Positions 1-64,000 of a DNA stretch of 64,000 nucleotides are shown here, piece by piece (within the stretch, counting starts at the first letter, position 1; every line of letters starts with the position of its first letter). The notes beneath the pieces were generated by a model. The model saw nothing but the letters and a program-made list of their open reading frames with translations. It searched no databases and was not told the origin of the DNA. Source of the DNA: a virus; IMG/VR virus record IMGVR_UViG_3300017991_000003, positions 64,001-128,000 of that record; one strand, written 5' to 3'. The position numbers and the translations under genes are program-made.

Positions 1-302
1 AGGTATCCCATGATCTGGACGCCCTCGCTCAGGTAGCGCTTGATCACCGCCCGCCGGGCCTTGGATTGCATCTCACCCGGGACCAGGATTCCGAAGGTCA
101 GAAGCGCCCGGTAAGCCTCGTTGAGATGATCGTAGAGCGCTGCCCTGATATTGCTGTGCTCGGTTCGAGCGGCATCACCTAGCCGCTGATTGCGGCTGAC
201 ATGGGCGAGGGCGTAGTCCAGCGCTACGATGCGAGACTCGCAGTCCTTGATGCGCTCGAGGCAGGTGCTGAAAGCCTGCTCGATGATTGGTGTGTCGGTC
301 AT
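1..302 (-). CDS. hypothetical protein, 3' end truncated by window edge
   Basis: Minus-strand frame opens with ATG at 302..300 (MTDTPIIEQ...) and appears to run off the window start; its ATG overlaps the stop of ORF 299..628 (ATGA). Not in the ORF track; translated by eye only. Confidence 0.3.
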   Translation of the reverse strand, partial: MTDTPIIEQAFSTCLERIKDCESRIVALDYALAHVSRNQRLGDAARTEHSNIRAALYDHLNEAYRALLTFGILVPGEMQSKARRAVIKRYLSEGVQIMGY

Positions 303-628
303 GGCTTGTCGGGGGTTATCGCCAGGAGACGGCCTCGGGGGCAGTCGGTTTCGTGACCACCGTCGGGGAGGTGGGCGTGACAGGTCGGGCACGCATGGCC
401 CTGGCTTTTGCGGTAATCGTCCTCCTGACGAATGATGTCGATGGCTTCGTAGAGCGCCTCGATGATCTCGGGGATGTCACGCACCATGGCGACTGCCTCA
501 ACACCCGAAAGCGGGACTCGGCCAACGTTCAGGTAGTGGCCGATACGGGCCAGGTTCTCCGGGACATCCCAGGTCTGGGCGATCTCGGAATACATGTCGA
601 GCGGTAGATAGTGCCAGCGGTCGGTCAT
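299..628 (-). CDS. hypothetical protein with Cys/His cluster
   Basis: 109-aa ORF; CPTCHAH...H...C cluster suggests metal binding; overlaps neighbours by 4 nt. Confidence 0.5.
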   Translation of the reverse strand: MTDRWHYLPLDMYSEIAQTWDVPENLARIGHYLNVGRVPLSGVEAVAMVRDIPEIIEALYEAIDIIRQEDDYRKSQGHACPTCHAHLPDGGHETDCPRGRLLAITPDKP

Positions 629-1149
629 GCTTTGTCTCGTAGGAATGGAGCTAGCGCTTTGATCAAGGAGTCACGCTGCTCAGGTGTGAGGTCTTCTAGT
701 ACGGCCTTGGCGTTATCCACCAGGTCCTCGACAGCCGTCGGTTGAATCACATGGCCGTGGAGGACCATCGAGCCTTGCAGGCGGAACGCGCTCGTCTTGC
801 TCGGCATCATGGCAGCCATCCTGAACACACCACGACATCCGCTTCCAGCGTCGCAAAGATGTCCGAGCTTGTAGCTAGAGCCGAAGCCGCAGCCGGTGCA
901 GTAGCAGAGCCACGGGACATCGCCGTCAGGGTCGCTTCCCTCACGCCATTGATTCGCGCGCCGAAGCTCCTTGATCCGCTTTACCGTATGCAGCGGCGTC
1001 TCCGGATCACGGTAGCCGTTCAGCATCCGATTGACCCAGTCGCGCACGGACTCGCCGTGATCACGCTGCCATCCGGCGGCGCCGTGGGTGATCGAAGAGC
1101 CCTCAAGGGAGATGCGGAGCTCGGTCCACCAGTCGTGGTCGTCAGTCAT
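625..1149 (-). CDS. hypothetical Cys-rich protein
   Basis: 174-aa ORF with CYCTGCG...C...C motif; 4-nt overlap with downstream ORF. Confidence 0.5.
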   Translation of the reverse strand: MTDDHDWWTELRISLEGSSITHGAAGWQRDHGESVRDWVNRMLNGYRDPETPLHTVKRIKELRRANQWREGSDPDGDVPWLCYCTGCGFGSSYKLGHLCDAGSGCRGVFRMAAMMPSKTSAFRLQGSMVLHGHVIQPTAVEDLVDNAKAVLEDLTPEQRDSLIKALAPFLRDKA

Positions 1150-1579
1150 TTTGATAGAAGGTGTCAGAGCCTAGACCAGCGCGGTGAAGCTCGAAGACGA
1201 GCTCCTCGTGTAGAGGCTCGAGAGCCCGCCACGCTACAGCGTGAACGAGGTCGTTCAGGGCTTGGTGTTGATGCTGGGGGGTGGATCCAGCTGGGACAGA
1301 ACTCATCACCCTGAGAGGGTCAAGACGTGCCTCGAGCGTGCGCGTTTCAGTGTTGACCTGGATCAGCACCTCGACATACGCCGGCTCTAGGCGATCCCTG
1401 CACCCCGGGACTCGAGTGACCTGTAGGACGCGGATCAGGTTGCTCTGGATCTGGGAGAAGGCGTACTCTCGAGCAACCCGCTGAGCGATGTTTTCACGGG
1501 CCTCGACCTGCTTGATCAGGTCAAGCCGATGCTTGGAGACGAGGCGCTTCAGCTCTCGGCGATCTGGCTCAGTCATCAT
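1142..1579 (-). CDS. hypothetical protein
   Basis: ORF 1142..1657; start moved to internal ATG-ATG at 1579 (MMTEPDRREL...) because a GAGGAG Shine-Dalgarno lies about 6 nt upstream; the 1657 start lacks one. Confidence 0.5.
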   Translation of the reverse strand: MMTEPDRRELKRLVSKHRLDLIKQVEARENIAQRVAREYAFSQIQSNLIRVLQVTRVPGCRDRLEPAYVEVLIQVNTETRTLEARLDPLRVMSSVPAGSTPQHQHQALNDLVHAVAWRALEPLHEELVFELHRAGLGSDTFYQND

Positions 1580-1734
1580 AGCGCTCCTCTTGCCACTTCT
1601 TGTGGAGCCACTCAGCCAGCTCCTCCATGTCGCGCTCAGCCGCAGCTCTGCGGACATCGGAGTCGATGTAGGGATCTACGTGGTCGTCGTCGCACAGCTG
1701 GAGCAGGCGCTCCAAGAAGGCCGTCATGCGGGGG

Positions 1735-2040
1735 TTAGTCATCGGTCTTGTTCTCCATCATCCAGTGCCAGACGGAGTAGGCCCACTTGGAGCCGTAATC
1801 CACGTGGCCGGCAGCGGACTGCTCGGCCTCTTTGATGAGCTCGAGGGGCGGCCGGGGGAGGCCGTGAGCCTCCGCCTGGTCTCGAGCTTCTCGCCAGACG
1901 GCCATGACCTCAGCGTTGTGCCACTCCCGGAACCCGCGTTCTTCTCGATGAGCCGCCTCCTTCTGGAAGGCGTCGTAGAGAGCGCGCGGGATCTCGTGGG
2001 TCGGGCGGAACCAGTCCCTGCCGCCGCTCATGTCTGGCAC
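1735..2040 (-). CDS. hypothetical protein
   Basis: 101-aa ORF in co-directional array. Confidence 0.45.
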   Translation of the reverse strand: MPDMSGGRDWFRPTHEIPRALYDAFQKEAAHREERGFREWHNAEVMAVWREARDQAEAHGLPRPPLELIKEAEQSAAGHVDYGSKWAYSVWHWMMENKTDD

Positions 2041-2525
2041 TCCTCGGGAGTGTCAGCGAGTTGGTCGGGCTTGATGACCGTGGTCTTCACATCAGCCGTG
2101 CCAGTCAGCGCAGCCATTTCGAGCGCATGTCGAATAGCACTGTTGACCTGGTTCCAGCGCGCGCGGAGTACACCGGCCGTAGAGCCGAAGACGCAGTGGG
2201 GGTTGTGGTGCTTGACTAGCTCTTCACCGAACAGGGTCGTGATGGTAATGGAGCCATCACAAAGGGCGCAGGACTCGGTCGGGGCGCTTATGTCTTCCCC
2301 CTCGAGGCTCTCTGCGCAGTTGTTGCAGAGGCACATCCAGAGCCCGTCCGCGTACTTGAGCTGCGAGCACTTCTTGCAGGAGAACTCCCCGCAGGAGTCG
2401 CAGGTATCCGTGATCTGGCCTTCGGGATCACCAGGGGCCCAGCCCCCGCTACCACCCCACCCAGGTGGGGCAAGGCAGTCGTAGTCGGCTACGCGGCAGT
2501 AGCCCTTAGTGGCATCGTTTGTCAT
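2028..2525 (-). CDS. hypothetical Cys-rich protein
   Basis: 165-aa ORF with many CxxC pairs (CDSCGEFSCKKC, CLCNNC, CALC). Confidence 0.5.
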   Translation of the reverse strand: MTNDATKGYCRVADYDCLAPPGWGGSGGWAPGDPEGQITDTCDSCGEFSCKKCSQLKYADGLWMCLCNNCAESLEGEDISAPTESCALCDGSITITTLFGEELVKHHNPHCVFGSTAGVLRARWNQVNSAIRHALEMAALTGTADVKTTVIKPDQLADTPEECQT

Positions 2526-2763
2526 GGGCGCATGTTTGGCAGTAGCGATCGTCGGGAGTCTCTATCGGTTTGAAGCTGTCGCAGACGTCGGGGACGTCGG
2601 TGATGTTGCCCCAATCGCGAGGATCACACTTACACGTCAGAGGGATGAGTACCGGTTTGAAGTGGTGATGATCGTCCTCGGGTTGGAGGCAGTACTGGCA
2701 CATGTCGATGCGGCGTCTAGCCTTCGTCATTGATCGTCTCCATATAGATGCGGGTGGTGTCAC
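2506..2763 (-). CDS. hypothetical small Cys/His-rich protein
   Basis: 85-aa ORF, CQYC...HHH...CKC...CQTC motifs. Confidence 0.45.
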   Translation of the reverse strand: MTPPASIWRRSMTKARRRIDMCQYCLQPEDDHHHFKPVLIPLTCKCDPRDWGNITDVPDVCDSFKPIETPDDRYCQTCAHDKRCH

Positions 2764-2889
2764 CCTGCCGGTCGATTACAAGAGCTCGCCGCCCATCCAC
2801 CCAGTACAGGACGAATATGGCGGCGATGATGATGAGGATGGATGCGAGGTCTCCGCCGCAACCGCGGGGGGCCTGGACCTTGATCTCAC

Positions 2890-3306
2890 TCACCCGCGTC
2901 TCCGGTTACCGCGGGACTCACCCCGCTCCCAGAGGGTCTCGCACGCGTCGCATCGGCACTTGGTCCAAGGCCCGTCACGTAGCTTGCCGACGGCTCCGCA
3001 GAACTCACACTCCTGGCTACTACGCTCCTCTGCACGCTCAATGATGGGCGTGAAGACGTCCATGACTCCACTGGTATAGATGCGGAGCGTGCCGAACTTC
3101 TCCTTGATCTGGACAACTCGGCAGTCGTCTTGGATCACAGCCCGCCGACGCGGACTCATGTGCAGGGATAGCCGGGCAGCTTCCTCCATATCCTCGAGGG
3201 CCTCGAACAGGATGTTGAACCAACCGTCGTGGCAGGAGATGACGTCGGGGTCTGGGAGGGTTAGCGGGGCATGCGCCCCGAGGCATGTCCTAAGTGCTTT
3301 TAGCAT
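2890..3306 (-). CDS. hypothetical protein with C-terminal Cys cluster
   Basis: 138-aa ORF; CEFCG...CRCDAC zinc-ribbon-like tail. Confidence 0.5.
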   Translation of the reverse strand: MLKALRTCLGAHAPLTLPDPDVISCHDGWFNILFEALEDMEEAARLSLHMSPRRRAVIQDDCRVVQIKEKFGTLRIYTSGVMDVFTPIIERAEERSSQECEFCGAVGKLRDGPWTKCRCDACETLWERGESRGNRRRG

Positions 3307-3595
3307 GCTTCAAGGCGCGGCTGCGCTGGAGGTAGGTGAGCCGGATACTAGAGGCGCGGGCCCTCGAGGATGCCATCTCCGCTTTCCACAACTCGTGGTC
3401 ATGGATGGCTTTGAGGCAGTTCAAACAGGTTGTGCCCTCGATGTCCGGGTGCGCGTCCTGGCTGTAAGCCGGTTTGACAGTGTTGGGTACTTTTCGGCCG
3501 CACCATGTGCGCCAAGTCCCGTCATGTCGGTAGCTACCGCCGACGTAGTGACGCCAGGCGTGGTTAGCGCGTGCCACGAGCCTCGGCGACCTCAT
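3290..3595 (-). CDS. hypothetical protein
   Basis: ORF 3290..3682, start moved to internal Met to reduce overlap with 3564..3797; CLNC motif. Start uncertain. Confidence 0.35.
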   Translation of the reverse strand: MRSPRLVARANHAWRHYVGGSYRHDGTWRTWCGRKVPNTVKPAYSQDAHPDIEGTTCLNCLKAIHDHELWKAEMASSRARASSIRLTYLQRSRALKHAKST

Positions 3596-3797
3596 TCCAC
3601 CAACCCGGGCCAACCTGCCGACCCGTGCAGCCGGCGGTGCTGCAATCTTCGTTGAGCCGTTCCTCGGTACCCAGTACCCCACACGCGGTGCAGTAGATAC
3701 GAGTGTAGGGCGGGTCCTTACGCTTGGAGCAGATCCGGCGGTTCTCGCGTCGGACGGAGATAATGAGACGGCACGCCTCAGGAGTGAGCTCTTCCAT
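3564..3797 (-). CDS. hypothetical zinc-ribbon protein
   Basis: 77-aa ORF with CTAC...C...C motif. Confidence 0.4.
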   Translation of the reverse strand: MEELTPEACRLIISVRRENRRICSKRKDPPYTRIYCTACGVLGTEERLNEDCSTAGCTGRQVGPGWWNEVAEARGTR

Positions 3798-3799
3798 GA

Positions 3800-4249
3800 T
3801 CAGGGGATGAGGAGGTTGTGGCAGGGGACGCAGAGACTGGCGGACTCGCCGGCGTTACCCGAGTCGAACTCGACGGGCATCTCGCCGATCGACACGAGCT
3901 CGTGCTCCATGTGGATCGTCTCGCCGCAGTGGTCGCAGAAGACGGGCTCCTTGAGCTCCTCGTCGATGAAGACGATCTCAGCACGGGTCACGCGGCCCTC
4001 GTCGTTGGTGGTGACGATCACACGGTAGGCGCCGTCGCCGTATCCGCTGGGGATGGCCAAGCCGATGCCGGATCCGAGAGGTTCCTGCACACCCGAGCCG
4101 TCAGCCTTTTCGCTTCGGTCCAGGTCTTTGCAGAAGTCGGCCCAGGTCAAGGGCCCGTGGGAGGAGTCCGCGCCGATGATGTAGCAGGGGTCGCCTAGCC
4201 AGATCATGCCGGCGTCGACGCCGATGGTGTGGTAAGTGCGTTTAGGCAT
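3800..4249 (-). CDS. hypothetical protein
   Basis: ORF 3800..4345 trimmed to ATG at 4249 (MPKRTYHTIGVDAG...); CDHCG...CVPCH motifs. Confidence 0.45.
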   Translation of the reverse strand: MPKRTYHTIGVDAGMIWLGDPCYIIGADSSHGPLTWADFCKDLDRSEKADGSGVQEPLGSGIGLAIPSGYGDGAYRVIVTTNDEGRVTRAEIVFIDEELKEPVFCDHCGETIHMEHELVSIGEMPVEFDSGNAGESASLCVPCHNLLIP

Positions 4250-4427
4250 CAGGGGTCTCCTCGATGTGGGCAGCGGGATCGGGGCACGTGTTCGCAGCAA
4301 GCCTCGCCCGGTAGTCGACCGAGGTGAAGTAGACGACAGCGACAAGGAAGGCGCCTAGAGCGAGGCTGAGGGAGATGACAACAGCAGCGCTCGGCCAGTC
4401 GAGGCTTGTGGGTTTTTGGCTATTCAT
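4242..4427 (-). CDS. small membrane protein
   Basis: 61-aa ORF with one hydrophobic helix (AAVVISLSLALGAFLVAVVYF). Confidence 0.4.
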   Translation of the reverse strand: MNSQKPTSLDWPSAAVVISLSLALGAFLVAVVYFTSVDYRARLAANTCPDPAAHIEETPDA

Positions 4428-4486
4428 GAATCAGATAGGAGCAGGGCCTGGTGTACATGAGACTCATGCCACACCAGGCCCTCGCG

Positions 4487-7027
4487 TCAGTTGCGCATAG
4501 CTAGCTCTTCTTCCCGCGTCATGACTCGGGAGGTGCTGGGCTGGGTGATCAGCGGACCACGATCGGGGATCAAGGTCTTGCACCACTCCTGCTCCTCCGG
4601 GAGCAGACGCGCACAGCTGGAGGCCAGCTCAACATCGCCGTTCTCGTCGGCTTCGACGAAGTCGGCCCAGTTCTCTGCGGTGAACAACCGATCCTCGCCC
4701 TTGATCCGAGCGAAGAAGGTGCCGACGGGCGGGACGTTGTCATCGCCCTCTTCAGCCCAGTTGTTGTAGCAGATAGAGGTGTCGGCCAGGATCGGGACAG
4801 ACAGCCCGAACCAGTCGTACTCCATGACGTACTTGATGAGCATGGCCGCCTCTTTGGCGAAGCGGATCGGGCACGCATAGATCAGCTCGTCGTGGACCTG
4901 CCCGATCACCCGTAGGCCTGGGTATCGAGGCAGCACGTACTTGCGGATGATGAACATGTTGGCCTTGATCATGTCCGCCGAGGAGCCTTGCACCTTGGCG
5001 TTCAGGATCTTGCCGGGCATGACGTCGTTGTCGTTGAAGTGACGGTGACGTCCGCTGATCATCAGGAAGCTGCGTTGACCTTTCTGCCACTTACCCTGTA
5101 GCGCCTGCATGTAAGCAGGGATGCCGCTGTAGGTCTGGAAGAAGCCATCACGCCAGAGCGCTGCCTTTTCGATGTCGTACTCGCCCTTAGGCGTGAGTAG
5201 CGGCACCATACGGGCGAACTTCTCCGGCCCCATCCCGTAGTTGAAGCCGAAGTTGACGTTCTTGGCCGGCTTCCGCGGGATCCCGAGGCTCTGCGAGGTC
5301 TTGGCGTGAACATCGCCCGTGTGAAACACGAGCCCGTGGCTCGTGATCGTCTCGTGGTAGACGTTGCGTAGGTTGAAGTCGCCAGTGAAGTGAGAGATCA
5401 CTCGAAGCTCGACCTGGCTCTGGTCGCTGACGATCAGGCAGTAGCCCTCAGGTGCCCACTCATCAGGGGGCGGGCACACGAAGACTTCACGTAGCGCCGG
5501 GCCCAGGCCCTGGATCCTCTCGTCGAAGTGCGCGGGCTTTTTGCGGGAAGGGATGTTCTGGAGGTTGGGTCCAGAACTGCTGAACCGGCCAGTATCCGTA
5601 CCGAAGGAGTTGAAGCGACCGTGCACTTGACCATCCCCGGAGTCTTCAACCTTCTCGCCCATGCTTTCGACATAGGTGCTGAGGAGCTTCGAGACAGTTC
5701 GGAAGTTCAGGATGGCCTGCCCGATCGGATGATCGAGCATGCTCAGCGTGGTGGTGTCCGTGCTGATGTACTGCTCCCGGATCTCGTCCGGGATACGGTC
5801 CGGGTTGCGTAGGTCGACTACGCAGTCTTCCCAGAAGATCCGACCGTTGGCAGGGTTGCGCTTCATGTACCCCTGCTCGAGGCACCACTTGACGCCGTCC
5901 TTGGTCAGCTTCGGTAGCGGGATACGCTCCCCGTTGATCCAAGCCCACCGGAACGTGGGAGGCGTCAGGTACAGCGTCTGGAACAGGAGGGTGCAGAGCT
6001 GCTTCGGGCTGTTGGGGTTGAACTCCTGCTTGGCCAGCTCGTAGCAGTGGGAGCGGAACTCCTCGACTAGCGGACGCATGATATTGCCGCGCTTCTTGAG
6101 CTCCTCGAGATCGATCGTCATACCGGCGATCTCCATGCCGATGGTCTGCCACCGGACATCCATCTCGATCTCCATCCACGTACCTGCGCCATCCTTGCGG
6201 ACCTCGGCGAGGAGCTTACGCAGGAGGGGGAACAGGTAGCGGGCGTCGTCGCGGGCGTAGTCTTTGAGGAGCTTCAGAGCCTGCGCGCGCAGGTTGGCGA
6301 TCTTGGTCTCCGCTCGGGCTGTGTGGGCTCGGACGTAGTCCTCGTACTTCCACCGCTCGAGCTCATCAAAGAGTTCATCCCGCCAGGCCAAGAGAGCGCC
6401 ATTCTCCTCTTTCGACAGGTCCTTGCCGGTGATGCCGCGCTCGTCCAACACTTTCTTGCGGATGGCGTTCCAGGACATGGCAGGGTCGTCGAAGGACGGG
6501 TACGGCCGCCACCAGGTCCCAGGCTGGGACCACTTCTCCAGGTTGTCCTTGTGCATGGCCAGTCGCGCGTTAGTCAGATCGATCTCACGCAGGAGCGGAT
6601 TGTCGAGCGCCGCCTCCTCGTAGGTTGTCATCTGCTTACGCAGCCATTTCTGGACCAGCAGCTTGAGGCCCTTGGGACGCTCCTCGTCAACTGCCCAGGC
6701 GTAGCCGAGCGTGTCGAGGCAGCGGGCCTGCCACTCCTCGTACAGCACCATGCCGGCTCGATGGCCGACGATCACGTCGTAGGGGGCGTTGTGCGCCATC
6801 CCGAACAGCTTCGGGTTCGTAGCTAGGCGCTTGAATGTCTCGCACAGCTCAGGCGTGATCTCGAAAGCCCCGGCGCGGTTAGGTGTCGCCAAAGCTAGGA
6901 CGGTGGGTCGCGCCGTCCACGCGTTCTTCGCGTCCTCAGAGCGTCCGGTCTCCGACTCCGTCTCGAAGTCGAACGCAAAGTAGCCCGTCTCGAGGGCGTC
7001 GGCTTCAATCAGATGTAGAGGATCCAT
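4487..7027 (-). CDS. DNA polymerase, family A, with N-terminal 3'-5' exonuclease domain
   Basis: 846 aa; Exo I FAFDFETE; Pol motif A LIVSDQSQVELRV; motif B RKPAKNVNFGFNYGMG; motif C GQVHDELIY; ATG at 7027..7025. Confidence 0.9.
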   Translation of the reverse strand: MDPLHLIEADALETGYFAFDFETESETGRSEDAKNAWTARPTVLALATPNRAGAFEITPELCETFKRLATNPKLFGMAHNAPYDVIVGHRAGMVLYEEWQARCLDTLGYAWAVDEERPKGLKLLVQKWLRKQMTTYEEAALDNPLLREIDLTNARLAMHKDNLEKWSQPGTWWRPYPSFDDPAMSWNAIRKKVLDERGITGKDLSKEENGALLAWRDELFDELERWKYEDYVRAHTARAETKIANLRAQALKLLKDYARDDARYLFPLLRKLLAEVRKDGAGTWMEIEMDVRWQTIGMEIAGMTIDLEELKKRGNIMRPLVEEFRSHCYELAKQEFNPNSPKQLCTLLFQTLYLTPPTFRWAWINGERIPLPKLTKDGVKWCLEQGYMKRNPANGRIFWEDCVVDLRNPDRIPDEIREQYISTDTTTLSMLDHPIGQAILNFRTVSKLLSTYVESMGEKVEDSGDGQVHGRFNSFGTDTGRFSSSGPNLQNIPSRKKPAHFDERIQGLGPALREVFVCPPPDEWAPEGYCLIVSDQSQVELRVISHFTGDFNLRNVYHETITSHGLVFHTGDVHAKTSQSLGIPRKPAKNVNFGFNYGMGPEKFARMVPLLTPKGEYDIEKAALWRDGFFQTYSGIPAYMQALQGKWQKGQRSFLMISGRHRHFNDNDVMPGKILNAKVQGSSADMIKANMFIIRKYVLPRYPGLRVIGQVHDELIYACPIRFAKEAAMLIKYVMEYDWFGLSVPILADTSICYNNWAEEGDDNVPPVGTFFARIKGEDRLFTAENWADFVEADENGDVELASSCARLLPEEQEWCKTLIPDRGPLITQPSTSRVMTREEELAMRN

Positions 7028-7177
7028 TCAACTCCGGTGGTTAGTTGTAAGCGGGGCTCGGCCACCCGCACCCTCCAGCCCGTGCTAGAGCCAGGACCGA
7101 CACGTCCAAAGCACGTGGAGATTCGCCGAGGCGCAAAGAAGCCCGGACCCCGCGCGGGGATCCGAGCTCCTCAGTCA

Positions 7178-8539
7178 TCAGCCCGAGAAGGGGTCGCCGG
7201 CCAAGGGGTCCTGCCCCTCAGCCGGCTCCTTACCGTCACCGGCCTGCTGAGCCCCCGCATCCGGGAGATCCTGGAGCGCGCCCAGGGCCGATCCCGACGT
7301 CTGAACCGGCTGAGTCGCCGGAGCTTGCGTCACTTCGGGCTGGGCCGGCGGGGCAAGGGGCCCTCCAAGAGGAGGAGCGGCGGGGGCAGCGGGCGCGGGG
7401 GCTGCGGCAGGTGCGGAGCCGGGAAAGGGCAGGCCGCCACCCTGCGGGGCCGGCTGCGGCGCCGGGGCCTGCTGCGGGAAGAGGCCGCTACCCTGCGCCG
7501 GCTGCTGGAACAGCGGGGTCGGAGCAGGCTGAGGCTGAGCACCGGATTGCTGCATCGGCTGCTGCATCGGCTGCTGCATCGGCTGCTGCATCGGCTGAGG
7601 CGCCGCCCCGGCCGGCGGCATTTGACCATAACCCGCGCCGCCGGGGACCGTGCCGGTTGCTTGGGAGCCAGGACAGATCTGATCCATGACCCCCGCGTTG
7701 TAGGAGAGGCCTCGAACACCCGGGTGCTCGTCGCAGATCTGCCGGTGCAGACGCAGGATTTCACGAGCCTCCGCCTCGGAGTAGGCCGGGTAGATCTTGT
7801 TGAAGTCCACCGAGCCGGCCAGAGCCGCGAAGTCGCCCTCAGGGTTGGGGGCCATGTAGGCCGCTAGGGCTGTGACTAGCTCCTCGGTCGTGCCGAACGT
7901 CTGTCCCTGGTTCTCGCCCAAGTAGTACATCGGCATCCAGTTACCCAGCTTCGGGGCCTGCTTCTCGTGGGTGCGGTTCACGTTCCACACCGAGCCAAGG
8001 ATCGAGCGGTTCTTCATCTGACTGAAGGCCAGGAACTGATCGAGCATGGACTGGTTAGAGAACATGACCCAGCGGATGCTCCACGGGATCGTCTGCTGCT
8101 GCTTGTTGACCCAAGGGGTCATGTTGAGGACGGCCGCGGCCATTCCCAGCATCGGTTTCGGCTTACCGAGAGCGGGTCCGAACAGGTCCGGCTGACCGTT
8201 CTCGACCGGGTTACCCGCGTTATCGACGCCGGTGATGTGGGCAGCACGAACGATCTCCCACGTGGGGAAGCTAGCGTTCGGCGTGTTTTTCCACCCAGTA
8301 GCCACCCGGTAGTGCGGGATGAGGGTGACGTCGGAAAGGAAGGCGACCTGGATCTGCTGGCCGCGGGGCGCGAAGAACTCGCGATGAGGCTTGCGCTCGT
8401 CCCAGGTCTTGGACCACGGTCCGCTGCCGGCACCGATGGAGACGTTCTCGTTCTGGGCGATGGCCTGGTACTGCTGAAGGCCGCCCTGGGCTTGACCGCC
8501 TTGAGCGAAGGGGGTCGCGGGGTTCGTGGGGTCTGTCAT
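7178..8539 (-). CDS. hypothetical protein with Gln/Pro/Ala-rich low-complexity C-terminus
   Basis: 453-aa ORF between polymerase and primase; tail contains (QQPM)n encoded by a tandem 12-bp repeat. Confidence 0.6.
   Translation of the reverse strand: MTDPTNPATPFAQGGQAQGGLQQYQAIAQNENVSIGAGSGPWSKTWDERKPHREFFAPRGQQIQVAFLSDVTLIPHYRVATGWKNTPNASFPTWEIVRAAHITGVDNAGNPVENGQPDLFGPALGKPKPMLGMAAAVLNMTPWVNKQQQTIPWSIRWVMFSNQSMLDQFLAFSQMKNRSILGSVWNVNRTHEKQAPKLGNWMPMYYLGENQGQTFGTTEELVTALAAYMAPNPEGDFAALAGSVDFNKIYPAYSEAEAREILRLHRQICDEHPGVRGLSYNAGVMDQICPGSQATGTVPGGAGYGQMPPAGAAPQPMQQPMQQPMQQPMQQSGAQPQPAPTPLFQQPAQGSGLFPQQAPAPQPAPQGGGLPFPGSAPAAAPAPAAPAAPPLGGPLAPPAQPEVTQAPATQPVQTSGSALGALQDLPDAGAQQAGDGKEPAEGQDPLAGDPFSG
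7549..7596. repeat. tandem 12-bp repeat (about 4 copies of tgcatcggctgc)
   Basis: Direct tandem repetition read in the sequence inside CDS 7178..8539; in-frame. Confidence 0.8.
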
Positions 8540-8554
8540 GATTCGTTGCGTCTG

Positions 8555-9574
8555 CTAGAGGAGGGAGGAGTATCGATCTGAGAGGTCTTGTTGCGTCAGG
8601 TACTTCGGGTCCTGATCGAGGTGGTACAGCATGCTAGGCACGCCGTGCTTCGTCAATACTTTGTTGACATTTTTGGCGGCATTCTGACCCTCGACATCGG
8701 GGTCCAGGAGGATGCCCACCAGGGACGGTTCGGAGGCTCGAATCAGCTTGGCCTTCTCCGCTGAGAAGGCGAGCCCGTTGATACCCGCGGCACGAGCCCC
8801 AAGCTGGACCAGGTGCATCGCATCAAAGGGGCCTTCAACCAAGGACAGGGGCTTACCGGCCCCATAGGGCAGTAGATGCTCGCCGAACAGGTGACGGCCG
8901 CTCACGAAAGGCCAGATCGTCCAGTACTTGAGGCCGTTTCCTGCTAGGGGCCGAACCTGTGCTCCGACGCAGCGAACGATGCCGACGTCTGGAGACACCA
9001 GGATGGGGAATACGAGGCAGGGCGCCTTGGTCGTTTTCGGGTTGTCGTATCGGTCGGTCCCCATGCCGTCGTCGGTGTAACCGGCGGGGACGGTGGTGCA
9101 GTAGAACTGCTCGATGGCAAAATCGGGATCGACCCCCTTAGCGGCCAGCACATCCCGTCCGAGGGGGAGCATCGGCACACGTAGCAGGTCAGCTAGGAAC
9201 ACGGTGTAGTCCGTGTCCGGGGTCGTACGGGTCTGTCGAGTGACGCCGGCAGCGGAGAAGTCCAGGCTTTCTAGCGCCAACTCCCGCTCTCGGGCCTTCA
9301 TCTGGAGGGCCAATCCCGCATACTGACCACCACTGAGGCGGTTCAGCTCGAGGAGCGTATCCCCCAGTGATGACAGGTGTTTACACGCGTGGCACTTCAG
9401 GAGGGTCACTCCAGGACCCACCGTCGCGGTCATCGACGGCCTTCGATCAGATCCTTTCCCATGAGTCCACGGAGCCAGCAGGCAGGAAAACTTCACATGG
9501 CGGTCCCCCGCGGGTCGAAGCTCCCCCGCTTGGGGCAGCTGGGCGAGGACGGTTCGGAGCTCTACCTCTTGCAT
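8555..9574 (-). CDS. DNA primase, DnaG-like (zinc finger + TOPRIM)
   Basis: CHC2-like zinc finger (KFSCLLAPWTHG...LKCHACKH) and TOPRIM-like segment (LSLVEGPFDAMH...ILLDPDVEGQNAA). Track start 9634 overlaps the divergent gene at 9633, so internal ATG 9574 used; start uncertain. Confidence 0.7.
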   Translation of the reverse strand: MQEVELRTVLAQLPQAGELRPAGDRHVKFSCLLAPWTHGKGSDRRPSMTATVGPGVTLLKCHACKHLSSLGDTLLELNRLSGGQYAGLALQMKARERELALESLDFSAAGVTRQTRTTPDTDYTVFLADLLRVPMLPLGRDVLAAKGVDPDFAIEQFYCTTVPAGYTDDGMGTDRYDNPKTTKAPCLVFPILVSPDVGIVRCVGAQVRPLAGNGLKYWTIWPFVSGRHLFGEHLLPYGAGKPLSLVEGPFDAMHLVQLGARAAGINGLAFSAEKAKLIRASEPSLVGILLDPDVEGQNAAKNVNKVLTKHGVPSMLYHLDQDPKYLTQQDLSDRYSSLL

Positions 9575-9632
9575 CTTTTCGGGTTCTCGGGGTTGGACTT
9601 CATAAGCTAAGACAGGGGAGGACCCCACACAC

Positions 9633-12600
9633 ATGGCCGATAACGTCCAGCTCTACGACGCGCATCTAAACCTCTGGACCCTCAGGACATCCGAGGACAC
9701 AGAAATCCACACGCCGCACCACGTGTCGCGGCTGGCGGACGGGGAGGGGCGCTTCTACAGGCCCGGACGGCCGGTACCTGTGTCGATCTACGGGACGGAC
9801 GGGGTCGAGATCAACATCGAGGCCGGCTCGATCGCTGTCAGCACAGACCACAACGAGGACTCAGTAGCGGTCTTCGGGTCGTCGACCCCTGAGGGGCTGG
9901 AAAACTTCAGGTCGCTGGTGGTGGACCCCCAGGGGCACCTCCAGACCACAGTGGTCTCAGCGCCTGGGGTGGAGCCCGTCGGGGACTCGCCCGACGCGGG
10001 GCAGCTAGGTACGGTCATCCTAGGGGTCCAGGTAGGGGCAACGCCAGCTAGTCAGGTCACGGGGGACGGTCGGACAGCCCCTCTGATCATGGACGATCGG
10101 GGCCGGCTCTTCGTCTCTTTCGGCAACTCCGTCGCGGTTCTGCCCTTCACGCAAAAGGGTGACCTACTTACTTATGACGGATCTGACGAAGTTGTCCTGG
10201 GCCCGACGGTCGACGACGCGCTTCTGACACTGGACTCCAGTACCAGTACCGGCCTCAGGTGGGTGAGCCCGGTGACGAGCTCCCCCAGCCCCGTGCTCTT
10301 CCTACGCGAGGATCTAACATGGGCTCTGCCCTCAGCAGGGGCACCGGGCGGGGCTGCGGGCGGAGACTTGGGCGGGACCTATCCGAACCCGTCTGTGGTC
10401 GCTATCCAAGGGATTTCCACTTCTGCGGCTGCGCCAACGCCTGGGCAGACCTGGGTGTACACCGGCAGCGCTTGGAGTCCGGGAAGCCCGGCTACCGGAG
10501 CTGCTACGGACCACGGGACGCTCACAGGGCTCCTCGACGATGATCACACCCAGTACATCCTGGCTGATGGCTCTCGAGACTTCTCAGGCTCAATCGGCAT
10601 GGGTGGGAATGAGATCACGGATGTGGCCTCTCCTATCCTCGTATCCTGGGCAGCTAACAAGGGTTACGTTGATGATCAGATCACCGCGTCCGTCATCACG
10701 GACCACGGCGGGCTAGGCGGGCTCGGGGATGACGACCATACCCAGTACGTGTTGGTGGCTGGCACTCGTGCGTTCACGGGCGATCAGAGCCTAGGCGGTA
10801 ACAAGATCACGAGTCTGGGGTCCCCGACCACCGCAAGCGATGGAGCCAACAAAGGTTACGTCGACGCTAACGTGGTCACGGACCACGGCGCTTTGATCGG
10901 GCTGGGGGATGATGACCACACCCAGTACATCCTGACTGCGGGGACTCGAGCCTTCAGTGGTAACCAGAGCCTAGGCGGCAACCTGATCACAAGCCTAGGC
11001 TCGCCTACTACCGCAAGTGGTGGTGCTAACAAGGGTTACGTTGACGCGGCTATCACGTCGGCAGTGATCACGGATCACGGAGGGCTTGGCGGCCTGACGG
11101 ACGACGACCATACGCAGTACGTCCTGGTCGCAGGTACTCGAGCGTTCACAGGCAGCCAGAGCCTGGGCGGTAACCTGATCACGTCGCTAGGGTCTCCTAC
11201 TGTTGTAAGTGACGCAGCTAACAAAGGTTACGTTGATGCGCAGATCCCGACGAGCCTACCCCCTAGCGGGGCTGCTAGTGGTGATCTAGGCGGCACGTAC
11301 CCCGGGCCTACTGTGGTGGCCATTCAAGGCACCGGAGTCAGTGCAAACGCTCCAAGTACTGGTGATGGCCTGGTTTACACCGGAGCGGCTTGGAGTCCGA
11401 CCGCGGTCTATCGACCTGGCGGGACGGATGTGGCTGTGGCAGACGGGGGCACCGGGGCGTCGGACGCGTCCACGGCGCGTAGCAATCTAGGCCTGACCAT
11501 CGGGCTCGACGTCCAAGCCCACTCCGCAGTTCTTGACGCTACAACGGCCAGTTACACAACCGCGGCCGAGGGTAAGCTCTCGGGCATCGAGACCAACGCT
11601 GATGTCACGGACACAGCCAACGTGACGGCCGCTGGCGCTGTCATGATCGGCACAACGGCCGCGGCCGGGGACCTGAGCGGTACCTACCCGAGCCCGACGG
11701 TCGTGGCCATTCAGGGGACTGGCGTCTCGAGCACTGCGCCGAGCTCTGGGCAGGCCCTGATCTACTCCGGCACTGTCTGGAGCCCCAGCACGCTCCCCAG
11801 CGGGGTGACGGACCACGGGGCCCTGACCGGACTCGGAGACGACGACCATACCCAGTACATCCTGGTTGGTGGCACTCGCGCCTTCACGGGCAACCAGTCG
11901 ATGGGCGGCAACCTGCTCACGTCGTTGGGGAGCCCGGTGGCGGTAACAGACGCAGCTAACAAGGGTTACGTCAATGCCTCGATCACCGCGGCCGTCGTCA
12001 CGGACCACGGGGCCCTTGACGGGCTGGCCGATGACGACCACACCCAGTACCACAACGACGCTCGGGCGCTGACGTGGTTGGGGACGCGCGACACAGATGA
12101 CCTGGACCCGAGCGCCACCCGTCTCTACATGAGCCCGGGTGAGCGCACCAAGCTCGCCGGGATCGAAGCGCTTGCCGATGTGACCGATGCGGCCAACGTG
12201 GCCGCGGCCGGCGCTGTCATGGTCGGTGACGCTGCGGGCGGTGATCTTAGCGGTACCTACGCAAACCCGTCCGTGGTCGCGATCCAGGGTACGGGTTGCT
12301 CTTCAGCAACGCCGACCGCCGGCCAGACCTGGGTCTACTCCGGGTCCCAGTGGAGTCCTGGCTCACCCGCTGTTGGTGGCGCGTCAGATCACGGAACCCT
12401 GACCGGGCTGGGCGACGACGACCACACTCAGTACATTCTTGTTGACGGTACACGGGCCTTCACAGGCGCAGTTAGTCTCGGTGGGAGCCAGATCAACAGC
12501 CTGGCTTCGCCCACGCTCCCAGCAGATGCAGCCAACAAGGGCTACGTCGACGACCAGATCCCGACGAGTCTACCCCCTAGCGGGGCAGCGTCTGGCGACC

Positions 12601-13409
12601 TTGGTGGGACCTACCCGGGCCCAGACGTGGTGGCTATCCAGGGGACCGCGGTCAACTCGGCGACGCCGACGACGGGTGAGGCCCTGCTCTACTCGGGAAC
12701 GCAGTGGAGCCCTGGGCCGATCAACTTCCTCGAGCTCAACGACGTCGATCCCACAGGCCTGACCAACCTCGACCTGTTCTACTACAGCTCGGCGTCGGGG
12801 ACTATCGTCCGGTCTAGCGGCCTCACGACCTACGCGTTCTACACGCACAGCGGATCGCACATCCACGGACAGTACGACGCAATCGACGGGGATCAGCTAT
12901 CGATCACCCAGCCGGGCGTCAACTACTCCCCGACGACCGACGCGACATACGGCACCAACACGGCGCACCTCGCTGCCCATCTGCGGGGTATCGGTCTGGT
13001 CCTGGAGGATGTCAGTCCCGCGGTCACCAAGCTCGCCGGGATCGAGGCGGGCGCTGAAGCCAACGACGTTCAGACCAAGAGCATCACGATCGAGGCGCCG
13101 ACCACGACGGAAGACATCTCGTTCTTCTACGCTCCGGTAGCGATGACGATCTCAGAGATGGTCACGGTCCTGGTGGGCTCTCCTACGCCGTCCCTAGCGT
13201 GGACGCTCCGGCACAGCACCGACAGGAGCGCTGTGGGCAACGAGGTCATCACCGGGGGATCCACGGCGAATAGTACGACGACCGGTAACGTGCTGACCTC
13301 CTTCAACGACGCAACGGTCCCAGCCAACTCCTTCCTGTGGGTTGAAACGGCGAGCCCCAGCACGAACGTGACGAGCTTCCAGCTCAGCGTTGAGTACACC
13401 GACGACTGA
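9633..13409 (+). CDS. tail fibre protein, repeat-rich
   Basis: 1258 aa; about 7 copies of a ~60-aa unit (TDHGxLxGLxDDDHTQYxL...GGNxITSLGSP...ANKGYVD) resembling phage tail-fibre repeats, plus 5 copies of GDLGGTYPxPxVVAIQG; GGGAGG SD before ATG. Confidence 0.85.
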   Translation: MADNVQLYDAHLNLWTLRTSEDTEIHTPHHVSRLADGEGRFYRPGRPVPVSIYGTDGVEINIEAGSIAVSTDHNEDSVAVFGSSTPEGLENFRSLVVDPQGHLQTTVVSAPGVEPVGDSPDAGQLGTVILGVQVGATPASQVTGDGRTAPLIMDDRGRLFVSFGNSVAVLPFTQKGDLLTYDGSDEVVLGPTVDDALLTLDSSTSTGLRWVSPVTSSPSPVLFLREDLTWALPSAGAPGGAAGGDLGGTYPNPSVVAIQGISTSAAAPTPGQTWVYTGSAWSPGSPATGAATDHGTLTGLLDDDHTQYILADGSRDFSGSIGMGGNEITDVASPILVSWAANKGYVDDQITASVITDHGGLGGLGDDDHTQYVLVAGTRAFTGDQSLGGNKITSLGSPTTASDGANKGYVDANVVTDHGALIGLGDDDHTQYILTAGTRAFSGNQSLGGNLITSLGSPTTASGGANKGYVDAAITSAVITDHGGLGGLTDDDHTQYVLVAGTRAFTGSQSLGGNLITSLGSPTVVSDAANKGYVDAQIPTSLPPSGAASGDLGGTYPGPTVVAIQGTGVSANAPSTGDGLVYTGAAWSPTAVYRPGGTDVAVADGGTGASDASTARSNLGLTIGLDVQAHSAVLDATTASYTTAAEGKLSGIETNADVTDTANVTAAGAVMIGTTAAAGDLSGTYPSPTVVAIQGTGVSSTAPSSGQALIYSGTVWSPSTLPSGVTDHGALTGLGDDDHTQYILVGGTRAFTGNQSMGGNLLTSLGSPVAVTDAANKGYVNASITAAVVTDHGALDGLADDDHTQYHNDARALTWLGTRDTDDLDPSATRLYMSPGERTKLAGIEALADVTDAANVAAAGAVMVGDAAGGDLSGTYANPSVVAIQGTGCSSATPTAGQTWVYSGSQWSPGSPAVGGASDHGTLTGLGDDDHTQYILVDGTRAFTGAVSLGGSQINSLASPTLPADAANKGYVDDQIPTSLPPSGAASGDLGGTYPGPDVVAIQGTAVNSATPTTGEALLYSGTQWSPGPINFLELNDVDPTGLTNLDLFYYSSASGTIVRSSGLTTYAFYTHSGSHIHGQYDAIDGDQLSITQPGVNYSPTTDATYGTNTAHLAAHLRGIGLVLEDVSPAVTKLAGIEAGAEANDVQTKSITIEAPTTTEDISFFYAPVAMTISEMVTVLVGSPTPSLAWTLRHSTDRSAVGNEVITGGSTANSTTTGNVLTSFNDATVPANSFLWVETASPSTNVTSFQLSVEYTDD
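10506..12560 (+). repeat. intragenic array of ~180-bp diverged repeats in the tail fibre gene
   Basis: Repeated DDDHTQY / ANKGYVD units seen in the translation and DNA. Confidence 0.75.
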
Positions 13410-14545
13410 TGAGTGACTTCCTAGTCCAGCGCGATCAGACCGACGTGCCCACCGCCGGCACGACTGCGTCGATCACCGCCGTCTCGAGCCTGAACTCTGC
13501 ATTCGAGATGATGAGCAGCAACCGCCGGATGTCTGGCGGCCCCTCTGCGGTTACGACCAACCAGGAGGCTGATGACCTCTCCGCGGCCGGCGTGCTCACA
13601 GACACGAGCACGATCACCTACTCGCGAGTCTCCGGGTCGAGCTCGAACACGATGCGCTGCGCCATGGAGGTGGTGGAGTACACGGGCCCAGCGGGCGGCC
13701 CCAACGAGTTCATCGTGCGGGGGCGGTACACAGGTCTACTGACCGGCGGCACCAACTCAGTAAGTGTCACCGTGTCCGGTGTCTCTGACAAGGACAGGTG
13801 TATCCCGATCATCACCGGCATCTTGTGCGAGGACACAACGGACGGGGGTGCCCGGGCTACCGGTCTGGTCCTGCTCACAAACGCGACTACCGCAGTGGTC
13901 TATGCAGGCGGGTCCGCCTCTCGTGTGACTGTGCACTTCACGCTAGTTGAGTTCACTGGATCGGCGTGGACTGTCGGGCACGCTGCGGCTGGTCCTGTCT
14001 CGGCTGACTCGGGGTCCGCTACGATCGTCACGGGATCAAACGGCTCGAGCGGAACGACCGTGGATGTCGGGGACTGGGGTACCGCTTGCATCTTCGCGCA
14101 TCATGCGGGCGATCTGGGCTCGGACGCCAATCAGGCCATCGCAGATAACTGGCCCAACATCACACCCACCTCCGGGAGCACGACCTCAGTCGACTACACC
14201 TTCAACTCCCAGCACGACGGGGTCAACAACCTACACCTGGCTCACGTTCTCCAGCACGACGATATGGTCGTGCAGCGGATCACAGACACTGGCAGCCATA
14301 CCGGGGCACGGAACGTGTCGATCCCGTCCACGCTCTCGTCTATTAGCGAGGCTTTCGTGCGAGTGTGCCGAACCTCGAGCGGTGCGGGTACGGCCTACGG
14401 CCGTGGTTGGGTCAACGCCCGGCTGACTACGACCAGCAACGTAGAGCTCTGGGTCCACCGAAACGGCAACTCGATCGATACCCGCATCGAGGTTGTTGAC
14501 CTCTCTAGCATCTCCTCGGCTACCAGGAGGATCTTCGTCGTCTGA
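13409..14545 (+). CDS. hypothetical virion/tail-fibre-associated protein
   Basis: 378 aa, Ser/Thr/Gly-rich; start overlaps upstream stop (TGATG). Confidence 0.6.
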   Translation: MSDFLVQRDQTDVPTAGTTASITAVSSLNSAFEMMSSNRRMSGGPSAVTTNQEADDLSAAGVLTDTSTITYSRVSGSSSNTMRCAMEVVEYTGPAGGPNEFIVRGRYTGLLTGGTNSVSVTVSGVSDKDRCIPIITGILCEDTTDGGARATGLVLLTNATTAVVYAGGSASRVTVHFTLVEFTGSAWTVGHAAAGPVSADSGSATIVTGSNGSSGTTVDVGDWGTACIFAHHAGDLGSDANQAIADNWPNITPTSGSTTSVDYTFNSQHDGVNNLHLAHVLQHDDMVVQRITDTGSHTGARNVSIPSTLSSISEAFVRVCRTSSGAGTAYGRGWVNARLTTTSNVELWVHRNGNSIDTRIEVVDLSSISSATRRIFVV

Positions 14546-15354
14546 TGACTGACAACATCCGAATCCAGACGGTCGACGGAGAGCGGTGGATCCGCACCTC
14601 CGAGATCGGCGGGGTCCACCACCCACACCACATCGCGCGCCTGTCCGACGGCTTGGGCGTGGTGTACAGTCCGGGCTATCCCGTCCCGGTCTCGATCTTT
14701 TCCGCAGATGGGTCGGCAACCATTACGCTTAGCGGCGGCGACCTAGCTGTTGGTCTGGACCATACCGAGGACTCGATCACGATCTGGGCGCACACCAACG
14801 CGGCGGGCTCCGGCAGCCCTGTCGCTGTCGTGGTCGACACCGATGGCCACCTCCAGGTCGACGTGCTCTCGAGCGATTGGCCGCAGCAACCTTTCGACGA
14901 ACCGGTACCAGCTGAGTACTCCGGCATGGTTATGCTCGGGGTCCAGACGGGTAGCCCTGAAGCACAAGCCACGGATGGCGCCTTCGCGCCCTTCCAGTTT
15001 GACAAGCAGGGTCGCCTGATCGTATCGATCGACCAGTCCTACCAAGGCGGGGCCTTGAAGCTGGTATCGGCCACCAAGACGAGCCCGTTCGTCGTGTGGG
15101 AGGATGATGTGCCCGCCTCTCTCCACTATGTCGACGTCTATCGTTGTTCTGGAACGTACACAATTGGCCTCCCTTCTCCCGCTGATCCCGCGGCAGCGGA
15201 TGGCCGAGTAGTCTGGATCAAGAACATAGGCACAGGCATGCTTACACTGAGTCCTGAAGGCGGGACCCTTGAGCTCAAAGCGGGGCTACTGCTAGCTAGC
15301 CGATCCTCTATCACCTTGCGCTCCAACACTGTAGACGACTGGGAGATTCTCTAA
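14545..15354 (+). CDS. tail fibre/spike paralogue sharing the N-terminal domain of 9633..13409
   Basis: First ~160 aa align with the fibre N-terminus (RTSE, HxPHHxxRLxDGxG, PGxPVPVSI, GHLQ, LGVQ, GRLxVS); TGATG coupling. Confidence 0.6.
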   Translation: MTDNIRIQTVDGERWIRTSEIGGVHHPHHIARLSDGLGVVYSPGYPVPVSIFSADGSATITLSGGDLAVGLDHTEDSITIWAHTNAAGSGSPVAVVVDTDGHLQVDVLSSDWPQQPFDEPVPAEYSGMVMLGVQTGSPEAQATDGAFAPFQFDKQGRLIVSIDQSYQGGALKLVSATKTSPFVVWEDDVPASLHYVDVYRCSGTYTIGLPSPADPAAADGRVVWIKNIGTGMLTLSPEGGTLELKAGLLLASRSSITLRSNTVDDWEIL

Positions 15355-16127
15355 TGACGTTCCTACCGCTCGACACAGACTATTACGCCGCCGTCGAGGC
15401 AGGCGAGGTTCCAGGTGCGACCCTGCTCAACAAGTTTGGCAGGGCGGAGATCGGGACATCGTTGACGCCTATCAGTCGGGAGCTGGTCTACCAGACCCCT
15501 ACAACGGCCACAGTGCTGGAGTTTGTATCGGATGATGCCAACGATACGAGCGCAGGGACTGGGGCTCGGGAGATCTCGATCATTGGCCTGAACTCCTCGT
15601 GGGAGGAGGTGATGCAGACCGTCACAACAAACGGGACAACAGCGGTAGCCCTCTCGACCCCGCTAATCAGGATGTATCGGTGGTACGTGACGAAGTCCGG
15701 AACCTACGCCACGTCATCAACGGGATCACATGCCGGGACGCTGACTATCCAAGAATCTGGTGGCGGCACGGTGTGGTCGTCAATCGGCGTAACACCCTTC
15801 CCCACCGGGCAGTCCCAAATCGGGATCACGACCATCCCCATCGGTAAAAGAGGCGTCCTGCTGTCTACTCACGTGTTCGTTGACACGTCTAAGAGTGTTG
15901 ATCTGTACCTGTTTCAGCGGCCTAACGCGGACGTCGTTACAGCGCCCTACACAGGAGCGATGCGCGTTGTTCGAGAGTTCCAGGGTGTCACAGGCCCGAT
16001 TACCTACGTTCCCCGCGGAGGGGCCGGCGCATTCGTCGGGCCTTGTGATATCGGGTTTATGGGCCAGGTAACAGTTGGCACGGCCGCTGTGTCCTGCGAC
16101 TTCGAGCTGCTTCTGCTAGATCTTTAG
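15354..16127 (+). CDS. hypothetical structural protein
   Basis: 257 aa; TAATG coupling to upstream gene; last gene of fibre operon. Confidence 0.55.
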   Translation: MTFLPLDTDYYAAVEAGEVPGATLLNKFGRAEIGTSLTPISRELVYQTPTTATVLEFVSDDANDTSAGTGAREISIIGLNSSWEEVMQTVTTNGTTAVALSTPLIRMYRWYVTKSGTYATSSTGSHAGTLTIQESGGGTVWSSIGVTPFPTGQSQIGITTIPIGKRGVLLSTHVFVDTSKSVDLYLFQRPNADVVTAPYTGAMRVVREFQGVTGPITYVPRGGAGAFVGPCDIGFMGQVTVGTAAVSCDFELLLLDL

Positions 16128-16129
16128 GT

Positions 16130-16164
16130 AAAAAAGAGGAGAGTAGCGAGCCGCTGCCCTCCTC
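16130..16164 (-). terminator. candidate intrinsic terminator between convergent genes
   Basis: A-run 16130-16135 then GAGGAG...CTCCTC stem on plus strand (hairpin followed by U-run on minus strand); long loop, weak. Confidence 0.3.
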
Positions 16165-16208
16165 CACACCGTGGGTCATCACCCCCTAGGATCCTCCCCG
16201 CAGTGTCG

Positions 16209-17174
16209 CTAGATCTGGTACGCGTCCAGCGGCGTGCCGCGGGTCATCCCCAGCCTGAAGCCAGCCGCCTTCGCGTGACCGCCACCGGAGATGGCGATGC
16301 CGCGGTCGAACAAGTCGCGCGCGACGGCCGAGACGTCGATGTCGTTGTCTGCGTGAGTGCGGAGACTGACGATAAGCTGATTGGTATCTCGATCAATGCG
16401 CCAGTTGCCCACAATCGCATCGCCCATCTTGTTGTAGAGAAGCTCAGCAGCCTCAGAGATGTAACGATCCTCAGGAGCCAACCACATCTGGTACCCGCCG
16501 ATCTCGTACAGCGAGACGTTGTAGTTGCTCTCGGCTGCTTGCTTGTAGATGTGCCGGCGGATGCCTCGACCCTCGGCCACAAGCCGGTCCCGGCCATCCG
16601 GGCAATCAAGACTTTGGTTGAGCATGTCCCAGTTCTCCCAGTGCCGGGGATAGCTCTGGATAGCAGCGGCAATCTCCTCAGTGTCCGGAAGCTCCTTCAG
16701 CCATAGATCACGATCACGGATGTACTCGATGAGCGGGGTCGAGTGCTCGAAGAGCAGACGATTTGTCAAAGACGCTCCGCACTCCTCCATGTCGAACACG
16801 GCGAAGTCCCGGCATCCGCTGAGCGCATCCTTGGCGGTCTTGTGGTGATCGATGACCACCAGGTTCTTCATGCGCTCGAGCCAAGCGAGCAGGACATCAC
16901 GGCCCCAAGAGAAGTCCACGATGATGATCTGCCAACCATCCGGGACCTCTGGCACGGTGCCGTCGTAGTTGACTCCGCTGAAAGTCAGCTGGGTCTTACC
17001 GTCCCACAACGTATCGAACCCCTTGCAGAGATCCGTGAAGCCGTGGGCCATGAACCACTTGCGAACAAGCCACGCAGCCGTGAAGCCATCGGAGCAGGGG
17101 TCGTGATAGAACACGACTGTCGGGACGTCCAGGAGGATGCGGACGCCAGGCTCACTTCGGGGCTTGATAGACAT
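16209..17174 (-). CDS. DHH/DHHA1-family phosphoesterase (NrnA-like)
   Basis: 321 aa; DHH motif (VVIDHHKT), DHHA1 motif (SGGGHAKAAGF), N-terminal acidic motif (YHDPCSDG). Confidence 0.8.
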   Translation of the reverse strand: MSIKPRSEPGVRILLDVPTVVFYHDPCSDGFTAAWLVRKWFMAHGFTDLCKGFDTLWDGKTQLTFSGVNYDGTVPEVPDGWQIIIVDFSWGRDVLLAWLERMKNLVVIDHHKTAKDALSGCRDFAVFDMEECGASLTNRLLFEHSTPLIEYIRDRDLWLKELPDTEEIAAAIQSYPRHWENWDMLNQSLDCPDGRDRLVAEGRGIRRHIYKQAAESNYNVSLYEIGGYQMWLAPEDRYISEAAELLYNKMGDAIVGNWRIDRDTNQLIVSLRTHADNDIDVSAVARDLFDRGIAISGGGHAKAAGFRLGMTRGTPLDAYQI

Positions 17175-17562
17175 GAGGAAGTTTCTCGAGGATGAGGTAG
17201 ATGTCGCCAGCGTCCCAGGCAGCGGGATCGGTGAGGGCCTTGAGTACCTGAGTAGACGCCTTCAAATCATCCGGCGCGTAGGGGTCGCCGGTCTTGGCGT
17301 TCGACCACATTTTGGGCGTCAGTCGAAGCGGGCCGGCCCCAACCGGGGAGGACGCAATGTCGCCGCGGTACAGGAGCACGCTGATGACGTAAGCGATCTC
17401 TTGATCATCGAGGTGCTGATCCTCGACAACCTCGGAGGGCATCGACTTCGTCAGCTTGGGACTCACGTAGGTACTGAACAGGTCCCAGGACACGAAGCCG
17501 AGGAACCCGACAAGCAGGAGCGCTACTACGGTAGCGGTAACCCTAGCGATGAAGGTTTTCAT
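17152..17562 (-). CDS. membrane protein, lysis-associated (candidate holin or spanin)
   Basis: N-terminal hydrophobic helix (VTATVVALLLVGFLGFVSW); immediately downstream of the SLT-domain protein; start uncertain. Confidence 0.4.
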   Translation of the reverse strand: MKTFIARVTATVVALLLVGFLGFVSWDLFSTYVSPKLTKSMPSEVVEDQHLDDQEIAYVISVLLYRGDIASSPVGAGPLRLTPKMWSNAKTGDPYAPDDLKASTQVLKALTDPAAWDAGDIYLILEKLPHVYQAPK

Positions 17563-18107
17563 GGTAAGCGCGGACACGGGTCCAGAAGGGGATGGTGGAG
17601 ACCCGGGTCATGCCCATGGGTCCTCCGTTATGAATTCGAGCGATGGTCTCCAAGTCTCGAGCTGCCCAAGCCTCGGGGACCCAGCGAAGCATGTAGGCTT
17701 TGACGACCTGAGCTCCCATGGGGTAGATGCGGCAGAGCTCGTAGTCATCCGGGATACTTGGATCCTGCTCGCGAGCATCCTGCCAGTAGGCGCGGCTGAT
17801 CTGAAAGGGGCCGATTGATGTTCCGCCGCCCCCATCCGGCGGGTCGTACTGGCCGTCGGTCTCGGCAAGCCAGATCAGCTCGAGGACCTGCTCTTCGGTG
17901 AGTACAGGCTCTGCCGGAGCCGGGACACGGTCGGCCGCTTCAACGCCTGCGGCAGCACCATCCTTGAAGCCTTGGTCGTAGGCCAGGCCGCTGTCCTTGC
18001 GGTAGTTGTACGCGGTGATTGACGCACTCAGCACCACCAGGATGGCGGTGACGAGAAACCACGCGACCCAATCGCGGGTGTGGTTGGTGAATGGTTGAGT
18101 AGTCATG
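17543..18107 (-). CDS. membrane-anchored lysozyme-like/SLT-domain lytic transglycosylase (candidate endolysin)
   Basis: ORF trimmed to ATG 18107..18105 (MTTQPFTNH...); N-terminal TM helix (WVAWFLVTAILVVLSASITAY) then SLT-like motifs (LAETDGQ, GPFQISRAYW, IARIHNGGPMG). Confidence 0.6.
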
Positions 18108-18198
18108 CTGGTTCTCTGGGTGGTTGTTACAAGACGTTTGTAGCCAAGGGACTTATGACCGATAGGAGACCCGAGCTGAGCACCCGGATCCCCTGTGG

Positions 18199-19593
18199 CT
18201 AGTAGGCAGCCTGACCACCGCTGCTCGCCATGTCCTGGACAGGGCCGAGCTGCGCGAACCGCATGTCGTAGAGATCCCATTGAACACGATAGGGTTGGTC
18301 GACCGCACCGTCTCGGACCTTGCCGAGCTTCATGTCGATGACGCGGGCGTTGTTACCGGCATCCTTCGGCGGTACCAGGAAGACGAGGTTGTTGGAGTCG
18401 TGCGAGATGCTCTGGCTGAAAGCCACAGCATCAGCGTTCGACCGGGCCAGCGTGCCTTCATTTCGGCGCAGCTGCGTGGCCAGCATGTAGTGACGGTTGG
18501 ACATCAGCGTATGCAGACGCATCTGCCGCATGTTGCCCTCCACCTTCTGCCAGCGCTCCTTACCAGGGCCCTCCATGTAGTAGAAGCCGTCGATCAAGAC
18601 CAGGTCCGCGCCAAACTCCTCAGCCTGTGCGGCAACCTGATCAGGAGTCGTAGCCTGGTTAGGGCCCACGATGCGCAGGTTCTCACCAACGCGAGCGTGC
18701 GGCCCGTCTGCTTTCAGGCTACGCAATGCCTCGAAGTAGGCCGCCTTCTCCACGTCACTTAGCTTCTGCTTCATGAGGCGGTTGAAGCTAGTGCTCGAGA
18801 GCACCGCGGCTTGGCGTCGAGCCACATCGATGGGTGCCATCTCCAGACTGACGATCAAGACCCGAGCGCGGGCGGCGTCCTTCTGCTCCTGCGTCCACGC
18901 CGGGATGTCGGGTGGGCGGTGGAAGATGTAGGGATCTCCCAGGAGGCCGGCGGCACTGTTGAGCACGATGAACCAAGTCTTGCCGAGGCCGGTAGGAGCC
19001 ACACAGCTGGTGATCTGCGCAGGGTGCCAGCCCCCAAGCTGTTCCTGAATGAACAGGAACGGACAAGGGATGCCGAGCTTCACGCCGGCCAGCCGATCGT
19101 TGTAGTCCTGCTCGAGATCCTCAGCGTACTCTCGGAAGTCCTTGATCTCCGTCTTGTGTGCCGAGTACCTAGCTTGCAACGTATGAGCGTACAAGGACAT
19201 CGCGTCCTTGATGTCGAACGGGTCGGTGCGCTCGGTCAGCTGCTTGTGAAGATCCTGAAGGCTCTCTAGCACATCTACACGCACCGCCTCCTTAGCGACT
19301 TCGTCGTAGAGAACCGAGATGCTCGCTTCCGGGATCTCAGTACCAGCCAAGATCGTGGGAAGCTCAGGCCAGGCGCGCTGCGCCGTGTCAGGCGTAGGAA
19401 GCTCGTTGTACTGTGCTCGGTACCCGACGACCCACTCGATGATCTCCGTCATCGGCTCTTGAAAGAACCCGGGGTTGAGTCCGTTCTTGGCGACGTGGTG
19501 GTCGAAGGCGGCTAGGTTCCGGTCACTCAGGATCTTGGTCAGGAAGAGAGCCTCGACCCTGTCTCGAGAGTTGACGTTGGTGAACCCGGTCAC
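18199..19593 (-). CDS. replicative DNA helicase, DnaB-like
   Basis: 464 aa; Walker A (APTGLGKTWF), SLEM motif (LIVSLEMAP), Walker B-like (DLVLIDGF); likely GTG start overlapping upstream stop. Confidence 0.8.
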   Translation of the reverse strand: MTGFTNVNSRDRVEALFLTKILSDRNLAAFDHHVAKNGLNPGFFQEPMTEIIEWVVGYRAQYNELPTPDTAQRAWPELPTILAGTEIPEASISVLYDEVAKEAVRVDVLESLQDLHKQLTERTDPFDIKDAMSLYAHTLQARYSAHKTEIKDFREYAEDLEQDYNDRLAGVKLGIPCPFLFIQEQLGGWHPAQITSCVAPTGLGKTWFIVLNSAAGLLGDPYIFHRPPDIPAWTQEQKDAARARVLIVSLEMAPIDVARRQAAVLSSTSFNRLMKQKLSDVEKAAYFEALRSLKADGPHARVGENLRIVGPNQATTPDQVAAQAEEFGADLVLIDGFYYMEGPGKERWQKVEGNMRQMRLHTLMSNRHYMLATQLRRNEGTLARSNADAVAFSQSISHDSNNLVFLVPPKDAGNNARVIDMKLGKVRDGAVDQPYRVQWDLYDMRFAQLGPVQDMASSGGQAAY

Positions 19594-20159
19594 TGGTATA
19601 GCCCCAGCTCAATAGCTGTTCGGTACTCGCGATGCACCGGATAGGTCTCGATCACCTCTCTCGGGCAGATCACTAGCGTGACCTTGTTTGCAACTGATAG
19701 GCGCGGTGTGAGGATGCCTGACACACTTCGACAGAACCTATCAGAGACGTCGTACGGCGGGAGACCTGTCAGGACGGCGAAAGGACAAGCACGGAGCTCT
19801 TCCCACATGGTCAGCTCAGCGTTTTCGATGCGCGGCTGGTCACGGATAATGGCTCGCTCGGCTGCCGCAATGTCACACCAGAGCAGCCAGTCAGCCCGCC
19901 ACCGGTAGAGCGCGTACAGGGTCTTGAGATCGGCTAGAAACTCGGCATCAAGCTCGACGGCGTGGACGTATCCAGGCTGTTTTGCTAGCCGCGGTTCCCA
20001 ACGTTCTTGCTCAGCCGGGGTAGGTTCGGGCAGATCTTGGAGGGCCTGGATGACGGGAGCAGGGAACCCGTAGTCCGCCAACCAATCAGAGCCAGTCCCT
20101 CTGATCCTCTTCAAGTTGTCGCAGACCCCGTGGTCCGCGGGCCAGATTCGATAGCTCAT
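19590..20159 (-). CDS. hypothetical protein
   Basis: 189-aa ORF co-directional with helicase. Confidence 0.5.
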   Translation of the reverse strand: MSYRIWPADHGVCDNLKRIRGTGSDWLADYGFPAPVIQALQDLPEPTPAEQERWEPRLAKQPGYVHAVELDAEFLADLKTLYALYRWRADWLLWCDIAAAERAIIRDQPRIENAELTMWEELRACPFAVLTGLPPYDVSDRFCRSVSGILTPRLSVANKVTLVICPREVIETYPVHREYRTAIELGLYQ

Positions 20160-20394
20160 ACTGATCGTCGGTGTAGGAGTCGTATAGCTGCTTGATCACC
20201 GGCTCGGTAGCGATGATCCGGTCGAGCCGCTCACATTGAAAATCGGACAGCGCTTTCAAGGCGACGAGGAGCTCGAGCACCTCGAGGCGACTCTGGAGCA
20301 GCACGAACTTGTGCGTGGGGTCCTGAGTACGCAGCGCCTCGTGTTCGAGATGCTCGAGCTCCGTCAAGAGCTCAAAGGGATCGAGCTGGGTCAT
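20086..20394 (-). CDS. hypothetical protein
   Basis: 102-aa acidic ORF; 74-nt overlap with the downstream gene lowers confidence. Confidence 0.35.
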   Translation of the reverse strand: MTQLDPFELLTELEHLEHEALRTQDPTHKFVLLQSRLEVLELLVALKALSDFQCERLDRIIATEPVIKQLYDSYTDDQYELSNLARGPRGLRQLEEDQRDWL

Positions 20395-20711
20395 GTCGTG
20401 ACTTGTCGGGTCTTCACGGGAGGGCCGGCTCGCATGCCTTTGTAGCGGCGCTTCGGAGTCACCTTATTGCGCCGTCTACGTTCCCGCTCTCGAGCCTCCC
20501 GAGTACGGGCAGCGCGCTGAGCCTGAATCCGACGCAACGCATCATCGGCAAGACAGGCTGCACACCAGCCCTCTTTACCGTGATCGCTCAGGTCCGAACA
20601 GATGCTTCCGCCTTGGGACCACATCTCAGAGCAACCAAGGCTCCGGATGCGGACTAGCGCATCGCGCCAGACCCGCTCATCCGCATCCGGGCTTGAGAGC
20701 TGTCTAGGCAT
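20391..20711 (-). CDS. small basic Cys-containing protein
   Basis: Track ORF 20391..20897 trimmed to ATG 20711 (MPRQLSS...), 5 nt after the upstream stop; C...C...C...CAAC cluster, Arg/Lys-rich tail. Confidence 0.4.
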   Translation of the reverse strand: MPRQLSSPDADERVWRDALVRIRSLGCSEMWSQGGSICSDLSDHGKEGWCAACLADDALRRIQAQRAARTREARERERRRRNKVTPKRRYKGMRAGPPVKTRQVTT

Positions 20712-21924
20712 CGGACTCAGCCGGTGCCACCTCTTCAGGGGCCTCGGCCTCCGTGGGCTCCTCGGTCGGCTCTTCCTGGCACTGGGGGCCAGTGTCAGAG
20801 ATGGCCTCGCGATCGAGCTCGAGCCGGCCTTCGAAGAGCTTGTAGAGCGCCACATCGCTCTCCGCGCCAGCCAGGCCGGGCGCGTCCTCGAACACACCGT
20901 AGGTGTTCAGCGACACCGGCCCCTTCGGGTCCGGCTGCTGGATCGTCCAGCTCTTGCCGCCCATGATCAGGCCCTGGCCGGTGCGGATGGCCACACTGAC
21001 CGTGATACCCTGAGGCTGCTGGGCAGCTTCCTGCATGTCGATCACGCTTCCCGAGCGCTCCAGCGGACCCAACTGGGTCAGGAACAGGGCGTAAGCGTCG
21101 ATGCGGTCGATCTCACGGCGCAGAACATCGAGGCGATAGGCGTCGCTGTTGACGTTGCACTCGGTCAGGTTCATCAGGACCGTGACCTCCGGGCCGGCGA
21201 TCACGGCGATCATCGGCAGGGGAGCGGTGCGGTTCTGGATCATGGCCAGGCGGTTGGGCTGCTCCAGGATCCGGCCGATACCGAGGGTCACGGGCCTGTC
21301 GAGGTCCTTGTGCTCGTGGTCAGCCCACTGGAAGCGCGTCAGACCCTTAGCGTAGTTCGGGTCCAAACCCAGGCGGACGGTCGGCAGCTCCAGGAAGGGG
21401 CAGCCGTAGTCCACCCAGCGCGCCGGCTGGCAGTTGGCGATGGCGACGATCTCGGGGCGGGCCGAAGTGCCTAGGAAGGCGGGGAGCATGGCCTCGATGT
21501 CCCCCATGGCGCGGCTGTACAGGGAGCCTTGGGTGATGACGTCGCGGCTCATCACCACGGACTCGCCGGGGGTCGGCCGGCGCACGGTCACGGTGAAGGG
21601 CTCCTGCGCCGTGTTGAGCTGCAAGGGCAGCACACCCCCCAGCCGGCGGCAGACGCTGCGCAGGAGGGACGTGGATTGGGTGCTGTGACGGAAGCGCAGG
21701 TCTTCGAACTCGAAGTAGGACTCGGCTAGATCGGTGTCGACATCACCGGTCATCCGGGAGCAGCCGTTGAAGACCTCGATACGGAGCTCGTTGATGTCGT
21801 CAGCCATCTTGGCGATCTCCGAGAGCGACTGCTTCTCGGGATCGGTGAGGTCGATGACTTGGTCGACCTCGAAGGTGCGGCCGTTGATCAGAAACGTGTT
21901 GGGGGTTAGCTGTGCGGTGAGCAT
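20704..21924 (-). CDS. hypothetical protein with acidic C-terminus
   Basis: 406-aa ORF, ATG at 21924; no recognisable motif. Confidence 0.6.
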   Translation of the reverse strand: MLTAQLTPNTFLINGRTFEVDQVIDLTDPEKQSLSEIAKMADDINELRIEVFNGCSRMTGDVDTDLAESYFEFEDLRFRHSTQSTSLLRSVCRRLGGVLPLQLNTAQEPFTVTVRRPTPGESVVMSRDVITQGSLYSRAMGDIEAMLPAFLGTSARPEIVAIANCQPARWVDYGCPFLELPTVRLGLDPNYAKGLTRFQWADHEHKDLDRPVTLGIGRILEQPNRLAMIQNRTAPLPMIAVIAGPEVTVLMNLTECNVNSDAYRLDVLRREIDRIDAYALFLTQLGPLERSGSVIDMQEAAQQPQGITVSVAIRTGQGLIMGGKSWTIQQPDPKGPVSLNTYGVFEDAPGLAGAESDVALYKLFEGRLELDREAISDTGPQCQEEPTEEPTEAEAPEEVAPAESDA

Positions 21925-21980
21925 GGGCGTTCAGGGGGTTGCGGGTGTGTCGCTGATTGTTGACAGACGGCAGGCTGCTG

Positions 21981-23402
21981 TCAAGGGTTGGGGATGCCTC
22001 GGCGAGCGGCTGTGTACAGCGTGTCGAAGGCCTCGCCCCGGAGCTTGTAGGACGCCATGATGACGTCGCCTTTCCCGGTCGGAGGTGTCTTGTAGGACCT
22101 GAGAGCCTTGACGGCCAGCTCGAGGACCTCGGGCTCGTCGACCCACTCAGGGTAGATGTCCAGGACGCCGTTACGGATCATCGCGTCATGATCCTCGGTC
22201 GAGACAGGAGCGGCGTTGATGTACTCCATGTCGGACATCACGTGGTTGCGCAGCCAGGGGAAGATGTTGTTCCAGGCGGCGGTCCAGTAGGCAGGGATGA
22301 AACCGACGTCTTGGCACCTCTGAGGGCGCATGAAGTCCTTCCAGTCCCGGATCCAGACCTTCAGGAAGACGGCCTGCTGCTGGTTGGTCCTGATCCCCGA
22401 GCTGGCTAGGAGCTCGCGGAACTGGTTCATGATCTGGGTCGTACGGGCGATGGAGTGGGCTAGGCGACCGTTGGGGAGGGTCTCGTTGAACAGGCACTTG
22501 ATCCCTGAGGCCTTACAGGCTGCTCGGATCATGCGGACGAAGTCCATGGACTTCCAGCGATCGACGTGGGAGAGGTCGAGGGGATCGACTCGCTCAGCCG
22601 GCTTGGGGTGGGCTGGGTCCTCCTGAGGGGCCCTGTACTTGGACAGGGTCTGCTTGGACTTCTTCTTGACCCGGTCATCCTGACGGGCCTTCTCCTCGCT
22701 GTAGGCGGACCCACTGGTCACGTCTTGGATGCGCTTCTTCGGGGCCCTATCCCTTCGGGTCATATCCCCCTCCTGAGGGCTTGGCGGGTCCTCCCGCCTC
22801 GACGAGGAATGCGAAGCATTCCGAGGAGAGTCAGAGTCCTTGTAGGACTCTTCCTCGTAAGGGCGGAAGCCGGCTTCACCCTGCTGGCGGCCCCTAGAAG
22901 CGGGGTCACCCCCCGCCGCGGCCACGGTACCGGCCTTGGCCGCCTCCGGGCAGTGCTCCTGTACCCAGGGGTCGTCTCGGTACCTGGCCCACAGTGCTCG
23001 CCAGCACCTGTGGGTGATCGTTCGGGGCCGGAGCTTGACCACTAGGTCCAGCGTGATCGGGACCGGCACGAGCAGGCTCGAGGCCCGGACGCGGTGGGTC
23101 CGATGAAGCAGGCCCACCTCCACAAGCCGGTTCAGGATCGTACGGATCTGCCGGCTCGACAGGTCGCAGACGTCTCCGAGCACACGCGCGGACGCCGAGC
23201 AGATCCCGTTACTGGACGCCTCCGCGAAGGAGACCACCTCCTGATAGACAAAAACCTCGGTCTTGGTGAGGACCGAGGAGCGTCTGACAGCCTTGGACAT
23301 CCGGTCGTAGCCGGAGACCTCCGGGGAGGGGGGCAAAATAATCGCATTTCCCTTAGCAGAAGGGACTTGCGTTCTACCAGTCTCGTGTCCTAGACTACTC
23401 AT
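21981..23402 (-). CDS. winged-helix DNA-binding protein (possible replication initiator or regulator)
   Basis: 473 aa; N-terminal HTH-like segment (SASARVLGDVCDLSSRQIRTILNRLVEVGLL), central low-complexity basic linker. Confidence 0.55.
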   Translation of the reverse strand: MSSLGHETGRTQVPSAKGNAIILPPSPEVSGYDRMSKAVRRSSVLTKTEVFVYQEVVSFAEASSNGICSASARVLGDVCDLSSRQIRTILNRLVEVGLLHRTHRVRASSLLVPVPITLDLVVKLRPRTITHRCWRALWARYRDDPWVQEHCPEAAKAGTVAAAGGDPASRGRQQGEAGFRPYEEESYKDSDSPRNASHSSSRREDPPSPQEGDMTRRDRAPKKRIQDVTSGSAYSEEKARQDDRVKKKSKQTLSKYRAPQEDPAHPKPAERVDPLDLSHVDRWKSMDFVRMIRAACKASGIKCLFNETLPNGRLAHSIARTTQIMNQFRELLASSGIRTNQQQAVFLKVWIRDWKDFMRPQRCQDVGFIPAYWTAAWNNIFPWLRNHVMSDMEYINAAPVSTEDHDAMIRNGVLDIYPEWVDEPEVLELAVKALRSYKTPPTGKGDVIMASYKLRGEAFDTLYTAARRGIPNP

Positions 23403-23461
23403 GTCGAATGACTACTCGGCGTTGTGACCCAGGGCGCATACACCTTCAGGGTCATGAATAT

Positions 23462-23499
23462 GCGGGTGCCCGCCTTGTGCGGGCCCCGCTTCTTTTTTT
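23462..23499 (+). terminator. intrinsic-terminator-like hairpin plus T-run on plus strand
   Basis: gcggg-tg-cccgc-cttgt-gcggg-c-cccgc nested stem followed by ttcttttttt; lies between two minus-strand genes. Confidence 0.45.
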
Positions 23500-23563
23500 G
23501 GGTACCCCGCACCCTACGCGGTCCTGGGGACCGTTTCAAGGTGCGGGGCTCCACAAATCGCAT

Positions 23564-24193
23564 CTAGCCGTCCGTCGTTACCCAGGTGGTCGTCCAGTTA
23601 CCAGCTCCGGCGTCCGGCCCTGTGTAGGTCACCTGCATCACCTGGTCCGTCGTGAGGTCGACCCTCTGCACGTTTGGTTGCGGCTGGGGCCGGGGCTCCT
23701 CGTAGGTGAAGCGGCTCCAGAACTGATCCTCGTCGATAGCCTTCAGCTCGTTTGAGCGCCGGCGGATATCGACCGTACCTGGAGCTAGCTTGAATAGTGA
23801 GACGTGGAAAGTGCCTAGGAGCTCTGTCGCATTGGCCTCTTGGAGTTGCTCGTGACCGTCCAGGTGCCGGAACGGGTACCACCTGTCCGTGACGCCCTGC
23901 ATCCTGCCTCCGATGTCCGAGAAGTGCGGGTAGTCTCGCATGCACGCATTGAAGATACGCTTCCACCATCGGGAGGAGTAGAGCGGATTGGTGCGAGCTC
24001 CGATATCTCGGCCCCTGAGGTGCTCTTCAATGTGTTGGAGGACCCTGAAGACGACAGCGCGGTGATCGCGATCCGTCGGGCCTCGAGAGCGCAGGGTGCG
24101 GAGCGGGAACGTGGCTACGTGAATGCTCTGCTCCTGGAGGTGGCGGGTGTTCGTGATGTGGAGGACCTGGATAGGGCGGGGCCGGCGACTCAT
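23564..24193 (-). CDS. hypothetical protein
   Basis: Track ORF 23564..24298 trimmed to ATG 24193 (MSRRPRPIQ...), overlapping upstream stop (ATGA). Confidence 0.5.
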   Translation of the reverse strand: MSRRPRPIQVLHITNTRHLQEQSIHVATFPLRTLRSRGPTDRDHRAVVFRVLQHIEEHLRGRDIGARTNPLYSSRWWKRIFNACMRDYPHFSDIGGRMQGVTDRWYPFRHLDGHEQLQEANATELLGTFHVSLFKLAPGTVDIRRRSNELKAIDEDQFWSRFTYEEPRPQPQPNVQRVDLTTDQVMQVTYTGPDAGAGNWTTTWVTTDG

Positions 24194-24900
24194 GGCTTGG
24201 TCAGGGTCAGGATGGTGATCATGTAAGGCGTGCGCAGGAGTAGGTACTTGTCCTGGACTGCCCATAGCACGGGGCTCTTGCCTAGGAGGATCAGGCACTG
24301 GCGGAGCTTGGTGACGTTGACGGCCGGGTAACGGCGCTCACCCGAGATGGGGTACTCAGTCGGCTCGGCTCGAAGACCCTGCTGTGGGCAGATCTCCATG
24401 AACTGGTAGTTCAGGGCTGACTGATGTGCTCGCGATTGCGGGATGACACCCAGCGGGTCTCCGGTCACGCGCTTGAAGGCTGCGGAACGAGCAGCCAGTT
24501 GCTGCATCAGATCTGCGTGCGGGTAGTCAGGGCCGGCCTTCACTGGCGCAGCCCTCGGGGTGTCGAGCTGCGTGCTGCTGTAGATCGTGGTGACGGTCAT
24601 GTTGCAGACCATTCGATCTAGCGGCCAGTCCTCGACCCAGGTCAGCTCTTTGGTGATCGAGGGGTGCAGTTGGTAGAGCAGGCGGCCTCGACCGCGTGCT
24701 AGGTAAGGGCGCTTCCACGCAGCCAACCGGTGCGAGCCTTCGACCCGTTGAGGTGTTTGGTACTCCGCAAAGGGGCCGGCCGGTTCTGTCGGTTCTGCGG
24801 CTTTTCGAGGCTGCTCCAGGTGGGTCAGCAGGGTAAGGACTCGCGCCTGATCACCCGCGCTCAGGGCCTCGATACGCTCAGCGATGGTCTTGTCGGTCAC
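24190..24900 (-). CDS. hypothetical protein
   Basis: Track ORF 24190..25041 trimmed to GTG 24900 (VTDKTIAERIEAL...) preceded by AAGGAG about 7 nt upstream. Confidence 0.5.
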   Translation of the reverse strand: MTDKTIAERIEALSAGDQARVLTLLTHLEQPRKAAEPTEPAGPFAEYQTPQRVEGSHRLAAWKRPYLARGRGRLLYQLHPSITKELTWVEDWPLDRMVCNMTVTTIYSSTQLDTPRAAPVKAGPDYPHADLMQQLAARSAAFKRVTGDPLGVIPQSRAHQSALNYQFMEICPQQGLRAEPTEYPISGERRYPAVNVTKLRQCLILLGKSPVLWAVQDKYLLLRTPYMITILTLTKP

Positions 24901-25128
24901 TAAAAAGCTCCTTGGTGAATCAACCGGAGCAGAGCTCCGGAGGTGAAAGGTGCCCCACCCGCCGAGAGGCGAGTGGGGCGGTTGCCAGGATGCACACGAA
25001 CTACTGGAGTGGTGGACCTGAGCTGAGCCGGAGTATGGCACCGGATCGAGCCGGATTCAGTGACTGCGTATAGCTCGTTGGGTTTGTCTACCTCGTGGAT
25101 GAGCTCGGAGTCACGACTCGAGCGGAGT

Positions 25129-25290
25129 CGCCTGCCTCGAGCTCATTGTTGCCATCATCTCGTCTGGTTGATGAGATGGCGGCGGCTCCTCCTCTCCTGT
25201 TATCCTGCGCTTACAGTATTCTCGGTGCCCGAGCTCGACCCATCTCGTCAACCTGACGCGATGATGGCAACAATGAGCTCGAGGCAGGCG
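25129..25290. repeat. 36-bp inverted repeat (35/36 matching) with ~90-bp spacer
   Basis: Left arm 25129-25164 cgcctgcctcgagctcattgttgccatcatctcgtc; right arm 25255-25290 is its reverse complement with one mismatch. Confidence 0.85.
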
Positions 25291-25440
25291 CCGCAGCGAG
25301 AGGCGCCGTGGCTCAGCCTCGTGGTGGGCAAACCCACGAGTTATTCGCAGACACTGAAGCCGGCCCGGTTGACATGCTCTGGCTCAGCTCAGGGTCTACC
25401 CGTAGGTGCAAGTGTGGCCGAGGTTGCTGTTGCGCTATCT

Positions 25441-25455
25441 GCGGCGATGCGCCGC
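25441..25455. repeat. short inverted-repeat motif GCGGCGATGCGCCGC, copy 1 of 3
   Basis: CGGCG-ATG-CGCCG core read directly; recurs at 25787 and 26040. Confidence 0.8.
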
Positions 25456-25786
25456 AGGACCCTCAAGTCAAGAGGGAATAGCTCTTCGTGTGCGGGGATT
25501 CCAAGGCAAGAGCCTGGATGGGCGCGCAGAGCATGATCCCGGTCGTGGAGGCGTGCCCGAGCTTTGTACGCGACCCGGTTCGGGTCGAGGATAAAGCGAA
25601 GGACCAGCACGCTGTAACGATCCGTGGATTATGCTCCGCGCTGTCCCAGCCAGCGCTTCGTTGGTAGTGGGAGGCGCCTCCGCTAGGAGGCGACGTCCTC
25701 GAGTTGCGCTACTGAAGCGACCACACATGCTGGCATGTGTAGCTTCAGGTGCGCAGTGCTCGAGGCCCACGACCAGTCGTACAGTG

Positions 25787-25801
25787 GCGGCGATGCGCCG
25801 C
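25787..25801. repeat. short inverted-repeat motif GCGGCGATGCGCCGC, copy 2 of 3
   Basis: Identical 15-mer to copy 1; flanks extend the inverted repeat to 17 bp. Confidence 0.8.
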
Positions 25802-26039
25802 CTGAAGACGTTGTGGATTAGGCCTCCGGTAGGCCCGTTCCAGTCTTTCTACTCCCTTGGAAAGGTAGTCACCTCTTGCGAGGCTGGCTGGCTACCTTGG
25901 TATCGGCGCTCGTAGAGACTACCCGGTCACACGCCCGCCGGAGGCGGGCTTGTGGACGCGTGGTCTCAACGTAATGTGTCACAGGAGACAGCTCGAGGCG
26001 CAGCTCGAGCGGGCCTCCGGCCACAGTTTCTATCACTTG

Positions 26040-26054
26040 ACGGCGATGCGCCGC
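26040..26054. repeat. short inverted-repeat motif (a)CGGCGATGCGCCGC, copy 3 of 3
   Basis: 13-bp core identical to copies 1 and 2; spacing between copies about 345 and 250 bp. Confidence 0.75.
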
Positions 26055-26265
26055 CGCGGAAGTCAGATGGGCTAGCTAGACCACTTCTTTCCTTGCTCCG
26101 CCGAAGATGTACCTGTTGGCAGCCCTGGTACTGGGCTTTTGGCTATGAAGAACGGATCATCGGGGCCAACTACCCTCCTGCTCTTCGTGCCTGTTGGTAC
26201 CGGCCTTTGGCCGGCAGCCGAGCCTGCTCCGGATTATGTGGAGCAGACTCGGTTCACTTGGTGCG

Positions 26266-26733
26266 CTAGCCGCGCTCCTTGACGGGGACCTTCATGATGA
26301 GGACGTCGCCCTCCTTGAGGGTCATCCCGTCGGTCACCTCCTGGCCGCCGATGTGCGGCTTCGACCCCTCGGGGGTGCCGAAGCGGCGAGCGTACTCGGT
26401 CCGCGCGTCGGCGACCGAGGTGCCGGCGGCGACGTTGAGGCGGCCGGGCTCGCCCAGACCGTCGGTGGCCGCGGCGGTGACCGTGGCGACCGGACCCGCC
26501 TGCGGGGTCTCCTGGGTCGTCGGCGCCGTCGTGGCGGTGGGAGCGGTGCGCGTCACGGCGACGGCCACCTCGGTGTCCGTGGGCAGACCCGTGGTCTGGT
26601 CCCACTTGGTCGGATCCGAGTGGTCGACCTCGTAGAGCACGGGGTTGCCGGCCGCGTCGTTCGCGGGGGAGTCGGCGTAGCGGATGCGACGGTTGAGGGT
26701 GTCGAACGCGGGGCGCTTGATGTTTCCGGTCAT
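26266..26733 (-). CDS. small protein with candidate ThiS/MoaD-like beta-grasp (ubiquitin-like) C-terminal domain
   Basis: 155 aa; C-terminal ...IGGQEVTDGMTLKEGDVLIMKVPVKERG resembles ThiS/MoaD but ends RG, not GG; last gene of the RT-JAB-E1 operon. Confidence 0.4.
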   Translation of the reverse strand: MTGNIKRPAFDTLNRRIRYADSPANDAAGNPVLYEVDHSDPTKWDQTTGLPTDTEVAVAVTRTAPTATTAPTTQETPQAGPVATVTAAATDGLGEPGRLNVAAGTSVADARTEYARRFGTPEGSKPHIGGQEVTDGMTLKEGDVLIMKVPVKERG

Positions 26734-26756
26734 GGTGCAGAGGGTGTGTAGAGGGT

Positions 26757-27491
26757 TCAGGTGAGTTGGAGGGAGTGCTGCGTCTGCGGCGCGGCTTTCC
26801 CACCGAGCACGTCGACCACGATGGTGTTGAAGCTGGGCTTCATCGGGTCGTCGATCGTCAGGACCTGGGCGAACCAGGTCTGCAACATGGCCTGGGCGAC
26901 CGCTTGGTTCGCCAGAGCCAGTTGCGGCTGCGTCTCGTACTCCTGGGTGCAGTCCAGCTGATCGGGAAACTCGTTCCCAGGAGTCTCATGACGCATCTCG
27001 GGGTTCCGTTCGGTGAGCGACGCGCAGACGTCCTCGCTGTTGATGCGGCGCCAGAGCATGGCCTGGCCGCTGTCGAGGTCGTTGCCGCCGTCCACCCACG
27101 TGAACTCGTCGAGCTTGTCGAGCTGCTCCTCGAGGAAGCAGCGGGTCTTGTTGTTGTCCACGCAGCCGAACAGCGTGACGCCCTCGACCAACCACTCACG
27201 GTGGTGGTTCAGGAGCCGATCGCTCAGGTACATGGAGATCACCCGGACGTCCAGGCCCGGGAAGGTGTCTCGCAGGGTTCGGGCCATGATCTCGGCTTTG
27301 TTCTGGCCGATGGCCGCGGCGCCGTGCTGGCGCGCGAGGTTGTGGTCCTCGACCTCGTCGCCGTCGATGATGAAGAGGGTCGGATTCTGGATCCGATCCC
27401 CCACCATCTCAGGCGGGTGGGCGAGAAGACGAGCGAGCGGCTCGGCTAGGTGGTAGCCGATGCCGCCCGCTCCGAGGATGGCGTAGATCAT
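26757..27491 (-). CDS. E1-like enzyme (ThiF/MoeB/ubiquitin-activating family)
   Basis: Track ORF trimmed to ATG 27491 (MIYAILGAGGIGYHLAEP...); GxGxxG loop and E1 signature FIIDGDEVEDHNLARQ; collinear with ThiF/MoeB; starts 5 nt after the JAB gene stop. Confidence 0.8.
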   Translation of the reverse strand: MIYAILGAGGIGYHLAEPLARLLAHPPEMVGDRIQNPTLFIIDGDEVEDHNLARQHGAAAIGQNKAEIMARTLRDTFPGLDVRVISMYLSDRLLNHHREWLVEGVTLFGCVDNNKTRCFLEEQLDKLDEFTWVDGGNDLDSGQAMLWRRINSEDVCASLTERNPEMRHETPGNEFPDQLDCTQEYETQPQLALANQAVAQAMLQTWFAQVLTIDDPMKPSFNTIVVDVLGGKAAPQTQHSLQLT

Positions 27492-27495
27492 GAGG

Positions 27496-29394
27496 TCAGG
27501 GGTAGATGGGGAGGGTGGCTTCTGTTTCGGACTTGTTGCAGAAGGCGATCTCCTCGAGGAGGACATCGTCTTCCATGTCGTCGGGGTCCTCGAGGACTCC
27601 GTCCATCTCGAGCACCAGTCGATCCATCTGATCGAGGATCTCTTGGTAGTCCTTGCGGTAGGGAATGCCGGCGTTCTGGGCCGCCTTGCGGACGACAAAG
27701 TAGGTCAGCCGGAACCACTCGAGCAGGACGCCGTCGGAGTCCTCTCGCGAGAATGCCTCGACGTAGCTCAGGTTGGTCTCGATCACGGTCTCGATCACGG
27801 TGTCGATCGACGTCTCGGGGAACACAGTTTTCACCGTCGGGTCGGCGTAGACGTATTTCGAGAGCTTGTCGATCCGGGCATCCAGTGCGATCGACTTGAA
27901 TAGCCGGTCGAGAAGGTCGTCGATGCGATTCATCACCTCGTCGATGACGTCTCGAACCAGCATGCTGTAGAGGGTCTGACGACTCTCGGATGCGCTGTTC
28001 TGCGCTTCTTCGACGATCTCTTCGATCGTGGGGGCGTTATCGAACCACTCACTGGTCGAGGCGTGGTTCATGAGCAGATGCAGGGCTAGGGCCGTAGCGT
28101 TGCTCGACGTCAGACTGTCCTTGAACGAGGTGCAGTACGCCCACACGGCTCGTGGGAAGGTCGTTTGCTGACCCTCCGCCTTCTTGATCAGCTGAAGGGG
28201 GTAGTGCGCTTGCGGTGAGATCACCATGCCGTAGAAGCCGGTGTGCATCCGCTGGATGCGGAACTTCTTATCAGCGACCAGCGAAGGGCCAGAGGCTGTC
28301 TTGCTGACAGGTACCAGTGAGGTAGTCGTCTTCTTCGTCGTCTGGCCAAGGCCACCCTGCGCCCCCGTACCCCCAGTCTTGCCGCCAGGAGTCGAAGGCG
28401 TACCCGCTTTGCCGCCGGTCCACTTTTTCGAGCCATAGCCGCCATACCTGCTGGTCTTGGCTTTCTTCTCCGCCTCCTTGATGGCCTCGCTGGCCAACTT
28501 GAACGTGGTAAGACAACGGGCGGCCTCGCCCATCCTGTCCTTCCAACGCCCCAGGCTTTCCATCGACCCACAGAAGGTCATCACAGTGCTCGTGTCGACG
28601 TCCTCGAGCTTGTCGACGCTGAGACCGACGGCGAGCTCGTCGGGATCGACCCCGGCCTTCAGCATGGCTTCGCACAGTCCGGGGTGGGCGACCCGGTTCA
28701 GCCACAGCTGAATCAGATCCAGGCCGCCCTCCACGAAAGGGATGTCGAACAACTCCTCGAGACCGGTCGCGTGGCGGATGCCCTGCGCCTTCTCGTTGCG
28801 GTAGCCGGGGAGGGCGGTGACGAACGACGGGCACACCGAGAAGGGCGGCTTGTCCACGTTCCCGAAGGTGATGTGGAAGCCCGTCTGGTTGAGCTCGTTG
28901 GCGTCGTCGGTCGAGCTGTGGTAGGCTCCACCAGCGCCGTGACTGTGCGCGGTGCCGACGCAGATGAACTCGACAAGCTCTCCATCCTCGCAGATGGGGC
29001 AAGCGTTGCCGGCTTCGAGCTCGATCGAGCCGATGCGACAGGTCGTGCAGAAGCTCTTGACGTTGGGATCGTACTTCACGTGCCCCGCGGAGGCGGTGTA
29101 CCACGGCGGACTGACGAGGGTGTAGGCGTCGTCGACCGGCCCTCGGTGGAAGAGCACGAAGGCCTCGGTCTTCCACAGGCGGTAGACCTCGGCGAAGTAG
29201 CGGTAGACGAACATCGTCTCCGCCATGGAGATCTTGGGCCAGTTGGTGAGGTCCAGGTCACGCTGGATCTGGTCGGTTTCACCGAGGTCCTCGGCCCGGG
29301 CGGGAACGAAGGCCTGAGCCCAGGCGGCCCCGCCTGGGCCGATGGTCTTCAGCACGTGGGCTTGGTTGCCCTTGTAGTAGATGTCGGTGGTCAT
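27496..29394 (-). CDS. JAB/JAMM (MPN+) metalloprotease-domain protein with N-terminal zinc ribbon and long C-terminal extension
   Basis: Exact JAMM motif HSHGAGGAYHSSTD (HxHx7Sx2D) after CTTC...CPIC; Gly/Lys-rich linker; ATG 29394 overlaps upstream stop (ATGA). Confidence 0.7.
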   Translation of the reverse strand: MTTDIYYKGNQAHVLKTIGPGGAAWAQAFVPARAEDLGETDQIQRDLDLTNWPKISMAETMFVYRYFAEVYRLWKTEAFVLFHRGPVDDAYTLVSPPWYTASAGHVKYDPNVKSFCTTCRIGSIELEAGNACPICEDGELVEFICVGTAHSHGAGGAYHSSTDDANELNQTGFHITFGNVDKPPFSVCPSFVTALPGYRNEKAQGIRHATGLEELFDIPFVEGGLDLIQLWLNRVAHPGLCEAMLKAGVDPDELAVGLSVDKLEDVDTSTVMTFCGSMESLGRWKDRMGEAARCLTTFKLASEAIKEAEKKAKTSRYGGYGSKKWTGGKAGTPSTPGGKTGGTGAQGGLGQTTKKTTTSLVPVSKTASGPSLVADKKFRIQRMHTGFYGMVISPQAHYPLQLIKKAEGQQTTFPRAVWAYCTSFKDSLTSSNATALALHLLMNHASTSEWFDNAPTIEEIVEEAQNSASESRQTLYSMLVRDVIDEVMNRIDDLLDRLFKSIALDARIDKLSKYVYADPTVKTVFPETSIDTVIETVIETNLSYVEAFSREDSDGVLLEWFRLTYFVVRKAAQNAGIPYRKDYQEILDQMDRLVLEMDGVLEDPDDMEDDVLLEEIAFCNKSETEATLPIYP

Positions 29395-29816
29395 GTGGTG
29401 ATCAGGGGTGGGTGGAATCGACGTAGGACGGTCAAGACCGCCTGGGTGTCTTCGTTGATGTCTTGCTCGGCTAGTAGGTGATCGAGCCGGCGCATCCAAT
29501 CACGTAGGGTCGTGAGCTGCTCGGGGCCCATGCTCGCCGGAGGGTCGACGACAGGACGTCGGTCGCTCTCGTCTCGGATCAAGTTGAAGCGGATGTTGTT
29601 GATCCTTCCACCGTCTAGCGCAACTGGATAGGTGCGTTGGAAGATCTGACCAAGAGCCTCGATCATCTCTCGAGTAAGACCCGTCCCCTCAAGATCGAGA
29701 AGGTGCGGTCGGTTCTCGAGGATCCGAGATAGAAGCTCCTCGCGTCTCCGGATAATGGCCTGGTGATCATTGTGTCGATCACGCGCGCCTTGCACGGTGT
29801 CCAGAATGGTGGTCAT
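29391..29816 (-). CDS. hypothetical protein (operon member, no Cys)
   Basis: ATG 29816 (MTTILDTVQ...) overlaps stop of upstream gene (ATGA); 141 aa. Confidence 0.5.
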   Translation of the reverse strand: MTTILDTVQGARDRHNDHQAIIRRREELLSRILENRPHLLDLEGTGLTREMIEALGQIFQRTYPVALDGGRINNIRFNLIRDESDRRPVVDPPASMGPEQLTTLRDWMRRLDHLLAEQDINEDTQAVLTVLRRFHPPLITT

Positions 29817-30655
29817 CGGACCACCTCTCGCCACTTCTCGGCCGCCGTACCGAGCTCCCGGCCCAGTACGATCTCATCGACGTCCGTCTGCCAGGTCATG
29901 ATGCGATCCTCGGTCCAGCGCTGCCATCGACAGAACTGCCAGAGCATGACAGTGTTCATGTTCAGGCCCAGATCACGCCGCCTGTCGTAGTCGGTGTAGT
30001 CACCTTCGGGGAGTTGCTCGAAGTACGGGACCTCTCGAAGCGCTTCGGGAACCTCAAACCCCTCAGGGAGCGGCCCGCTGAAAGGTGGCATGGTCAGGGA
30101 GTGCTCGTAGTGCGCGTTGTAGCCGGACTCGTTGATGAGCTTGAGGACCATCTCCGGGATCGACTGGAGCCCGTTGTACCGGTACTGGCGGAACACAGCA
30201 CCCGTGCACATGCCTCCCGTATCTTGCTGGTTCGGTAGGAATGATTTGTACAGAACCGGGGTGTACCCCGCCTCCAGATGCGGCTGCTGCTTGGTGAAGA
30301 AGCAGCGGGCATCGGAGAGGCGCCCGTCGTAGATCGAGATGATGAAGACGCGCGCAGGCATGGCGACCAGGAATCGAAGACCCTCCGGCCAGCCGCGGTT
30401 CTCGCGGACGTCGATGGAGATCCTCTCAGCCCGCGGAGGCACGACTGCCATGAAGTGCTCGTTGTGGGCATCCTTGGTGTGTGCCAGGATGTTTACGTAG
30501 GGGTGGTACGGAAAGAGGGCGCCAGCGCGCCGGCCTCGTTCCTCGAGGGCGGTCACGACGTCTTCTTCCCGCGTGATGCGGTTGACGTGAACCGTTTGAT
30601 GGATCACGTGACCATCGACGATGACGAGTCGATCGTGGGTTTCGAAGTTGGTCAT
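29813..30655 (-). CDS. hypothetical protein translationally coupled to the reverse transcriptase (candidate accessory/effector)
   Basis: 280 aa; ATG at 30655 overlaps RT stop at 30652 (ATGA); no recognised motif. Confidence 0.55.
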   Translation of the reverse strand: MTNFETHDRLVIVDGHVIHQTVHVNRITREEDVVTALEERGRRAGALFPYHPYVNILAHTKDAHNEHFMAVVPPRAERISIDVRENRGWPEGLRFLVAMPARVFIISIYDGRLSDARCFFTKQQPHLEAGYTPVLYKSFLPNQQDTGGMCTGAVFRQYRYNGLQSIPEMVLKLINESGYNAHYEHSLTMPPFSGPLPEGFEVPEALREVPYFEQLPEGDYTDYDRRRDLGLNMNTVMLWQFCRWQRWTEDRIMTWQTDVDEIVLGRELGTAAEKWREVVR

Positions 30656-31755
30656 GGGAGGTACGCGCGTGTCTCGGCGCTGTAGTTGGTGGGGGTGTTG
30701 TGGTGCACGTCTTGCGCGACACGCAGTTGTAGTTGGAGCGAGGCTCCTTGATCAGGGTTGATGAAGTTGACGTGGTTGACGAGGCCGGCGAGGTGGTCAA
30801 AGTTCACCGGCACAGGGCCTCGGTGCGTCAGCTCTCCCCCACGGGGACAGCGGCCGAAGTGCGCGTCGCAGATGATCTTGTGCAGCCGGGCGCGAAGCGC
30901 GCGCCGTCGAGGCCTGGGAGCGCTTAGCTTCTCGTTGACGACGACGCCGCAGACCGTCATGCGACTGCCGATGGAGCGGAATCGGATCTTTTCGGGGGCG
31001 ACCTTGTAGCCCAGCTTTTTCAGGAACCCGATGACGGGGTACTGGAACTGGTACAGCTTTCTGTAATCCGCCGTGAAGGTCATGTCGTCGCTATAGCGGG
31101 TGTACGCGATCGGCAGGAGTCTGATCTGAGTCTGCGTCTTTCGCCGGCGCTCTCCGTGGTTGTCGACCCACCGCATCGTGGGGTTGGTCCGCCAGGACTC
31201 GATCAGCTTCAGGATGCCGAAGTCCACCTGAGCCCCTGCCAGGTTGGAGAGGAAGGGGGACGTGGGGGCTCCTTGTGGTAGGCCACCATCCAAGAAGCAG
31301 GCGCGTTTGACTCTGTCAAGGAAGAGCCTGTCGGCACGTGACATCGGTTGCATGTACCCCCTGGTCAGGAAGTACTCCAGCTGCTCGAGGACGACGTGGG
31401 GAGACACGGACGGGAAGAAGTCCCGCAGATCGATGTCCAGCTTGTACCGGTGACCTACATGCGGGGCGGCGTTGGTGTGGATACCACGCTTGCGGACGTA
31501 GGCATGAGCTGCTGGGGAGGCCCCGATCCCGAGCGCTTTGAGCTCGCTGAGGATGAGCTTTTGAGCAGCCATTAGCTCCGGGCAAGGGATCTGGAGCTTT
31601 CGCATCTTCTGACGTGTCCGACCGTTCGAAAGCGTCTCGAGTACCGGGACTTCTCGACCATCCCGGGTACGCCTGGTCTTGGGGATTCGTGCGAATCGGT
31701 AGTGCTCAGCTTGAGCGGTGTCCGTCAGGACATTGAATGATGGGTAGCCAGCCAT
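30652..31755 (-). CDS. reverse transcriptase, retron-type
   Basis: 367 aa; RT motifs: HTNAAPHVGHRYKLDIDLRDFFPSV (NAxxH + motif 2), LPQGAPTSPFLSNL (QGxxxSP), YTRYSDDMTF (YxDD), TVCGVVVN (VTG-like); GAGGGT SD before ATG 31755. Confidence 0.85.
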   Translation of the reverse strand: MAGYPSFNVLTDTAQAEHYRFARIPKTRRTRDGREVPVLETLSNGRTRQKMRKLQIPCPELMAAQKLILSELKALGIGASPAAHAYVRKRGIHTNAAPHVGHRYKLDIDLRDFFPSVSPHVVLEQLEYFLTRGYMQPMSRADRLFLDRVKRACFLDGGLPQGAPTSPFLSNLAGAQVDFGILKLIESWRTNPTMRWVDNHGERRRKTQTQIRLLPIAYTRYSDDMTFTADYRKLYQFQYPVIGFLKKLGYKVAPEKIRFRSIGSRMTVCGVVVNEKLSAPRPRRRALRARLHKIICDAHFGRCPRGGELTHRGPVPVNFDHLAGLVNHVNFINPDQGASLQLQLRVAQDVHHNTPTNYSAETRAYLP

Positions 31756-31811
31756 GATCTACCCTCAGATGACGGCGCAGATTGCGCTCAAGGCAAGAAG
31801 TAGCATGTGCT

Positions 31812-32414
31812 TCACTCCGTGGTTTGAGGAAGTAGCGGGAGGTCCGCCTGGTGAAAGGCCTGGAAGATCGCCGAGGCGACGGTCTTCAGACGGCTTTCGA
31901 AGATCAGGTGGTCCGGGTGAGACATCTCCCCAGCGGGCGGGAGCTCTTTGAACAGCCGGTCGATGATGGCTACGAGCAGGTCGTTAGCGTCGGCCTGGCT
32001 GACCAGGAGGCTCCGGGGGCGGAGGTTGATGTTCAGATTGGAGGCTATGCCCCGTAGCACCGGTGGACGGGACCGGGCCGCGTGGACGGCGAAGGCGATT
32101 GAGGCTAGCCGGTGGTTGTTGTCGGCCGCAGACGGTGTGGTGGTGGCGGGGTTGTGCTTGCGGAGCGGGTCCGTGTCGGGGACCGGGTCGGGCAGCACCA
32201 GGGGACCTACGCCGTTTTTGGCCAATCGGTGGTAAAGGCTTAGAGCTGCCAAAGCCCCGAGTCCCATAGCCGGCAGCAATGCGCGGTTGGAGACTCGAGC
32301 GGGGCGTGGTGCGTCGACTGAGTCGGTCGACCACCAGGCGGACAGCCCTTCACGAACGGGCCCTTCATAGAGGGGCCACGTCTTCGTCAAGGCATCAATG
32401 ACGGGGACGTACAT
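31812..32414 (-). CDS. hypothetical protein (uncertain; region may instead be non-coding leader of the RT operon)
   Basis: 200-aa ORF with no Shine-Dalgarno before its ATG. Confidence 0.3.
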   Translation of the reverse strand: MYVPVIDALTKTWPLYEGPVREGLSAWWSTDSVDAPRPARVSNRALLPAMGLGALAALSLYHRLAKNGVGPLVLPDPVPDTDPLRKHNPATTTPSAADNNHRLASIAFAVHAARSRPPVLRGIASNLNINLRPRSLLVSQADANDLLVAIIDRLFKELPPAGEMSHPDHLIFESRLKTVASAIFQAFHQADLPLLPQTTE

Positions 32415-32549
32415 TCAGATCCGGATAGGGAGGTGGAGATGTGTTCGTGTCGGCAAACAGTGGCTCACAGGACTCATGCCATGTCTGTTAGGTCTTTTCA
32501 TGCGGGCCCCCAGGCGCTATCCTGAGCCTGTCAACAACTGGAGACGACC

Positions 32550-33218
32550 ATGTCGCAACGACCCACAGGTTCTCGCCCCGCCCCGCGCGGCTCGATGATG
32601 TCCGCTGACGCCGCTGCCGCCGACGTGCGGGCTCGGCAAGAAGCCGCAGCCCAGGAGCAGCTACAGCAGCAGGCCCAGGCGGCCAATGAGGCTCCCTCTG
32701 AGGAGCAGACCGAGCTCGACGAGGCCATCAGCTCCCAGATCCCCAAGGAGGTTCAAACCTCCCGCGGGATGCGCCCCTACGCCCAGTTCAAGAAGGAGTT
32801 CGACGAGGTCTATGAGCAGGTCCGTGACAAGGACCACCTGCTCTCTGGTCGAGTGACATACTCGACCGAGCTGGCTGGTCTTCCTATCACCATCCAGAGC
32901 CTGCGCCAACGGGACCGGCGGCTGCTGGCGGCCTGGGCCCCTGACGCCCGGGATGAGCATCGGGCATTCATGGATGGGGAGTTCCAGTACCGCTCCCGCC
33001 TGATGGTCCTGTCCCTGGTCCGGGTTGGGGATGTGGAGTTCCCGAGCCTGCCGATCAAGACGGATCCGGAATCTTGGGAGAAGCAGGACCCGATCCAGCA
33101 GGCCCTGTCCTACGTTGAAGACTGGGACGAGACCCTGTTCAACGTGATCTTCGGGCTCCTATCTGACCTCGAGACCGCCAAGCACTTCGCGCTGCTGGAG
33201 AACCTGGGAAACCCCTAG
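32550..33218 (+). CDS. hypothetical protein
   Basis: 222 aa; GGAGAC SD before ATG; Gln/Ala-rich N-terminus. Confidence 0.55.
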   Translation: MSQRPTGSRPAPRGSMMSADAAAADVRARQEAAAQEQLQQQAQAANEAPSEEQTELDEAISSQIPKEVQTSRGMRPYAQFKKEFDEVYEQVRDKDHLLSGRVTYSTELAGLPITIQSLRQRDRRLLAAWAPDARDEHRAFMDGEFQYRSRLMVLSLVRVGDVEFPSLPIKTDPESWEKQDPIQQALSYVEDWDETLFNVIFGLLSDLETAKHFALLENLGNP

Positions 33219-33265
33219 CCACCCCGCTCGCGTACTACCGAGTCCGCCTGCTGCTGCGGGGCGGG

Positions 33266-33559
33266 GTGGATCTAGCGGAGTTCTCCTTCCTCGAGCAGCA
33301 AGACTTCATCGAGTACGAGCGGAAGGAGCAGGCGATGCGGTTCGTCGAGCAGGCGACCCAGATCTACGCCACCGCCAAGGATACGGAAAGTGCTAAGGCC
33401 CTCGTTGAGCGGCTCCGGGAGGAGCTCTTCATCGGCCAGGCCCAGGCCAAAGCTGAGCGCACCAAGCGTCTGAGTGACGAGCTGGTCGAGGCGATCCACA
33501 AGACCTATTCGATCACTACGGCCGGCGGAGCCGCTATCCTTGAGGTGAGCAATGACTGA
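33266..33559 (+). CDS. hypothetical protein
   Basis: 97-aa helical acidic ORF. Confidence 0.45.
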   Translation: MDLAEFSFLEQQDFIEYERKEQAMRFVEQATQIYATAKDTESAKALVERLREELFIGQAQAKAERTKRLSDELVEAIHKTYSITTAGGAAILEVSND

Positions 33560-34112
33560 ATCTTTCACCTCCCAGGTCCTCCGGCAGACCATCAAGCAGG
33601 TGCGGGCCGGGTCTCGAGACCTGACCAGCACCCGGCTTGAGCCTTACTACCGAGGGACGCGGCGCCTCTCGGCGGAGGAGGTGGCCAGCCGAGCCGCGGC
33701 CTCGGCCGCTTTTCGGCAGGAGGCTGGATTCCGACCTCTCTCCACGGCTGAGGCGGCCCAGCAGATCGGGGACAGCGGGGGCCGGGCCCTGTTCCTGACC
33801 CTCATGAGCGGGCTGGGACTGGAGCGTGAGTACGACGAGGACGTCGTCTCTCAGGATGCTGTGGAGGGGGTCCCGGATCTCGGGGACCGGACGACCTTTG
33901 CGGACACCAAAGCCGCCTCAGGCGCCTCGCTGACGGTCCAGGAGGCCCGTGCCGGCCTGCGGGCGGTCGAGGGCCTAGCCAGCCGCCTCCCCACGGGCGG
34001 GCAGGTCAAGCACATCCTTGAGCCCGCGCAGCCGGCCCTGGCGGATGATGATTCCGTGGTCCAGGAGCGGCTCGAGAAGATGTGGGACTACGTCCGCGAC
34101 CTGTTGCCGTAG
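33552..34112 (+). CDS. hypothetical protein
   Basis: 186 aa; overlaps upstream by 8 nt. Confidence 0.5.
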   Translation: MTESFTSQVLRQTIKQVRAGSRDLTSTRLEPYYRGTRRLSAEEVASRAAASAAFRQEAGFRPLSTAEAAQQIGDSGGRALFLTLMSGLGLEREYDEDVVSQDAVEGVPDLGDRTTFADTKAASGASLTVQEARAGLRAVEGLASRLPTGGQVKHILEPAQPALADDDSVVQERLEKMWDYVRDLLP

Positions 34113-34192
34113 GTCCGGTCGGAGCGGGGGTTTATACTCCTAGCAGGCGTAGGAGCCGCTTCTCTGGCACTGGGTGCCAGTGCCAGTAAACC

Positions 34193-36247
34193 ATGCCCGA
34201 CCCCTATCCGAACCAGAACCAGGCGCTGTACGCCCTCCAGCAGCGGATCCAGGCCCAGCAGCAGCAGCAAATGCGGGCTGAGTCCATGGCCGTGGGGGGC
34301 ACGAACTCCATGGCCACTGAGTCCATGCGGGTCTCGATGATGCTGCAACAGCAGCAGCTTCAGCTCCAGATGCAGCAGCAGATGCAGCAGCTGCGCTCGT
34401 CCATGTACGGGACGTTCACGGCTGGGGCGGGCGCCGCATCCCCGGTCATGCGCCAGAACTTCGGCTCTCTGGTGATGGGGGCTGGGGTGGCTCGGGGCGT
34501 CAACACGATGACCGGCGGGCTCCTATACCCGGACTACAACTACCATTGGGGCCTCACCCGGGCTCGGATGGAGCAGGACGCGTCGGACGAGCTCCGTCAG
34601 CGGATGTTCAGCGATGTCGGGAACGAGTTGATCGCTGGCCTGGTCCCGGACGTGATCCGACGCCGGACCGGGGCGGCCTTCGCAGGCTCGAGGCCTGAGT
34701 TTGTGCGGGCAGCTTATGCTCGCTACTCCGGTTTGCGGGGCGGGGACGTGGCCGCGTTCGGCGGTGGAGGTAACGTTGACGGACCTGGTCTGCGATTGCG
34801 GGCTGACGCGACACAGAGCTCAGCGCGGGCGTTCGAGGCCGGGCTTTTGAACCTCAACCGCCGGCTTGGGTATGCCCTCGGTAGCGATGAGGTGAGCATG
34901 CTCCAGGACGTCACGGCAGGCCTCTCGGTCCACCAGGCCTTCCGAGGTCAGCGCGCTGGGGAGTCGGTCCTTGCCTCGGATAACCGCCAGGTTCAGAGCC
35001 TGATTAGCAGCATTCATGACCTGAGTCGTGCTCTCCAGCTGAACGTTGATCAAACGCGCGAGATGGTGAACATGGGCCGGCAGCACGGCTTGATGCCTAA
35101 CAGCTCGGCGTTCCAGGCTCTGGGAGCCATCGGCCAGGGCGGAAACCTGATCCAGATGAGCAACGCGGATCGGGCCCGGTACGCTATGCCGATCATGGCT
35201 CAGGCCCGCGGGATGGGCATGGACGCGGTCACCGCAGTCAACCGGCGGTTCGGTAGTGCGGAGGGCGTCCTAGGCCGCTACCGGGCTGGCCTCATGTCTG
35301 ATGCGCAGCTGTTCCGATTCGGCGGGACCAGTGAGGACGACGCCGCGATGCGCGTCGCGGAGTATCAAGAGCGGCTCGGTCTGGGATACGCCTCGCGGTT
35401 CGGAGGCAGTCTTGGGGCACTCTCCTATGCGGGGCAGTCTGTCGGAGGTGCTATCAGCACCGGGGCCCGGTTGGGTGCGGTTCTTGGATCCAACCCTCTG
35501 GCAGGTTTGCGTGCTTCTATGAGTGGGGCGGTGCGCTCGAACATGGCAGGCTCGATGCAGATGGATGCTTACGCCTATGCGCAGGATGCCTACCGCATCG
35601 GCGAATCGATTCAACCGGGCGGCGGTGAGGTACTTGCCGCTCGAGTATTCGGCCAGATGATCGGTGAGTCTGACCCGGTTCAGGCTATGAACATGTATCG
35701 GCAAATTGCCGGTGAGGTCGGCGCTGTCCAGCGTGGTACGTCGCTCAGTGGGGCAGAGTCTCTGCGGTTTGTCCGTACCCGTCGAATGATGCAGCAGGTG
35801 ACCGGCGAAGCCCCGGATATGTTGGATACAGCTAGGCTGTATCAATCTTTGGCGGGACGGGATGTGACCGCGGTGAGTGTTGCCCGGGCGCTAGCCCTCT
35901 CGGGAGCAGGCAGCAACACGCAGACGTCGCGCGAGTCTATCAACAGTGGCTATCGACAGGCGTCCGTGGATAAGTTCCGAAAGCTGATTACGGGACAGAC
36001 GGATCCGTCGCTCCTAGCCGTGATTGCCGAGATCTCCAACCTAGATGGGACGGGACTATCGGTGGATGTTCTTCAGGACATGGCCATCAACAAGAACAGC
36101 TCTGGGTGGAACACCGACGCTGTCAGTGTTCGGGAGCTCCTGACGATGGATCAGTTCCTCGGTAACTTTGGGAAGATCAACAAGAACCCAGACAAGCCCC
36201 CGAGCGGGACTGAGAACAATCCGATCTACGTGAAGACGGTGAGCTGA
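34193..36247 (+). CDS. large hypothetical protein (possible virion or internal protein)
   Basis: 684 aa; Gln-rich N-terminus (QQQQLQLQMQQQMQQ), Gly/Ala/Ser-rich body; ATG 34193. Confidence 0.6.
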   Translation: MPDPYPNQNQALYALQQRIQAQQQQQMRAESMAVGGTNSMATESMRVSMMLQQQQLQLQMQQQMQQLRSSMYGTFTAGAGAASPVMRQNFGSLVMGAGVARGVNTMTGGLLYPDYNYHWGLTRARMEQDASDELRQRMFSDVGNELIAGLVPDVIRRRTGAAFAGSRPEFVRAAYARYSGLRGGDVAAFGGGGNVDGPGLRLRADATQSSARAFEAGLLNLNRRLGYALGSDEVSMLQDVTAGLSVHQAFRGQRAGESVLASDNRQVQSLISSIHDLSRALQLNVDQTREMVNMGRQHGLMPNSSAFQALGAIGQGGNLIQMSNADRARYAMPIMAQARGMGMDAVTAVNRRFGSAEGVLGRYRAGLMSDAQLFRFGGTSEDDAAMRVAEYQERLGLGYASRFGGSLGALSYAGQSVGGAISTGARLGAVLGSNPLAGLRASMSGAVRSNMAGSMQMDAYAYAQDAYRIGESIQPGGGEVLAARVFGQMIGESDPVQAMNMYRQIAGEVGAVQRGTSLSGAESLRFVRTRRMMQQVTGEAPDMLDTARLYQSLAGRDVTAVSVARALALSGAGSNTQTSRESINSGYRQASVDKFRKLITGQTDPSLLAVIAEISNLDGTGLSVDVLQDMAINKNSSGWNTDAVSVRELLTMDQFLGNFGKINKNPDKPPSGTENNPIYVKTVS

Positions 36248-36948
36248 TGGGGAGCATCGACGACGTCCTGTCTGGCACCGGCCCCGACGATACGGATCTG
36301 ACCCAGGGTCCGCAGGTGTCGAGCTCGGATGATTACGAGATCGTGCTTGGGTACGATCCTGCGGATTATCGCCACCTGGGTGCGGCGATGGGGGCGGAGT
36401 ACGACAAGGTCCCTGCCACGCTGGTAGTTCGCGACATCGGAGACGCGGCCACGGCGCAGGAAGGGATCATCGATGCAGCCAGCACAGCGTTGGCTCAAGT
36501 ACTGCCCTTCCCGCTCGGTCTGGTAGCTAATGCTGGGCTCGAGATCGCGCTCTCGCCGATCGTATTCATCACAGACAAGCTGATCCTTACCAGCGCGGTC
36601 GAGCCTCGCAGCGCCCGATCGGCTATGGTGATGAGCTTCAATCAGCCGACGGTCTACACGTCGGGCATGCAGCCCTACATTTTCCGGTACGCGGGTCACG
36701 TGTTGATCAACGAGCTGGATGGGGACGGGCGCAACCAGTTCTACGCTGCCTACCGGGAGTACCTGCGCGCCTCAGCTAGCCTGGTCGGGGCGGAGCGGCA
36801 GACCATGCCGTGGGTCGTAGAGCTCACCTTCCGAGATATGTTCCGCGCCGGGTATGTGGTCGACCTGTCGATGTCGATCAACGCAGCAGAGCCTAGCAAG
36901 GCTGACATCTCGTTCACCCTCTTCGTGATCGATGACCGGTTCTCCTGA
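36247..36948 (+). CDS. hypothetical protein
   Basis: 233 aa; TGATG coupling to upstream gene. Confidence 0.55.
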   Translation: MGSIDDVLSGTGPDDTDLTQGPQVSSSDDYEIVLGYDPADYRHLGAAMGAEYDKVPATLVVRDIGDAATAQEGIIDAASTALAQVLPFPLGLVANAGLEIALSPIVFITDKLILTSAVEPRSARSAMVMSFNQPTVYTSGMQPYIFRYAGHVLINELDGDGRNQFYAAYREYLRASASLVGAERQTMPWVVELTFRDMFRAGYVVDLSMSINAAEPSKADISFTLFVIDDRFS

Positions 36949-37502
36949 TGGCCTTTGAACCTCGAGACACCGAGCTGCGGGAGCGCTTCGGCGAACAGGC
37001 CCAGGAGCTCTACGAGGGCGACCGGGCGGCTGTCCGTGTCTTCCCCCTGGATGCGACAGGGGCTCTGGTTTTGACCAATCCGGTGGCCGAGTTCGATCAG
37101 CTCTTGATCGGACGAGTCGAGGAGCCGGATCGGGAGCGGGTGCAGTACAGCCAGTCGTTTGACGGCAACAAGCTCTACGCCTACGGCAACGATCACCGGG
37201 TCTATGCGATCTCCGCGGCCTTGCTCGATACGGACCTGGGGACGACGATTCAACCCCCATCAGGCAGCGAGGCGAGCGCGTGGGAAGGGCGCGGGCATCG
37301 TGACTGGGTGCAGTTCTTCGAGCAGTACGCTAGTCTGTGGGCATGCGCTCGGGATCGTCTGCTGGTCCAGCTGACCTACGGTCGGCGCCAAGTCTACGGG
37401 GCCTTCCTTGAGTCGACGCCCAACCTCGTGGCCTCAGCGCCGCACCGGCTGGATCTCCTGCTCTCCTTTTACGTGACCCACAGTCAGCCCATCGAGTTCT
37501 GA
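36948..37502 (+). CDS. hypothetical protein
   Basis: 184 aa; TGATG coupling. Confidence 0.55.
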   Translation: MAFEPRDTELRERFGEQAQELYEGDRAAVRVFPLDATGALVLTNPVAEFDQLLIGRVEEPDRERVQYSQSFDGNKLYAYGNDHRVYAISAALLDTDLGTTIQPPSGSEASAWEGRGHRDWVQFFEQYASLWACARDRLLVQLTYGRRQVYGAFLESTPNLVASAPHRLDLLLSFYVTHSQPIEF

Positions 37503-40500
37503 TGACTGCCGAGACCCGAGCCGGCCTCCTAGCATCCCAGTGGAAGATCTTTCTGGATGGCGTGGAGGTTCCGCACCATGGGTTCAGCATGGTCATGTCT
37601 CAGGATCAGGTCAGCGAGGTGATGCTGAGCCTGGAGCCGGACAAGATCCTGCTCGAGCTTCGGCCGCAGACGATGGTGCACATCTTCGCCAAAGATCGAT
37701 TCCCTGACCCGGCTCCTGGGCAGGAGGATGAGGAAGGTGGTGTGCAGTTTGCCAAGACCTATACCTCGGACGAGGACGAGCTCAAGGACACGTGGCACCT
37801 GTTCTGGGAGGGCGTGGCCGCTGGGCGCACCCACCAGAAATCCAAGGGCAATAGGTCCATCCAGGTTCGAGCACGAGCCTTGGTAGAGAGCCTAGAGCGC
37901 ACCCCGGCCTTCATGATGGGTATGGGAGGGATCGAGTACAGCTCTATTGCTTCCGGCAGCCGACTGCCTGCGACTGTGGCGGGTGTGATCGAGGGCGGCG
38001 GGCCTTCGTCGGTAGACACGCTCAGCCTGTTCACGCTGGCGGATCTCTTCACTAACGACGGGGAGACCGGTTCCGATGTTCCTGGCCGTGATAGCGCTAC
38101 TCCGCGGTTCGCTGAGCGCTTGATCCGCTTGATCACCTACCTCAGTAGTTACAACGGGGTGCTACGTCAGCACGTGGTCCGTGGCCGGCTCCTGAACAAG
38201 ATCGCGTCTATCCCGGATAGCATCCTCGAAGGGATCCTCGAACGATCTGTGGGCCTGAGCCTGCTGGGCGACATGCAGAACCGAATCACGTCGCGCAGCT
38301 CGGTGCTCGACATCATTCGGCAGGTGATGTCCTATGGGTTCTATCACCTGGTCCAGGTCCCTATGCCTTACCGGCCGAGTAAGCAGCCGGAGATGGGATC
38401 GATGATCCCTACTCTGACCGGGAAGCAGGATGAGGAGCAGGCTACCGCCCACCAGATTCCCTACGAGTACTACCGGAACGACTACGTGTTCGTGCCGGAG
38501 ACGTACTACGCGCTGCCGCCTCCGTGCAACTTCGTGTTCCCGGATGAGATGGCAGACCTGTCCATCGGGCGGGAGTTCCAGTCGGAGCCGACGCGGCACC
38601 TGGTACAGGACCCGCACCTAGCCTCCTTCGTTGGTAACTTCTTCTACTGGCTGGCTCCTGAGGACATCATCCGCAAGGCGCGGGAGGGTGCTGGTGATGA
38701 CGTGACCTCGGCGAACCTCTTCGCCATGGCGTCCACGTTTGGCCGCTCGATCAACGTGAGCGGGGCCACGTCACCGTACGCATACCCGGACTCCGCCGAC
38801 TTGGAGAGCGGGTCGGTGCGTAGCCTCCTTGGCGCTGTATCGGACCTAGAGCTGGAGAAGGGTATTGTCCCGAGCTTCGGGCAGAACCGGTTCGAAGCCT
38901 TGGCAGCCGCGGCGTACCTGAGCCGCACAATCCCACGCACGGAGGACCAGGCCACGGCCCAGTCGATCGAAGACTTTGCTAACCCGGAAAATGCTGCGTA
39001 CGCCGACCTGATGGCGGCGGTGGCTAACTACCAGCTTCAGCTGATGCGCTACCGGCGCCAGGGCCAGGTCTCGATGCTTGGGCACCGGTGGATCATCCCC
39101 GGGCTTCCAACCATCATCTTCGACTCGGACATCTCGTACTTTGGTCAGGTCGTGTCGACCACCTTCGTGGTCAACTCTGATGGCCAGGAGTCGACGACTC
39201 TTCAGCTGGATCGTACTCGGCCTGTTCCGAAGATGGAGATCGAGGAGATCCGAGCCGCGCTCGAGGGCCTCTCCACGAAGCTCCAAGAGCTGCAAACCCA
39301 GAAGAGCAAGGTTGCGGACCAGGCGCTGGGGCAGACGATCTCCTCGGCGCTCTCAGGCCCCCTCGCGTCTCAGACTACGCAGTACGGCGGGCTGGGCGCC
39401 AAGATCGAGCAGACTCAGTCCGCGCTCCAGAACTGGAACACGTACATCGGTGGAGATACCGTCGACCTGGTTACGACGACGGGCGCTCCGATCCAGGAGA
39501 CTCTGACGATTGAGGGCACGCAGTTCGATGGGACCGGCTTGACGACCTACTTCCAGGACCTATCGACGGAGGCTGCGGAGATTCAAGCAGGCCTGGATGA
39601 GCTTCTGGTCGATGGGGCGGCTGTCGCAAAGGCTCTCAATACTGGGGAGATCGCTGTTGGCGGATCTGCTTTCTCCACGACCCTGACCAAAGGTGACCAG
39701 ACCATCTACGCGGCGGGCAATGTCAGTCCAGCGTACTTGGCATACCTGTTCCTCGACGTCCCGGTCCTGGTTGATACGACTGGGCAGATCACAGCAGCCA
39801 AGGCGGCGTTGGGTGACGGCTTCTCGGTGTCGGGACTCAAGAGCGCGCTAGGCTCCATTGTCAACGGCGGCGCCTCCAGCGACGTGTTTACAGGTGGCGA
39901 GGCCCCGAACACCGTGGCCGGTGCCCTCGCGGTCCTGACCGTGGCGGCGACGTACTACGAGCTGGCCACGGCGGCGATTGTCGAGTGGCTTACGATTCAG
40001 AAGGACATCGCAGATTCTGGCGAGAACTTGGACTTCCTCGATCTCCCGCCCTCGACCCAGGCTGCGGCTGATCAATCCTACAAAGACCAGTACCAGACGA
40101 TCGTCGACACACTGACGAATGAGATCATCGAGGACGGCCAGAAGGTCCTTGAGGACTTCGATACCCGCTTGGACTGGCCGGCGCCCCCGGCCTTCTTCTC
40201 TGAGGACTTGATTGCCACGGAGAAGTTGGATGACCTGTACCAGACCTCTTTCGGATGTAAGCCGTTCTACACCGGCCCGTACACGGCGACAGCAACGAAC
40301 GAGACTGTAGCGGCCATCCGAGCATCCTTGACTGAGTTGGATCTTGGGGAGCTTGAGACTGAGTCGGGCCTGAGTATGCAGGATCGACTGGAGTACTACC
40401 TCGAGTATCTGTCCGGGGTCTCGGCGTTGAACAACGTCTACCCCATCCTGGAAGGGCAGGAGGAGCTGACGGACGACGTGGCCCCGCCGCCTAGCTGGCA

Positions 40501-40981
40501 TGACGTGGCGGCAGCTGGTGGTGGGCAGGCCACGCCTTTCGAGTGGGCGCATCGGACGTTCCTCAAACGAGAGGCCACGAGCTTGGGGCAGTTCCTCGAG
40601 GATCACAAGCTCGAGCTCGTGACGCAGTTTGCCGACCGACCCACCACCAAGGAGTTCTATCAGATGCGTCCGGTCTCAGGATCGCAGACGACAACCGGAG
40701 CTGGGCTGGTATTCGACGATAGCCTCTTCAGTAAGCTGGTGGATGAGAAGAAGATGACCAACCCTGCATCCACTGTGGTTAGTGATGTTCTTGAGCAGGT
40801 TCTTCCTGGACCCTTCAACGCGGTGGCCGCCTCCGCGGTAGACGCGGCTTCAAGCGATCCATTGATCCAGGAGGCTCGAGAGCAGGCCACCAACAAGTAC
40901 CTGACCACTCAAGCACGGCAGGAGTTGATCCTGTCCTATGCCCGCAAGCACTTCGGCGACCGAGGTTTCGATGGCACGTGA
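37502..40981 (+). CDS. very large hypothetical protein (possible virion structural protein)
   Basis: 1159 aa uninterrupted ORF; TGATG coupling; no catalytic motif recognised. Confidence 0.65.
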   Translation: MTAETRAGLLASQWKIFLDGVEVPHHGFSMVMSQDQVSEVMLSLEPDKILLELRPQTMVHIFAKDRFPDPAPGQEDEEGGVQFAKTYTSDEDELKDTWHLFWEGVAAGRTHQKSKGNRSIQVRARALVESLERTPAFMMGMGGIEYSSIASGSRLPATVAGVIEGGGPSSVDTLSLFTLADLFTNDGETGSDVPGRDSATPRFAERLIRLITYLSSYNGVLRQHVVRGRLLNKIASIPDSILEGILERSVGLSLLGDMQNRITSRSSVLDIIRQVMSYGFYHLVQVPMPYRPSKQPEMGSMIPTLTGKQDEEQATAHQIPYEYYRNDYVFVPETYYALPPPCNFVFPDEMADLSIGREFQSEPTRHLVQDPHLASFVGNFFYWLAPEDIIRKAREGAGDDVTSANLFAMASTFGRSINVSGATSPYAYPDSADLESGSVRSLLGAVSDLELEKGIVPSFGQNRFEALAAAAYLSRTIPRTEDQATAQSIEDFANPENAAYADLMAAVANYQLQLMRYRRQGQVSMLGHRWIIPGLPTIIFDSDISYFGQVVSTTFVVNSDGQESTTLQLDRTRPVPKMEIEEIRAALEGLSTKLQELQTQKSKVADQALGQTISSALSGPLASQTTQYGGLGAKIEQTQSALQNWNTYIGGDTVDLVTTTGAPIQETLTIEGTQFDGTGLTTYFQDLSTEAAEIQAGLDELLVDGAAVAKALNTGEIAVGGSAFSTTLTKGDQTIYAAGNVSPAYLAYLFLDVPVLVDTTGQITAAKAALGDGFSVSGLKSALGSIVNGGASSDVFTGGEAPNTVAGALAVLTVAATYYELATAAIVEWLTIQKDIADSGENLDFLDLPPSTQAAADQSYKDQYQTIVDTLTNEIIEDGQKVLEDFDTRLDWPAPPAFFSEDLIATEKLDDLYQTSFGCKPFYTGPYTATATNETVAAIRASLTELDLGELETESGLSMQDRLEYYLEYLSGVSALNNVYPILEGQEELTDDVAPPPSWHDVAAAGGGQATPFEWAHRTFLKREATSLGQFLEDHKLELVTQFADRPTTKEFYQMRPVSGSQTTTGAGLVFDDSLFSKLVDEKKMTNPASTVVSDVLEQVLPGPFNAVAASAVDAASSDPLIQEAREQATNKYLTTQARQELILSYARKHFGDRGFDGT

Positions 40982-41711
40982 TACGACTGATCGGCCGAGT
41001 AAGGCCATCCGAGACGCCCGGAAGGATACCGATCTAGGTCTGGTAGAGCGGGCGCAGAAGGGCGACAAGGAGGCGCTGAACCGGCTGATCCGTAGCCACA
41101 TGGATCTGATCCAGATGAAGGCCCGCGGGTTCCGTAACGCCCCCATCCCAATCGCGGCGATCGAGGGTGAGGGTATGCGGCTTCTGGCTTTGGCGGTTAC
41201 CAAGTTCGACCCGTCCCAGGGTGTGGCCTTCCGCACGTTCCTCGACAACTACCTGCGCGGGCTCTACCGCTACGTCAACAGCAACAAGCGCGTGGACCGG
41301 GCGCCGGAGCACAGGCACCTGCGCTTCCACCGGTACGAGGCGGTCAAGGGCCTCCTGCGGGTGGAGCATAGTCGAGAGCCCACGGTGGCCGAGCTCTCCG
41401 ATGCGTTGGGCTGGAGCCCTACGGATGTGAAGCAGATGGACCGGATGATGTCCCAGCGTAGCCTGGCGGGCAGCGGCCTCGAGAACGTCAAGGCACTGGA
41501 CCAAGCGCACAGCCGGTACCAGGAGTCGGTTGAGCTGGCGTACGCGGGGTGGACCAAGCAGCAGCAGGCTGTCTACGATCTCAGCATGGGCGCGCACGGT
41601 AAGCAGCGCCTATCATCTGTGCCGGCCATCGCCCGCACCCTTGGGATCACGGCCGACAAGGTCTACAAGATCAAGCGGGAGCTGGCCCAGGAGCTTGGTA
41701 GTTCCCTATGA
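40971..41711 (+). CDS. sigma-70-family RNA polymerase sigma factor
   Basis: ATG 40971 (MARDTTDR...) overlaps end of upstream gene; region 2-like (LVERAQKGDKEALNRLIRSHMDLIQ) and C-terminal region 4 HTH-like (SVPAIARTLGITADKVYKIKRELAQEL). Confidence 0.7.
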   Translation: MARDTTDRPSKAIRDARKDTDLGLVERAQKGDKEALNRLIRSHMDLIQMKARGFRNAPIPIAAIEGEGMRLLALAVTKFDPSQGVAFRTFLDNYLRGLYRYVNSNKRVDRAPEHRHLRFHRYEAVKGLLRVEHSREPTVAELSDALGWSPTDVKQMDRMMSQRSLAGSGLENVKALDQAHSRYQESVELAYAGWTKQQQAVYDLSMGAHGKQRLSSVPAIARTLGITADKVYKIKRELAQELGSSL

Positions 41712-42019
41712 GGATTCAGGACACACCAGAGAGTCTGCGCTTCAGTCACGTCCGCCGGCGGCCTCGATCCGAGTGGCCGAACAACTGGCTCAAGGGCGGG
41801 TCGGAGCCCGGCGACATCATGCTGCTCGAGGGAGACTGGGGGAAGATCGGCGGCATCCTCTGCTTGACCAAGACAGGGCGCTACATGGCGTTGACCGTGG
41901 CCCAGGTCTTCGAAGGCGCTGAGATCGAGTGGCCTGAGCCGGGGGCTGCCTTCTCGATTCACCTCATCGGCGACGCCGTCCAGCTAAAAGTAAAAGAAGA
42001 GCCCGAAGGCCCTTCCTGA
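41708..42019 (+). CDS. hypothetical protein
   Basis: 103 aa; 4-nt overlap with sigma factor gene. Confidence 0.45.
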   Translation: MRIQDTPESLRFSHVRRRPRSEWPNNWLKGGSEPGDIMLLEGDWGKIGGILCLTKTGRYMALTVAQVFEGAEIEWPEPGAAFSIHLIGDAVQLKVKEEPEGPS

Positions 42020-42033
42020 GCCCCGAGAGGCTC

Positions 42034-42252
42034 TCACAGGTCGCGGACGGTGAACCCGTACTGCTGGAACGTGGACCAAGTGTACGGGCTTGCCGTGCGT
42101 TCGGCCCAGTGCTTGGAGCAGTAGTAGGTCGTCTCGGTCCGGGTCAGTGCCTTAGTGGCCGGGGCATCGCACCGACCGCAGGGGATGCTGGCCCCGCCGC
42201 AGCTGGTGGCGACTAGCACGAGGAGCGCGAGCGTGGTGAGGAATCGTCGCAT
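42034..42252 (-). CDS. small putative lipoprotein
   Basis: Track ORF trimmed to ATG 42252 (MRRFLTTLALLVLVATSCGG...); signal peptide with lipobox-like VATSC. Confidence 0.4.
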   Translation of the reverse strand: MRRFLTTLALLVLVATSCGGASIPCGRCDAPATKALTRTETTYYCSKHWAERTASPYTWSTFQQYGFTVRDL

Positions 42253-42337
42253 GACTATGTCGGGTGAGGGTGGTGGTTGGGGTATACACTCCCCAGTCAC
42301 CATACTCATGCCCGACAGGCTCGCCGCTCTTGCTGGT

Positions 42338-42847
42338 TTAGGTGTCGAGCGTGCGAAGCGCCTCCCACTGCTCTTCCCACTTCTCAGCGTCGAAGATGCG
42401 GCGGTACTGCTCCACGGCTTCCGCCTCAGGAAGCGTTGGCATGACCGAAGTCTTGAACCAGTCCTCGATGCGCTGGAACAGCGGCCAGATGGAGCCGGTC
42501 CTTGGGTACACGTGAGCGCAGATCCGAGAACGCCTAGCAATCGTCTTTCGGGTCAGACGGGTGACTTCGAAGAAGGTCCAGTCTGAGGGGATCTGCCCAT
42601 CGTAGAGCAGTGGTGTCCCTGTCGGCCCGGTAGGGTGGAACCGCCACCCATCGCCGACCGGCGGCGCACCTAGCTCAGCTACATCGCCCCATGTTGCGAA
42701 CCCACGCAGGGGGTTCACGGTGAGGATGTCATCACGGACGCGGACATCCGGCCGCAGATCGAAGTGCACAGGGGTTAGTCCATCCATCAGGTGCATGATG
42801 ACTGGGCGCCAGATGTAGTCACCTACGCTGGTCTTGGGGAGGCTCAT
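42338..42847 (-). CDS. hypothetical protein
   Basis: 169-aa ORF. Confidence 0.45.
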   Translation of the reverse strand: MSLPKTSVGDYIWRPVIMHLMDGLTPVHFDLRPDVRVRDDILTVNPLRGFATWGDVAELGAPPVGDGWRFHPTGPTGTPLLYDGQIPSDWTFFEVTRLTRKTIARRSRICAHVYPRTGSIWPLFQRIEDWFKTSVMPTLPEAEAVEQYRRIFDAEKWEEQWEALRTLDT

Positions 42848-43401
42848 CAGAGGAAGTCGTCAAGGGCGTCAAGGGGATCGGTCGGCTTCGGTTTCTTTTT
42901 GCGGCGAGGAGCTCGCTTGGAGAGTGCCTCTCGAACCTGAGCCAGCGTGGCATCTCGAACGGCCACGTCAAAGGATAGCGGGTCTTTCCCAGCAGCCCGA
43001 TCGGCCGCAGCCTCCATACGAAGGTTTAGGTTGACCCATGCAGTCTCAGGTGTCGAGATAGTCTTGGTGCGCGGGAGGCGCCCAGCTGCTACGACAGGGA
43101 TTCGCGGTATCCCTTTGTAGATCCAGTACTTAGAGTAGAAGTGTCGGCCGACTGCGAGTTTGGCTCCCTGCTTCTGTACGTAGGCGCGTAGGCGCGCCCG
43201 CTGCTGTGCTGTGAGCGCGCTGAATCCTGCGACCAGGCTGCGCACGATCCATACGGCCGGCTCCTTGGTCGGGTGGCAGGCTCGATAGAAGCAAGGGGAG
43301 CAGGTGGGTTTGGCTCCCGGTCCGCCGAGATGCCCAGCAGCGGTGCAGCGTACCAGGTCCTCTTTGGCGGTAGGCCTGCCGCAGCGGCTGCACTTACTCA
43401 T
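42847..43401 (-). CDS. hypothetical zinc-ribbon protein
   Basis: 184 aa; N-terminal CSRCG...C...CSPC cluster, basic C-terminus. Confidence 0.5.
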   Translation of the reverse strand: MSKCSRCGRPTAKEDLVRCTAAGHLGGPGAKPTCSPCFYRACHPTKEPAVWIVRSLVAGFSALTAQQRARLRAYVQKQGAKLAVGRHFYSKYWIYKGIPRIPVVAAGRLPRTKTISTPETAWVNLNLRMEAAADRAAGKDPLSFDVAVRDATLAQVREALSKRAPRRKKKPKPTDPLDALDDFL

Positions 43402-43798
43402 TGGGCGAGATCAGGTCGAGCGGCTCCTCGGTGATTCCGGCCATTTCGAGGATCTGAATCGGGGTCAGCGCCTCGGTCGGGTCGTCGCTCCAGGTCATAC
43501 CGCCCGTGAGGAGGTAGACGCGCTTGTCGATGAGCAGCGTCCCCACGTCTCGGCGGTTGCTGTTCAGCACGTCGATCGCGCCCTTGATCGTTTCACTCAT
43601 CTCATCCAGGCGATCGTCCTCTGCATCGTCCTCGCCCCAGATGATGCTGCACATATCCAGCAGCCGGTCACGGGTCAGCGTCTCCGCCCTCTTCTCGAGC
43701 TCTTCGACGCCGTCAGGGTGGTCGGTGATGCAGTAGATCGTCTTACCGTCGTTGAAGGTCGGTAGCTGTGTGATGGCGAAGTTGAAGAATGCACCCAT
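43394..43798 (-). CDS. hypothetical protein
   Basis: 134-aa acidic ORF. Confidence 0.5.
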   Translation of the reverse strand: MGAFFNFAITQLPTFNDGKTIYCITDHPDGVEELEKRAETLTRDRLLDMCSIIWGEDDAEDDRLDEMSETIKGAIDVLNSNRRDVGTLLIDKRVYLLTGGMTWSDDPTEALTPIQILEMAGITEEPLDLISPNE

Positions 43799-43862
43799 AA
43801 GAGAAAGAGGTGGGGGAGGTGCCCCGACCGGTGAGGGTCGGGGCAGGATGGTGGTTGGTCGA

Positions 43863-44348
43863 TCAGTGCGTGTTGCCGGGGGCGGCCCAACCCGCGTGGG
43901 CGGGCACGGGATCGGCCGGCGGGTCCTCGACGGTGGTGGCCTCCGCGGGGAGCTCCGGCGGGTCCTCGTCGACCTCGGGGTGCTCGGCCGCCACGATCTC
44001 GTGGGCCGGCAGCACCTCGGTCGAGGCCGCGTGGACGAGGAAGACGTGACCGGCGGCGTTCGCGTTCTCCTCGGGGTAGAAGAGGTCCGTCCGCTCGACC
44101 ATCGCCAAGGCGAGGGCCTTGGGGACGATGAACACGGTGTCGTCCTCCCGCTCGTCGGGCATGTTGGCGACCTGGATCTGGACCTTCTTGATGTTCAGGT
44201 CCTGCGCGGGGTCGCCGGCCTCCTCGGGCATGTCGGCGAGGATGGGGTTGATCTCGACGGGGTCGATGTCGGCGGGGCGCTCGAGCATCAGGGTCCCCAA
44301 GGTGGTGAGGACGCGGACGGGGGCGGGAAGCAGGTTGATGATGCGCAT
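43863..44348 (-). CDS. hypothetical protein
   Basis: Track ORF trimmed to ATG 44348 (MRIINLLPAP...). Confidence 0.45.
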   Translation of the reverse strand: MRIINLLPAPVRVLTTLGTLMLERPADIDPVEINPILADMPEEAGDPAQDLNIKKVQIQVANMPDEREDDTVFIVPKALALAMVERTDLFYPEENANAAGHVFLVHAASTEVLPAHEIVAAEHPEVDEDPPELPAEATTVEDPPADPVPAHAGWAAPGNTH

Positions 44349-44463
44349 GGTGGTTGTGGGTGGTTGAGGCTCCTGTGAGCCAAATCGGGGTTCAGGGGAC
44401 TCATGACTGATTTCACCAGGAATGTAGGAGAGGCTTGCAGGCCGGGCCCACTTCGGCCTATGC

Positions 44464-44487
44464 TTGACATGTCGCCACTGTGACGAC
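44464..44487 (+). promoter_or_regulatory. TTGACA -35-like hexamer followed by an imperfect 17-bp palindrome (possible promoter/operator)
   Basis: TTGACA at 44464-44469; gtcgccactgtgacgac 14/17 palindromic; no clear -10 hexamer found. Confidence 0.25.
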
Positions 44488-44528
44488 ACTTCTGGGCCGC
44501 GGCCCACAACCCAAGAAAGAGCAAGCAC

Positions 44529-44846
44529 ATGCCGCCTGAACTAGATATCAAGTGGGACCAGGTCCGTGACAGCCTGGCTCTCCAACTGAAGGACGAGGCC
44601 CACGCGCTTCTGGAGTCCACTGATGGGGACCTCGGAGGCTGGGCCGCCCAGATCGCTGCTGACATCGTGGAGGCCGCCTCCCTGGGGCGTGACGATCTCC
44701 TCGAGCACCTCAAGTCTCAGATGCGTACCCTAGCTGGCTCTAAGCGGGTCGAGATCCGTGAGGCCGGCTGGCGCACCCTGGACGCGGCCGTGGGAGCGGC
44801 GGTCAACGTCATGTCCACCATGGTCCGAGCCGCGGTGGTGGCCTGA
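44529..44846 (+). CDS. hypothetical protein
   Basis: 105-aa ORF, first gene after the divergent region. Confidence 0.5.
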   Translation: MPPELDIKWDQVRDSLALQLKDEAHALLESTDGDLGGWAAQIAADIVEAASLGRDDLLEHLKSQMRTLAGSKRVEIREAGWRTLDAAVGAAVNVMSTMVRAAVVA

Positions 44847-45283
44847 TGAGTCGCCTCAAGACGCTTCTGACGGGCGCGGCTCTGCTAGTGGTTGCCGCCA
44901 GCTGCATCACTCCGCGCGCTACCGTCATCCTGGATGACGTGGAGGACTCCTCGATGCTAGTCATCGATGAGCACGATGCTTACGTCGCCCGTACAGATGG
45001 TGAGGGCTCCTGGGCTAGCATCGACGAGGCTGAGGCTGAGGCTATGCTCTCGCAGTCCGCGCTGTTCGCCGAGCTGTTCGCGGATGCCGACGGGACGGGC
45101 TACGTCCAGGTCTCGGTGTTCGAGGGCTTCGCTGACCCGGTGTTCGACCGCTACGTGGGCTGGGTCTCTGAGGAGTTCCCGTACGACCCCGCCGTCGACC
45201 CGATCGAGCCGCTCGACCGTCGAGTTAGGCTTCGAAGCGTCGCGCTGGTCCGTGATTACATCGAGCGGGTCAAAGGCGAATAG
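44846..45283 (+). CDS. putative lipoprotein
   Basis: Signal peptide MSRLKTLLTGAALLVVAASC with lipobox-like AASC; TGATG coupling. Confidence 0.5.
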   Translation: MSRLKTLLTGAALLVVAASCITPRATVILDDVEDSSMLVIDEHDAYVARTDGEGSWASIDEAEAEAMLSQSALFAELFADADGTGYVQVSVFEGFADPVFDRYVGWVSEEFPYDPAVDPIEPLDRRVRLRSVALVRDYIERVKGE

Positions 45284-45374
45284 CTCCGTCCGTCGAACCG
45301 GCCGAAGGCCCTGGAGTGCGATTTCCTCGTACTCCGGGGCCTTGCTCTATACTTGGGGGTGTGGAGGTAACCCC

Positions 45375-45641
45375 ATGACACCCGGTACGAAGAGCAGCGA
45401 GTACTCACTGACCAAAAATGCAGGCGCCGCGGGAGCGGCCGGTCTGTTGATCGCCTTGTTGACGGCGCTGCTCCAGGACGGCGGGATCCAGGATCTCGAG
45501 CTGACCTGGCCTGTGGCCGTGATCCTGGCTACCAGCATCGTAAGCCTGGCTGCCGTGGTCGTCAGCTATAACGTGTCCCGCGGCCTGGCTAAGAGCGAGG
45601 CGAGGGTCCCTGAGGATTACAAGAAGCCTGAGGGCTCGTGA
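45375..45641 (+). CDS. small membrane protein (two predicted TM helices; holin-like)
   Basis: ATG 45375 preceded by GGAGGT SD; hydrophobic segments AGAAGLLIALLTALL and WPVAVILATSIVSLAAVVV. Confidence 0.5.
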   Translation: MTPGTKSSEYSLTKNAGAAGAAGLLIALLTALLQDGGIQDLELTWPVAVILATSIVSLAAVVVSYNVSRGLAKSEARVPEDYKKPEGS

Positions 45642-46069
45642 CCGGCCGCCTGATCCTCCTGCTCACGCTCGTCAGCTGTGCGGTGTTTCAGCCGGACGAG
45701 CTGTCGATGACCTATGAGCGCGGCTTCGGCCACTATGATGCCGACCCCTGGGAGGCGCCGATCTCGGAGGATCAACACACGATCGGGTTCGGTTTGACGT
45801 GGTACATCGGTACCACAATGCCACCGGCTAGGGCTGCTGTTCTTCAGCCAGGCCTGCTCGAGGATGACGAGCCCCCTAAACCGGCCCCACCCCAGCCGCC
45901 CGCCAGTGTGGCACCGGCTACCAGTGCCACAGAGCCGTACAGCCCGGCCATGGATCGGGCCCTGATCTACCAGATCACCACGCTGCTCGGTGCGTTCGTG
46001 GTGGCTTACCAGAACCGTCAGCGCCTCCCAGGCGTGAAGAAGGCCTCGGACGAGGGGAGCGCTGAATGA
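45638..46069 (+). CDS. putative lipoprotein
   Basis: Signal peptide MTGRLILLLTLVSCAV (lipobox-like LVSC); Pro-rich linker; hydrophobic C-terminal segment. Confidence 0.5.
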   Translation: MTGRLILLLTLVSCAVFQPDELSMTYERGFGHYDADPWEAPISEDQHTIGFGLTWYIGTTMPPARAAVLQPGLLEDDEPPKPAPPQPPASVAPATSATEPYSPAMDRALIYQITTLLGAFVVAYQNRQRLPGVKKASDEGSAE

Positions 46070-46509
46070 GAGTTAGTCCAGACATCGTGTTCGGGATGCT
46101 TTGCGGCCTGGAGAAGCAGGCCGAGGAGCGTGAGGAGGTTACGGCCGAGGAGCTCGAGGAGGTTATCCCCGAGACGGACGATGAGCGAGACCTGCTCCAG
46201 CACATGATGCGGGTCGTTTGGGACTGCGGGGCTCGCCCGCTCCCGACCATGCCGCTGCTCTCCGAGAACGCCAAGCAACTAGAGAACACGGTTCTGCTCA
46301 GGGCCCTGGATCGAGCCAACAAGCGGCTCCTGCCAGGCGCCAAGCTGATCCGTAGCGGTCGTCCGATCACGGACATCTTGAAGAAGTTCAAGAAGATCCA
46401 GAGACGTGCCCTCAAGGGCTCGATGATCGGATTCCGCAAGACGATGAAGGCCAATCAGAAGGCTTTGATCACATCCGCGCGCCGCAGCGCCCGCTCCGCG
46501 TATCGATAG
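46066..46509 (+). CDS. hypothetical protein
   Basis: 147 aa; 4-nt overlap. Confidence 0.5.
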   Translation: MRVSPDIVFGMLCGLEKQAEEREEVTAEELEEVIPETDDERDLLQHMMRVVWDCGARPLPTMPLLSENAKQLENTVLLRALDRANKRLLPGAKLIRSGRPITDILKKFKKIQRRALKGSMIGFRKTMKANQKALITSARRSARSAYR

Positions 46510-46578
46510 TCTCGACGGCTCAGTTCGGCTGAGCGCTTCGGGGTATCGGTGCAAGGGGATCAACCACAGTAACTGCCC

Positions 46579-46872
46579 ATGACCAAAGCCAAGAAGAATG
46601 CCCGCGTCTTCGACTTCATTCAGTCTGAGTCGGAGCGAAAGCGCAAACGCCCCTGCCATGCCTGCATGACCGCCAAGGCTAAGCCTCAGGTGGACGAGGA
46701 TATTCGAGCGTGGCTCGAAGCCTGGTCGGCCGGCGAGGCTGGCGATACCACGTGGACTCGCTTCGTCGAGTGGCTCAAGCAAGAGCATGACATCAACCAT
46801 GGTCGCGTTCATCTAGCCAGGCATGCCTCGGAGTGTCTCGGCCTACCCAACCCAACGAAGTCCTATGCCTAG
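46579..46872 (+). CDS. hypothetical protein
   Basis: 97 aa; C/H-containing (CHACMTAKAK). Confidence 0.45.
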   Translation: MTKAKKNARVFDFIQSESERKRKRPCHACMTAKAKPQVDEDIRAWLEAWSAGEAGDTTWTRFVEWLKQEHDINHGRVHLARHASECLGLPNPTKSYA

Positions 46873-47941
46873 CCGTAAGCCCAAGAAAGAGCCGGACACG
46901 CTTCTCCGCATGGAGAAGGCGGAGCACCAGGAGACGCGAGCCAAGATGGAGCGCGCAGCCCGTGCGCATCGGGCCGAGACGACAGAGCTTCGCCTCCTAC
47001 TCAAGCACGCTGATAAGCGTCGGGAGGAGCTCGAGACTGAGATCGATGCCTATTCCCACGCCCTTCGGCCGATCCGCCCGCCGAAGAAGATCCGGCCCCG
47101 CAAGAAGTCCAGCGTCAGCGAGTCGGTCCCGATCGTACTGGCCTCGGATTGGCACCTAGAGGAGCTGGTCCCTAGGGAAACGGTACAGGGGCTCAACGAG
47201 TACAACCCCGAGATCGCGGAGAAGCGAGCTGAGCGGTTCTTCACCAGTGTCCTGCGGCTGATCAATCTGAACAGGCAGCACACGCGGATTGACGACATGA
47301 TCTTGTGGTGCGGCGGCGATTTCATCACCGGCCACATTCATGAGGAGATGAAGGAGACGACGGCGATGGCCCCGCTAGAGGCGGTGGACTTCGCCGCTCG
47401 CCTTTTGCGGCGTGGCTTCGAGTTCCTGCTCAACCATGGAAAGCTCGACAGGATCATCGTTCCATGCTCCTTCGGCAACCACGGCCGCCTCACCCGCAAA
47501 CCCTTCACGACGAAGGCCGCGGAGCACAACCTCGAGTGGTTCATGTATGCCCAGCTGCGGCAGGCCTTCGAGAGTGACGATGCGATCGAGTTCCACGTCA
47601 CCCGTAGTCGGCTGCATGACACGGTCTCGGTCTTTGATCGAAGGATCCGGTTCCACCACGGGGAGGACCTCAAGTACGCCGGGGGCCAGCAAGGCGTCTA
47701 CGGCCGGCTACACAAGGCCCACCAGGCCTGGAACCAGACACGGCCCTGCTACCTCACGTGTGTTGGGCACTGGCATCAAGCCAAAGCATTCCAGGACCTG
47801 GGGATGATGAACGGATCGTTGATTGGCTACTCTGCCTATGCTCAGCTGCTTCAGTGTCAGTTCGAGCCGCCCCGTCAGATGATGTGCTTGGTCGAGAAGG
47901 ACCACGGGATGACGGGGTCCCACCCGGTATTTGTCGAGTAA
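46865..47941 (+). CDS. calcineurin-like metallophosphoesterase
   Basis: ATG 46865 (MPSRKPKKEP...); motifs SDWH (DxH), CGGDFITGHIHEE (GDxx), FGNHGRL (GNH). Confidence 0.65.
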   Translation: MPSRKPKKEPDTLLRMEKAEHQETRAKMERAARAHRAETTELRLLLKHADKRREELETEIDAYSHALRPIRPPKKIRPRKKSSVSESVPIVLASDWHLEELVPRETVQGLNEYNPEIAEKRAERFFTSVLRLINLNRQHTRIDDMILWCGGDFITGHIHEEMKETTAMAPLEAVDFAARLLRRGFEFLLNHGKLDRIIVPCSFGNHGRLTRKPFTTKAAEHNLEWFMYAQLRQAFESDDAIEFHVTRSRLHDTVSVFDRRIRFHHGEDLKYAGGQQGVYGRLHKAHQAWNQTRPCYLTCVGHWHQAKAFQDLGMMNGSLIGYSAYAQLLQCQFEPPRQMMCLVEKDHGMTGSHPVFVE

Positions 47942-47943
47942 CT

Positions 47944-48282
47944 ATGAAGACTCAAGAACTCACCGTCGCCCGTGGTGACATGTACGGGCATCCTCTGGAT
48001 CACTTCTCCACCTCCGAAGAGCTCTACCAGCTGTGGCTCAAGCACTTCCGACACGAGCGTGAGTTGCTTGCCGAGGCCCTCTCAGGGATGCAGGCGGTGG
48101 ACGGTCGTCGGTACCTCTCAGATGAAGAGGCCCTTGCTATCCAACATGCGGCCAAGTTCGTGATCGACAAGCTGGTCCGAGCTGCGCGGTCGCCTCGGTA
48201 CGAAGATCATTGGGATGACATTGCCGGGTACGCCCGCACCGCCAAGATGGTTCTAGGCCTGATCCAGGAGGATGATGGCTAA
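47944..48282 (+). CDS. hypothetical protein
   Basis: ATG 47944 (MKTQELTVARG...), 112 aa. Confidence 0.5.
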   Translation: MKTQELTVARGDMYGHPLDHFSTSEELYQLWLKHFRHERELLAEALSGMQAVDGRRYLSDEEALAIQHAAKFVIDKLVRAARSPRYEDHWDDIAGYARTAKMVLGLIQEDDG

Positions 48283-48592
48283 GTTCGACAACAAAGAGTG
48301 GCGAGCCGCAATCCGTGCGCTGAAGGTGCTGTGCCCTTTGAGCGCTCGGGTTTCTGTCACTCGCGTCGAACTACCCGACGGTGATCTAGGCGACTGCGAC
48401 AACCGTCACGGCCGCTACTACATTCGGGTTCAGAAGATGGAGGACCTAGCCTTGTCCCTTCTGATCCTGACCCACGAGTGGGCTCACGCCATGATCTGGC
48501 CCCTGTACAAGGACCGCGACCCAGACCACACTGGGCACTTCGGGATTGCGTGGGCAGAGGCCTACCGCACCGTCTTCCACAACAACAAGTAG
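48272..48592 (+). CDS. small HExxH-motif protein (possible zinc metallopeptidase)
   Basis: 106 aa; LTHEWAHAM contains HExxH. Confidence 0.45.
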   Translation: MMAKFDNKEWRAAIRALKVLCPLSARVSVTRVELPDGDLGDCDNRHGRYYIRVQKMEDLALSLLILTHEWAHAMIWPLYKDRDPDHTGHFGIAWAEAYRTVFHNNK

Positions 48593-48593
48593 C

Positions 48594-49451
48594 ATGGTTC
48601 ATATTCAGTCGGTCAAGGCCGCCCGCACGAGCATCAACCGGCGGCGCGAGGATATCCAGGCGTTCGCCGCGGCTCCGAACCTTGACATGAAGGACAAGGT
48701 GGTGGTCATCCTCGGCAACAGCCCAGCCCTCAAGGAGGTTGACCTGTCTGTTCTGGACGACGTAGTTACCATCGGGGTCAACCGAGTCGCGGGGGTCTAC
48801 AAACCATCGGCGCTCTTGTTCACCGATCCACCGATCTACTACGTCGAGAAGGAGACCTACGACACTTTCGAGGGTCCCATCTTCACATGGCATGGGATCA
48901 CGCACAGCCTCGAGTGCTTGAAGCGGCCGAACGTCCGGTACTTCAATCTCCAGCCGGAGATCATGAACCTCAAGCACATCAAGTGGCCGTCGACACTCGA
49001 CGACCCTCTGATCCGTGAAGGAACCACCCCACCCTACGCTATCCAAATGGCAGTGCTCGGAGGCGCCAAGGCGGTGGGTATCCTCGGTGTCGACCACAGT
49101 GCGCCCGATCGGCATGCCCGTGGGCAGGAGACGCACTTCTTCGGAACTGTGCGCGGGTCCTGGTACTGCCGGGCCTGTACCCAGTGGTGCGGTCCTAAGC
49201 AGGTGGTTCGGCGTAACCGGGCTCGAGTCTGCCCGAACTGTCGAGCTGAGAATCAGCTGATGCGCCTAGCCAGCACAGGTGGGGGAGGGTGGACTAAGGT
49301 TCACGATGCGTTCTACAAGCAGTGCCGCCAGTGGGCGGCTGCTCGCGGTACCGCCATGTTCAACCTGTCGCCCTTTGCCGACACGCTAATCCATAAGGCT
49401 GAATGGCCTAAAATGACGTGTGAGGACCTAGTCCGCACACATCATGGCTGA
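48594..49451 (+). CDS. hypothetical protein with C-terminal zinc ribbon
   Basis: ATG 48594 (MVHIQSVKAA...); Rossmann-like N-terminal stretch VVILGNSPALK...IGVNRV; WYCRACTQWCG...CPNC. Confidence 0.5.
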   Translation: MVHIQSVKAARTSINRRREDIQAFAAAPNLDMKDKVVVILGNSPALKEVDLSVLDDVVTIGVNRVAGVYKPSALLFTDPPIYYVEKETYDTFEGPIFTWHGITHSLECLKRPNVRYFNLQPEIMNLKHIKWPSTLDDPLIREGTTPPYAIQMAVLGGAKAVGILGVDHSAPDRHARGQETHFFGTVRGSWYCRACTQWCGPKQVVRRNRARVCPNCRAENQLMRLASTGGGGWTKVHDAFYKQCRQWAAARGTAMFNLSPFADTLIHKAEWPKMTCEDLVRTHHG

Positions 49452-49695
49452 TCGCTTTGAGCCGCCGACCACCCCGCCGGCATCCCTACCGCCCTCCGAC
49501 TTCTACCTCGGAGCGAAACTCGCGTATCAGCGCCCTCCCCAGGTCCGCCGTCGTCCAGAAGTTCGAGATCGCACTCGACTTCCCGGCTACATGAACGAGG
49601 CCCGTGTAGCTGAGCAGTGGGACGAGGCCAATCCCACTCGAGGTTCTCAGTTCGGTCACCCCAACGACGAGGCTCATCTATGGGCATGGATCTGA
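49444..49695 (+). CDS. hypothetical protein
   Basis: 83-aa Pro-rich ORF. Confidence 0.35.
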   Translation: MADRFEPPTTPPASLPPSDFYLGAKLAYQRPPQVRRRPEVRDRTRLPGYMNEARVAEQWDEANPTRGSQFGHPNDEAHLWAWI

Positions 49696-50039
49696 AAGTC
49701 ACGGACAAGGAGTGGACCGACGTCTCGTTCAAGACGGTCTCCGAGGTGCTTGAGGCCTGCTCAAGCCTGTTTGGGAAGATCATCCGCACGGTGCACGGGC
49801 CGTTTGGTGATGTGTACGTGGAGTACGAGGCGCACAACTCCGCCGCGTCGGCGGCGTTGAACCTGATCCCTGACACGATCATCACTGTATGGACTTCGAC
49901 CCAATCCACGGGTACCAAGACCCTCAAGATCCAGGCCAGCTACGACGACGTCGATGTGCACGAGCTCGTACTCGATCTGTTCGACATCGTCGACAAGTAC
50001 GTGGACGATCCGGCCCCCTCCCACCACTCGGTGCCGTGA
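49680..50039 (+). CDS. hypothetical protein
   Basis: ATG 49680 (MGMDLKVTDKEW...) inside track ORF 49617..50039. Confidence 0.45.
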   Translation: MGMDLKVTDKEWTDVSFKTVSEVLEACSSLFGKIIRTVHGPFGDVYVEYEAHNSAASAALNLIPDTIITVWTSTQSTGTKTLKIQASYDDVDVHELVLDLFDIVDKYVDDPAPSHHSVP

Positions 50040-50494
50040 AGTGCGACGCTCAGGTCACTCGGTTCGTGCATCGCCCCTACCGGGTGCCTGAGAAGGGTTA
50101 CAGGGTCACAGAGGATCAGGACTACGACTTCACGCGTTGCTACAGGGTGTTCGTCGCTCGCGGTACCGCGGAGGCGCGCAAGCTGGTCGACGTCGTAGCA
50201 CTAGCCGATCGAGACTGCCCTAGCGGTCATCGATCCTTTCAGGTGGTGCGTACCTTCTCCTTCGGGGCGGAGGATGACCTGGACCGGTATCTGCTTTGGC
50301 TCTTCGAGGAGTCGCTGATCGACTCGTTTGGTAACCGACCCCAGCTCGTCGTAGCCGAGCAGTGGAGTGTGACTGCTCAGGAAGAGCTGTCGGCCAAGAA
50401 TCTCCGGACGGCCTTCATCCATCCGGGCCGCCTCGATGAGTGGGGCGTGCTCTCCGGGGACACTGCGCGTAAAGGCGACCTGTCGATGTACTAA
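50036..50494 (+). CDS. hypothetical protein
   Basis: Probable GTG start overlapping upstream stop (GTGA); VKCDAQVTRF...; start uncertain. Confidence 0.4.
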   Translation: MKCDAQVTRFVHRPYRVPEKGYRVTEDQDYDFTRCYRVFVARGTAEARKLVDVVALADRDCPSGHRSFQVVRTFSFGAEDDLDRYLLWLFEESLIDSFGNRPQLVVAEQWSVTAQEELSAKNLRTAFIHPGRLDEWGVLSGDTARKGDLSMY

Positions 50495-50516
50495 AAAGAG
50501 ACGCCTCAGCGTCTCT
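50493..50516 (-). terminator. intrinsic terminator between convergent genes
   Basis: A-run 50493-50497 then 7-8 bp stem gagacgc/gcgtctc with CTCA loop on plus strand (hairpin plus U-run on minus strand). Confidence 0.5.
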
Positions 50517-50521
50517 ACGCC

Positions 50522-50896
50522 CTAGGCGCGGTTCTTCAGGATCCAGTCGACGGGTATCTGAGCCAGCTCGGCGCTGTGCTTGGTGTAGGCTCGCCAGAAC
50601 CAGTCAGAGGTGAGCGCTCTCTGCTCCTCGTTGAGTGCGGGGTTCTCGTCGATAAGCGCTAGGATCTCGTTGATGAGGCGGTAGACGTCGAGCTCATGCC
50701 GCTGTTGCTGTGTTGCCTTGATAGCCAGGCGCCGATGCTGCTCGAAGTCGATATCTCGAAGGGCTGCTGACTGATTGATTAGTCGAACGAGCCCTTCGGA
50801 CGGGACCCACTCGGTGCGGGCGTAGCTGATCAGGTGTAGGAGGCGCTGGTTGATCTCCAGGCGCATCTCCACCTCGGGGCGTGTCGCTAGTTTCAT
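50522..50896 (-). CDS. hypothetical protein
   Basis: 124-aa helical ORF. Confidence 0.5.
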   Translation of the reverse strand: MKLATRPEVEMRLEINQRLLHLISYARTEWVPSEGLVRLINQSAALRDIDFEQHRRLAIKATQQQRHELDVYRLINEILALIDENPALNEEQRALTSDWFWRAYTKHSAELAQIPVDWILKNRA

Positions 50897-50980
50897 TACA
50901 TGAGTCTACCCGCTCGGGGCAGCTCTAGGCAAAAGAAGAAGGGCGCTGGTGGGCGCCCCTCTTCGGGGATGGAAGAGCGG

Positions 50981-51352
50981 CTACTTGCCGTCCACCTCCT
51001 TGGCCTCCTCCTCGGGGGCCGGGACCTCCTCGAGCTCGACGCCGGCGGCGTTGCCGAGGGCCGCGTCGAGCTTGGCGCGGTTGCGCTCGTTGGCGATGTG
51101 CATGTCGGTCAGCTCGTTCTGCTTGGCCTGACCCCTCACGTACCTGTACACGAAGTAGGTGAAGGCGCACGCGGTCAGGAGGCTCGCGCCGGCCTGGGCG
51201 TAGTTGAGCCGGCTGGCCGACTTGGCCACGCCGACCTCGGCGTTGACCAGCTGCTGGGTCTGGTCGTCGGTGAGGGCGCCCAACCCTTCGAGGGGGTTGA
51301 CGGCGTCCAGGGAGGTGTCCAGGTCGGAGGCGATGCGGTTGATCGTTTCCAT
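50981..51352 (-). CDS. hypothetical membrane-associated protein
   Basis: Track ORF trimmed to ATG 51352 (METINRIASDL...); hydrophobic segment AGASLLTACAFTYFVY. Confidence 0.45.
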   Translation of the reverse strand: METINRIASDLDTSLDAVNPLEGLGALTDDQTQQLVNAEVGVAKSASRLNYAQAGASLLTACAFTYFVYRYVRGQAKQNELTDMHIANERNRAKLDAALGNAAGVELEEVPAPEEEAKEVDGK

Positions 51353-51488
51353 GATGGGTGTTGATGTTGGGTGGTGCAGCGGATCTAGCCCCGTCTGGGC
51401 TGGAAAGATCCCCCGCTCACCAGACTCTTGCCACACAGCCCCCTGTTTTTGGCTTTCTAGGTACCACCAGGAGGCCTAAACTGGCTGT

Positions 51489-52151
51489 GTGCCCTCGACG
51501 TCGACTTTCCACTACGAGCATGTCTTTGACCCGTCCCAGACCGTCCTCAAGGGGCGGTCTATGGATAGTGGCCACGGGACTGATCACGGATCTGGTCGTG
51601 GACGGCACGCTGCGGATGAGCCGCCGGAGCGCGTAAGTAAGGCGAGGAGGCTGAGTTACCGCGAACGACGTAAGCGCGGGCTGTCGCTGGCTGAGAGCTG
51701 GCTCACGGAGGATCGACCGGTGGAGCAGATGAACGACGAGGGTGCCAAGTACGGCGAGGCCAAGATCCGCACCTACCACCCATCCGGCCGGGTCACGGAC
51801 AAGAAGCATGTTCAACACCGCACCAAGCAGGGGAAGAACCCGGCGGGGCTCCAGCACAAGGAGACGGGTAGCACACCTGGCGGCCCTAAATGCAACGGCG
51901 GTAACCCCATGGTGAAGCGAGGGATGTCGGTGGCGGATGTGCGTCGAGTGGTTGAGGAGCCGCGCCTCGAGGGGATGGGGGAGAAGCTGGCTGAAGAGTT
52001 GGCTCCTGCGATTGATCCTGCGACCCGTATCCCGGGTGAGGACCCGAAGAAGCGGCTAAAGCGTCAGGCAGTTGCTTACGCCCATGAGGGGCTCCAGGCG
52101 CGGCGCAAGCTCGAGGCTCACTATCAGAATCGAGCGTTGAGGAATGGCTGA
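51489..52151 (+). CDS. hypothetical basic protein
   Basis: 220-aa Lys/Arg-rich ORF; start uncertain. Confidence 0.4.
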   Translation: MPSTSTFHYEHVFDPSQTVLKGRSMDSGHGTDHGSGRGRHAADEPPERVSKARRLSYRERRKRGLSLAESWLTEDRPVEQMNDEGAKYGEAKIRTYHPSGRVTDKKHVQHRTKQGKNPAGLQHKETGSTPGGPKCNGGNPMVKRGMSVADVRRVVEEPRLEGMGEKLAEELAPAIDPATRIPGEDPKKRLKRQAVAYAHEGLQARRKLEAHYQNRALRNG

Positions 52152-52350
52152 GCGACAGTCTCGAGCGGTAGGTCGGCGACAGCGGCACGGCATCCCGGTC
52201 TCTGTCCCTCTCCCTAAGTTCTTGAAGCCAGCCAACTTGCGTCGAATCTCAGAGCGCAAACAAGAGAGCCCGGGTCGGACGTGGCCAGAGCTGATCCGCG
52301 AGGAGATCCTCAAGAGCGCCAAGAGCAAGAAGGCAGCCCGCCCGAACTAA
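52144..52350 (+). CDS. hypothetical small basic protein
   Basis: 68 aa; ATG overlaps upstream stop. Confidence 0.35.
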   Translation: MAERQSRAVGRRQRHGIPVSVPLPKFLKPANLRRISERKQESPGRTWPELIREEILKSAKSKKAARPN

Positions 52351-52384
52351 AAAACAGCTAGACCCCGAGGGAGGGGCCTAGCTG
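52349..52384 (-). terminator. intrinsic terminator (possibly bidirectional region)
   Basis: A-run 52349-52354 then 11/12-bp stem cagctagacccc/ggggcctagctg, loop gaggga; a second GC stem with CGAA loop follows at 52391-52411. Confidence 0.5.
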
Positions 52385-52429
52385 CGGGCAAGGAGGCCCG
52401 AAGGCCCCTCCTGCCCCACCATCACCTGG

Positions 52430-52918
52430 TCACGCGAGCTGCTCGGTCGGGATGACCCGGCCGTTCTGGCTCGCGCGGTGAGCGCGTCGGACCACTTCGG
52501 GGTCCTGGTGGGGGTGGTGGTCGTCGACGGTTCCGACGACCGGGAAGGTCTGCCGCTTGCGCGGCACGGCGATCCTGACGAGGCTGAAACCTTCCTTGCG
52601 GCAGTTCTTCTGCCACGTCCGTGCCTTCTGATCGATGAGCATGTCGCCGAGATCGTCGACGGTGATGGTCATGCGCAGCAGCCAGGGCGCGGCCTTGGCC
52701 AGCTGATCCAGGTCGAGGAGGAGAACGACCGGCATCTGGTCGCCCTTGAACCAGACCTCGTAGGCCTGGTACGCCTTCTGGCTGTCCCCGACCGTGATGA
52801 GGTCGTTGGGGTTCAGGGGGATTGCCGCGAAGATGCGGTCGGCCTGGCAGGCGAACTTTACGGCGTGCCCGCCGCGGAGTTCGAAGGCCCGGAACAGCCG
52901 GGGTTTGTAGTTAGCCAT
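52430..52918 (-). CDS. hypothetical protein
   Basis: 162-aa ORF. Confidence 0.5.
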   Translation of the reverse strand: MANYKPRLFRAFELRGGHAVKFACQADRIFAAIPLNPNDLITVGDSQKAYQAYEVWFKGDQMPVVLLLDLDQLAKAAPWLLRMTITVDDLGDMLIDQKARTWQKNCRKEGFSLVRIAVPRKRQTFPVVGTVDDHHPHQDPEVVRRAHRASQNGRVIPTEQLA

Positions 52919-52970
52919 GGGTGGTGTGATGGTGGTGGGGTGAAACGGATCGTCACCCTACTTATGCCAC

Positions 52971-53642
52971 CTACCCCTCCTCTTCTGGCCGGTCAGGGTC
53001 CACGACCCGGTCAGGGTCCAGACCCTCGACCTTGATGACCTCGGCAGCCGACAACCACTCCACACTGTCCACCGGGACGGCATAGGTGCCTACGGATTGA
53101 TAGTGCTTCTCGCTTAGCATCGTCATCAAGCCGAGGTACTCCGTAGAGTCGCGCAGGCGCAGCATGACTTGCGTGTGGTGCGCGGGGCAGATCACGTGGT
53201 AGACGAGGGTCTCGTGATCATCCAGCTCTTGCTGAGCCCTGTGCCACGTTTCTGGCTCAGGCTTCAGAGCTCGGCCGATAATCCCGCGGCTGATCATGGA
53301 GGCACCTTCTTGATCCGCAGCCTGGGCGCGGTGTAGGGCCTCAGGGATGGGGGGTGCCTCGTCGACGGCGCCGGCGATCATCACGATCGGCTTGTCCCCG
53401 AGCATCTGAACCATGCCCAGCGAGATGTCTATGTCAGGATCTCGGCCCAATAGCCTCTCGGTGATCCGCAAGATCTGATTGGGGTCGATCTTGACGCCTA
53501 CCTCGATACGCAGCGTTCGCCCCTCGTACCCCTCCTTGAGGATGGCGAAGGGCATGGAGCTGTCGATCAGGTAGTTCAGGACAATCTGAACCAGCTCGTG
53601 ATCGTTTCGAGCCAGGTGGATGGTGTTAGCCATGTCGGTCAT
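52971..53642 (-). CDS. hypothetical protein
   Basis: Trimmed to ATG 53642 (MTDMANTIHL...), overlapping upstream stop by 1 nt (TGATG). Confidence 0.5.
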   Translation of the reverse strand: MTDMANTIHLARNDHELVQIVLNYLIDSSMPFAILKEGYEGRTLRIEVGVKIDPNQILRITERLLGRDPDIDISLGMVQMLGDKPIVMIAGAVDEAPPIPEALHRAQAADQEGASMISRGIIGRALKPEPETWHRAQQELDDHETLVYHVICPAHHTQVMLRLRDSTEYLGLMTMLSEKHYQSVGTYAVPVDSVEWLSAAEVIKVEGLDPDRVVDPDRPEEEG

Positions 53643-53935
53643 CAGGCGCCCTCCGGAGAGCAGTAGATTACCCACTGGGTCCCTTTGGGGAGACCCGGGA
53701 TCTCGGTGTAGGACAGGCCCCCGCCGACCAGGGCGAACAGCTGATCGAGCTCGTTGCCGAAGACGGAATGCTCAGGCACCTCGAGGCCGTATGTGTCACT
53801 GTACGTGACTTCGAGGGCGGTGATGTGCTGCATCTGGCCATTGATGGTGAGCCACATCCCGTCCTTAGGGAGCGCTCGGCCGGGGTGATCGGGGTCGAGC
53901 TCCCAGTCTGGGAGCAGGTTGACGATGTTCGTCAT
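53642..53935 (-). CDS. hypothetical protein
   Basis: Trimmed to ATG 53935 (MTNIVNLLPDWEL...), 97 aa. Confidence 0.45.
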   Translation of the reverse strand: MTNIVNLLPDWELDPDHPGRALPKDGMWLTINGQMQHITALEVTYSDTYGLEVPEHSVFGNELDQLFALVGGGLSYTEIPGLPKGTQWVIYCSPEGA

Positions 53936-53981
53936 GGTGGTTGTAGGGGGTAAAGGGGGCGCGTCACTGGACTTATGACCC

Positions 53982-55907
53982 ATGCGTCCGCGCGCTTGGC
54001 TTACACTTTTGGACGTGGCTACGATCAAGAACACCCCGCAGAGCGAGCTCATCGAGAGCCAGACCTGTCCCTCGGCTCTCCAGGAGCTTGTGGACCTAGT
54101 AGATACCCAGCTGGAGACCGTCCTAGGGCCGCTGGGGTTCGATCTAGAGATCATCTACGCGGAGATCAAGGGCAAGCAGGCGGGGGATCTCTGGGACGCG
54201 GTGGTGACGGGCCCTCTCGAGGCGGCAGGCTCGGCGGTGGAGGAGGCGTTCGGATACGACCCGACGTCCATCTCAGCTAGTAAGGCGGAGATCGAGAACG
54301 CGCTCACGGCCATCGTGGATCCGAACAACATCCTGGCGGCCCTCACCCCAATCAAGGAACTAGGCGGGGCGCTCCTGTCTACGGACAAGCTGGTAGAGGG
54401 GGATCTGAGCCCTACGGGGCTGATCAACCAGATCCTGGACCCGACCAAGGAGAAGCAGCTCGACGGTCTTACCGAGTGCAATGAGAACGTGGTCACGGCC
54501 ACGGCGGCAACGATCACTCAGGTTGTAGCCGGTGCGGCTAACGAGGTGCTCAAGAAGGTGGGGGCAGCTCAGTCGATCCTCAGCATGGGTATGTCGCAGC
54601 TGGAGAACTTCGGCGAAGGCCTCTTCCTGCTCGCGGGAGACGCGCTGAACACGGTTCACAACGCTGAGATCATTCTTATCGACCAGATCCTCGACGTCCT
54701 CGTTGAGATGCGAGCGCTGGTGGAGGAGATGGGGAACGAGCCCTTCGGTTTCAACCACTCCAAGGTGGTGCAGGCGGCTCAGACCAACCTGCTCCAGGCG
54801 GACTCCCTCCTGTCGGCGGTCCAGGCAAAGATCGAGACTCGAGCGGGGTTTGACGGCACCTCCTACGACGCGGCTCGATCGATCATCCAGTACGTAGAGG
54901 AGCTCTTGTGCGAGGCGTCAGATGAGTTCGATCTCGGCTTTAGCTCGAAGCCGTATCGACTCCTGTCCCTGGTCTTGACCCTCGAGGCCTACCAGGCTCT
55001 CTGGTATGCCCGGGCTCAGAAAGGGGAGAGCAGCGCGGAGGGGTTGATCAGCTTCCCTGGCAGCCTGCTGAGCCAGCTCCAGACGGATAACTTCTTCTCC
55101 CCGATCATCGCTCTGGTTCGTTGCCAGTTGAACAAGGTGATCCAGGACATGGCGGATACGGACATCCGCGGCGAGCTCCTGCTCTACATCACCAAGGAGA
55201 AGAAGTGGTGCCTCGAGCTCAAGGTCCTGAACGAGACGATGAAAGCCTCGCGCAGCCTTCTTGAGGCGGGAGATGAGGCAGCCGAGTTCTCGGATCTGAT
55301 CCTGGAGGGTGTGGAGACCTACGAGGATACCAAGAAGCTGGTTACAGCTACCGCAGCCGAAGCGCAGGAAAGCATCACAGATGTCCTCACCTACGCACGA
55401 CTCAAGGTCCAGAACCAGTTGACCCCCACTAACCGAGTGACCTCTCGAATCGACGAGGCGGTATCCATCCTCACGCTTCGACGCTCTCAGATCCAGGCGC
55501 AGAGCCAGGCGCTCCTCAGCCTGCTCGGCTTGGGTAACACTGATTTCCTGCAAGGGCTGGCCTACGCCAAGCAGTTCGCAGAGTTCCTATCAGGCAAAGG
55601 CCTGGACGCCATGCTAGGGAGCCTACTTGACGGGGACTTCGACGGTGTCTTCGGGGCTGACGCCTTGACAGCCTCGATAGGCGGCAAGGTAGAGGCCTAC
55701 GCCACCAAGGTCCTCGGCTGTCTAGACACCCAGGACCCAAGCGCGACTGACAAGCTATACACAGTAGCAAAGCAGGCCAACGACGATCTTCGGGCCCAGG
55801 ACGTGCTCGTCAATCTCATCGACGGCTCTGCTTCGCTGTTTGCTCAGGGGGCGCTACTTGAGGCGCAAGAGCGCAGCGTCGACCTGAGCACGATCGAGCT
55901 AAGCTGA
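53982..55907 (+). CDS. large hypothetical helical protein
   Basis: 641 aa, Leu/Ala/Glu-rich, no catalytic motif recognised. Confidence 0.6.
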   Translation: MRPRAWLTLLDVATIKNTPQSELIESQTCPSALQELVDLVDTQLETVLGPLGFDLEIIYAEIKGKQAGDLWDAVVTGPLEAAGSAVEEAFGYDPTSISASKAEIENALTAIVDPNNILAALTPIKELGGALLSTDKLVEGDLSPTGLINQILDPTKEKQLDGLTECNENVVTATAATITQVVAGAANEVLKKVGAAQSILSMGMSQLENFGEGLFLLAGDALNTVHNAEIILIDQILDVLVEMRALVEEMGNEPFGFNHSKVVQAAQTNLLQADSLLSAVQAKIETRAGFDGTSYDAARSIIQYVEELLCEASDEFDLGFSSKPYRLLSLVLTLEAYQALWYARAQKGESSAEGLISFPGSLLSQLQTDNFFSPIIALVRCQLNKVIQDMADTDIRGELLLYITKEKKWCLELKVLNETMKASRSLLEAGDEAAEFSDLILEGVETYEDTKKLVTATAAEAQESITDVLTYARLKVQNQLTPTNRVTSRIDEAVSILTLRRSQIQAQSQALLSLLGLGNTDFLQGLAYAKQFAEFLSGKGLDAMLGSLLDGDFDGVFGADALTASIGGKVEAYATKVLGCLDTQDPSATDKLYTVAKQANDDLRAQDVLVNLIDGSASLFAQGALLEAQERSVDLSTIELS

Positions 55908-55922
55908 CACTGGGAGGGAGTG

Positions 55923-56780
55923 TCAGTAAGGCTGCGTCTGCATGCCTGTGATCTCCAGAAGTCCGTCGACCTCTTCGGTCTGAGCATCGAACAAGAGGCC
56001 CGGGCACTGCTCCATCAGGATCTCGTAGACCTGGTTGAAGATCAGGCGGATTTCCCATTCGGCATGCCGGGAGGTGCGCATCATCAGCATGTGCCGCAGG
56101 GAGCGGACGTTAGCGGACCACCCCAGCTCGTTGGCTTGCCCGTTGGGAAGGACGCGTCGCAGGGCCGAGGTGACCTTCTTCTTGGTAGCGAAGTCCCGGA
56201 TCGGCTCGTCCGGTAGGGCTGATGGGTCTCCCCAGCTGCGGCGCGCTTCCTCGAGCTCGTCATCGGAGCAGACGCCCAAGCGGAGCCGCATCGCGTCGTA
56301 GTGGTCTGTGATGGCGTTGATGACTAGCTCTACTTCATCCATGACCGGAGCCAGGATAGGGTCGACGACGACGTCCAGCTGATCCGTGCGGACGTACCGA
56401 CCACTGGTTTGACTGAAGGCCGTGCCGGCGCGATGCCGAACCATCTCGTGGGTGAAGACGCGGGAGCAGTTCGTGGTTACGAAGTTGAAGGACACATGCT
56501 CGAAGACGCTGCCGTGTCCGTGCTCCAGGGTGGCTCGCACGTTGTCGGCGATGTCACGCGTGCGGCTGATGTTCTCGTTCTTGCCTGGGGTCAGGGCGCT
56601 GTAGCAGAGCTTGGCGTAGAAGCTCGAGATGATCTCCAGATCAGACAGCCCCTGCTGCCTCGCCTTGGCGATGTCAGCCAAGAAGGAGGATTGGTTCGTG
56701 GCTCGGAGATACCCGCTGACAGCGTGGAGGTCCAGCTGGGTGCATCCGATGAGGTGTGTGGTGGGTTCGACGATGGTCAT
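55923..56780 (-). CDS. thyX: flavin-dependent thymidylate synthase ThyX
   Basis: ThyX signature HEMVRHRAGTAFSQTSGRY (RHRx7-8S...RY); trimmed to ATG 56780 (MTIVEPTTHL...). Confidence 0.8.
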   Translation of the reverse strand: MTIVEPTTHLIGCTQLDLHAVSGYLRATNQSSFLADIAKARQQGLSDLEIISSFYAKLCYSALTPGKNENISRTRDIADNVRATLEHGHGSVFEHVSFNFVTTNCSRVFTHEMVRHRAGTAFSQTSGRYVRTDQLDVVVDPILAPVMDEVELVINAITDHYDAMRLRLGVCSDDELEEARRSWGDPSALPDEPIRDFATKKKVTSALRRVLPNGQANELGWSANVRSLRHMLMMRTSRHAEWEIRLIFNQVYEILMEQCPGLLFDAQTEEVDGLLEITGMQTQPY

Positions 56781-56857
56781 AGGTGTAGGGGGCTGCGGGG
56801 TTGAGGCTCCAGTAAAGCAGATGGGACCGGCTTCTGCCTTGTTCTTGTCTCTTTTTC

Positions 56858-56886
56858 TTGACAAGCAGGCACACGCGCAAGAGACT
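56858..56886 (+). promoter_or_regulatory. candidate promoter (TTGACA, 17-bp spacer, weak -10 gagact)
   Basis: TTGACA at 56858-56863 in the divergent region between thyX and the exonuclease gene; -10 is weak. Confidence 0.25.
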
Positions 56887-56962
56887 GAGTCAGATCGGTC
56901 ATGAGTCCTATGAGGCCACCGGTGTTGATCACATCCCTAGGCCACACCCGAACTAGGTGAGA

Positions 56963-56990
56963 GCCGGCTCCTGCCGGCCCTTCTGTTTTT
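56963..56990 (+). terminator. hairpin plus T-run immediately upstream of the exonuclease start (terminator/attenuator-like)
   Basis: gccggc-tcct-gccggc stem then ccttctgttttt ending about 10 nt before ATG 57001. Confidence 0.4.
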
Positions 56991-57000
56991 GGAACCAAGC

Positions 57001-57792
57001 ATGAAACGACCCTTCGCTCCCTTTGACATCGAGACCGCCAAGGTCCTTCCAGAGGATGTCGAGGACATCCGAGAGCATCGCCCGCTGGGAGTCTCCTGCG
57101 CCGTCCTCGTGGTCGGTGATTCGGTCCCTCTTCGTTTCTTCAACCCCGACGATCTCGCGTGGACCCAGGAGCATGCGCAGATGTTCCTGACCACGCTCGA
57201 GCAACACATCGAGGACGGCATCCGCGTGGCTAGCTGGAATGGTCTTGGCTTTGACCTTGACATCCTGGCCGAGGAGGCTGGGGAAGGGGAGTGGCGCGAG
57301 AAGGCCCGCAAGATCGCACTCAACCACTACGACTTGATGTTCCAGGTCATGTGCACCAAGGGCTATCCGGTTAGCCTCCAGAACTCCTGCAAGGGCTTCG
57401 GCCTCGAGGGTAAGCTGGCATCGGTCGGCGGCGCCAAGGCCCCCGCCATGTGGGCGGAGGGGCATAGGCAGGAGGTCCTGGACTACTGTGCTCAAGACGT
57501 GAAGGCGACCCTCGAGGTCTTCGAGTCTGTGGAGTATGCAAGCGAGTTCCGGTGGATCTCTAAGAAAGGGCGCCCGAACTCGTTCGACTGTCCGGAGCTC
57601 CTGACGGTTTCGCAGTGCTTGGAGCTCCCGGAGCCGAACACGAGCTGGATGGACAACCCTATCCCGCGGACGGCTTTCACCCACTGGCTGTACGAGGATG
57701 TCGAGCGTCCGATGCAGCAACCTGTCACGAAGCCCGCAGACCCCACTCCAACAGGGTTTGGTGAGCTGGACTTCATTCAACCCAGGCAGTAA
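57001..57792 (+). CDS. DnaQ-like 3'-5' exonuclease (DEDD family)
   Basis: Exo I FDIETAK, Exo II WNGLGFDLDIL, Exo III YCAQDVKA; track start 56989 is TTG so first ATG 57001 used. Confidence 0.75.
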   Translation: MKRPFAPFDIETAKVLPEDVEDIREHRPLGVSCAVLVVGDSVPLRFFNPDDLAWTQEHAQMFLTTLEQHIEDGIRVASWNGLGFDLDILAEEAGEGEWREKARKIALNHYDLMFQVMCTKGYPVSLQNSCKGFGLEGKLASVGGAKAPAMWAEGHRQEVLDYCAQDVKATLEVFESVEYASEFRWISKKGRPNSFDCPELLTVSQCLELPEPNTSWMDNPIPRTAFTHWLYEDVERPMQQPVTKPADPTPTGFGELDFIQPRQ

Positions 57793-57794
57793 TC

Positions 57795-58106
57795 ATGGCC
57801 ACACACTTCTGCGTCCTTCAAGACGCTATTCGACCTCTGAGTTCCGAAGAGGACGCGACCCTCCTGGCGTTCCTTCAATGGTGCCGAGAGAGCGAGACCC
57901 GCGCTGCGTGGGTAGATGCCTCTGCTTACGTGCTCGAGGGCACGCATTCCGTCATCATTGATGCAGGACTTCTGCGGGGTAACCTGGAGTCTGCGTACTC
58001 ACTCAACCAAGGAGAGCTTCCCTGCCCGGACGCTGTTCGAGACGTCCTCCCCATCCTGGCCAAGCTCTGTGATCAGGATACTCCCCTCGTCTGGCTCAGT
58101 TGGTAA
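57795..58106 (+). CDS. hypothetical protein
   Basis: 103-aa ORF. Confidence 0.45.
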   Translation: MATHFCVLQDAIRPLSSEEDATLLAFLQWCRESETRAAWVDASAYVLEGTHSVIIDAGLLRGNLESAYSLNQGELPCPDAVRDVLPILAKLCDQDTPLVWLSW

Positions 58107-58109
58107 CCC

Positions 58110-58343
58110 ATGCAAGACAAAACTCACATCGTCGTGATGACTGTTACGAGCGGCCGACCCTCCGATGAGGTGGCCAAGCAGGTCCGGCAGCAGTTGGCTC
58201 ACGCAGACTGCCCGTTCACGACCACGCGCGTGCAGGCGGCAGAGCTACCGGAGCACGCGCAGATCACGCAAGTAACGGTGGGGGCCAAGACGCACCCCGA
58301 GTCCCTGATCTTTCCCATCGAGCTGGTCTCGAGCAATGACTGA
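58110..58343 (+). CDS. hypothetical protein
   Basis: 77-aa ORF. Confidence 0.4.
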   Translation: MQDKTHIVVMTVTSGRPSDEVAKQVRQQLAHADCPFTTTRVQAAELPEHAQITQVTVGAKTHPESLIFPIELVSSND

Positions 58344-58869
58344 GCATCTATCCCTCACGCCTAGGGTCAAAGGCGCGCATGCCTTCGCAACCGCGGCCCA
58401 CATGGGCCAAGAGCGCTTCACCGGTGAGAACTACATCACCCACCCTGAGGCCGTGGCCGAGATCGTCTATCAGGCCTTTGGCCACGAGGCGATGATCGAG
58501 TCGCTCCTCATCCTCGCGCTGCTTCACGACGTCTTGGAGGATCAAGGGGAGCACATCTTTCTCGAGGAGCTCCAGGTCGTCGACGGGTTCAGCTACAAGC
58601 TGGTCCTTGAGAAGGATGTGGGGATGATCAAGCTGGCATCCGAGGTCTTGCTCCGTCGTGATGAGATGGGCGCCCTCTGGGCTCTAACTAAGGGATCGAA
58701 AGAGCCGTACGACCAGTATGTCGATCGGTGCCTAGGTAACGCGCTGGCTCGCAAAATCAAGTGGGCCGACACGACGCACAACCGGAGCACGTTGCCCGAG
58801 GGGCACAGCCTCTTCGCGCGCTACAACAAGACCCTGGCCCGTCTAGACGAGGTGCTGTCCGATGAATAG
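58336..58869 (+). CDS. HD-domain hydrolase, SpoT/Mesh1-like (candidate small alarmone hydrolase)
   Basis: 177 aa; AFATAAHMGQERFTGENYITHPEAVAEIV then ILALLHDVLED matches the RelA/SpoT hydrolase H...HP...HD...ED pattern. Confidence 0.7.
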   Translation: MTEHLSLTPRVKGAHAFATAAHMGQERFTGENYITHPEAVAEIVYQAFGHEAMIESLLILALLHDVLEDQGEHIFLEELQVVDGFSYKLVLEKDVGMIKLASEVLLRRDEMGALWALTKGSKEPYDQYVDRCLGNALARKIKWADTTHNRSTLPEGHSLFARYNKTLARLDEVLSDE

Positions 58870-59098
58870 CCACCCGTACCTAGAGCGGTGCCCGTGCTGC
58901 GGGGATGCGCCGTTCGATCCGTTCATGTACGGGTCAGTGTTCCTCGATGGCTGGCAGCGTGTCTGGGAGGGCATCAAAGCCTTCCTCGGGCGCCGCCCCC
59001 CGCGGTACATGACCCTCATCTGCTGGAAGTGCAAACACATCGTCGCCCACGTAGGGATCGACGGCGGCATGAACATGGAGAAGAAGCATGGCTCGTAG
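58862..59098 (+). CDS. hypothetical zinc-ribbon protein
   Basis: 78 aa; CPCCG...CWKCKH. Confidence 0.45.
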   Translation: MNSHPYLERCPCCGDAPFDPFMYGSVFLDGWQRVWEGIKAFLGRRPPRYMTLICWKCKHIVAHVGIDGGMNMEKKHGS

Positions 59099-59621
59099 CT
59101 GGACGCAGTTCGAGCAGCAGGTAGCTAGCCCCCCGTACGCGCTGTCCGAGGAGGCAGCGAAGGACTGGGTTACTCACGCTGAAGCCGGGAACATCGAACT
59201 CTGGGTCAACAACCTCTACCTGGTACTGATCTACCGAGGCGACATCGTCCCGTGCGACGACGCCCTTCGCCCGCGTAACCCGGTGTGGTTGAGCATCCGG
59301 CGTGTGGAGCGCGGGAAGCTACCTCGAGACTGGCGTGACCTCCAGAGGATCAAGAATGAGATCCTGGGTACGCAGTACGAGCTGGTTGAGCTCTTCCCTG
59401 CTGAGGAGCGGCTCGTGGACGAGGCGGATCAGACGCACCTCTGGGGCTTCGAGTCTGTCGGCGCGCGCTTCCCGTTCGGCTACACCGAGCGGGTCATCGG
59501 TACCCCTGAGCAGGCTGAGTCTCTTGGTGGAACCCTACGTGAGTTTGAGTACAAGCCTGGCGAGTGGCATCACCCGCCGGCTCGCGAGCGTCGTGAGGCG
59601 CAGGAGGGCTCTGATGCCTGA
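59088..59621 (+). CDS. hypothetical protein
   Basis: 177-aa ORF. Confidence 0.5.
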   Translation: MARSWTQFEQQVASPPYALSEEAAKDWVTHAEAGNIELWVNNLYLVLIYRGDIVPCDDALRPRNPVWLSIRRVERGKLPRDWRDLQRIKNEILGTQYELVELFPAEERLVDEADQTHLWGFESVGARFPFGYTERVIGTPEQAESLGGTLREFEYKPGEWHHPPARERREAQEGSDA

Positions 59622-59805
59622 GTATCGTGTGTATGCCCTTGTGCGCGGTTCTAAGTACCTCGGCACGGTCGAGGCTGACAGCAAGGAAGAGGCCGAGAAG
59701 GTCGCATGGAATGAGCTCGATCACTTCGTGGGGCTATGCCATCAATGCTCCAAAGAGATTGATGATCCTGAGGTCGATGAGCTCGACATCCTGGAGAACG
59801 AATGA
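59614..59805 (+). CDS. hypothetical small acidic protein
   Basis: ATG 59614 (MPEYRVYALV...), overlaps upstream gene by 8 nt; CHQC motif. Confidence 0.4.
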   Translation: MPEYRVYALVRGSKYLGTVEADSKEEAEKVAWNELDHFVGLCHQCSKEIDDPEVDELDILENE

Positions 59806-59823
59806 GTAAGAAGACGAGCGCTG

Positions 59824-60084
59824 ATGAGTGACGCAACCAAGCAGAGGAGTCTGGATCGAGAACTGTGTGGCGTTCCACGCTACGAGCTGTGGCTGGAGTA
59901 CCCTGAGAGCGATTCATGGAGGTGCCTTGATCTGCGGCAAGAGCATCGCTTCAGCAGCAAGAAGAAAGCCTTCCAAGACGCTAAGTACTACACCCAATGG
60001 CATCCAGATCGTGGACGTGCCTGCGTGTTCGATCGTAAGACAGGACATGTCATAGCGGTTTTCTACCCGGAGCAAGGCAAATGA
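59824..60084 (+). CDS. hypothetical protein
   Basis: 86-aa ORF. Confidence 0.45.
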   Translation: MSDATKQRSLDRELCGVPRYELWLEYPESDSWRCLDLRQEHRFSSKKKAFQDAKYYTQWHPDRGRACVFDRKTGHVIAVFYPEQGK

Positions 60085-60332
60085 GTAAGAAGATGAGCTC
60101 GGCTGTGGCCGAGGCTTTGAACATCAAGCGGGCTCATCGAGCCATCACTGCGCTCGCCGCGTACAAGCAAACGCAGCTCGGCGAGTCTGGTCCTGTGTGT
60201 CGGGATACCCTTGTTGACCTGTTGGTTGATCTGCGGCACGCGCTGGACGTCGTGGATCTAGGCATCACGCTCGAAGAGGCTCTTCGGATCTCCGAGGACC
60301 ACTACACCATCGAATCCGCCGAGGCCGAGTAG
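60081..60332 (+). CDS. hypothetical protein
   Basis: 83 aa; 4-nt overlap. Confidence 0.45.
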   Translation: MSKKMSSAVAEALNIKRAHRAITALAAYKQTQLGESGPVCRDTLVDLLVDLRHALDVVDLGITLEEALRISEDHYTIESAEAE

Positions 60333-60366
60333 CCTCACAACCCTGGGACCTAGGTCCCTTTTAGCC

Positions 60367-62778
60367 ATGCACCGAGCCACACTCATTACCACCGTCCCCA
60401 ACCTCCCCAAGTTCATCCTACGCGGCGTTGTACCACTGCCGCGTGGCTACACATTCGGCGGACCCGGCCAGGACTGCCCTTTTACCATCAAACACCCCCT
60501 GCTGGATGAGAACTGCCCGACGCAGTGGCAACCGGTAAGCTACTACCCGTCGGAGGTGGGACAGGACGCCGAGGTCGCGTCGGCCGAGATTCTTGCCGTG
60601 ATCGACCGCGATGATCTTCCGCCGGGTGTGCGCGCCTTCTTCCAGCTACATGAAGAGGCCAGTGCCTGGTCGTACCCCGAGCCGGCCACCGAGGCGATCC
60701 TGATGACGCAGATGAAGGACGCGGTGCGTCTGCGCGCTACGGATTTCTTCGGCAACGTCTACGAGGCATCCCTGTCTCGCAACATGTTTGCGCAGGTCCC
60801 CGGAGGCCCGAGCGGGCTACCCACCGGTCCGGGAACGATCCTCGACACGCGGACGCATCGCATGGGCTGTGCGATGGGCACGGTGGAGACACACGGGTGG
60901 CTTGACAAGAAGGGCCCGGGTACGGCGGAGGCCCTGCCGTGGTTCTTGGGCTGGCAGGCATTCTTCTCTGTCCGCACCGGCTCGGACGTGGTCGAGCTCG
61001 CGCTCAACGTGCACAACGCCTTCAGCCCTCCCAAGAATCTGTCGGACCCTGCGGGCCATATGTACTTCAAGGAACTCAGCCTGGTGGTGCCCAAGGGCTG
61101 GGCGATCATGTCGGAGTGGCCAGAGCCGTCGATGGGTTCTCCGAAGCCTGATGACAACGACGCCTTCTACGTCATCCCGCTGGTGGCGGCCAATGAGGAC
61201 GGCACGATGCATATGATGGCGCAGCAGGCGGAGCGGGAGTGGCGCCTAGTCCTCTTTGAGGAGGGGAACCAGAGCAACGCACAGGAGGTGCTCAACCAGT
61301 ATGGTTGGGCTGTCCCCGCGCACGACACTGCCGAGGCGGGCCTTGAGAATCCCTGGTGCTGGCAGAACGAGGAGACGGGGAACTACCAAGCACAGCGTTT
61401 CCCGGTCCCGTCCCTGGACCCGCAAGCCTGCCTGGAGCGCACCCTCGTCGAGTACTCGAAGATCCGGGCGGCGTTGGCCTCTCGTACGGCGGTGCAGTAC
61501 CCCGACGCCAAGCCTTATGGTTACTTCCATCCCTACGGCGTGTCCTATGGTGGCATGACTGGGGGCAGCGAGATCTTCCCCTTCGACGGTCTCGTGGAGC
61601 TTACGGCCGGGTCGGTCGAGGGCTTGCTCTACACCCGAGCGCTGCACTTCATGTACAGCTGTCGTCAGCAGGGGATGATCTACAACATCAAGGGCAAGCC
61701 GACCCGCTTCGAGGACTACCTCAAGGATGGGACGTGCGACTGGCACTACCTCAACGCCAAGTGGTATCCCGGCTATGACGGGGACTACGACTTCCTGAAC
61801 GCTGTCTCGACACACCGGCCGGCCATCGAGGCCGCGGGACAGCTCCCGGTCTACGAGCCGCAGGTGACTCGCGAGTATGGCAGCTACTCTTCGTACTATC
61901 AGCCGCAGGACTTCCAGCACTACGTCCGACGCACGCGTAGCTGTCGGACGCTGGCGTGGCTGGACAACGACCCGCTAGCCAAGCGCAAGCTCGAGATGCT
62001 CGCCGAGATCGGGCTGATGTGGTACCACGACATGCCGAGCAACTCGGCGGCCGGCGTCTTCGGCCACCTCTCCACGGAGATCACCGACGGCGGCGACGGC
62101 ATGACCATCCCCGAGGGGCGTGGCGCTGCTTGGGTCATGGACACGGCGGCCGCGGCCTATGCCGTAGGTGAGAAGAGCTGGCGAGACCGCGCTGTCGTCC
62201 GCTCCTGGTTCGAGGCGGTGACCTTCGTACTACGCTCAAGCCTGACCCCGGCCGGCATCTGTCAGGGCTACCGCAAGGGCAAGATGGTCACCATGCACCC
62301 CTTCCTGGGGCAGTACGTCGTCTGCCACCCGTTCGAGCAGGGCCTCCTAGCCCACGGCATGCAGGCCATCCTCAAGTCGGTGTGTGAGGGGCTCGAGGGC
62401 GCCGAAGAAGGACTCTGTCGTGAGTTCCTCCAGATCCAGGCTGATGGGCTGGCCCGCTACATGTGGCGTGACGGTACTGGCGGCGCGTGGACGAAGATGG
62501 CGGTGGGCCCACTCGATGGTGAGCCCTTCGAGTCCATTGACGAGGTCCCCGAGGACGGGTTCTATGGCCCCTACCCCGAGGTCTGGCAGATCGTTCCCGG
62601 CATGGCCTACGCGCTGGCCGATCCCGAGCTCTCCAACGTGACGCGCACCGCACTCATGGCTCGGGTCACGGACTATGCTGGCGGGCACCCGGATCCTGTG
62701 GAGTGGTTCGAAGGGCAAGGCCTGAAGATGATCGAAAACCGGGCGCCGCTGCTTGCATGGCTCCAGTTGAACGACTAG
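60367..62778 (+). CDS. large hypothetical protein
   Basis: 803 aa uninterrupted ORF, aromatic-rich; no catalytic motif recognised; followed by a strong terminator. Confidence 0.65.
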   Translation: MHRATLITTVPNLPKFILRGVVPLPRGYTFGGPGQDCPFTIKHPLLDENCPTQWQPVSYYPSEVGQDAEVASAEILAVIDRDDLPPGVRAFFQLHEEASAWSYPEPATEAILMTQMKDAVRLRATDFFGNVYEASLSRNMFAQVPGGPSGLPTGPGTILDTRTHRMGCAMGTVETHGWLDKKGPGTAEALPWFLGWQAFFSVRTGSDVVELALNVHNAFSPPKNLSDPAGHMYFKELSLVVPKGWAIMSEWPEPSMGSPKPDDNDAFYVIPLVAANEDGTMHMMAQQAEREWRLVLFEEGNQSNAQEVLNQYGWAVPAHDTAEAGLENPWCWQNEETGNYQAQRFPVPSLDPQACLERTLVEYSKIRAALASRTAVQYPDAKPYGYFHPYGVSYGGMTGGSEIFPFDGLVELTAGSVEGLLYTRALHFMYSCRQQGMIYNIKGKPTRFEDYLKDGTCDWHYLNAKWYPGYDGDYDFLNAVSTHRPAIEAAGQLPVYEPQVTREYGSYSSYYQPQDFQHYVRRTRSCRTLAWLDNDPLAKRKLEMLAEIGLMWYHDMPSNSAAGVFGHLSTEITDGGDGMTIPEGRGAAWVMDTAAAAYAVGEKSWRDRAVVRSWFEAVTFVLRSSLTPAGICQGYRKGKMVTMHPFLGQYVVCHPFEQGLLAHGMQAILKSVCEGLEGAEEGLCREFLQIQADGLARYMWRDGTGGAWTKMAVGPLDGEPFESIDEVPEDGFYGPYPEVWQIVPGMAYALADPELSNVTRTALMARVTDYAGGHPDPVEWFEGQGLKMIENRAPLLAWLQLND

Positions 62779-62824
62779 ATTGAGGGTCGATCGCAGGTAG
62801 GCATCTGTGGTCGGTGTAGAGGTA

Positions 62825-62863
62825 GGCCCGGTACCGCACGCAGCGGCGCCGGGCCTTCTTTTT
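62825..62863 (+). terminator. intrinsic terminator
   Basis: Nested stem ggcccgg-ta-ccgc...gcgg-cg-ccgggcc followed by ttcttttt. Confidence 0.7.
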
Positions 62864-62889
62864 AGCTGGCACTGGCTAGGAGTGTCAGT

Positions 62890-62912
62890 AAAAAGAGAGC
62901 CCCGAAGGGCTC
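62890..62912 (-). terminator. intrinsic terminator for the minus-strand gene
   Basis: A-run 62890-62894 then gagccc-cgaa-gggctc hairpin on plus strand; 13-bp direct repeat gggctccggcccc follows twice. Confidence 0.5.
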
Positions 62913-62944
62913 CGGCCCCTGAGGGCTCCGGCCCCGCAGGGGGC

Positions 62945-63352
62945 CTACTGGTCTCGGCGCTTCTTGAGATCCTCGATCCAGCGGGAGACCGCTTCGATCA
63001 TCTCGTACGGCACGCCCTCGTGCCGAAGGATCGCCTCGGCATCGGCGATCTGCTGGTTGAGCTCCGGGCGGGCCAGCTCCGGTTCGGGCTCCGGCTCCGC
63101 CGTCTTCGCGGTGCTGGCGCCGCAGGCCGCGAGACCCATGACGGCCTCGCCGACCTTGGCGATCTCGCCCGCGAGCTCGACGACGTTCCCCTCGAGCTCC
63201 CAGCTCGAGGCGCTTTTGAGGACCTCGCGACCGTCATCGGTCAGGACGGTGAGGGTGTAGGCGGGGATGTTGATCGAGATTTTCATCTGGGTGGGTGGTG
63301 GTGATGGTGTCTCCGGAGTAGACATCTCCGGATCACTAAACACATGCCCCAC
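62945..63352 (-). CDS. hypothetical protein
   Basis: 135-aa ORF. Confidence 0.5.
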   Translation of the reverse strand: MGHVFSDPEMSTPETPSPPPTQMKISINIPAYTLTVLTDDGREVLKSASSWELEGNVVELAGEIAKVGEAVMGLAACGASTAKTAEPEPEPELARPELNQQIADAEAILRHEGVPYEMIEAVSRWIEDLKKRRDQ

Positions 63353-63386
63353 AACCCCCTCTTAGTTGCTGTTTCAGGTACCAGCT

Positions 63387-63407
63387 AAAAGAGGGGCCGA
63401 AGCCCCT
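63387..63407 (-). terminator. intrinsic terminator
   Basis: A-run 63387-63390 then aggggc-cgaa-gcccct hairpin on plus strand, just downstream of minus gene 63430..63627. Confidence 0.45.
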
Positions 63408-63429
63408 AGCCGGCTTACGGGCCGGCGAC

Positions 63430-63627
63430 CTAGCTCACGATAGCGGCATAGAGTGCACCTGATCCCAGGGCCATCCACAGGATGACACCCACGATCATGG
63501 CTCCGATGAAGAGCCAACTCACAGTCGCCTCATACCAGTCGGCGTCCGCGCCGGGTCTGAGATCCTCTCTGCCGCGGATCAGCCACGGGATGAACTTGAA
63601 GGCCATGACGAGGGCGAAGGCCAGCAT
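63430..63627 (-). CDS. small membrane protein
   Basis: 65 aa, two hydrophobic segments. Confidence 0.4.
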   Translation of the reverse strand: MLAFALVMAFKFIPWLIRGREDLRPGADADWYEATVSWLFIGAMIVGVILWMALGSGALYAAIVS

Positions 63628-63662
63628 AGGAGCCCAACTACCCAGCAGAACAATACCATGGT

Positions 63663-63956
63663 CTATACCTCCTCCTCGAAGAGCTTCCAGACCTCGAAGT
63701 CGCTGAGCCGGCGCCTCGAGCCGTCCTGCATGACCCAGCAGGGATCACCCATCACATCGAACTGGGCCAGCGTTACGCGGTCGTTCACGTCATGCCACGT
63801 CTGGGCTACATGCACCGGGTGAGACCGGAGCGTCGTCGGCACGACCCGGGGCAGGACCTGGTCCGTGCGGCTCCACAGCTTGGTGGATGGCGTGCGGCTG
63901 AAGGTCAGCTGACCGTCCAGCAGGATCTTCTCGAGTCGACGAACGTCCTCAGCCAT
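63663..63956 (-). CDS. hypothetical protein
   Basis: 97-aa ORF, ATG at 63956. Confidence 0.45.
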   Translation of the reverse strand: MAEDVRRLEKILLDGQLTFSRTPSTKLWSRTDQVLPRVVPTTLRSHPVHVAQTWHDVNDRVTLAQFDVMGDPCWVMQDGSRRRLSDFEVWKLFEEEV

Positions 63957-64000
63957 TCGGTCCTCACCAGCGGCCTCAAGGCTTTCTCGATCGGCAGCCA

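Follow-up and report, generated by a model that had tools for sequence, protein, structure and literature searches.

Does a reverse transcriptase (RT) packed into one phage operon with relatives of ubiquitin-conjugation enzymes act together with them, and to what end? The question is raised by six minus-strand genes (26266-31755) in the 64,000-nt stretch of DNA analysed here (the window), which is part of the genome of a large uncultured phage (IMG/VR contig) and also encodes PolA, primase, DnaB, ThyX, a sigma factor, an exonuclease and a tail-fibre-like protein. The literature searched holds no description of an RT coupled to an E1-like enzyme, an E2-like protein, a JAB peptidase and a ubiquitin-like protein (Ubl), much as the earlier note on this DNA had supposed for an E1-JAB-Ubl set, and the presence of an RT and a full ubiquitin-like set in one operon is a pairing new to that literature.

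Composition of the operon

The first four genes are joined by ATGA overlaps (RT stop/E2-like start, 30655-30652; E2-like/141-aa protein, 29816-29813; 141-aa protein/JAB, 29394-29391), the JAB stop codon (27498-27496) is followed after 4 nt by the E1 ATG (27491), and the E1 stop codon (26759-26757) after 23 nt by the ATG of the Ubl gene (26733). The earlier note had described the six ORFs as a single, co-oriented, overlapping phage operon; all are present, and the junctions, the neighbours and the relatives, whose cassettes also contain gene overlaps, bear this out, although the JAB-E1 gap had been given as 5 nt. Judged by sequence, the window cassette is an RT plus a full E1-E2-JAB-Ubl set (Table 1). 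The 200-aa ORF upstream of the RT may start the transcription unit; family searches with it gave no match, and it is conserved in one relative only (L002), unrelated ORFs of 42-101 aa taking its place elsewhere.

Table 1 Features of the operon and flanking sequence (window coordinates).
Feature	Position	Strand	Basis or remark
200-aa ORF, 56 nt upstream of RT	31812..32414	-	alignment with L002 only
Retron-type reverse transcriptase (RT), 367 aa	30652..31755	-	first enzyme gene of the operon
E2-like protein (UBC superfamily, Prok-E2_D type), 280 aa	29813..30655	-	homolog family and invariant residues
Small 141-aa protein, no family assignment	29391..29816	-	position between E2 and JAB
JAB/JAMM metallopeptidase, 632 aa	27496..29394	-	Prok-JAB and JAMM motif
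E1-like adenylating enzyme, 244 aa	26757..27491	-	ThiF and motifs
Putative ubiquitin-like protein (Ubl), 155 aa	26266..26733	-	C-terminal beta-grasp domain (modelled)
Gene-free stretch of chained stable hairpins, candidate ncRNA	25850..26265	-	folding energy
Giant imperfect hairpin, ~190-bp stem	25017..25393	not assigned	nested inverted repeats

The RT matches RVT_1 (Pfam, 4.4e-14), its best PADLOC matches are retron RT models (top 2.4e-44), and in NCBIfam retron_St85_RT (1.8e-38) is far ahead of group II (2e-10) and Drt2 (1e-4) models, although the score of 132 bits lies below the retron_St85_RT cut-off (235) and scores fall under the cut-off of every typed retron family. The YSDD catalytic box and the NAAPH and VCG (VTG-like) motifs are kept in seven relatives, and the C-terminus carries a conserved extension of ~80 aa. 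The retron-type identity originally proposed is therefore supported, and by profile scores and motifs the RT is placed in the retron clade.

The 280-aa protein gives no direct match in Pfam. Profile searches collected 50 homologs, 18 of which match Prok-E2_D (best 7.1e-9); Pro100, Asn142 and Cys150 are invariant, and the family motif is LPNQxxxGxxCxGxxF. In hhalign, LPNQ..G..C was aligned onto HPN..G.IC of human E2s (low probability, 23%), and the AF2 model is poor (pLDDT 38). By transitive assignment through these family members, the protein is probably an E2 of Prok-E2_D type, and the hidden E2 for which the earlier note proposed a search appears to be this ‘unknown’, given the Prok-E2_D matches of its homologs and the P-N...C arrangement. 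The 141-aa protein matches no family in searches that included Pfam, NCBIfam and PADLOC. It is poorly conserved (mean column identity 29%), yet all relatives have a positional homolog of 119-162 aa, always between E2 and JAB, and a 120-aa gene in an RT-less cassette (L014) matches the HMM of the 141-aa protein (5e-15).

The JAB protein contains the exact HxHx7Sx2D motif noticed at the outset (HSHGAGGAYHSSTDD), invariant among relatives, plus an invariant Glu upstream (residues Glu77, His150, His152, Ser160 and Asp163). Prok-JAB is matched at 2.9e-5 (24.3 bits, just below the 25-bit cut-off) and by 10/10 aligned relatives. The JAB identity holds for the N-terminal ~230 aa, consisting of the JAB domain and an inserted Cys4 zinc ribbon (C116, C119, C132, C135); the rest of the 632 aa, a Ser/Thr/Gly-rich linker and then a variable helical C-terminal half, lies outside it. 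The E1 has a ThiF match (Pfam, 9.2e-14), contains GAGGIG and DGDEVEDHNLARQ together with CVDN, DGDxVExxNLxRQ and, within FPDxxxC, the invariant Cys181, and has PDB profile matches to TcdA, SAE2, UBA1, MccB, Uba4, UBA5, MoeB, Cap2 and BubCD, in line with its first description as ThiF/MoeB-like. Across 11 sequences, Cys181 and the GxGxxG, CVDN and Arg-finger motifs do not vary; judged by position alone, Cys181 would be the thioester cysteine.

The Ubl begins with a conserved domain of ~50 aa, which some relatives lack; after a low-complexity linker comes a C-terminal domain that models as a beta-grasp fold, with MoaD, TtuB and MoaD2/ThiS as best structural matches, as expected from the ThiS/MoaD-like tail seen earlier. 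It ends in K-E-R-G-stop, with a single Gly after Arg instead of Gly-Gly. This Gly is invariant, and 5/13 homologs have one or two residues beyond it, so that a processing peptidase is called for. The protein components of a Bil-type parts list for Ubl conjugation are all represented (E1, E2, Gly-ending beta-grasp and JAMM peptidase, the E2 transitively), and catalytic residues of the cassette proteins are invariant across 10-50 homologs; scores of E1, JAB and RT all stay under the curated cut-offs of named families.

Association of the RT with the conjugation genes

Thirteen divergent phage lineages from metagenomes share the six-gene order and its place in the genome, with RT and E1 identities among them going down to 30-35%. 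Identity matrices of the two proteins are correlated (r=0.88; 0/2000 permutations as high), no cassette genes are better conserved than these two between L008 and L009, and the two have co-diverged. Since the RT-E2-JAB-E1-Ubl arrangement is seen again in all relatives open to examination, it is not a chance adjacency, and the comparison of genomes suggested in the earlier note does tie the RT to the E1/JAB set. Shared ancestry alone can explain conserved synteny within one phage lineage.

The E2-JAB-E1 core is also present without an RT, at ~99 of 114 non-redundant E1 loci (about 100 phage contigs) and in the cultured Bacillus jumbo phage vB_BauM_KLEB27-3 (gp196-gp194). In these RT-less large-phage cassettes, the homologs of E2, JAB and E1 keep their order and in many cases precede a Ubl-like gene; the JAB is shorter, however, and the E2 domain often makes up the N-terminal part of a protein of 850-1200 aa. 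As the core is far commoner without an RT, the modules are evolutionarily separable, and conjugation in itself does not require the RT; separability had been named beforehand as part of an outcome that would count against the operon as a unit, and that outcome is half borne out. The 15 RT-bearing loci fall into three separate parts of the E1 tree: besides the main lineage, an RT lies 265-297 nt upstream of E2 in L108 and L124, which sit elsewhere in the tree, among RT-less cassettes. The link is thus recurrent but not obligatory.

One explanation, which we think unlikely but give real weight, is that the RT and the Ubl-conjugation cassette are independent neighbours, i.e. separate functions sharing a compact transcription unit, with the RT having some other task, for instance in counter-defence through cDNA or in priming replication close to the neighbouring replication module. 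It accords with the absence of an RT from most phage loci with E2-JAB-E1(-Ubl) and from KLEB27-3, and the correlation above is no proof of coupling, since all genes of one phage lineage co-diverge. Overlapping genes are common in phages, but here the RT and E2 genes overlap at almost every main-lineage locus, and loss of the RT with the rest kept was seen in no lineage member. In L124, ~80-nt direct repeats around the RT resemble an insertion scar; nevertheless, at all 15 loci, whichever of the three parts of the tree they belong to, the RT directly adjoins E2 and is never elsewhere.

A possible conjugation pathway and its relation to known systems

The reading that we favour, at about even odds, is that the operon encodes a complete, phage-borne Ubl conjugation pathway, either gated by the RT and an RNA or targeted by the RT, for use in phage-host conflict. 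From the known chemistry of E1, E2, Ubl and JAB proteins, the E1 would adenylate the C-terminal Gly of the Ubl, take the Ubl as a thioester and pass it to the E2 cysteine, from which it would be attached to a target; JAB would trim the one or two residues found after the Gly in some homologs, reverse conjugation, or both. By analogy with retrons, the RT would work with a structured RNA encoded 3′ of either the RT or the operon, and the resulting RT-RNA/DNA complex might gate the conjugation machine or serve as its substrate or targeting device. Because the cassette has a fixed core position in apparently virulent large phages, it would act within the phage's own course of infection, by modifying proteins of the host, of a competitor, or of phage replication or the virion, and not in host defence.

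The nearest named relative of the E2-JAB-E1 core is the PRTRC cassette (ParB-related, ThiF-related). PRTRC members are the best family matches of the window E1 (PRTRC_ThiF, TIGR03736, 5.8e-15, the best in NCBIfam) and JAB (PRTRC_A, TIGR03735, 5e-4 in the window and 2.5e-5 in L009), and the E2-like family links to Prok-E2_D, a family that in Bacteroides thetaiotaomicron is encoded beside the PRTRC ThiF gene (PMC10434189). Both cassettes are on mobile elements and are without characterised function. However, scores are well below the cut-offs (E1, 55.3 vs 144.75 bits; JAB, 19.6 vs 101.8 bits), indicating relatives rather than members, no ParB-like gene or PRTRC protein B-F was found among the six proteins (NCBIfam) or ~30 neighbour ORFs (Pfam/PHROGs), and here the carrier is a phage instead of a plasmid or ICE and an RT is included. 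Bil (BilABCD) and type II CBASS (Cap2/Cap3) differ in acting in host defence, in having larger or fused E1/E2 proteins and in lacking an RT, and the window JAB and E2 gave no significant sequence match to solved Bil or Cap proteins.

Phage tail assembly with a Ubl and a JAB protein has an established precedent in I (Ubl) and K (JAB plus NlpC/P60) of lambda/T1 (PMC1779556), similar to the window in combining a phage Ubl with a C-terminal Gly and a JAB peptidase near structural-like genes. The cassette is always head-to-head with a divergent conserved module (32550-40981, syntenic in all relatives) that encodes, among others, proteins of 684 aa (Gln/Gly/Met-rich) and 1159 aa, and the Ubl and JAB could be a chaperone or processing step for structural proteins of that operon. 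We consider such a role in virion assembly improbable: no structural-protein homology was detected for the neighbouring proteins, the lambda/T1 system has no E1, E2 or RT, the JAB here lacks NlpC/P60, and in RT-less relatives the cassette lies among replication/transcription genes (SbcC-like, multisubunit RNA polymerase).

The operon could also be an anti-phage retron of host type that resides in a prophage or defence island, has a Ubl effector and works through abortive infection, given that the RT is retron-type, that retrons pair with varied effectors and that E1/E2/JAB/Ubl sets function in type II CBASS and Bil defence in the literature (PMC10557695, PMC10097602). This seems very improbable, as no isolate-genome relative was found among 100,044 representative genomes (species), matches being confined to phage-looking MAG contigs; the phage carries its own replication genes, with no integrase among the window ORFs scanned; and the cassette keeps its fixed core position in every lineage member, unlike accessory defence genes. 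Least probable is an E1-activated, ThiS/MoaD-type thiocarboxylate carrier whose Gly is exposed by JAB, supplying sulfur for cofactor, thionucleoside or tRNA modification: the structural matches of the Ubl, the minimal, ThiF/MoeB-sized E1 and the tRNA genes that follow the operon in L004-L007 are suggestive, but the E2-like protein, with its invariant cysteine, belongs to every cassette, the operon and the neighbouring ORFs scanned contain no partner of rhodanese, ThiG/ThiH, MoaE or TtuA type, the Ubl lacks Gly-Gly, and E1 and JAB are closest to PRTRC families rather than to biosynthetic ones.

Candidate RNAs downstream of the RT and the operon

The operon shares with retrons an RT of the same branch (by profiles and motifs), accessory genes after the RT in one operon and, in some relatives, structured RNA closed by terminal inverted repeats. 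It differs in that the accessory module comprises five genes, of a kind absent from retron effectors in the literature searched, in its virulent-looking phage carrier, and in the position of the candidate RNAs, which follow either the RT or the operon as a whole. There is no msr-msd candidate upstream of the RT in the window, because the 200-aa ORF ends 56 nt before it, and an Rfam search of the window locus gave no match. The gene-free stretch following the Ubl gene has a folding energy (MFE) of -185 kcal/mol on the operon strand (z -4.9; 0/100 shuffles) and is a candidate non-coding RNA, possibly a template or partner of the RT; the sole candidate closing stem in the window is at chance level.

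In L008, L009 and L100 the downstream element is closed by a 12-bp stem and has 14 pairs with compensatory changes among these three related sequences, all from one sublineage other than that of the window (controls: 0-2 such pairs when slid, 0/500 shuffles reaching 14), and G.U pairs favour the operon strand. A model built from them (R1) finds nothing in the window. Positional counterparts in L002 (z -6.3) and in L104/L105 (conserved hairpins) are also structured, and L108 has a 239-nt element right after the RT, closed by a 15-nt inverted repeat (z -3.9). The giant hairpin between the operon and the replication genes has an MFE of -243 kcal/mol (z -16) and strand asymmetry in its mismatches, and similar elements are found in L006, L007 and L104.

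The RT operon and its phage setting

The minus strand between 26266 and 31755 carries six ORFs, which place a retron-type reverse transcriptase (RT) in one operon with a ubiquitin-like (Ubl) conjugation module. The genes are translationally coupled; the ATGA overlaps and the 23-nt gap described in the earlier note hold (see table), while the distance from the JAB stop to the E1 start is 4 nt, not 5. Retrons and bacterial ubiquitin-like systems are both much-studied recent conflict systems, treated as unrelated host weapons; here both are found in a single phage-side operon that has been kept over deep divergence. Full-text literature searches found no paper describing an RT or retron operon with ThiF, JAB, E1-like or ubiquitin-like genes, the words 'ubiquitin' and 'ThiF' are absent from the text of a 2026 retron survey, and a 2006 survey of prokaryotic E1/E2/JAB operons gives no RT context (PMC1779556). 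The phage-borne union of a Ubl-conjugation module and a retron-type RT, with a candidate RNA downstream, appears to be new as a variant; the finding is not categorically so, because every module belongs to a known kind.

Features of the operon, its surroundings and related loci (window positions unless a locus is named; protein sizes follow correction of ATG starts)
Feature	Position	Strand	Details
RT	30652-31755	-	367 aa; RVT_1 4.4e-14
RT/280-aa junction	30655-30652	-	ATGA overlap
280-aa protein	29813-30655	-	280 aa; read as E2 via homologs
280-aa/141-aa junction	29816-29813	-	ATGA overlap
141-aa protein	29391-29816	-	141 aa; weakly conserved, yet in the same position in every relative
141-aa/JAB junction	29394-29391	-	ATGA overlap
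JAB protein	27496-29394	-	632 aa; exact motif HSHGAGGAYHSSTDD
E1	26757-27491	-	244 aa; ThiF 9.2e-14
E1 stop to Ubl gene start			23 nt apart
Ubl protein	26266-26733	-	155 aa; C-terminal ~70-aa domain
Giant imperfect hairpin	25017-25393		~190-bp stem, between operon and replication genes; RNA MFE -243 kcal/mol, z -16
Hairpin counterparts	L006 4825-5118; L007 13433-13926; L104 8722-8944		same place, unrelated sequence
tRNA-Ala(TGC)/tRNA-Gly(TCC)	L004 13534-13687; L005 13415-13490; L006 4625-4700; L007 13006-13079	operon strand	just past Ubl
KLEB27-3 core	OM634661.1 161902-174426 (L010)		gp196 E2-like (tblastn); gp195 annotated PRTRC_A domain; gp194 ThiF

The window comes from a large phage of which few genes are recognisable, among them those for a family A DNA polymerase, Toprim primase, DnaB-like helicase, DHH phosphoesterase, ThyX, a sigma factor and an exonuclease. 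It matches IMG/VR contig IMGVR_UViG_3300018080_003942 (91.6 kb), and a 193-kb contig encodes a JAB protein identical to that of the window; scanning IMG/VR with the JAB protein gave no contig beyond the window's own. Among cultured phages, a DNA search with the locus and tblastn with the JAB protein returned no match, and searches with the RT returned distant matches only. A conserved module (32550-40981) encoding proteins of no assigned role, possibly structural, faces the operon head-to-head, and replication genes that include an O-like initiator (21981-23402) are ~1.3 kb away from the operon. The sole recognisable virion protein among those scanned is a 1258-aa product (9633-13409) with PHROGs tail-fibre and head-decoration-like repeat matches (8.6e-23), and no tRNA genes were found in the window. 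Across positions 1-64000 the plus strand has positive GC skew (G>C) and mostly negative AT skew (T>A) nearly throughout, regardless of gene orientation, consistent with a single replication direction through the region.

Component proteins

Retron models fit the RT far better (PADLOC 2.4e-44; NCBIfam retron_St85_RT 1.8e-38) than those for group II intron RTs (2e-10) or Drt2 (1e-4), with a score that reaches no typed retron family's curated cut-off. Relatives keep the motifs YSDD, LPQGAPTSP and NAAPH and one of VCG/VTG type, and a DGR-type or group II-type RT was rejected on the profile scores and the LPQGAPTSP motif type.

E1 has the full set of adenylation motifs and an invariant Cys181, and its profile retrieved from the PDB the adenylation domains of TcdA, SAE2, UBA1, MccB, Uba4, UBA5, MoeB, Cap2 and BubCD. 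The JAB protein carries an invariant Glu upstream of its motif and an inserted Cys4 zinc ribbon; Prok-JAB is matched by all ten aligned relatives, and a PDB profile search gave noise only. Its C-terminal ~400 aa, a low-complexity linker followed by a variable helical region, match no family.

The earlier note had raised the possibility of an E2 hidden among the two proteins without assignment, and profile searches bore this out for the 280-aa protein. It has no direct family match, and searching 1.84 billion representatives with a profile recovered 50 relatives, 18 of which match the E2-like Pfam family Prok-E2_D (best 7.1e-9). Pro, Asn and Cys are invariant in the homologs' motif LPNQxxxGxxCxG, which hhalign set, at low probability, onto HPN...G.IC of human E2s. 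On this basis the protein is read as a putative E2, a transitive assignment made through its homologs. AF2 on an 11-sequence alignment gave an unusable model (pLDDT 38), and PDB profile searches with the protein returned nothing relevant.

The C-terminal domain of the Ubl protein ends in K-x-R-G in 13/13 homologs, followed by one or two residues beyond the Gly in five, and AF2 predicts its elements in beta-grasp order (pLDDT 74, pTM 0.62). All catalytic residues of RT, E1, JAB and the putative E2, like the Gly that ends Ubl, are under strong constraint. At its N-terminus the Ubl protein has a conserved domain of ~50 aa (encoded by 26584-26733; NIxRPxFxPxxGxRIKYxDSP...WDQxTGLP) that matches no family. 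Among loci with related cassettes, L002 and L004-L007 share this domain, and L008, L009, L012, L013 and L104 have Ubl proteins of 75-78 aa that lack it.

RT linkage and RT-less cassettes

Related loci were found by tracing JAB and E2 homologs to their contigs and by a JGI metagenome scan. Every sufficiently long locus obtained in this way has the order RT, E2, small gene, JAB, E1, Ubl at the same genome position (complete in L002, L004, L005, L007, L008, L009, L012, L013, L097, L099, L102 and L104; partial in L011 and L101). These RT-bearing loci represent 13 distinct lineages, between which identity falls to 30-35% for RT and E1 and to 13% for E2. The matrices of pairwise identity for RT and for E1 are correlated (r=0.88; none of 2000 permutations as high), and the RT has therefore not been exchanged independently inside the main lineage. 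The RT always directly precedes E2, both here and in two distant RT-bearing loci, L108 and L124.

Outside these loci the RT is rare. Scans with the E1 alignment, each resting on two short peptide patterns in the case of genomes, yielded 80 loci in IMG/VR and 35 in 100,044 species genomes, the latter all on MAG contigs. Annotation with family-built HMMs shows the order E2-like domain, JAB, E1 in nearly all of them, in many cases with a Ubl-like gene after E1, and no RT within the 6-10 kb covered on either side. Many of these RT-less loci carry the E2-like domain, with the motif LPNI..(V/I)C(L/M)G, at the N-terminal end of a protein of 850-1200 aa. A quick, rough neighbour-joining tree of 114 E1s groups the 13 RT lineages in one clade and places L108 and L124 elsewhere, among RT-less cassettes. 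RT association at three places in this tree suggests that it arose more than once. Because most E2-JAB-E1 loci have no RT and those with one lie at separate places in the tree, the RT is a later addition to an older phage or mobile-element cassette, with either repeated gains or many losses behind its distribution.

The coupling of RT to the E1-JAB set, which the earlier note took to be hard-wired, thus holds within 13 lineages and fails in almost all other E1 loci. Both observations bear on the strongest rival to joint action, in which RT and Ubl set are neighbours that function independently. In L124, ~80-nt direct repeats (2237-2316 and 3398-3477; 78-84% identical) sit immediately upstream of the RT core and of the E2 start, like an insertion scar or a duplicated leader or RNA element.

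Among named families, E1 is nearest PRTRC_ThiF and JAB nearest PRTRC_A, both below cut-off. Prok-E2_D adjoins the PRTRC ThiF in Bacteroides thetaiotaomicron (PMC10434189), and the literature searched gave no known function for PRTRC, a cassette of plasmids and ICEs. An RT-less core is present in the cultured 217-kb Bacillus phage vB_BauM_KLEB27-3 (gp196-gp195-gp194), and E1 also occurs in Bacillus phages Edson and vB_BceM_WH1. E2-JAB-E1(-Ubl-like) cassettes (L016-L094, IMG/VR; L106-L138, MAG) are widespread on large contigs of phage type, the longest of 527 kb; that of L029 has as neighbours an SbcC-like gene, a gene for a Rho_N/SAP-domain protein, multisubunit RNA polymerase beta/beta' genes and another ThiF gene. 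All 35 MAG contigs (L106-L140), assigned to bins of CPR bacteria, DPANN archaea, Planctomycetota and other groups, are probably mis-binned phage contigs. At least one of them, L110 (81,767 bp), has the same size as IMG/VR viral contig L032, at near-zero distance in the E1 tree.

Candidate RNAs, possible role and the post-operon region

In known retrons the RNA lies upstream of the RT, whereas here the candidates lie downstream of the RT or of the operon. Upstream, the window leaves no room for a retron RNA, as a 200-aa ORF, common to the window and L002 only, ends 56 nt before the RT. In all relatives the Ubl gene is followed by ~0.5-1.4 kb free of genes, and in L008, L009 and L100 this stretch contains an element of ~240 nt, better conserved than most coding sequence there, with a 12-bp terminal closing stem and 12 helices. 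Its three sequences show 14 compensatory pairs, versus 0-2 in slid controls, a number reached by 0/500 shuffles. Since single-side changes stay paired via G.U on the operon strand, the element is read as an RNA of the operon strand. No Rfam family matches it, and R1, the covariance model built from it, found nothing in the window or other sublineages. The RT and E2 genes of L108 are separated by a stretch without a plausible ORF. It holds a 239-nt element (z -3.9) that is closed by a 15-nt inverted repeat and contains five internal hairpins.

In the window, which has no Rfam match, the 419 nt past the Ubl stop fold into a candidate chain of hairpins (z -4.9), a stretch too distant from that of the nearest relative, L002, for homology or covariation to show. 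The best a1/a2-type closing stem found in the window is 12 bp with G.U pairs; about 0.5 stems of this kind are expected by chance (rough estimate). In L002 a nearer local hairpin competes with the inverted repeat that begins at the stop codon of the Ubl gene. Reading the ~1-kb conserved post-operon gap as one conserved retron RNA was rejected, the conserved blocks of L004-L006 being tRNA genes.

From established chemistry, E1 would adenylate the Ubl Gly and form a thioester, Cys150 of the E2 would take the Ubl and pass it to a target, and JAB would trim the post-Gly residues of some homologs, remove conjugates, or both. By analogy with retrons, the RT would act on a structured RNA encoded downstream of it, and the RNP or RT-DNA might gate the conjugation machinery or serve as its substrate or guide. 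It is a tentative proposal, and one we consider rather doubtful, that the RT copies the downstream-encoded RNA (at the 3' operon end in the main lineage) and that the complex licenses E1-E2 or is itself Ubl-tagged; if true, phages would own nucleic-acid-programmed tagging of proteins (or nucleic acids). Acting together, the two systems would provide a new effector logic for retron-type RTs, a new control or targeting of Ubl conjugation, and a first handle on the widespread uncharacterised E2-JAB-E1 (PRTRC-like) cassettes of phages, plasmids and ICEs. We place the cassette in the phage's own programme rather than in host defence, given its fixed core position, its presence in all lineage members and its absence from isolate genomes (100,044 species genomes scanned). 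The compact six-gene operon makes direct synthesis and testing feasible, and the RT-less core of the cultured relative KLEB27-3 is open to experiment now.

Past the operon, the giant imperfect hairpin has counterparts in three other loci (see table). Mismatches on the operon strand are 20 A.C versus 3 G.T in three phages, and because A.C mismatches dominate there, folding of the opposite strand is favoured (-274 versus -243 kcal/mol in the window). This asymmetry was rejected as proof of antisense RNA or cDNA, since the window-wide skew could explain it; the hairpin may serve as an origin or priming signal, give rise to an antisense RNA, or reflect mutational skew. Five contigs (L004, L005, L096, L100 and L105; four of them 20-166 kb) end 320-920 nt past the Ubl gene. 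In the one checkable case, L105 breaks off ~25 nt short of where its relative L104 has the long hairpin, which suggests an assembly break at a long inverted repeat; this fits better than genome termini or msDNA over-coverage. A self-complementary motif of 18 nt, GGCGGCGATGCGCCGCC on the plus strand, also occurs three times in the gene-free gap of the window (25439-25456, 25785-25802 and 26038-26055; spacing 346 and 253 nt), and its copies may be protein-binding sites or small hairpins.

Follow-up and report, generated by a model that had tools for sequence, protein, structure and literature searches.

How a bacteriophage would use an E1-like adenylating enzyme encoded beside a small protein that lacks a Gly-Gly terminus is the question raised by the locus described here, and its answer depends on what else is encoded around the two genes. 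The 64,000-nucleotide (64 kb) stretch introduced above, hereafter called the window, lies within IMG/VR contig UViG_3300018080_003942, and we take it to be phage DNA because it encodes a DNA polymerase, a primase, DnaB, a lambda-O-like initiator, ThyX, a sigma factor and a tail fibre.

The E1-like gene closes a six-gene phage operon

The genes for the E1-like enzyme and its small neighbor (Ubl) are the last two of six on the minus strand, in the order RT-E2-141 aa-JAB-E1-Ubl, and ATGA overlaps make this a translationally coupled phage operon. The genes of the locus are as follows, from upstream to downstream.

31812..32414, minus strand: conserved upstream gene, 200 aa, with syntenic homologues at 41-46% identity
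30652..31755, minus strand: retron-type reverse transcriptase (RT), 367 aa, heading the operon (Pfam RVT_1, 4e-14)
29813..30655, minus strand: E2-like protein (putative UBC fold), 280 aa, with Cys150 in LPNQQDTGGMCTG as the candidate catalytic residue
29391..29816, minus strand: 141-aa protein, fast-diverging, no Cys, always between E2 and JAB
27496..29394, minus strand: JAB/JAMM metallopeptidase protein, 632 aa from its ATG, upstream of E1 (Pfam Prok-JAB, 2.9e-5)
27491..26757, minus strand: E1-like adenylating enzyme, 244 aa, starting MIYAILGAGGIG (Pfam ThiF, 9e-14)
26733..26266, minus strand: Ubl, 155 aa, ending KVPVKERG-stop, with a modelled beta-grasp and a conserved terminal Gly

The 280-aa ORF shares an ATGA with the stop of the RT gene and another with the next start, the 141-aa gene has such overlaps on both sides, and a 23-nt gap separates the E1 and Ubl genes. 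We consider it probable that four of the six products (E1, E2, JAB and Ubl) form a complete minimal ubiquitin-like conjugation kit of the Prok-E2_D/PRTRC/"type 6d" kind, functionally tied to the retron-type RT; this is our best explanation of the locus. The kit is probably also tied to a structured RNA encoded just downstream. The 200-aa protein encoded upstream of the RT had no family match in Pfam or NCBIfam, and whether its gene is part of the system is uncertain.

The enzyme is a divergent E1

The 244-aa protein matched Pfam ThiF at 51.6 bits (cut-off, 28.1), bearing out the compact E1-like gene that a preliminary description had recognized in the window. It carries the features of the E1 superfamily, namely, a nucleotide-binding GxGxxG (here GAGGIG), an Arg finger, a Mg-binding Asp and a downstream Cys, with D43, N51/R54, K65, D112, R117 and Cys181 as its motif residues. 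Among 17 E1 sequences, the glycines G7/G9/G10/G12 (GxGGxG), D43, N51, R54, K65, D112, R117 and C181 were invariant. Cys181, a candidate thioester cysteine, sits 69 residues past the Mg-binding Asp, a spacing at which the catalytic cysteines of E1 enzymes presumably lie.

The best NCBIfam model for the enzyme was PRTRC ThiF (5.8e-15 over residues 4-202, below its cut-off), with TIGR03736 at 55.3 against a cut-off of 144.75. ThiF (7.6e-8) and MoeB (7.8e-6) models also stayed below their cut-offs, the former at 32.2 and 30.4 bits against 159 and 275, and the latter at 25.3 and 22.5 bits against 266 and 376; SAMP-E1 models were much weaker than PRTRC ThiF and likewise below cut-off. Searched against the PDB, the E1 family profile gave similar E-values for MccB, TcdA, SAE2, UBA3, Uba1, Uba4, ATG7, UBA5 and Cap2, with MccB as the nominal top match (4e-13) among many E1s of similar score and Cap2 at 2.6e-8. 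In PADLOC, the enzyme matched only CBASS E1-E2 (Cap2) models, at 2e-8. These comparisons point to a divergent E1 rather than a dedicated cofactor ThiF or MoeB. Closest homology to cofactor-type enzymes, which the preliminary description had named as an argument against a ubiquitin-like pair, was thus not observed, PRTRC ThiF scoring best.

The small neighbor is a predicted ubiquitin-like protein with an invariant terminal glycine

Third-position GC in the reading frame of the 155-aa protein, whose KVPVKERG ending was confirmed, is 0.95, compared with 0.55-0.66 in the overlapping frames, and a related phage has a syntenic ORF with 59% identity; for these two reasons we regard the frame as a real gene. 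In its product, the N-terminal domain at aa 1-55 is conserved, and a disordered linker connects it to a predicted C-terminal beta-grasp (aa ~80-152), the last located as follows.

~26275-26496, minus strand: beta-grasp part of Ubl, from the AlphaFold2 model

Single-sequence searches with the 155-aa protein returned nothing, and a word-indexed search returned only the protein itself; an alignment of the syntenic orthologues used as the query retrieved 10 Ubl family members. With that alignment, AlphaFold2 modelled residues ~80-152 at a pLDDT of 83-89, in the order strand-strand-helix-strand-strand, leaving the last three residues as a flexible tail. Foldseek against the PDB placed the Ubl domain of Ddi2, SUMO1, archaeal and eukaryotic ubiquitin, MoaD and TtuB at the top, and the top 50 matches were Ubl-type proteins, with a probability of 1.0 and a target TM of 0.53-0.69 among full-length Ubl matches. 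The C-terminal half is therefore modelled as a beta-grasp, with no confident fold of another kind, and these predictions support the earlier proposal that the protein is the ubiquitin-like partner of the E1. At the sequence level, one family member matched Pfam ThiS at 0.003 and the family profile matched SAMP2 at an E-value of 0.15.

Within the Ubl alignments, K152, R154 and G155 are invariant, and 13 of the 15 distinct sequences have the stop immediately after the Gly. The residues before the stop read KERG, KDRG, KQRG, KARG, KRRG, KNRG or KSRG, and the two exceptions among the 15 termini are KKG-stop (locus L105) and KERG-M-stop (locus L098). In these two loci and in L005, the protein is reduced to 76-85 aa, corresponding to the beta-grasp alone, while the others carry the conserved N-terminal domain. 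The terminal residue is thus a single Gly, without Gly-Gly, and the preliminary description did not expect adenylation of such a tail. E1-type adenylation requires only a terminal carboxylate, usually that of a Gly, and mature ATG8, ATG12 and UFM1 all end in a single Gly. Given these precedents and the invariance of the terminal Gly across the family, the missing second Gly is no evidence against adenylation.

E2-like and JAB/JAMM proteins complete the predicted kit

The preliminary description also reported no obvious E2, and no HPN/catalytic-Cys signature in either of the two uncharacterized ORFs. The 141-aa protein does lack cysteine; the 280-aa protein, in contrast, contains LPNQQDTGGMCTG and departs from the signature only by the His of HPN, whose place is taken by Leu or Met, a substitution also seen in other prokaryotic E2s. 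The pattern P141-N142 ... G147 ... C150-x-G152 is retained by its orthologues, in the versions LPNQQDTGGMCTG, LPNTYSAGEICAG and MPNQSGDGGICLG, and N142, C150 and G152 are invariant in 15 sequences that include Pfam-positive Prok-E2_D proteins. In E2s the catalytic Cys comes about 7-8 residues past the Asn of (H)PN, and C150 has this position relative to N142. Furthermore, hhalign aligned the family with a Prok-E2_D protein from a plasmid/ICE-type relative (L091) at 91% probability (E 1.1e-6) over 141 columns, with the Cys motifs in register. Two of six orthologues matched Pfam Prok-E2_D (best E 0.014) and one matched PRTRC_B at 0.16; the protein encoded in the window itself matched neither.

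The structure model of the 280-aa protein is of low confidence (pLDDT, 53.5) because an exhaustive search yielded only 4 homologues and hence a shallow alignment. Foldseek returned nothing significant for this low-confidence model, the top match being the E2 variant AKTIP at an E-value of 0.19, and the family profile had no significant match in the PDB and did not reach solved E2s. Structural support for the assignment is thus no more than suggestive, and the reading of the 280-aa ORF as a Prok-E2_D-like E2 is well supported by its motif, the profile comparison and its gene position. Neither an E3 nor a target was found.

The protein encoded immediately upstream of the E1 matched Pfam Prok-JAB at 24.3 bits, just under the cut-off of 25, and PRTRC_A (TIGR03735) at 5.7e-4, with 19.5 against a cut-off of 101.8, and its family profile had no significant match in the PDB. 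Its JAMM motif (E ... HxH-x7-S-x2-D) is complete, with E77, H150-S-H152, S160 and D163 invariant in 6 orthologues, and four invariant Cys form a zinc-ribbon insert. Conservation is concentrated in the N-terminal ~240 aa, which are followed by a low-complexity linker and a poorly conserved C-terminal region. Neither this peptidase nor the RT at the head of the operon figured in the preliminary description.

From these parts, a reversible cascade can be proposed, in which the E1 would adenylate the free C-terminal Gly155 of Ubl (K-x-R-G) and take it onto Cys181 as a thioester. Cys150 of the E2-like protein would then accept Ubl and pass it on to a lysine of a target protein. The JAMM peptidase would reverse the conjugation, and it may also expose the Gly where the Ubl of a relative has an extra residue after it.

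A retron-type RT precedes the kit and a structured non-coding stretch follows it

The RT carries the motifs NAAPH, LPQGAPTSP, YSDD and VCGVVVN. It matched PADLOC retron RT models at about 1e-44 and the NCBIfam model of the retron St85 RT at 1.8e-38, with 132.5 against a cut-off of 235, and it co-diverges with the phage backbone. Only 56 nt lie directly upstream of the RT gene, and no msr/msd fits there. A diversity-generating retroelement was also considered and rejected, no template/variable repeat being present and no repeat joining the non-coding stretch to any gene in the 64 kb.

The 1.2 kb that separate the Ubl gene from the next gene contain no convincing ORF, and the following features were located there.

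25636..26132, minus strand: structured non-coding units, candidate ncRNA, each ending in the hairpin GCGGCGCATCGCCGC
26040-26054, 25787-25801 and 25441-25455, operon strand: the three copies of the hairpin GCGGCGCATCGCCGC

No further copy of this hairpin occurs in the 64 kb, and none of 100 shuffles reached the observed count. In seven other loci, hairpins of the same type (stem, CG-NAK-CG, stem) lie 70-820 nt past the Ubl stop and are nearly absent from the rest of the locus, with stems that differ by compensatory changes; since the hairpins were chosen for having a stem, their location and sequence variation are the only independent evidence here. A unit of ~285 nt (25912..25636) aligned with two related loci (L003 and L096) and showed 62 consensus pairs, 17 of which had compensatory changes, the closing stem included. 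The structured unit with its closing stem lies 360 nt past the Ubl gene. With a covariance model of 115 positions, the only additional matches were a weak copy in the window and one in another locus with the same gene order (L089), and Rfam returned nothing credible for positions 24000-33000. We regard the non-coding stretch as a candidate RNA partner for the RT, although an origin or a group of processing sites is an equally good reading.

The operon recurs in divergent uncultured phages

The order [200 aa]-RT-E2-141 aa-JAB-E1-Ubl was found in at least 10 divergent uncultured phages (loci L002-L008, L089, L090, L096-L102, L105 and the P0011 contig, grouped as L002-L004, L005/6, L007/8, L089, L090/L099, L096/97, L098, L101, L102, L105 and the P0011 contig). 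Across these loci, E1 identity ranges over 36-63% and locus GC over about 47-67%, and the operon always lies between structural genes and replication genes. The 141-aa protein is conserved in position and only weakly in sequence. A second, distant phage lineage (L028) has the order Prok-E2_D(3.9e-5)-JAB-ThiF-HNH-RT(VTGIVVNN)-SpoVG, as do L048, L050 and L051 judging by their ORF layout. With two gene orders in two lineages, the link to an RT thus recurs; the only basis for tying the RT to the kit is conserved gene order, from which a functional connection may be read.

The operon was found only in uncultured phages. A scan of one genome each of 185,579 species contained no close relative of the E1, no near-identical DNA was found in cultured phages, and the E1 protein had only 30-36% matches in cultured phages, namely, in Bacillus jumbo phages and one faecal phage.

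Type 6d (PRTRC) operons are the closest described relatives

Type 6d operons, which are carried by mobile elements, encode a JAB and an E1 together with a small Ubl whose C-terminal residue is Gly, an E2-like protein that lacks the classical His and a helical protein that evolves fast (Iyer, Burroughs & Aravind 2006, PMC1779556); that paper makes no mention of an RT for them. In our view, this type corresponds to the PRTRC cassette (TIGR03734-03741) and to the Pfam families Prok-E2_D and Prok-JAB, and it is the closest described kind. Here, too, a small beta-grasp protein that stands alone and keeps a Gly at its C-terminus, a JAB encoded beside a compact E1 without rhodanese, an E2-like protein with a conserved Cys and no classical His, and a fast-diverging extra protein are found together on a mobile element. 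The 141-aa protein may be the counterpart of the "alpha-helical protein" of the 6d operons. The best NCBIfam matches are to PRTRC_ThiF and PRTRC_A, and the E2 matches are to Prok-E2_D. However, scores fall far below the curated cut-offs, and ParB had no match among the 10 operon and flanking ORFs scanned. The JAB protein has 400-670 aa, with its zinc-ribbon insert and long tail, and Ubl has its extra N-terminal domain. Finally, a retron-type RT stands at the head of the operon and a structured non-coding stretch comes after it, and these two elements look like additions to a 6d-type kit.

Other systems share fewer of these features. Type II CBASS, with Cap2 (an E2-E1 fusion) and Cap3 (a JAB), likewise has E1, E2 and JAB functions that control a nucleotide-polymerizing enzyme of their operon; here, the E1 and E2 are unfused, Ubl is free, an RT takes the place of the CD-NTase and there is no effector, and PADLOC returned no CD-NTase and only partial E1-E2 matches. 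The Bil (bacterial ISG15-like) and Bub systems (PMC10557695, PMC11601603, PMC11601596) are host-encoded and anti-phage, whereas the present operon is phage-encoded and RT-linked, and only the CBASS E1-E2 models of PADLOC matched its E1. With retrons, the locus shares the RT motifs xAxxH, LPQGxxxSP, YxDD and VxG(I/V)VVN and its strongest RT matches; in contrast, the RT scores below the retron cut-offs, no msr/msd lies upstream and the operon is phage-borne. Our literature searches found no retron type with E1/E2/JAB/Ubl partners and no published description of an RT with a ThiF/JAB/ubiquitin-like module. The ThiF/ThiS and MoeB/MoaD pairs also set a compact E1 of ~245 aa beside a small Gly-ended beta-grasp protein; the present pair differs by its RG rather than GG end, its E2 and JAB, the lack of cofactor genes and scores of 22-32 bits against cut-offs of 159-376.

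Alternative explanations

That the kit and the RT are independent modules lying side by side, with the kit working by itself in, say, counter-defence or the control of replication, as in relatives that lack an RT, is in our judgment unlikely. Related pairs of E1 and JAB do occur without RT in many viral loci, Bacillus jumbo phage KLEB27-3 encodes PRTRC_A and ThiF without an annotated RT, and L091 has Prok-E2_D and E1 and no RT. Against this stand the ATGA overlap that couples the RT and E2 genes, an order RT-E2-x-JAB-E1-Ubl that is kept down to 36% E1 identity, and the renewed link to an RT, in a different gene order, in the second lineage.

We give little credence to adenylation without protein conjugation, in which the K-x-R-G terminus would be joined to the cDNA/RNA product of the RT or to a nucleotide, as MccB does with its peptide. 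The nominal first rank of MccB in the PDB search, shared in effect with many similarly scoring E1s, and the constant linkage of the kit to an RT and a structured non-coding region would fit such a scheme. However, the JAMM isopeptidase and the E2-like protein with its invariant Cys belong to the standard equipment of a protein-conjugation cycle, and we know of no precedent for such a scheme.

The preliminary description had raised a sulfur-carrier pathway, in which the E1 would adenylate the small protein for conversion to a thiocarboxylate that donates sulfur like ThiS, MoaD or CysO, with the JAB acting like Mec or QbsD. The compact E1 without an E2-binding domain, the resemblance of the beta-grasp to MoaD and TtuB and the single ThiS match would agree with it, and sulfur pathways of the CysO and QbsE types are known to include JAB proteins. 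However, no rhodanese domain, cysteine desulfurase, ThiG/ThiH/MoaE/CysM-type partner, or gene for thiamine or molybdopterin synthesis was found in the operon or among its neighbors, which are DNA polymerase, primase, DnaB and an O-like initiator, so that the pair sits in a phage replication region. The operon instead includes the JAB and a conserved E2-like protein with an invariant Cys, scores for the ThiF and MoeB models are far under the cut-offs and behind PRTRC ThiF, and Ubl carries its additional N-terminal domain. Since no sulfur-transfer or cofactor gene was found and an E2 is present, we reject this pathway as highly improbable.

A Cap2/Cap3-like logic without a free tag, in which the C-terminus of the RT would be the E1/E2 substrate and the small protein an accessory, is just as hard to credit, even with PADLOC matching the E1 to Cap2 only and the RT sitting where CBASS has its CD-NTase, because RT C-termini are unconserved across relatives and lack a terminal Gly (YLP, YLKL, KKCQ), the small protein has both the invariant terminal Gly and the predicted beta-grasp, and E1 and E2 are separate proteins.

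A conjugation kit tied to the RT thus remains our preferred reading. By analogy with the control of the CD-NTase by Cap2/Cap3 in type II CBASS, our best guess is that, early in infection, conjugation would either regulate the RT with its cDNA product or be regulated by them. A bolder version, which we put forward only tentatively, is that ubiquitin-like conjugation and reverse transcription work as one phage machine: the RT would copy the structured RNA encoded past the Ubl gene, and E1, E2 and JAB would attach Ubl to, or remove it from, the RT, the cDNA complex or host proteins, switching the system on early in infection.

Implications for phage and PRTRC biology

Bacterial ubiquitin-like conjugation, as in CBASS Cap2/Cap3, Bil and Bub, has so far been studied as host immunity, and to our knowledge no function has been assigned since 2006 to the PRTRC/6d type that mobile elements carry. 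In the phages described here, what appears to be a complete 6d-type kit is a conserved part of the lineage, locked to a retron-type RT. Its compact six-gene operon offers a route to what such cascades modify and to the role of an RT in a lytic-type phage replication region, and it lets one ask whether a single terminal Gly (K-x-R-G) suffices for E1/E2 transfer. For the annotation of related loci, an absent HPN His or an absent second Gly should not be taken as an absent E2 or Ubl. If conjugation and reverse transcription do form one machine, they would represent the first case in bacteria of a viral ubiquitin-like cascade linked to cDNA synthesis, and would provide a functional clue to the PRTRC/6d operons.

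Structured elements downstream of the Ubl gene

The stretch following the gene for the ubiquitin-like protein (Ubl) contains several kinds of structured element, located as follows (window positions unless a related locus is named):

25441-25455, 25787-25801 and 26040-26054, minus strand: hairpin copies downstream of the Ubl gene
25636-25912, minus strand: structured unit of ~285 nt, with counterparts at L003:11336-11580 and L096:8294-8580
26028-26132: second, weaker copy of the ~285-nt unit
~25047-25367, and L003 ~11827-12239: giant imperfect palindromes, each immediately upstream of the next gene

The hairpins have a family-specific build, with a stem of 5-8 bp and CG-NAK-CG near the loop, and their stems are distinguished by compensatory changes. 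The same family was also found 3' of the Ubl gene in loci sharing the operon order (L003, L005, L007, L089, L096, L098 and L102), where one to three copies per locus lie on the operon strand after this gene, and it is nearly absent from the rest of the loci. In the ~285-nt unit, a closing stem and several hairpins accompany the conserved box CCAAGGTAGCCAGCC, with 17 compensatory pairs across the three sequences (window, L003 and L096). The unit is a possible candidate for the template RNA of the reverse transcriptase (RT). The giant palindromes measure 320-430 nt with a self-complementarity of about 74%; their architecture, not their sequence, is kept between the window phage and the L003 phage, and they could act as an origin or fold into a cruciform or a long hairpin of RNA/ssDNA. 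Separately, three apparent tRNA genes were noted by eye after the Ubl gene of another such locus (L090:11600-11880); ARAGORN detected no tRNA genes in the window.

Ubl terminus of L098, further window features and genome extent

In L098, the Ubl (7757-7996) ends in KERG-M-stop, that is, with one surplus residue past the Gly. Activation would first require the removal of this residue, a natural task for the JAB peptidase.

Two repeat-bearing genes were also identified elsewhere in the window:

10353-12654, plus strand: direct repeats within ORF 9633-13409, encoding a 1258-aa tail-fibre-like protein
7548-7597: 12-nt tandem repeat GCTGCTGCATCG (plus-strand reading) within the minus-strand ORF 7178-8539

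The direct repeats are 59-215 nt long, fall into several families and are spaced at 180-192 nt, indicating that the tail-fibre-like protein is built of modular repeats. The second ORF (453 aa, no assigned function) lies between the DNA polymerase and primase genes. A 193-kb contig is likewise on record with the Ubl and E1 proteins, so the IMG/VR contig, at 91.6 kb, may fall far short of the full phage genome.

Relatives in other gene settings

Related E1 genes were found in the following blocks:

L028:5935-11338 (also L048, L050 and L051): second phage lineage, with Prok-E2_D, JAB, ThiF, HNH endonuclease, retron-type RT and SpoVG-like protein
OM634661.1 167647-169897 (L125): Bacillus phage vB_BauM_KLEB27-3, with a "PRTRC_A domain-containing" protein adjoining a ThiF-family E1
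L091:8637-17179: mobile-element block, with E1, beta-clamp-like protein, Prok-E2_D, Rad52, SMC-like ATPase and primase

The RT of the L028 lineage is retron-type with a canonical VTGIVVNN, and no obvious free Ubl was found in this block. The E1 of KLEB27-3, a cultured jumbo phage, shares 30% identity with the window E1 and no RT is annotated near its PRTRC_A/E1 pair. This phage could offer a way to study the RT-less form experimentally. L091 holds one of the more distant E1s (33% identity), and the makeup of its block suggests that E1/E2_D kits generally move together with replication and recombination genes.

Follow-up and report, generated by a model that had tools for sequence, protein, structure and literature searches.

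A long predicted JAMM/MPN+ isopeptidase in a six-gene phage block with a putative ubiquitin-like conjugation cascade and a retron-type reverse transcriptase

The analyzed window is a 64,000 nt stretch of viral DNA (positions 64,001 to 128,000 of the IMG/VR UViG record IMGVR_UViG_3300017991_000003). Its minus strand carries a tightly packed block of six genes spanning ~5.5 kb (26266-31755), in the order retron-type reverse transcriptase (RT), X, Y, JAMM protein (JAB), ThiF-type E1 and ubiquitin-like protein (Ubl). The start and stop codons overlap or nearly abut from the RT through the E1 gene, and no terminator-like site was found on the minus strand inside the block. The genes are as follows.

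30652..31755, minus strand: retron-type RT of 367 aa, the first gene, matching Pfam RVT_1 and overlapping the start of X with its stop codon
29813..30655, minus strand: X, a diverged E2 of 280 aa with candidate catalytic Cys149, assigned as a Prok-E2_D homologue by hhalign and motif
29391..29816, minus strand: Y, a small, fast-evolving protein of 141 aa with no family matches
27496..29394, minus strand: long JAMM/MPN+ protein (632 aa plus stop codon), assigned from the ORF and its translation, 17 homologues (alignment A1), a structure model and fold matches
26757..27491, minus strand: ThiF-type E1 of 244 aa (Pfam ThiF, E 9e-14; NCBIfam PRTRC_ThiF, E 5.8e-15, below the curated cut-off)
26266..26733, minus strand: putative ubiquitin-like (beta-grasp) protein of 155 aa ending in KERG, with an invariant K-x-R-G and weak PDB profile matches

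A sequence-only reading of this DNA had treated the JAMM protein as a partner of an E1 enzyme with a beta-grasp protein nearby. Its gene is indeed neighbored by a ThiF-type E1 gene and by that of a small protein whose C-terminal K-x-R-G is invariant, but that reading missed the E2 two genes upstream and the retron-type RT three genes upstream.

The JAMM ORF extends from ATG 29394 to the stop codon at 27496-27498, and the metagenomic protein cluster P0001 has the same sequence as its 632 aa product. An alternative TTG start at 29499, which would yield 667 aa, is unlikely, since all homologues align from ATG 29394 and this ATG overlaps the Y stop codon (29391). The protein is indeed unusually long, as had been claimed: the JABs of plasmid E2_D-JAB-ThiF cassettes comprise ~200-400 aa, and the BilC and Cap3 chains ~150-160 aa. 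It can be divided into the following parts.

28690..29394, minus strand: N-terminal JAMM domain, aa 1-235, including the catalytic E77 (29164-29166)
28990..29049, minus strand: zinc-ribbon insert CxxC-x12-CxxC (C116, C119, C132, C135), located between E77 and the HxH strand and invariant in 17 of 17 homologues
28906..28947, minus strand: JAMM metal and catalytic motif H150-S-H152-x7-S160-x2-D163, in invariant columns of A1 and within a Pfam Prok-JAB match at aa 146-180
28450..28689, minus strand: alpha/beta extension of the JAB domain, aa 236-315 (~80 aa), with modelled strands and helices at pLDDT ~56-82
28150..28449, minus strand: basic, S/T/P/G/K-rich disordered linker, aa 316-415 (~100 aa), at pLDDT 23-35 in the AlphaFold model
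27499..28149, minus strand: clade-specific helical C-terminal region, aa 416-632

The catalytic motif comprises E77, H150-S151-H152, S160 and D163. The spacing H152-x7-S160-x2-D163 is that of canonical JAMM proteins and is exact in all 17 homologues. Ten residues, namely the four Cys, E77, HSH, S160 and D163, are invariant among these homologues, whose N-domains are 36-67% identical, and thus the motif is not due to chance. The Pfam Prok-JAB model (PF14464) scores 24.4 bits on the 632 aa protein against a cut-off of 25, so that Pfam alone would miss the domain; a precomputed PF14464 match exists for 14 of the 17 homologues. The profile of the JAMM protein retrieved only designed helical bundles and non-significant RING matches from the PDB sequences. 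In the fold comparison, the structure model has the MPN fold, and BilC is the closest solved structure. Judged by its motif and modelled fold, the 632 aa protein is a JAMM/MPN+ protein, in agreement with the JAB/JAMM identity proposed by the sequence-only reading, which did not include the catalytic E77. The fold superposition, together with the invariance of the motif, argues for an intact metal site.

The CxxC...CxxC ribbon had been recognized ahead of the HSH...S..D site, and all of its residues are present (C116, C119, C132 and C135, followed by H150-S151-H152, S160 and D163). P0059, P0045 and P0063, distant members with a linked RT, have the ribbon as well, whereas the relatives that are not linked to an RT (P0064, P0066, P0068 and P0100) and the plasmid JABs lack it. 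Among the relatives compared, the zinc-ribbon JAB, as read from the aligned cysteines, is thus confined to the RT-linked family. The interval from E77 to HxH is the site of the Ins-1 flap in AMSH-LP, Rpn11 and CSN5, so the ribbon would most likely be a flap that clamps the Ubl tail. The alpha/beta extension that follows the JAMM domain shows only 12-44% identity across the family. The flexible Gly/Lys-rich linker described earlier was recovered at aa ~316-415 (pLDDT 23-35), where G, S, T, P, K, A and Q account for 71% of the residues. It is basic in all 17 homologues, with mean contents of 17% K+R and 4.6% D+E, compared with 8.6% and 14.6% in the rest of the protein.

The invariant features of the E1 are GxGG, NxxR, VDN and the Cys in FPDExxC, and it also matches the NCBIfam ThiF and MoeB models weakly. 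The K-x-R-G of the Ubl is invariant, giving a C-terminus of R-G rather than the usual G-G, and is followed in relatives by zero to two extra residues (V, NA or N), which leaves something for a processing protease to remove. When the Ubl profile was compared with the PDB, 15 of the 16 weak matches were ubiquitin-fold proteins (ubiquitin, SUMO and polyubiquitin; E 0.03-1), and the sole family match was Pfam ThiS, in two of nine members. In X, the residues P140, N141, C149 and G151 are invariant (PN-x7-C-x-G), and hhalign aligned it to Prok-E2_D proteins over 146 columns with a probability of 96.7% (E 3.9e-10), bringing the LPN...C.G motifs into register. The Pfam Prok-E2_D model matches three of nine X members weakly, PRTRC_B matches one of nine X proteins (E 0.026), and the X profile retrieved nothing meaningful from the PDB. 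As the AF2 model of X, built from an 8-sequence alignment, reached a pLDDT of 40, too low for a fold search, the E2 assignment is based on hhalign and the motif. The position of Y is occupied in every locus by an ORF of 82-211 aa without sequence similarity between clades.

Three enzyme families of the block are shared with the E2_D-JAB-ThiF cassettes of plasmids, phage-plasmids and ICEs (PF14460, PF14464 and ThiF; TIGRFAMs PRTRC A, B and ThiF). The order E2, JAB, E1 is common to both, except that Y is inserted between E2 and JAB in the phage block; the cassettes occupy regions of mobile elements that serve replication and recombination, and the block lies beside replication genes. The N-domain of the JAMM protein aligns with the cassette JABs at an hhalign probability of 93% (E 3.4e-7) with a common S-x-x-D-D-x-x-E signature. 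The best NCBIfam matches are PRTRC_A for the JAMM protein (19.6 bits, cut-off 101.8) and PRTRC_ThiF for the E1 (55.3 bits, cut-off 144.75), and none of the block proteins matched the ParB-related protein or PRTRC C to F. In contrast to the phage block, the known cassettes have JABs of ~200-400 aa without a zinc ribbon and contain no RT, Y or basic linker, and the block, unlike the cassettes, belongs to the core genes of a phage lineage of virulent type.

All four functional classes of Bil (BilA Ubl, BilB E2, BilC JAMM and BilD E1) are also represented in the block, and by analogy the same chemistry would be expected, with E1 adenylation, an E2 thioester and JAMM deconjugation. Bil, however, is host-encoded and has no RT, BilC is a single domain of ~160 aa, and the E2 of the block belongs to the Prok-E2_D lineage. 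In CBASS, Cap2 is an E1-E2 fusion and the JAMM protein Cap3 has ~150 aa, whereas the block encodes a separate E1 (244 aa) and E2 (280 aa) and contains no CD-NTase or CBASS effector gene. PHROGs and the PADLOC defence models, the latter in a release that may or may not include Bil models, gave no match for the JAMM protein, X, Y or Ubl. Phage JABs are also paired with a beta-grasp protein bearing a C-terminal glycine in the tail-assembly proteins K (JAB plus NlpC/P60) and I (Ubl) of lambda and T1 (PMC1779556). In contrast to K and I, the block lacks NlpC/P60, includes an E1 and an E2, and lies with replication genes outside the tail cluster, the two being transcribed in divergent directions.

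From the motif, the modelled fold and the neighboring genes, the ORF product is probably an active JAMM/MPN+ zinc isopeptidase that provides the proteolytic step of a Ubl cascade in a large uncultured virulent-type phage, with maturation and deconjugation of the phage's own Ubl as its most likely role. In such a cascade, the ThiF-type E1 would adenylate the C-terminal glycine of the Ubl (tail K-x-R-G), and the Ubl would move as a thioester onto the invariant Cys of X, acting as a Prok-E2_D-type E2, and then be joined to a target. The JAMM protein would trim the Ubl of those relatives in which one or two residues extend past the terminal glycine and, like BilC, Cap3 and Rpn11, would also undo conjugation. 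The cascade may act in or on phage nucleic-acid metabolism, the least supported step, which is suggested by the constant position of the RT at the head of the block and by the adjacent replication genes. No conjugation target, E3 or RT template RNA was identified, the RNA having been sought with Rfam in the window and related loci.

The ~300 residues that had been described beyond the catalytic domain exist, but they do not form one block: they comprise the ~80 aa JAB extension, the ~100 aa linker and a helical region of ~190 aa (aa 416-601; pLDDT mostly 70-90 in the AlphaFold model). The sequence-only reading had suggested an effector in this C-terminal half, and it is conceivable, though highly improbable, that a toxic or enzymatic effector is released or activated there by the JAMM domain or by Ubl conjugation. 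Multi-domain JAB-effector fusions are known in other conflict systems (PMC7159879), and the modelled flexibility of the linker would permit release. The C-terminal region, however, contains no invariant polar residues in A1, and apart from one Pro in the linker it has no invariant residues at all; it shows no detectable homology between clades of the family (hhalign probability ≤2.5%) and is shortened in the members of 414-419 aa. The structure comparison proposed with the effector idea returned only generic four-helix bundles at 5-11% identity and no sign of an enzymatic effector. In one related locus (L032), a 355 aa JAB is followed by a separate 185 aa ORF. A clade-specific region without conserved polar residues fits an adaptor better than an enzymatic effector, and the C-terminal region is possibly a variable adaptor or targeting part. 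Together with the basic linker, it would most likely serve as a tether or adaptor, with Y, the conjugation target or RT-made nucleic acid as candidate partners.

The rapid evolution of the C-terminal region and Y is also what an arms race predicts, and a JAMM protein encoded by a phage, with the deconjugase of an anti-phage system (BilC) as its closest solved structure, could serve counter-defence. It would then mainly cleave host Ubl conjugates, such as those formed by Bil-type or CBASS Cap2-type defence systems on proteins of the phage or the host; those host factors would be recognized through the variable C-terminal region, and the phage E1, E2 and Ubl would be decoys or competitors. We regard this as unlikely, since the JAMM gene is inherited without exception together with the E1, E2 and Ubl of its own block, whose catalytic residues are invariant and none of which a pure anti-defence deubiquitinase would need, and the block behaves like a core module passed on vertically, not like an accessory gene of patchy occurrence. 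A sulfur-carrier pathway of the CysO-Mec+ or siderophore type, in which a thiocarboxylated carrier donates sulfur, for instance to modify nucleic acids or cofactors, and the JAB does no more than expose the C-terminal glycine of the carrier, would explain the ThiS matches of the small protein, the weak ThiF and MoeB matches of the E1 and the extra residues past the terminal glycine in some relatives. However, every block contains an E2 homologue with an invariant Cys, the operon contains no rhodanese, sulfurtransferase or acceptor synthase, the terminus is R-G in contrast to the G-G of ThiS and MoaD, and the closest relatives by profile comparison are mobile-element E2_D-JAB-E1 cassettes, all of which render such a pathway very unlikely.

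The RT matches retron RT models best (PADLOC RT_III-A, E 2e-44), scores 132 bits with the NCBIfam retron St85 RT model, below the cut-off of 235, and retains the YxDD and LPQGxxxSP motifs. As in retrons, where the RT is co-transcribed with accessory proteins, the catalytic motifs are intact and the gene is joined to others in the block. However, no msr-msd ncRNA was found by Rfam at the gathering score in the window, six related loci gave only tRNAs, and the RT gene belongs to the core genome of a virulent-type phage, not to a bacterial defence island or prophage. We know of no retron type with E1, E2, Ubl or JAB accessory genes. The gap between the RT gene and the ORF upstream of it is only 56 nt. 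A conserved 78 nt upstream stretch in three lineages (L002, L006 and L011) was considered as an msr-msd candidate and rejected: its tandem GGCCAAAA..GGCTATTT repeats beside a promoter-like box look like operators. A 400 nt hairpin (25005-25405) is located ~0.9 kb downstream of the block and is not kept in all lineages.

The same block in the same gene order, RT included, is present in all 12 lineages for which the upstream flank was available, in each case on large phage-like metagenomic contigs. The RT, the E1 and the N-domain of the JAMM protein are 34-42% identical among them, and the phage DnaB is 34-41% identical; this equal divergence indicates that the block is inherited vertically as a core block. 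Its transcription and that of the tail gene cluster run in divergent directions. No relatives were found by a pattern scan of 185,579 reference genomes, and a tblastn search with the JAMM protein against 50,697 GenBank phage records gave no match.

Bacterial Ubl conjugation in phage defence has been shown only recently (Bil, CBASS Cap2/Cap3), and those systems are owned by the host. Here, a phage lineage carries a full predicted cascade in its vertically inherited core, operon-linked to a retron-type RT beside replication genes. Tentatively, the six genes may constitute one machine, in which the RT is physically and functionally coupled to the E1-E2-Ubl-JAMM cascade and which large aquatic phages of a deep lineage retain in their core. 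The target or trigger of Ubl conjugation might then be the RT itself or the nucleic acid that it makes, the basic linker of the JAMM protein would hold nucleic acid, and the zinc-ribbon flap would control deconjugation. We found no description of an RT with a complete E1/E2/Ubl/JAMM module in open-access papers and bioRxiv, and the RT-coupled system around the JAMM protein is possibly new. If RT and cascade cooperate, protein tagging would be linked to reverse transcription, a link not found in the searched literature, in a compact, self-contained system of six genes (~5.5 kb) suited to possible reconstitution in E. coli. If the six genes are one machine, they would define a new class among RT-associated systems and be the first Ubl conjugation pathway in a phage core with a tie to nucleic-acid synthesis.

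It is also possible, though not probable, that the RT and the cascade are mere neighbors in a syntenic phage backbone, the JAMM protein being part of a Ubl module of five genes that is functionally independent of the RT. Since every RT-linked locus comes from a single phage lineage whose genome order is conserved, the flanking tail and replication genes being syntenic as well, synteny alone does not prove that RT and cascade cooperate. In addition, related E2_D-JAB-ThiF triads occur without an RT in plasmids and other jumbo-phage-like contigs, and a retron-type ncRNA was not found. Against mere neighborhood, the stop codon of the RT overlaps or adjoins the start of X in nearly every lineage, none of 12 lineages diverged to ~36% identity has lost the RT, and JABs with the zinc ribbon are restricted to loci that contain the RT. 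The signature component of the RT-linked family is the long JAMM protein, whose zinc-ribbon insert, as an exact marker of that family, provides a simple sequence handle for further members.

The JAB gene lies on the minus strand, from an ATG at 29394 to a stop codon at 27496-27498, and its 632-aa product is identical in sequence to a metagenomic protein cluster on contigs of up to 193 kb and also to IMG/VR contig UViG_3300018080_003942. Invariant residues were called from an alignment of 17 homologues (A1). E77, C116, C119, C132, C135, H150, S151, H152, S160 and D163 are invariant, so that the JAMM motif E...HxH-x7-S-xx-D is complete, which bears out the sequence-only reading of a 632-aa JAB protein with a CxxC...CxxC ribbon and an HSH...S..D site. 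As the N-terminal 235 residues share only 36-67% identity across the A1 proteins, this invariance is selective and not accidental. The Pfam Prok-JAB match is sub-threshold (24.4 bits vs a cut-off of 25). Motif and fold were both tested, and both establish JAB as a member of the JAMM/MPN+ family. The four-cysteine ribbon is inserted between the catalytic-motif Glu (E77) and the HxH strand, the position at which AMSH-LP, Rpn11 and CSN5 have their Ins-1; from there, the zinc ribbon would likely be a flap that clamps the tail of the ubiquitin-like (Ubl) protein.

An AlphaFold2 model of JAB built from A1 (mean pLDDT 65) is divided into three parts.

Regions of JAB in the AlphaFold2 model
aa 1-315: N-terminal alpha/beta domain, reasonably confident
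aa 316-415: disordered stretch, pLDDT 23-35
aa 416-601: helical C-terminal region, pLDDT mostly 70-90

The disordered stretch confirms the flexible linker that had been claimed for JAB. This S/T/P/G-rich linker is kept in every family member, the architecture being conserved despite sequence drift. The linker is basic (mean K+R 17%, D+E 4.6% over all members) and the protein outside it is acidic (mean K+R 8.6%, D+E 14.6%); the linker could bind nucleic acid or act as a lysine-rich acceptor. In aa 416-610, homologues are just 10-30% identical to the window protein, no residue is invariant in A1, and hhalign detects no similarity among the C-terminal-region profiles of three clades (probability ≤2.5%). 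Because of this divergence and the retained basic linker, the C-terminal half fits a fast-evolving adaptor or tether and not a conserved enzyme, which narrows the earlier suggestion of an effector or targeting domain. At L032, another metagenomic locus, JAB is just 355 aa long and a separate 185-aa ORF (7245-7802) lies between JAB and E1. This arrangement hints that the C-terminal module can exist as its own subunit, and the ORF may be a split-off version of it.

The earlier reading of JAB is partly supported, and the surrounding context makes the finding more interesting. JAB is the fourth gene of a tightly packed operon, in which stop and start codons overlap or nearly abut and no terminator-like site was found on the minus strand.

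Six-gene block in the window, in order of transcription
30652-31755, minus: RT, 367 aa
29813-30655, minus: X, E2 candidate, 280 aa
29391-29816, minus: Y, 141 aa
27496-29394, minus: JAB, 632 aa
26757-27491, minus: E1, 244 aa
26266-26733, minus: U, putative Ubl protein, 155 aa

The RT is of the retron type, matching PADLOC retron RT models with E-values down to 2e-44 and the NCBIfam retron St85 family with 132 bits, under the cut-off; its YxDD and LPQGxxxSP motifs are intact. E1 belongs to the ThiF family; its GxGG, NxxR and VDN motifs are invariant, as is the Cys in FPDExxC, and its best NCBIfam match is PRTRC_ThiF. Direct Pfam and NCBIfam matches of X are weak, and its AlphaFold2 model is unreliable (pLDDT 40), with a predicted secondary-structure order compatible with the UBC fold. 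Homology of X to E2_D was established by profile-profile comparison with the Prok-E2_D proteins of plasmid cassettes (probability 96.7%, E 3.9e-10, 146 columns), in which the LPN...C.G motifs line up. P140, N141, C149 and G151 are invariant in X. Its PN asparagine and cysteine are 8 residues apart, as they are in the Prok-E2_D motif and in the HPN...C loop of UBC-type E2s. No relatives of Y are detectable outside its own clade.

U is a small glycine-terminated protein with processable extensions: K-x-R-G is invariant, and in relatives 0-2 further residues come after it. In the PDB, nearly all matches of the U profile are to ubiquitin, polyubiquitin and SUMO chains, and they are weak (E 0.03-1); Pfam ThiS matches two of nine members. 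In three clades (window/L009, L002/L006 and L011), U carries a conserved N-terminal extension (aa 1-55 of the window protein, encoded within 26266-26733, minus) with the pattern RPxF...RIKYADSP...Y.EDRSDP..W.QVTGLP, joined to the rest by a low-complexity linker; in other clades, U consists of the putative beta-grasp domain alone, about 78-95 aa. If U is conjugated, its extension would go along with it. The 200-aa ORF directly upstream of RT (31812-32414, minus) is 37% identical to its counterpart in L009; in other clades, this position is taken by unrelated small ORFs of 84-101 aa.

RT is strictly co-inherited with the block: the order RT-X-Y-JAB-E1-U was found in all 12 lineages with an available upstream flank (the window, L002, L003, L006, L007, L009, L011, L013, L015, L023, L030 and L032). 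Each is represented by a large phage-like metagenomic contig (126-193 kb for the long ones), with divergently transcribed tail-type genes on one side of the block and replication genes (O-like initiator, DnaB, RNR) on the other. The window additionally encodes a family-A DNA polymerase, primase, exonuclease and tail fibre. Between three clades, identities are 34-41% for DnaB, 36-37% for RT, 36-41% for E1 and 34-42% for the JAB N-domain; X and Y diverge faster. Core and module proteins have thus diverged to a similar extent, which means that the block is a vertically inherited part of the core genome. When 1.84 billion cluster representatives were searched exhaustively by HMM, 47 clusters (355-651 aa) matched at E ≤1e-30 and 2,038 clusters at E ≤1e-3. 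No relatives turned up among 185,579 species, each represented by one genome, or in 50,697 GenBank phage records, and no isolate has a DNA polymerase more than 30% identical to that of the window phage.

The next tier of JAB clusters (P0064 and P0066, E about 1e-27) is found in other jumbo-phage-like contigs, in the gene order 840-861-aa protein, JAB, ThiF, with no RT.

Loci with the 840-861-aa protein, JAB, ThiF and a second ThiF-family gene
L027: 4435-12163
L028: 4482-10570

The L027 copy of the 840-861-aa protein has a weak Prok-E2_D match. These two contigs also encode a multisubunit RNA polymerase with an intein, SbcCD and radical SAM proteins. The CxxC...CxxC insert is absent from P0064, P0066 and the JABs in E2_D-JAB-ThiF cassettes on plasmids, but present in all three distant RT-linked clusters (P0059, P0045 and P0063); therefore, the zinc ribbon marks the RT-linked family. 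By hhalign, the N-domain of JAB is homologous to the JABs of these plasmid cassettes (93%, E 3.4e-7), with which it has the S-x-x-D-D-x-x-E signature in common.

By analogy with Bil and the PRTRC-type E2_D-JAB-E1 cassettes, the cascade would work as follows: E1 would adenylate U, which would be handed on to Cys149 of X and conjugated to a target, and the JAMM protein would mature U precursors and reverse conjugation. The block is not a PRTRC member at curated cut-offs, nor is it a Cap2/Cap3 system, and no PADLOC defence model matched JAB, X or U. Its RT is retron-like, yet msr-msd RNA was not found. Plasmid E2_D-JAB-E1 cassettes likewise lie among replication and recombination genes (DnaN, Rad52, RecG, helicases). 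In the B. thuringiensis plasmid NZ_CP013278.1 (L019, 3677-7390), a triad of E2_D (253 aa), JAB (396 aa, also long) and ThiF (291 aa) is directly followed by an RNase-H-like RVT_3 protein; this setting provides a second, weak hint of a tie between the cascade and nucleic-acid metabolism. Among the open-access papers and bioRxiv preprints searched, none describes a phage module in which E1, E2, Ubl and JAB are linked to an RT, and the RT-coupled block may represent a novel type of system, provided that the coupling is functional.

The intergenic region 25005-25405, downstream of the Ubl gene, forms a near-perfect hairpin of ~400 nt with nested inverted repeats (arms up to 66 nt; RNA folding -243 kcal/mol, z-score -16). 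It might be an origin of replication, a cruciform or a template for the RT. L006 has an analogous ~494-nt hairpin in the corresponding place (13433-13926), but not all relatives do. The palindrome GGCGGCGCATCGCCGCC (minus strand; 7-bp stem, 3-nt loop) occurs three times within the ~1.2-kb non-coding gap past the operon (25439-25456, 25785-25802 and 26038-26055; spacing 346 and 253 nt), and none of the copies is followed by a T-run. The corresponding gap harbors tRNA genes in L002 (13415-13490), L006 (13006-13079) and L011 (8489-8722), namely Ala-TGC and, in L011, Pro and Asn as well; no tRNA was found in the window. L002 and L011 share 99% identity over the tRNA-Ala stretch, although their proteins are just about 40-50% identical. 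Tandem repeats GGCCAAAA..GGCTATTT (period ~20 nt) precede a GGCATAAG-CTATAT box in the divergent promoter region on the upstream side of the block; they resemble operators or iterons.

Conserved GGCCAAAA..GGCTATTT tandem repeats
L002: 7180-7260
L006: 7420-7500
L011: about 2300-2350

Elsewhere in the window, a 1258-aa protein (9633-13409, plus) has repeated tail-fibre and head-decoration PHROG matches in many short stretches, which suggests a repetitive, collagen-like or Gly-rich fibre. In the precomputed annotation of the same contig, the gene beside DnaB (17543-18280, minus) is assigned a Destabilase (invertebrate-type lysozyme) Pfam domain; a lysozyme of this type is unusual for a phage.
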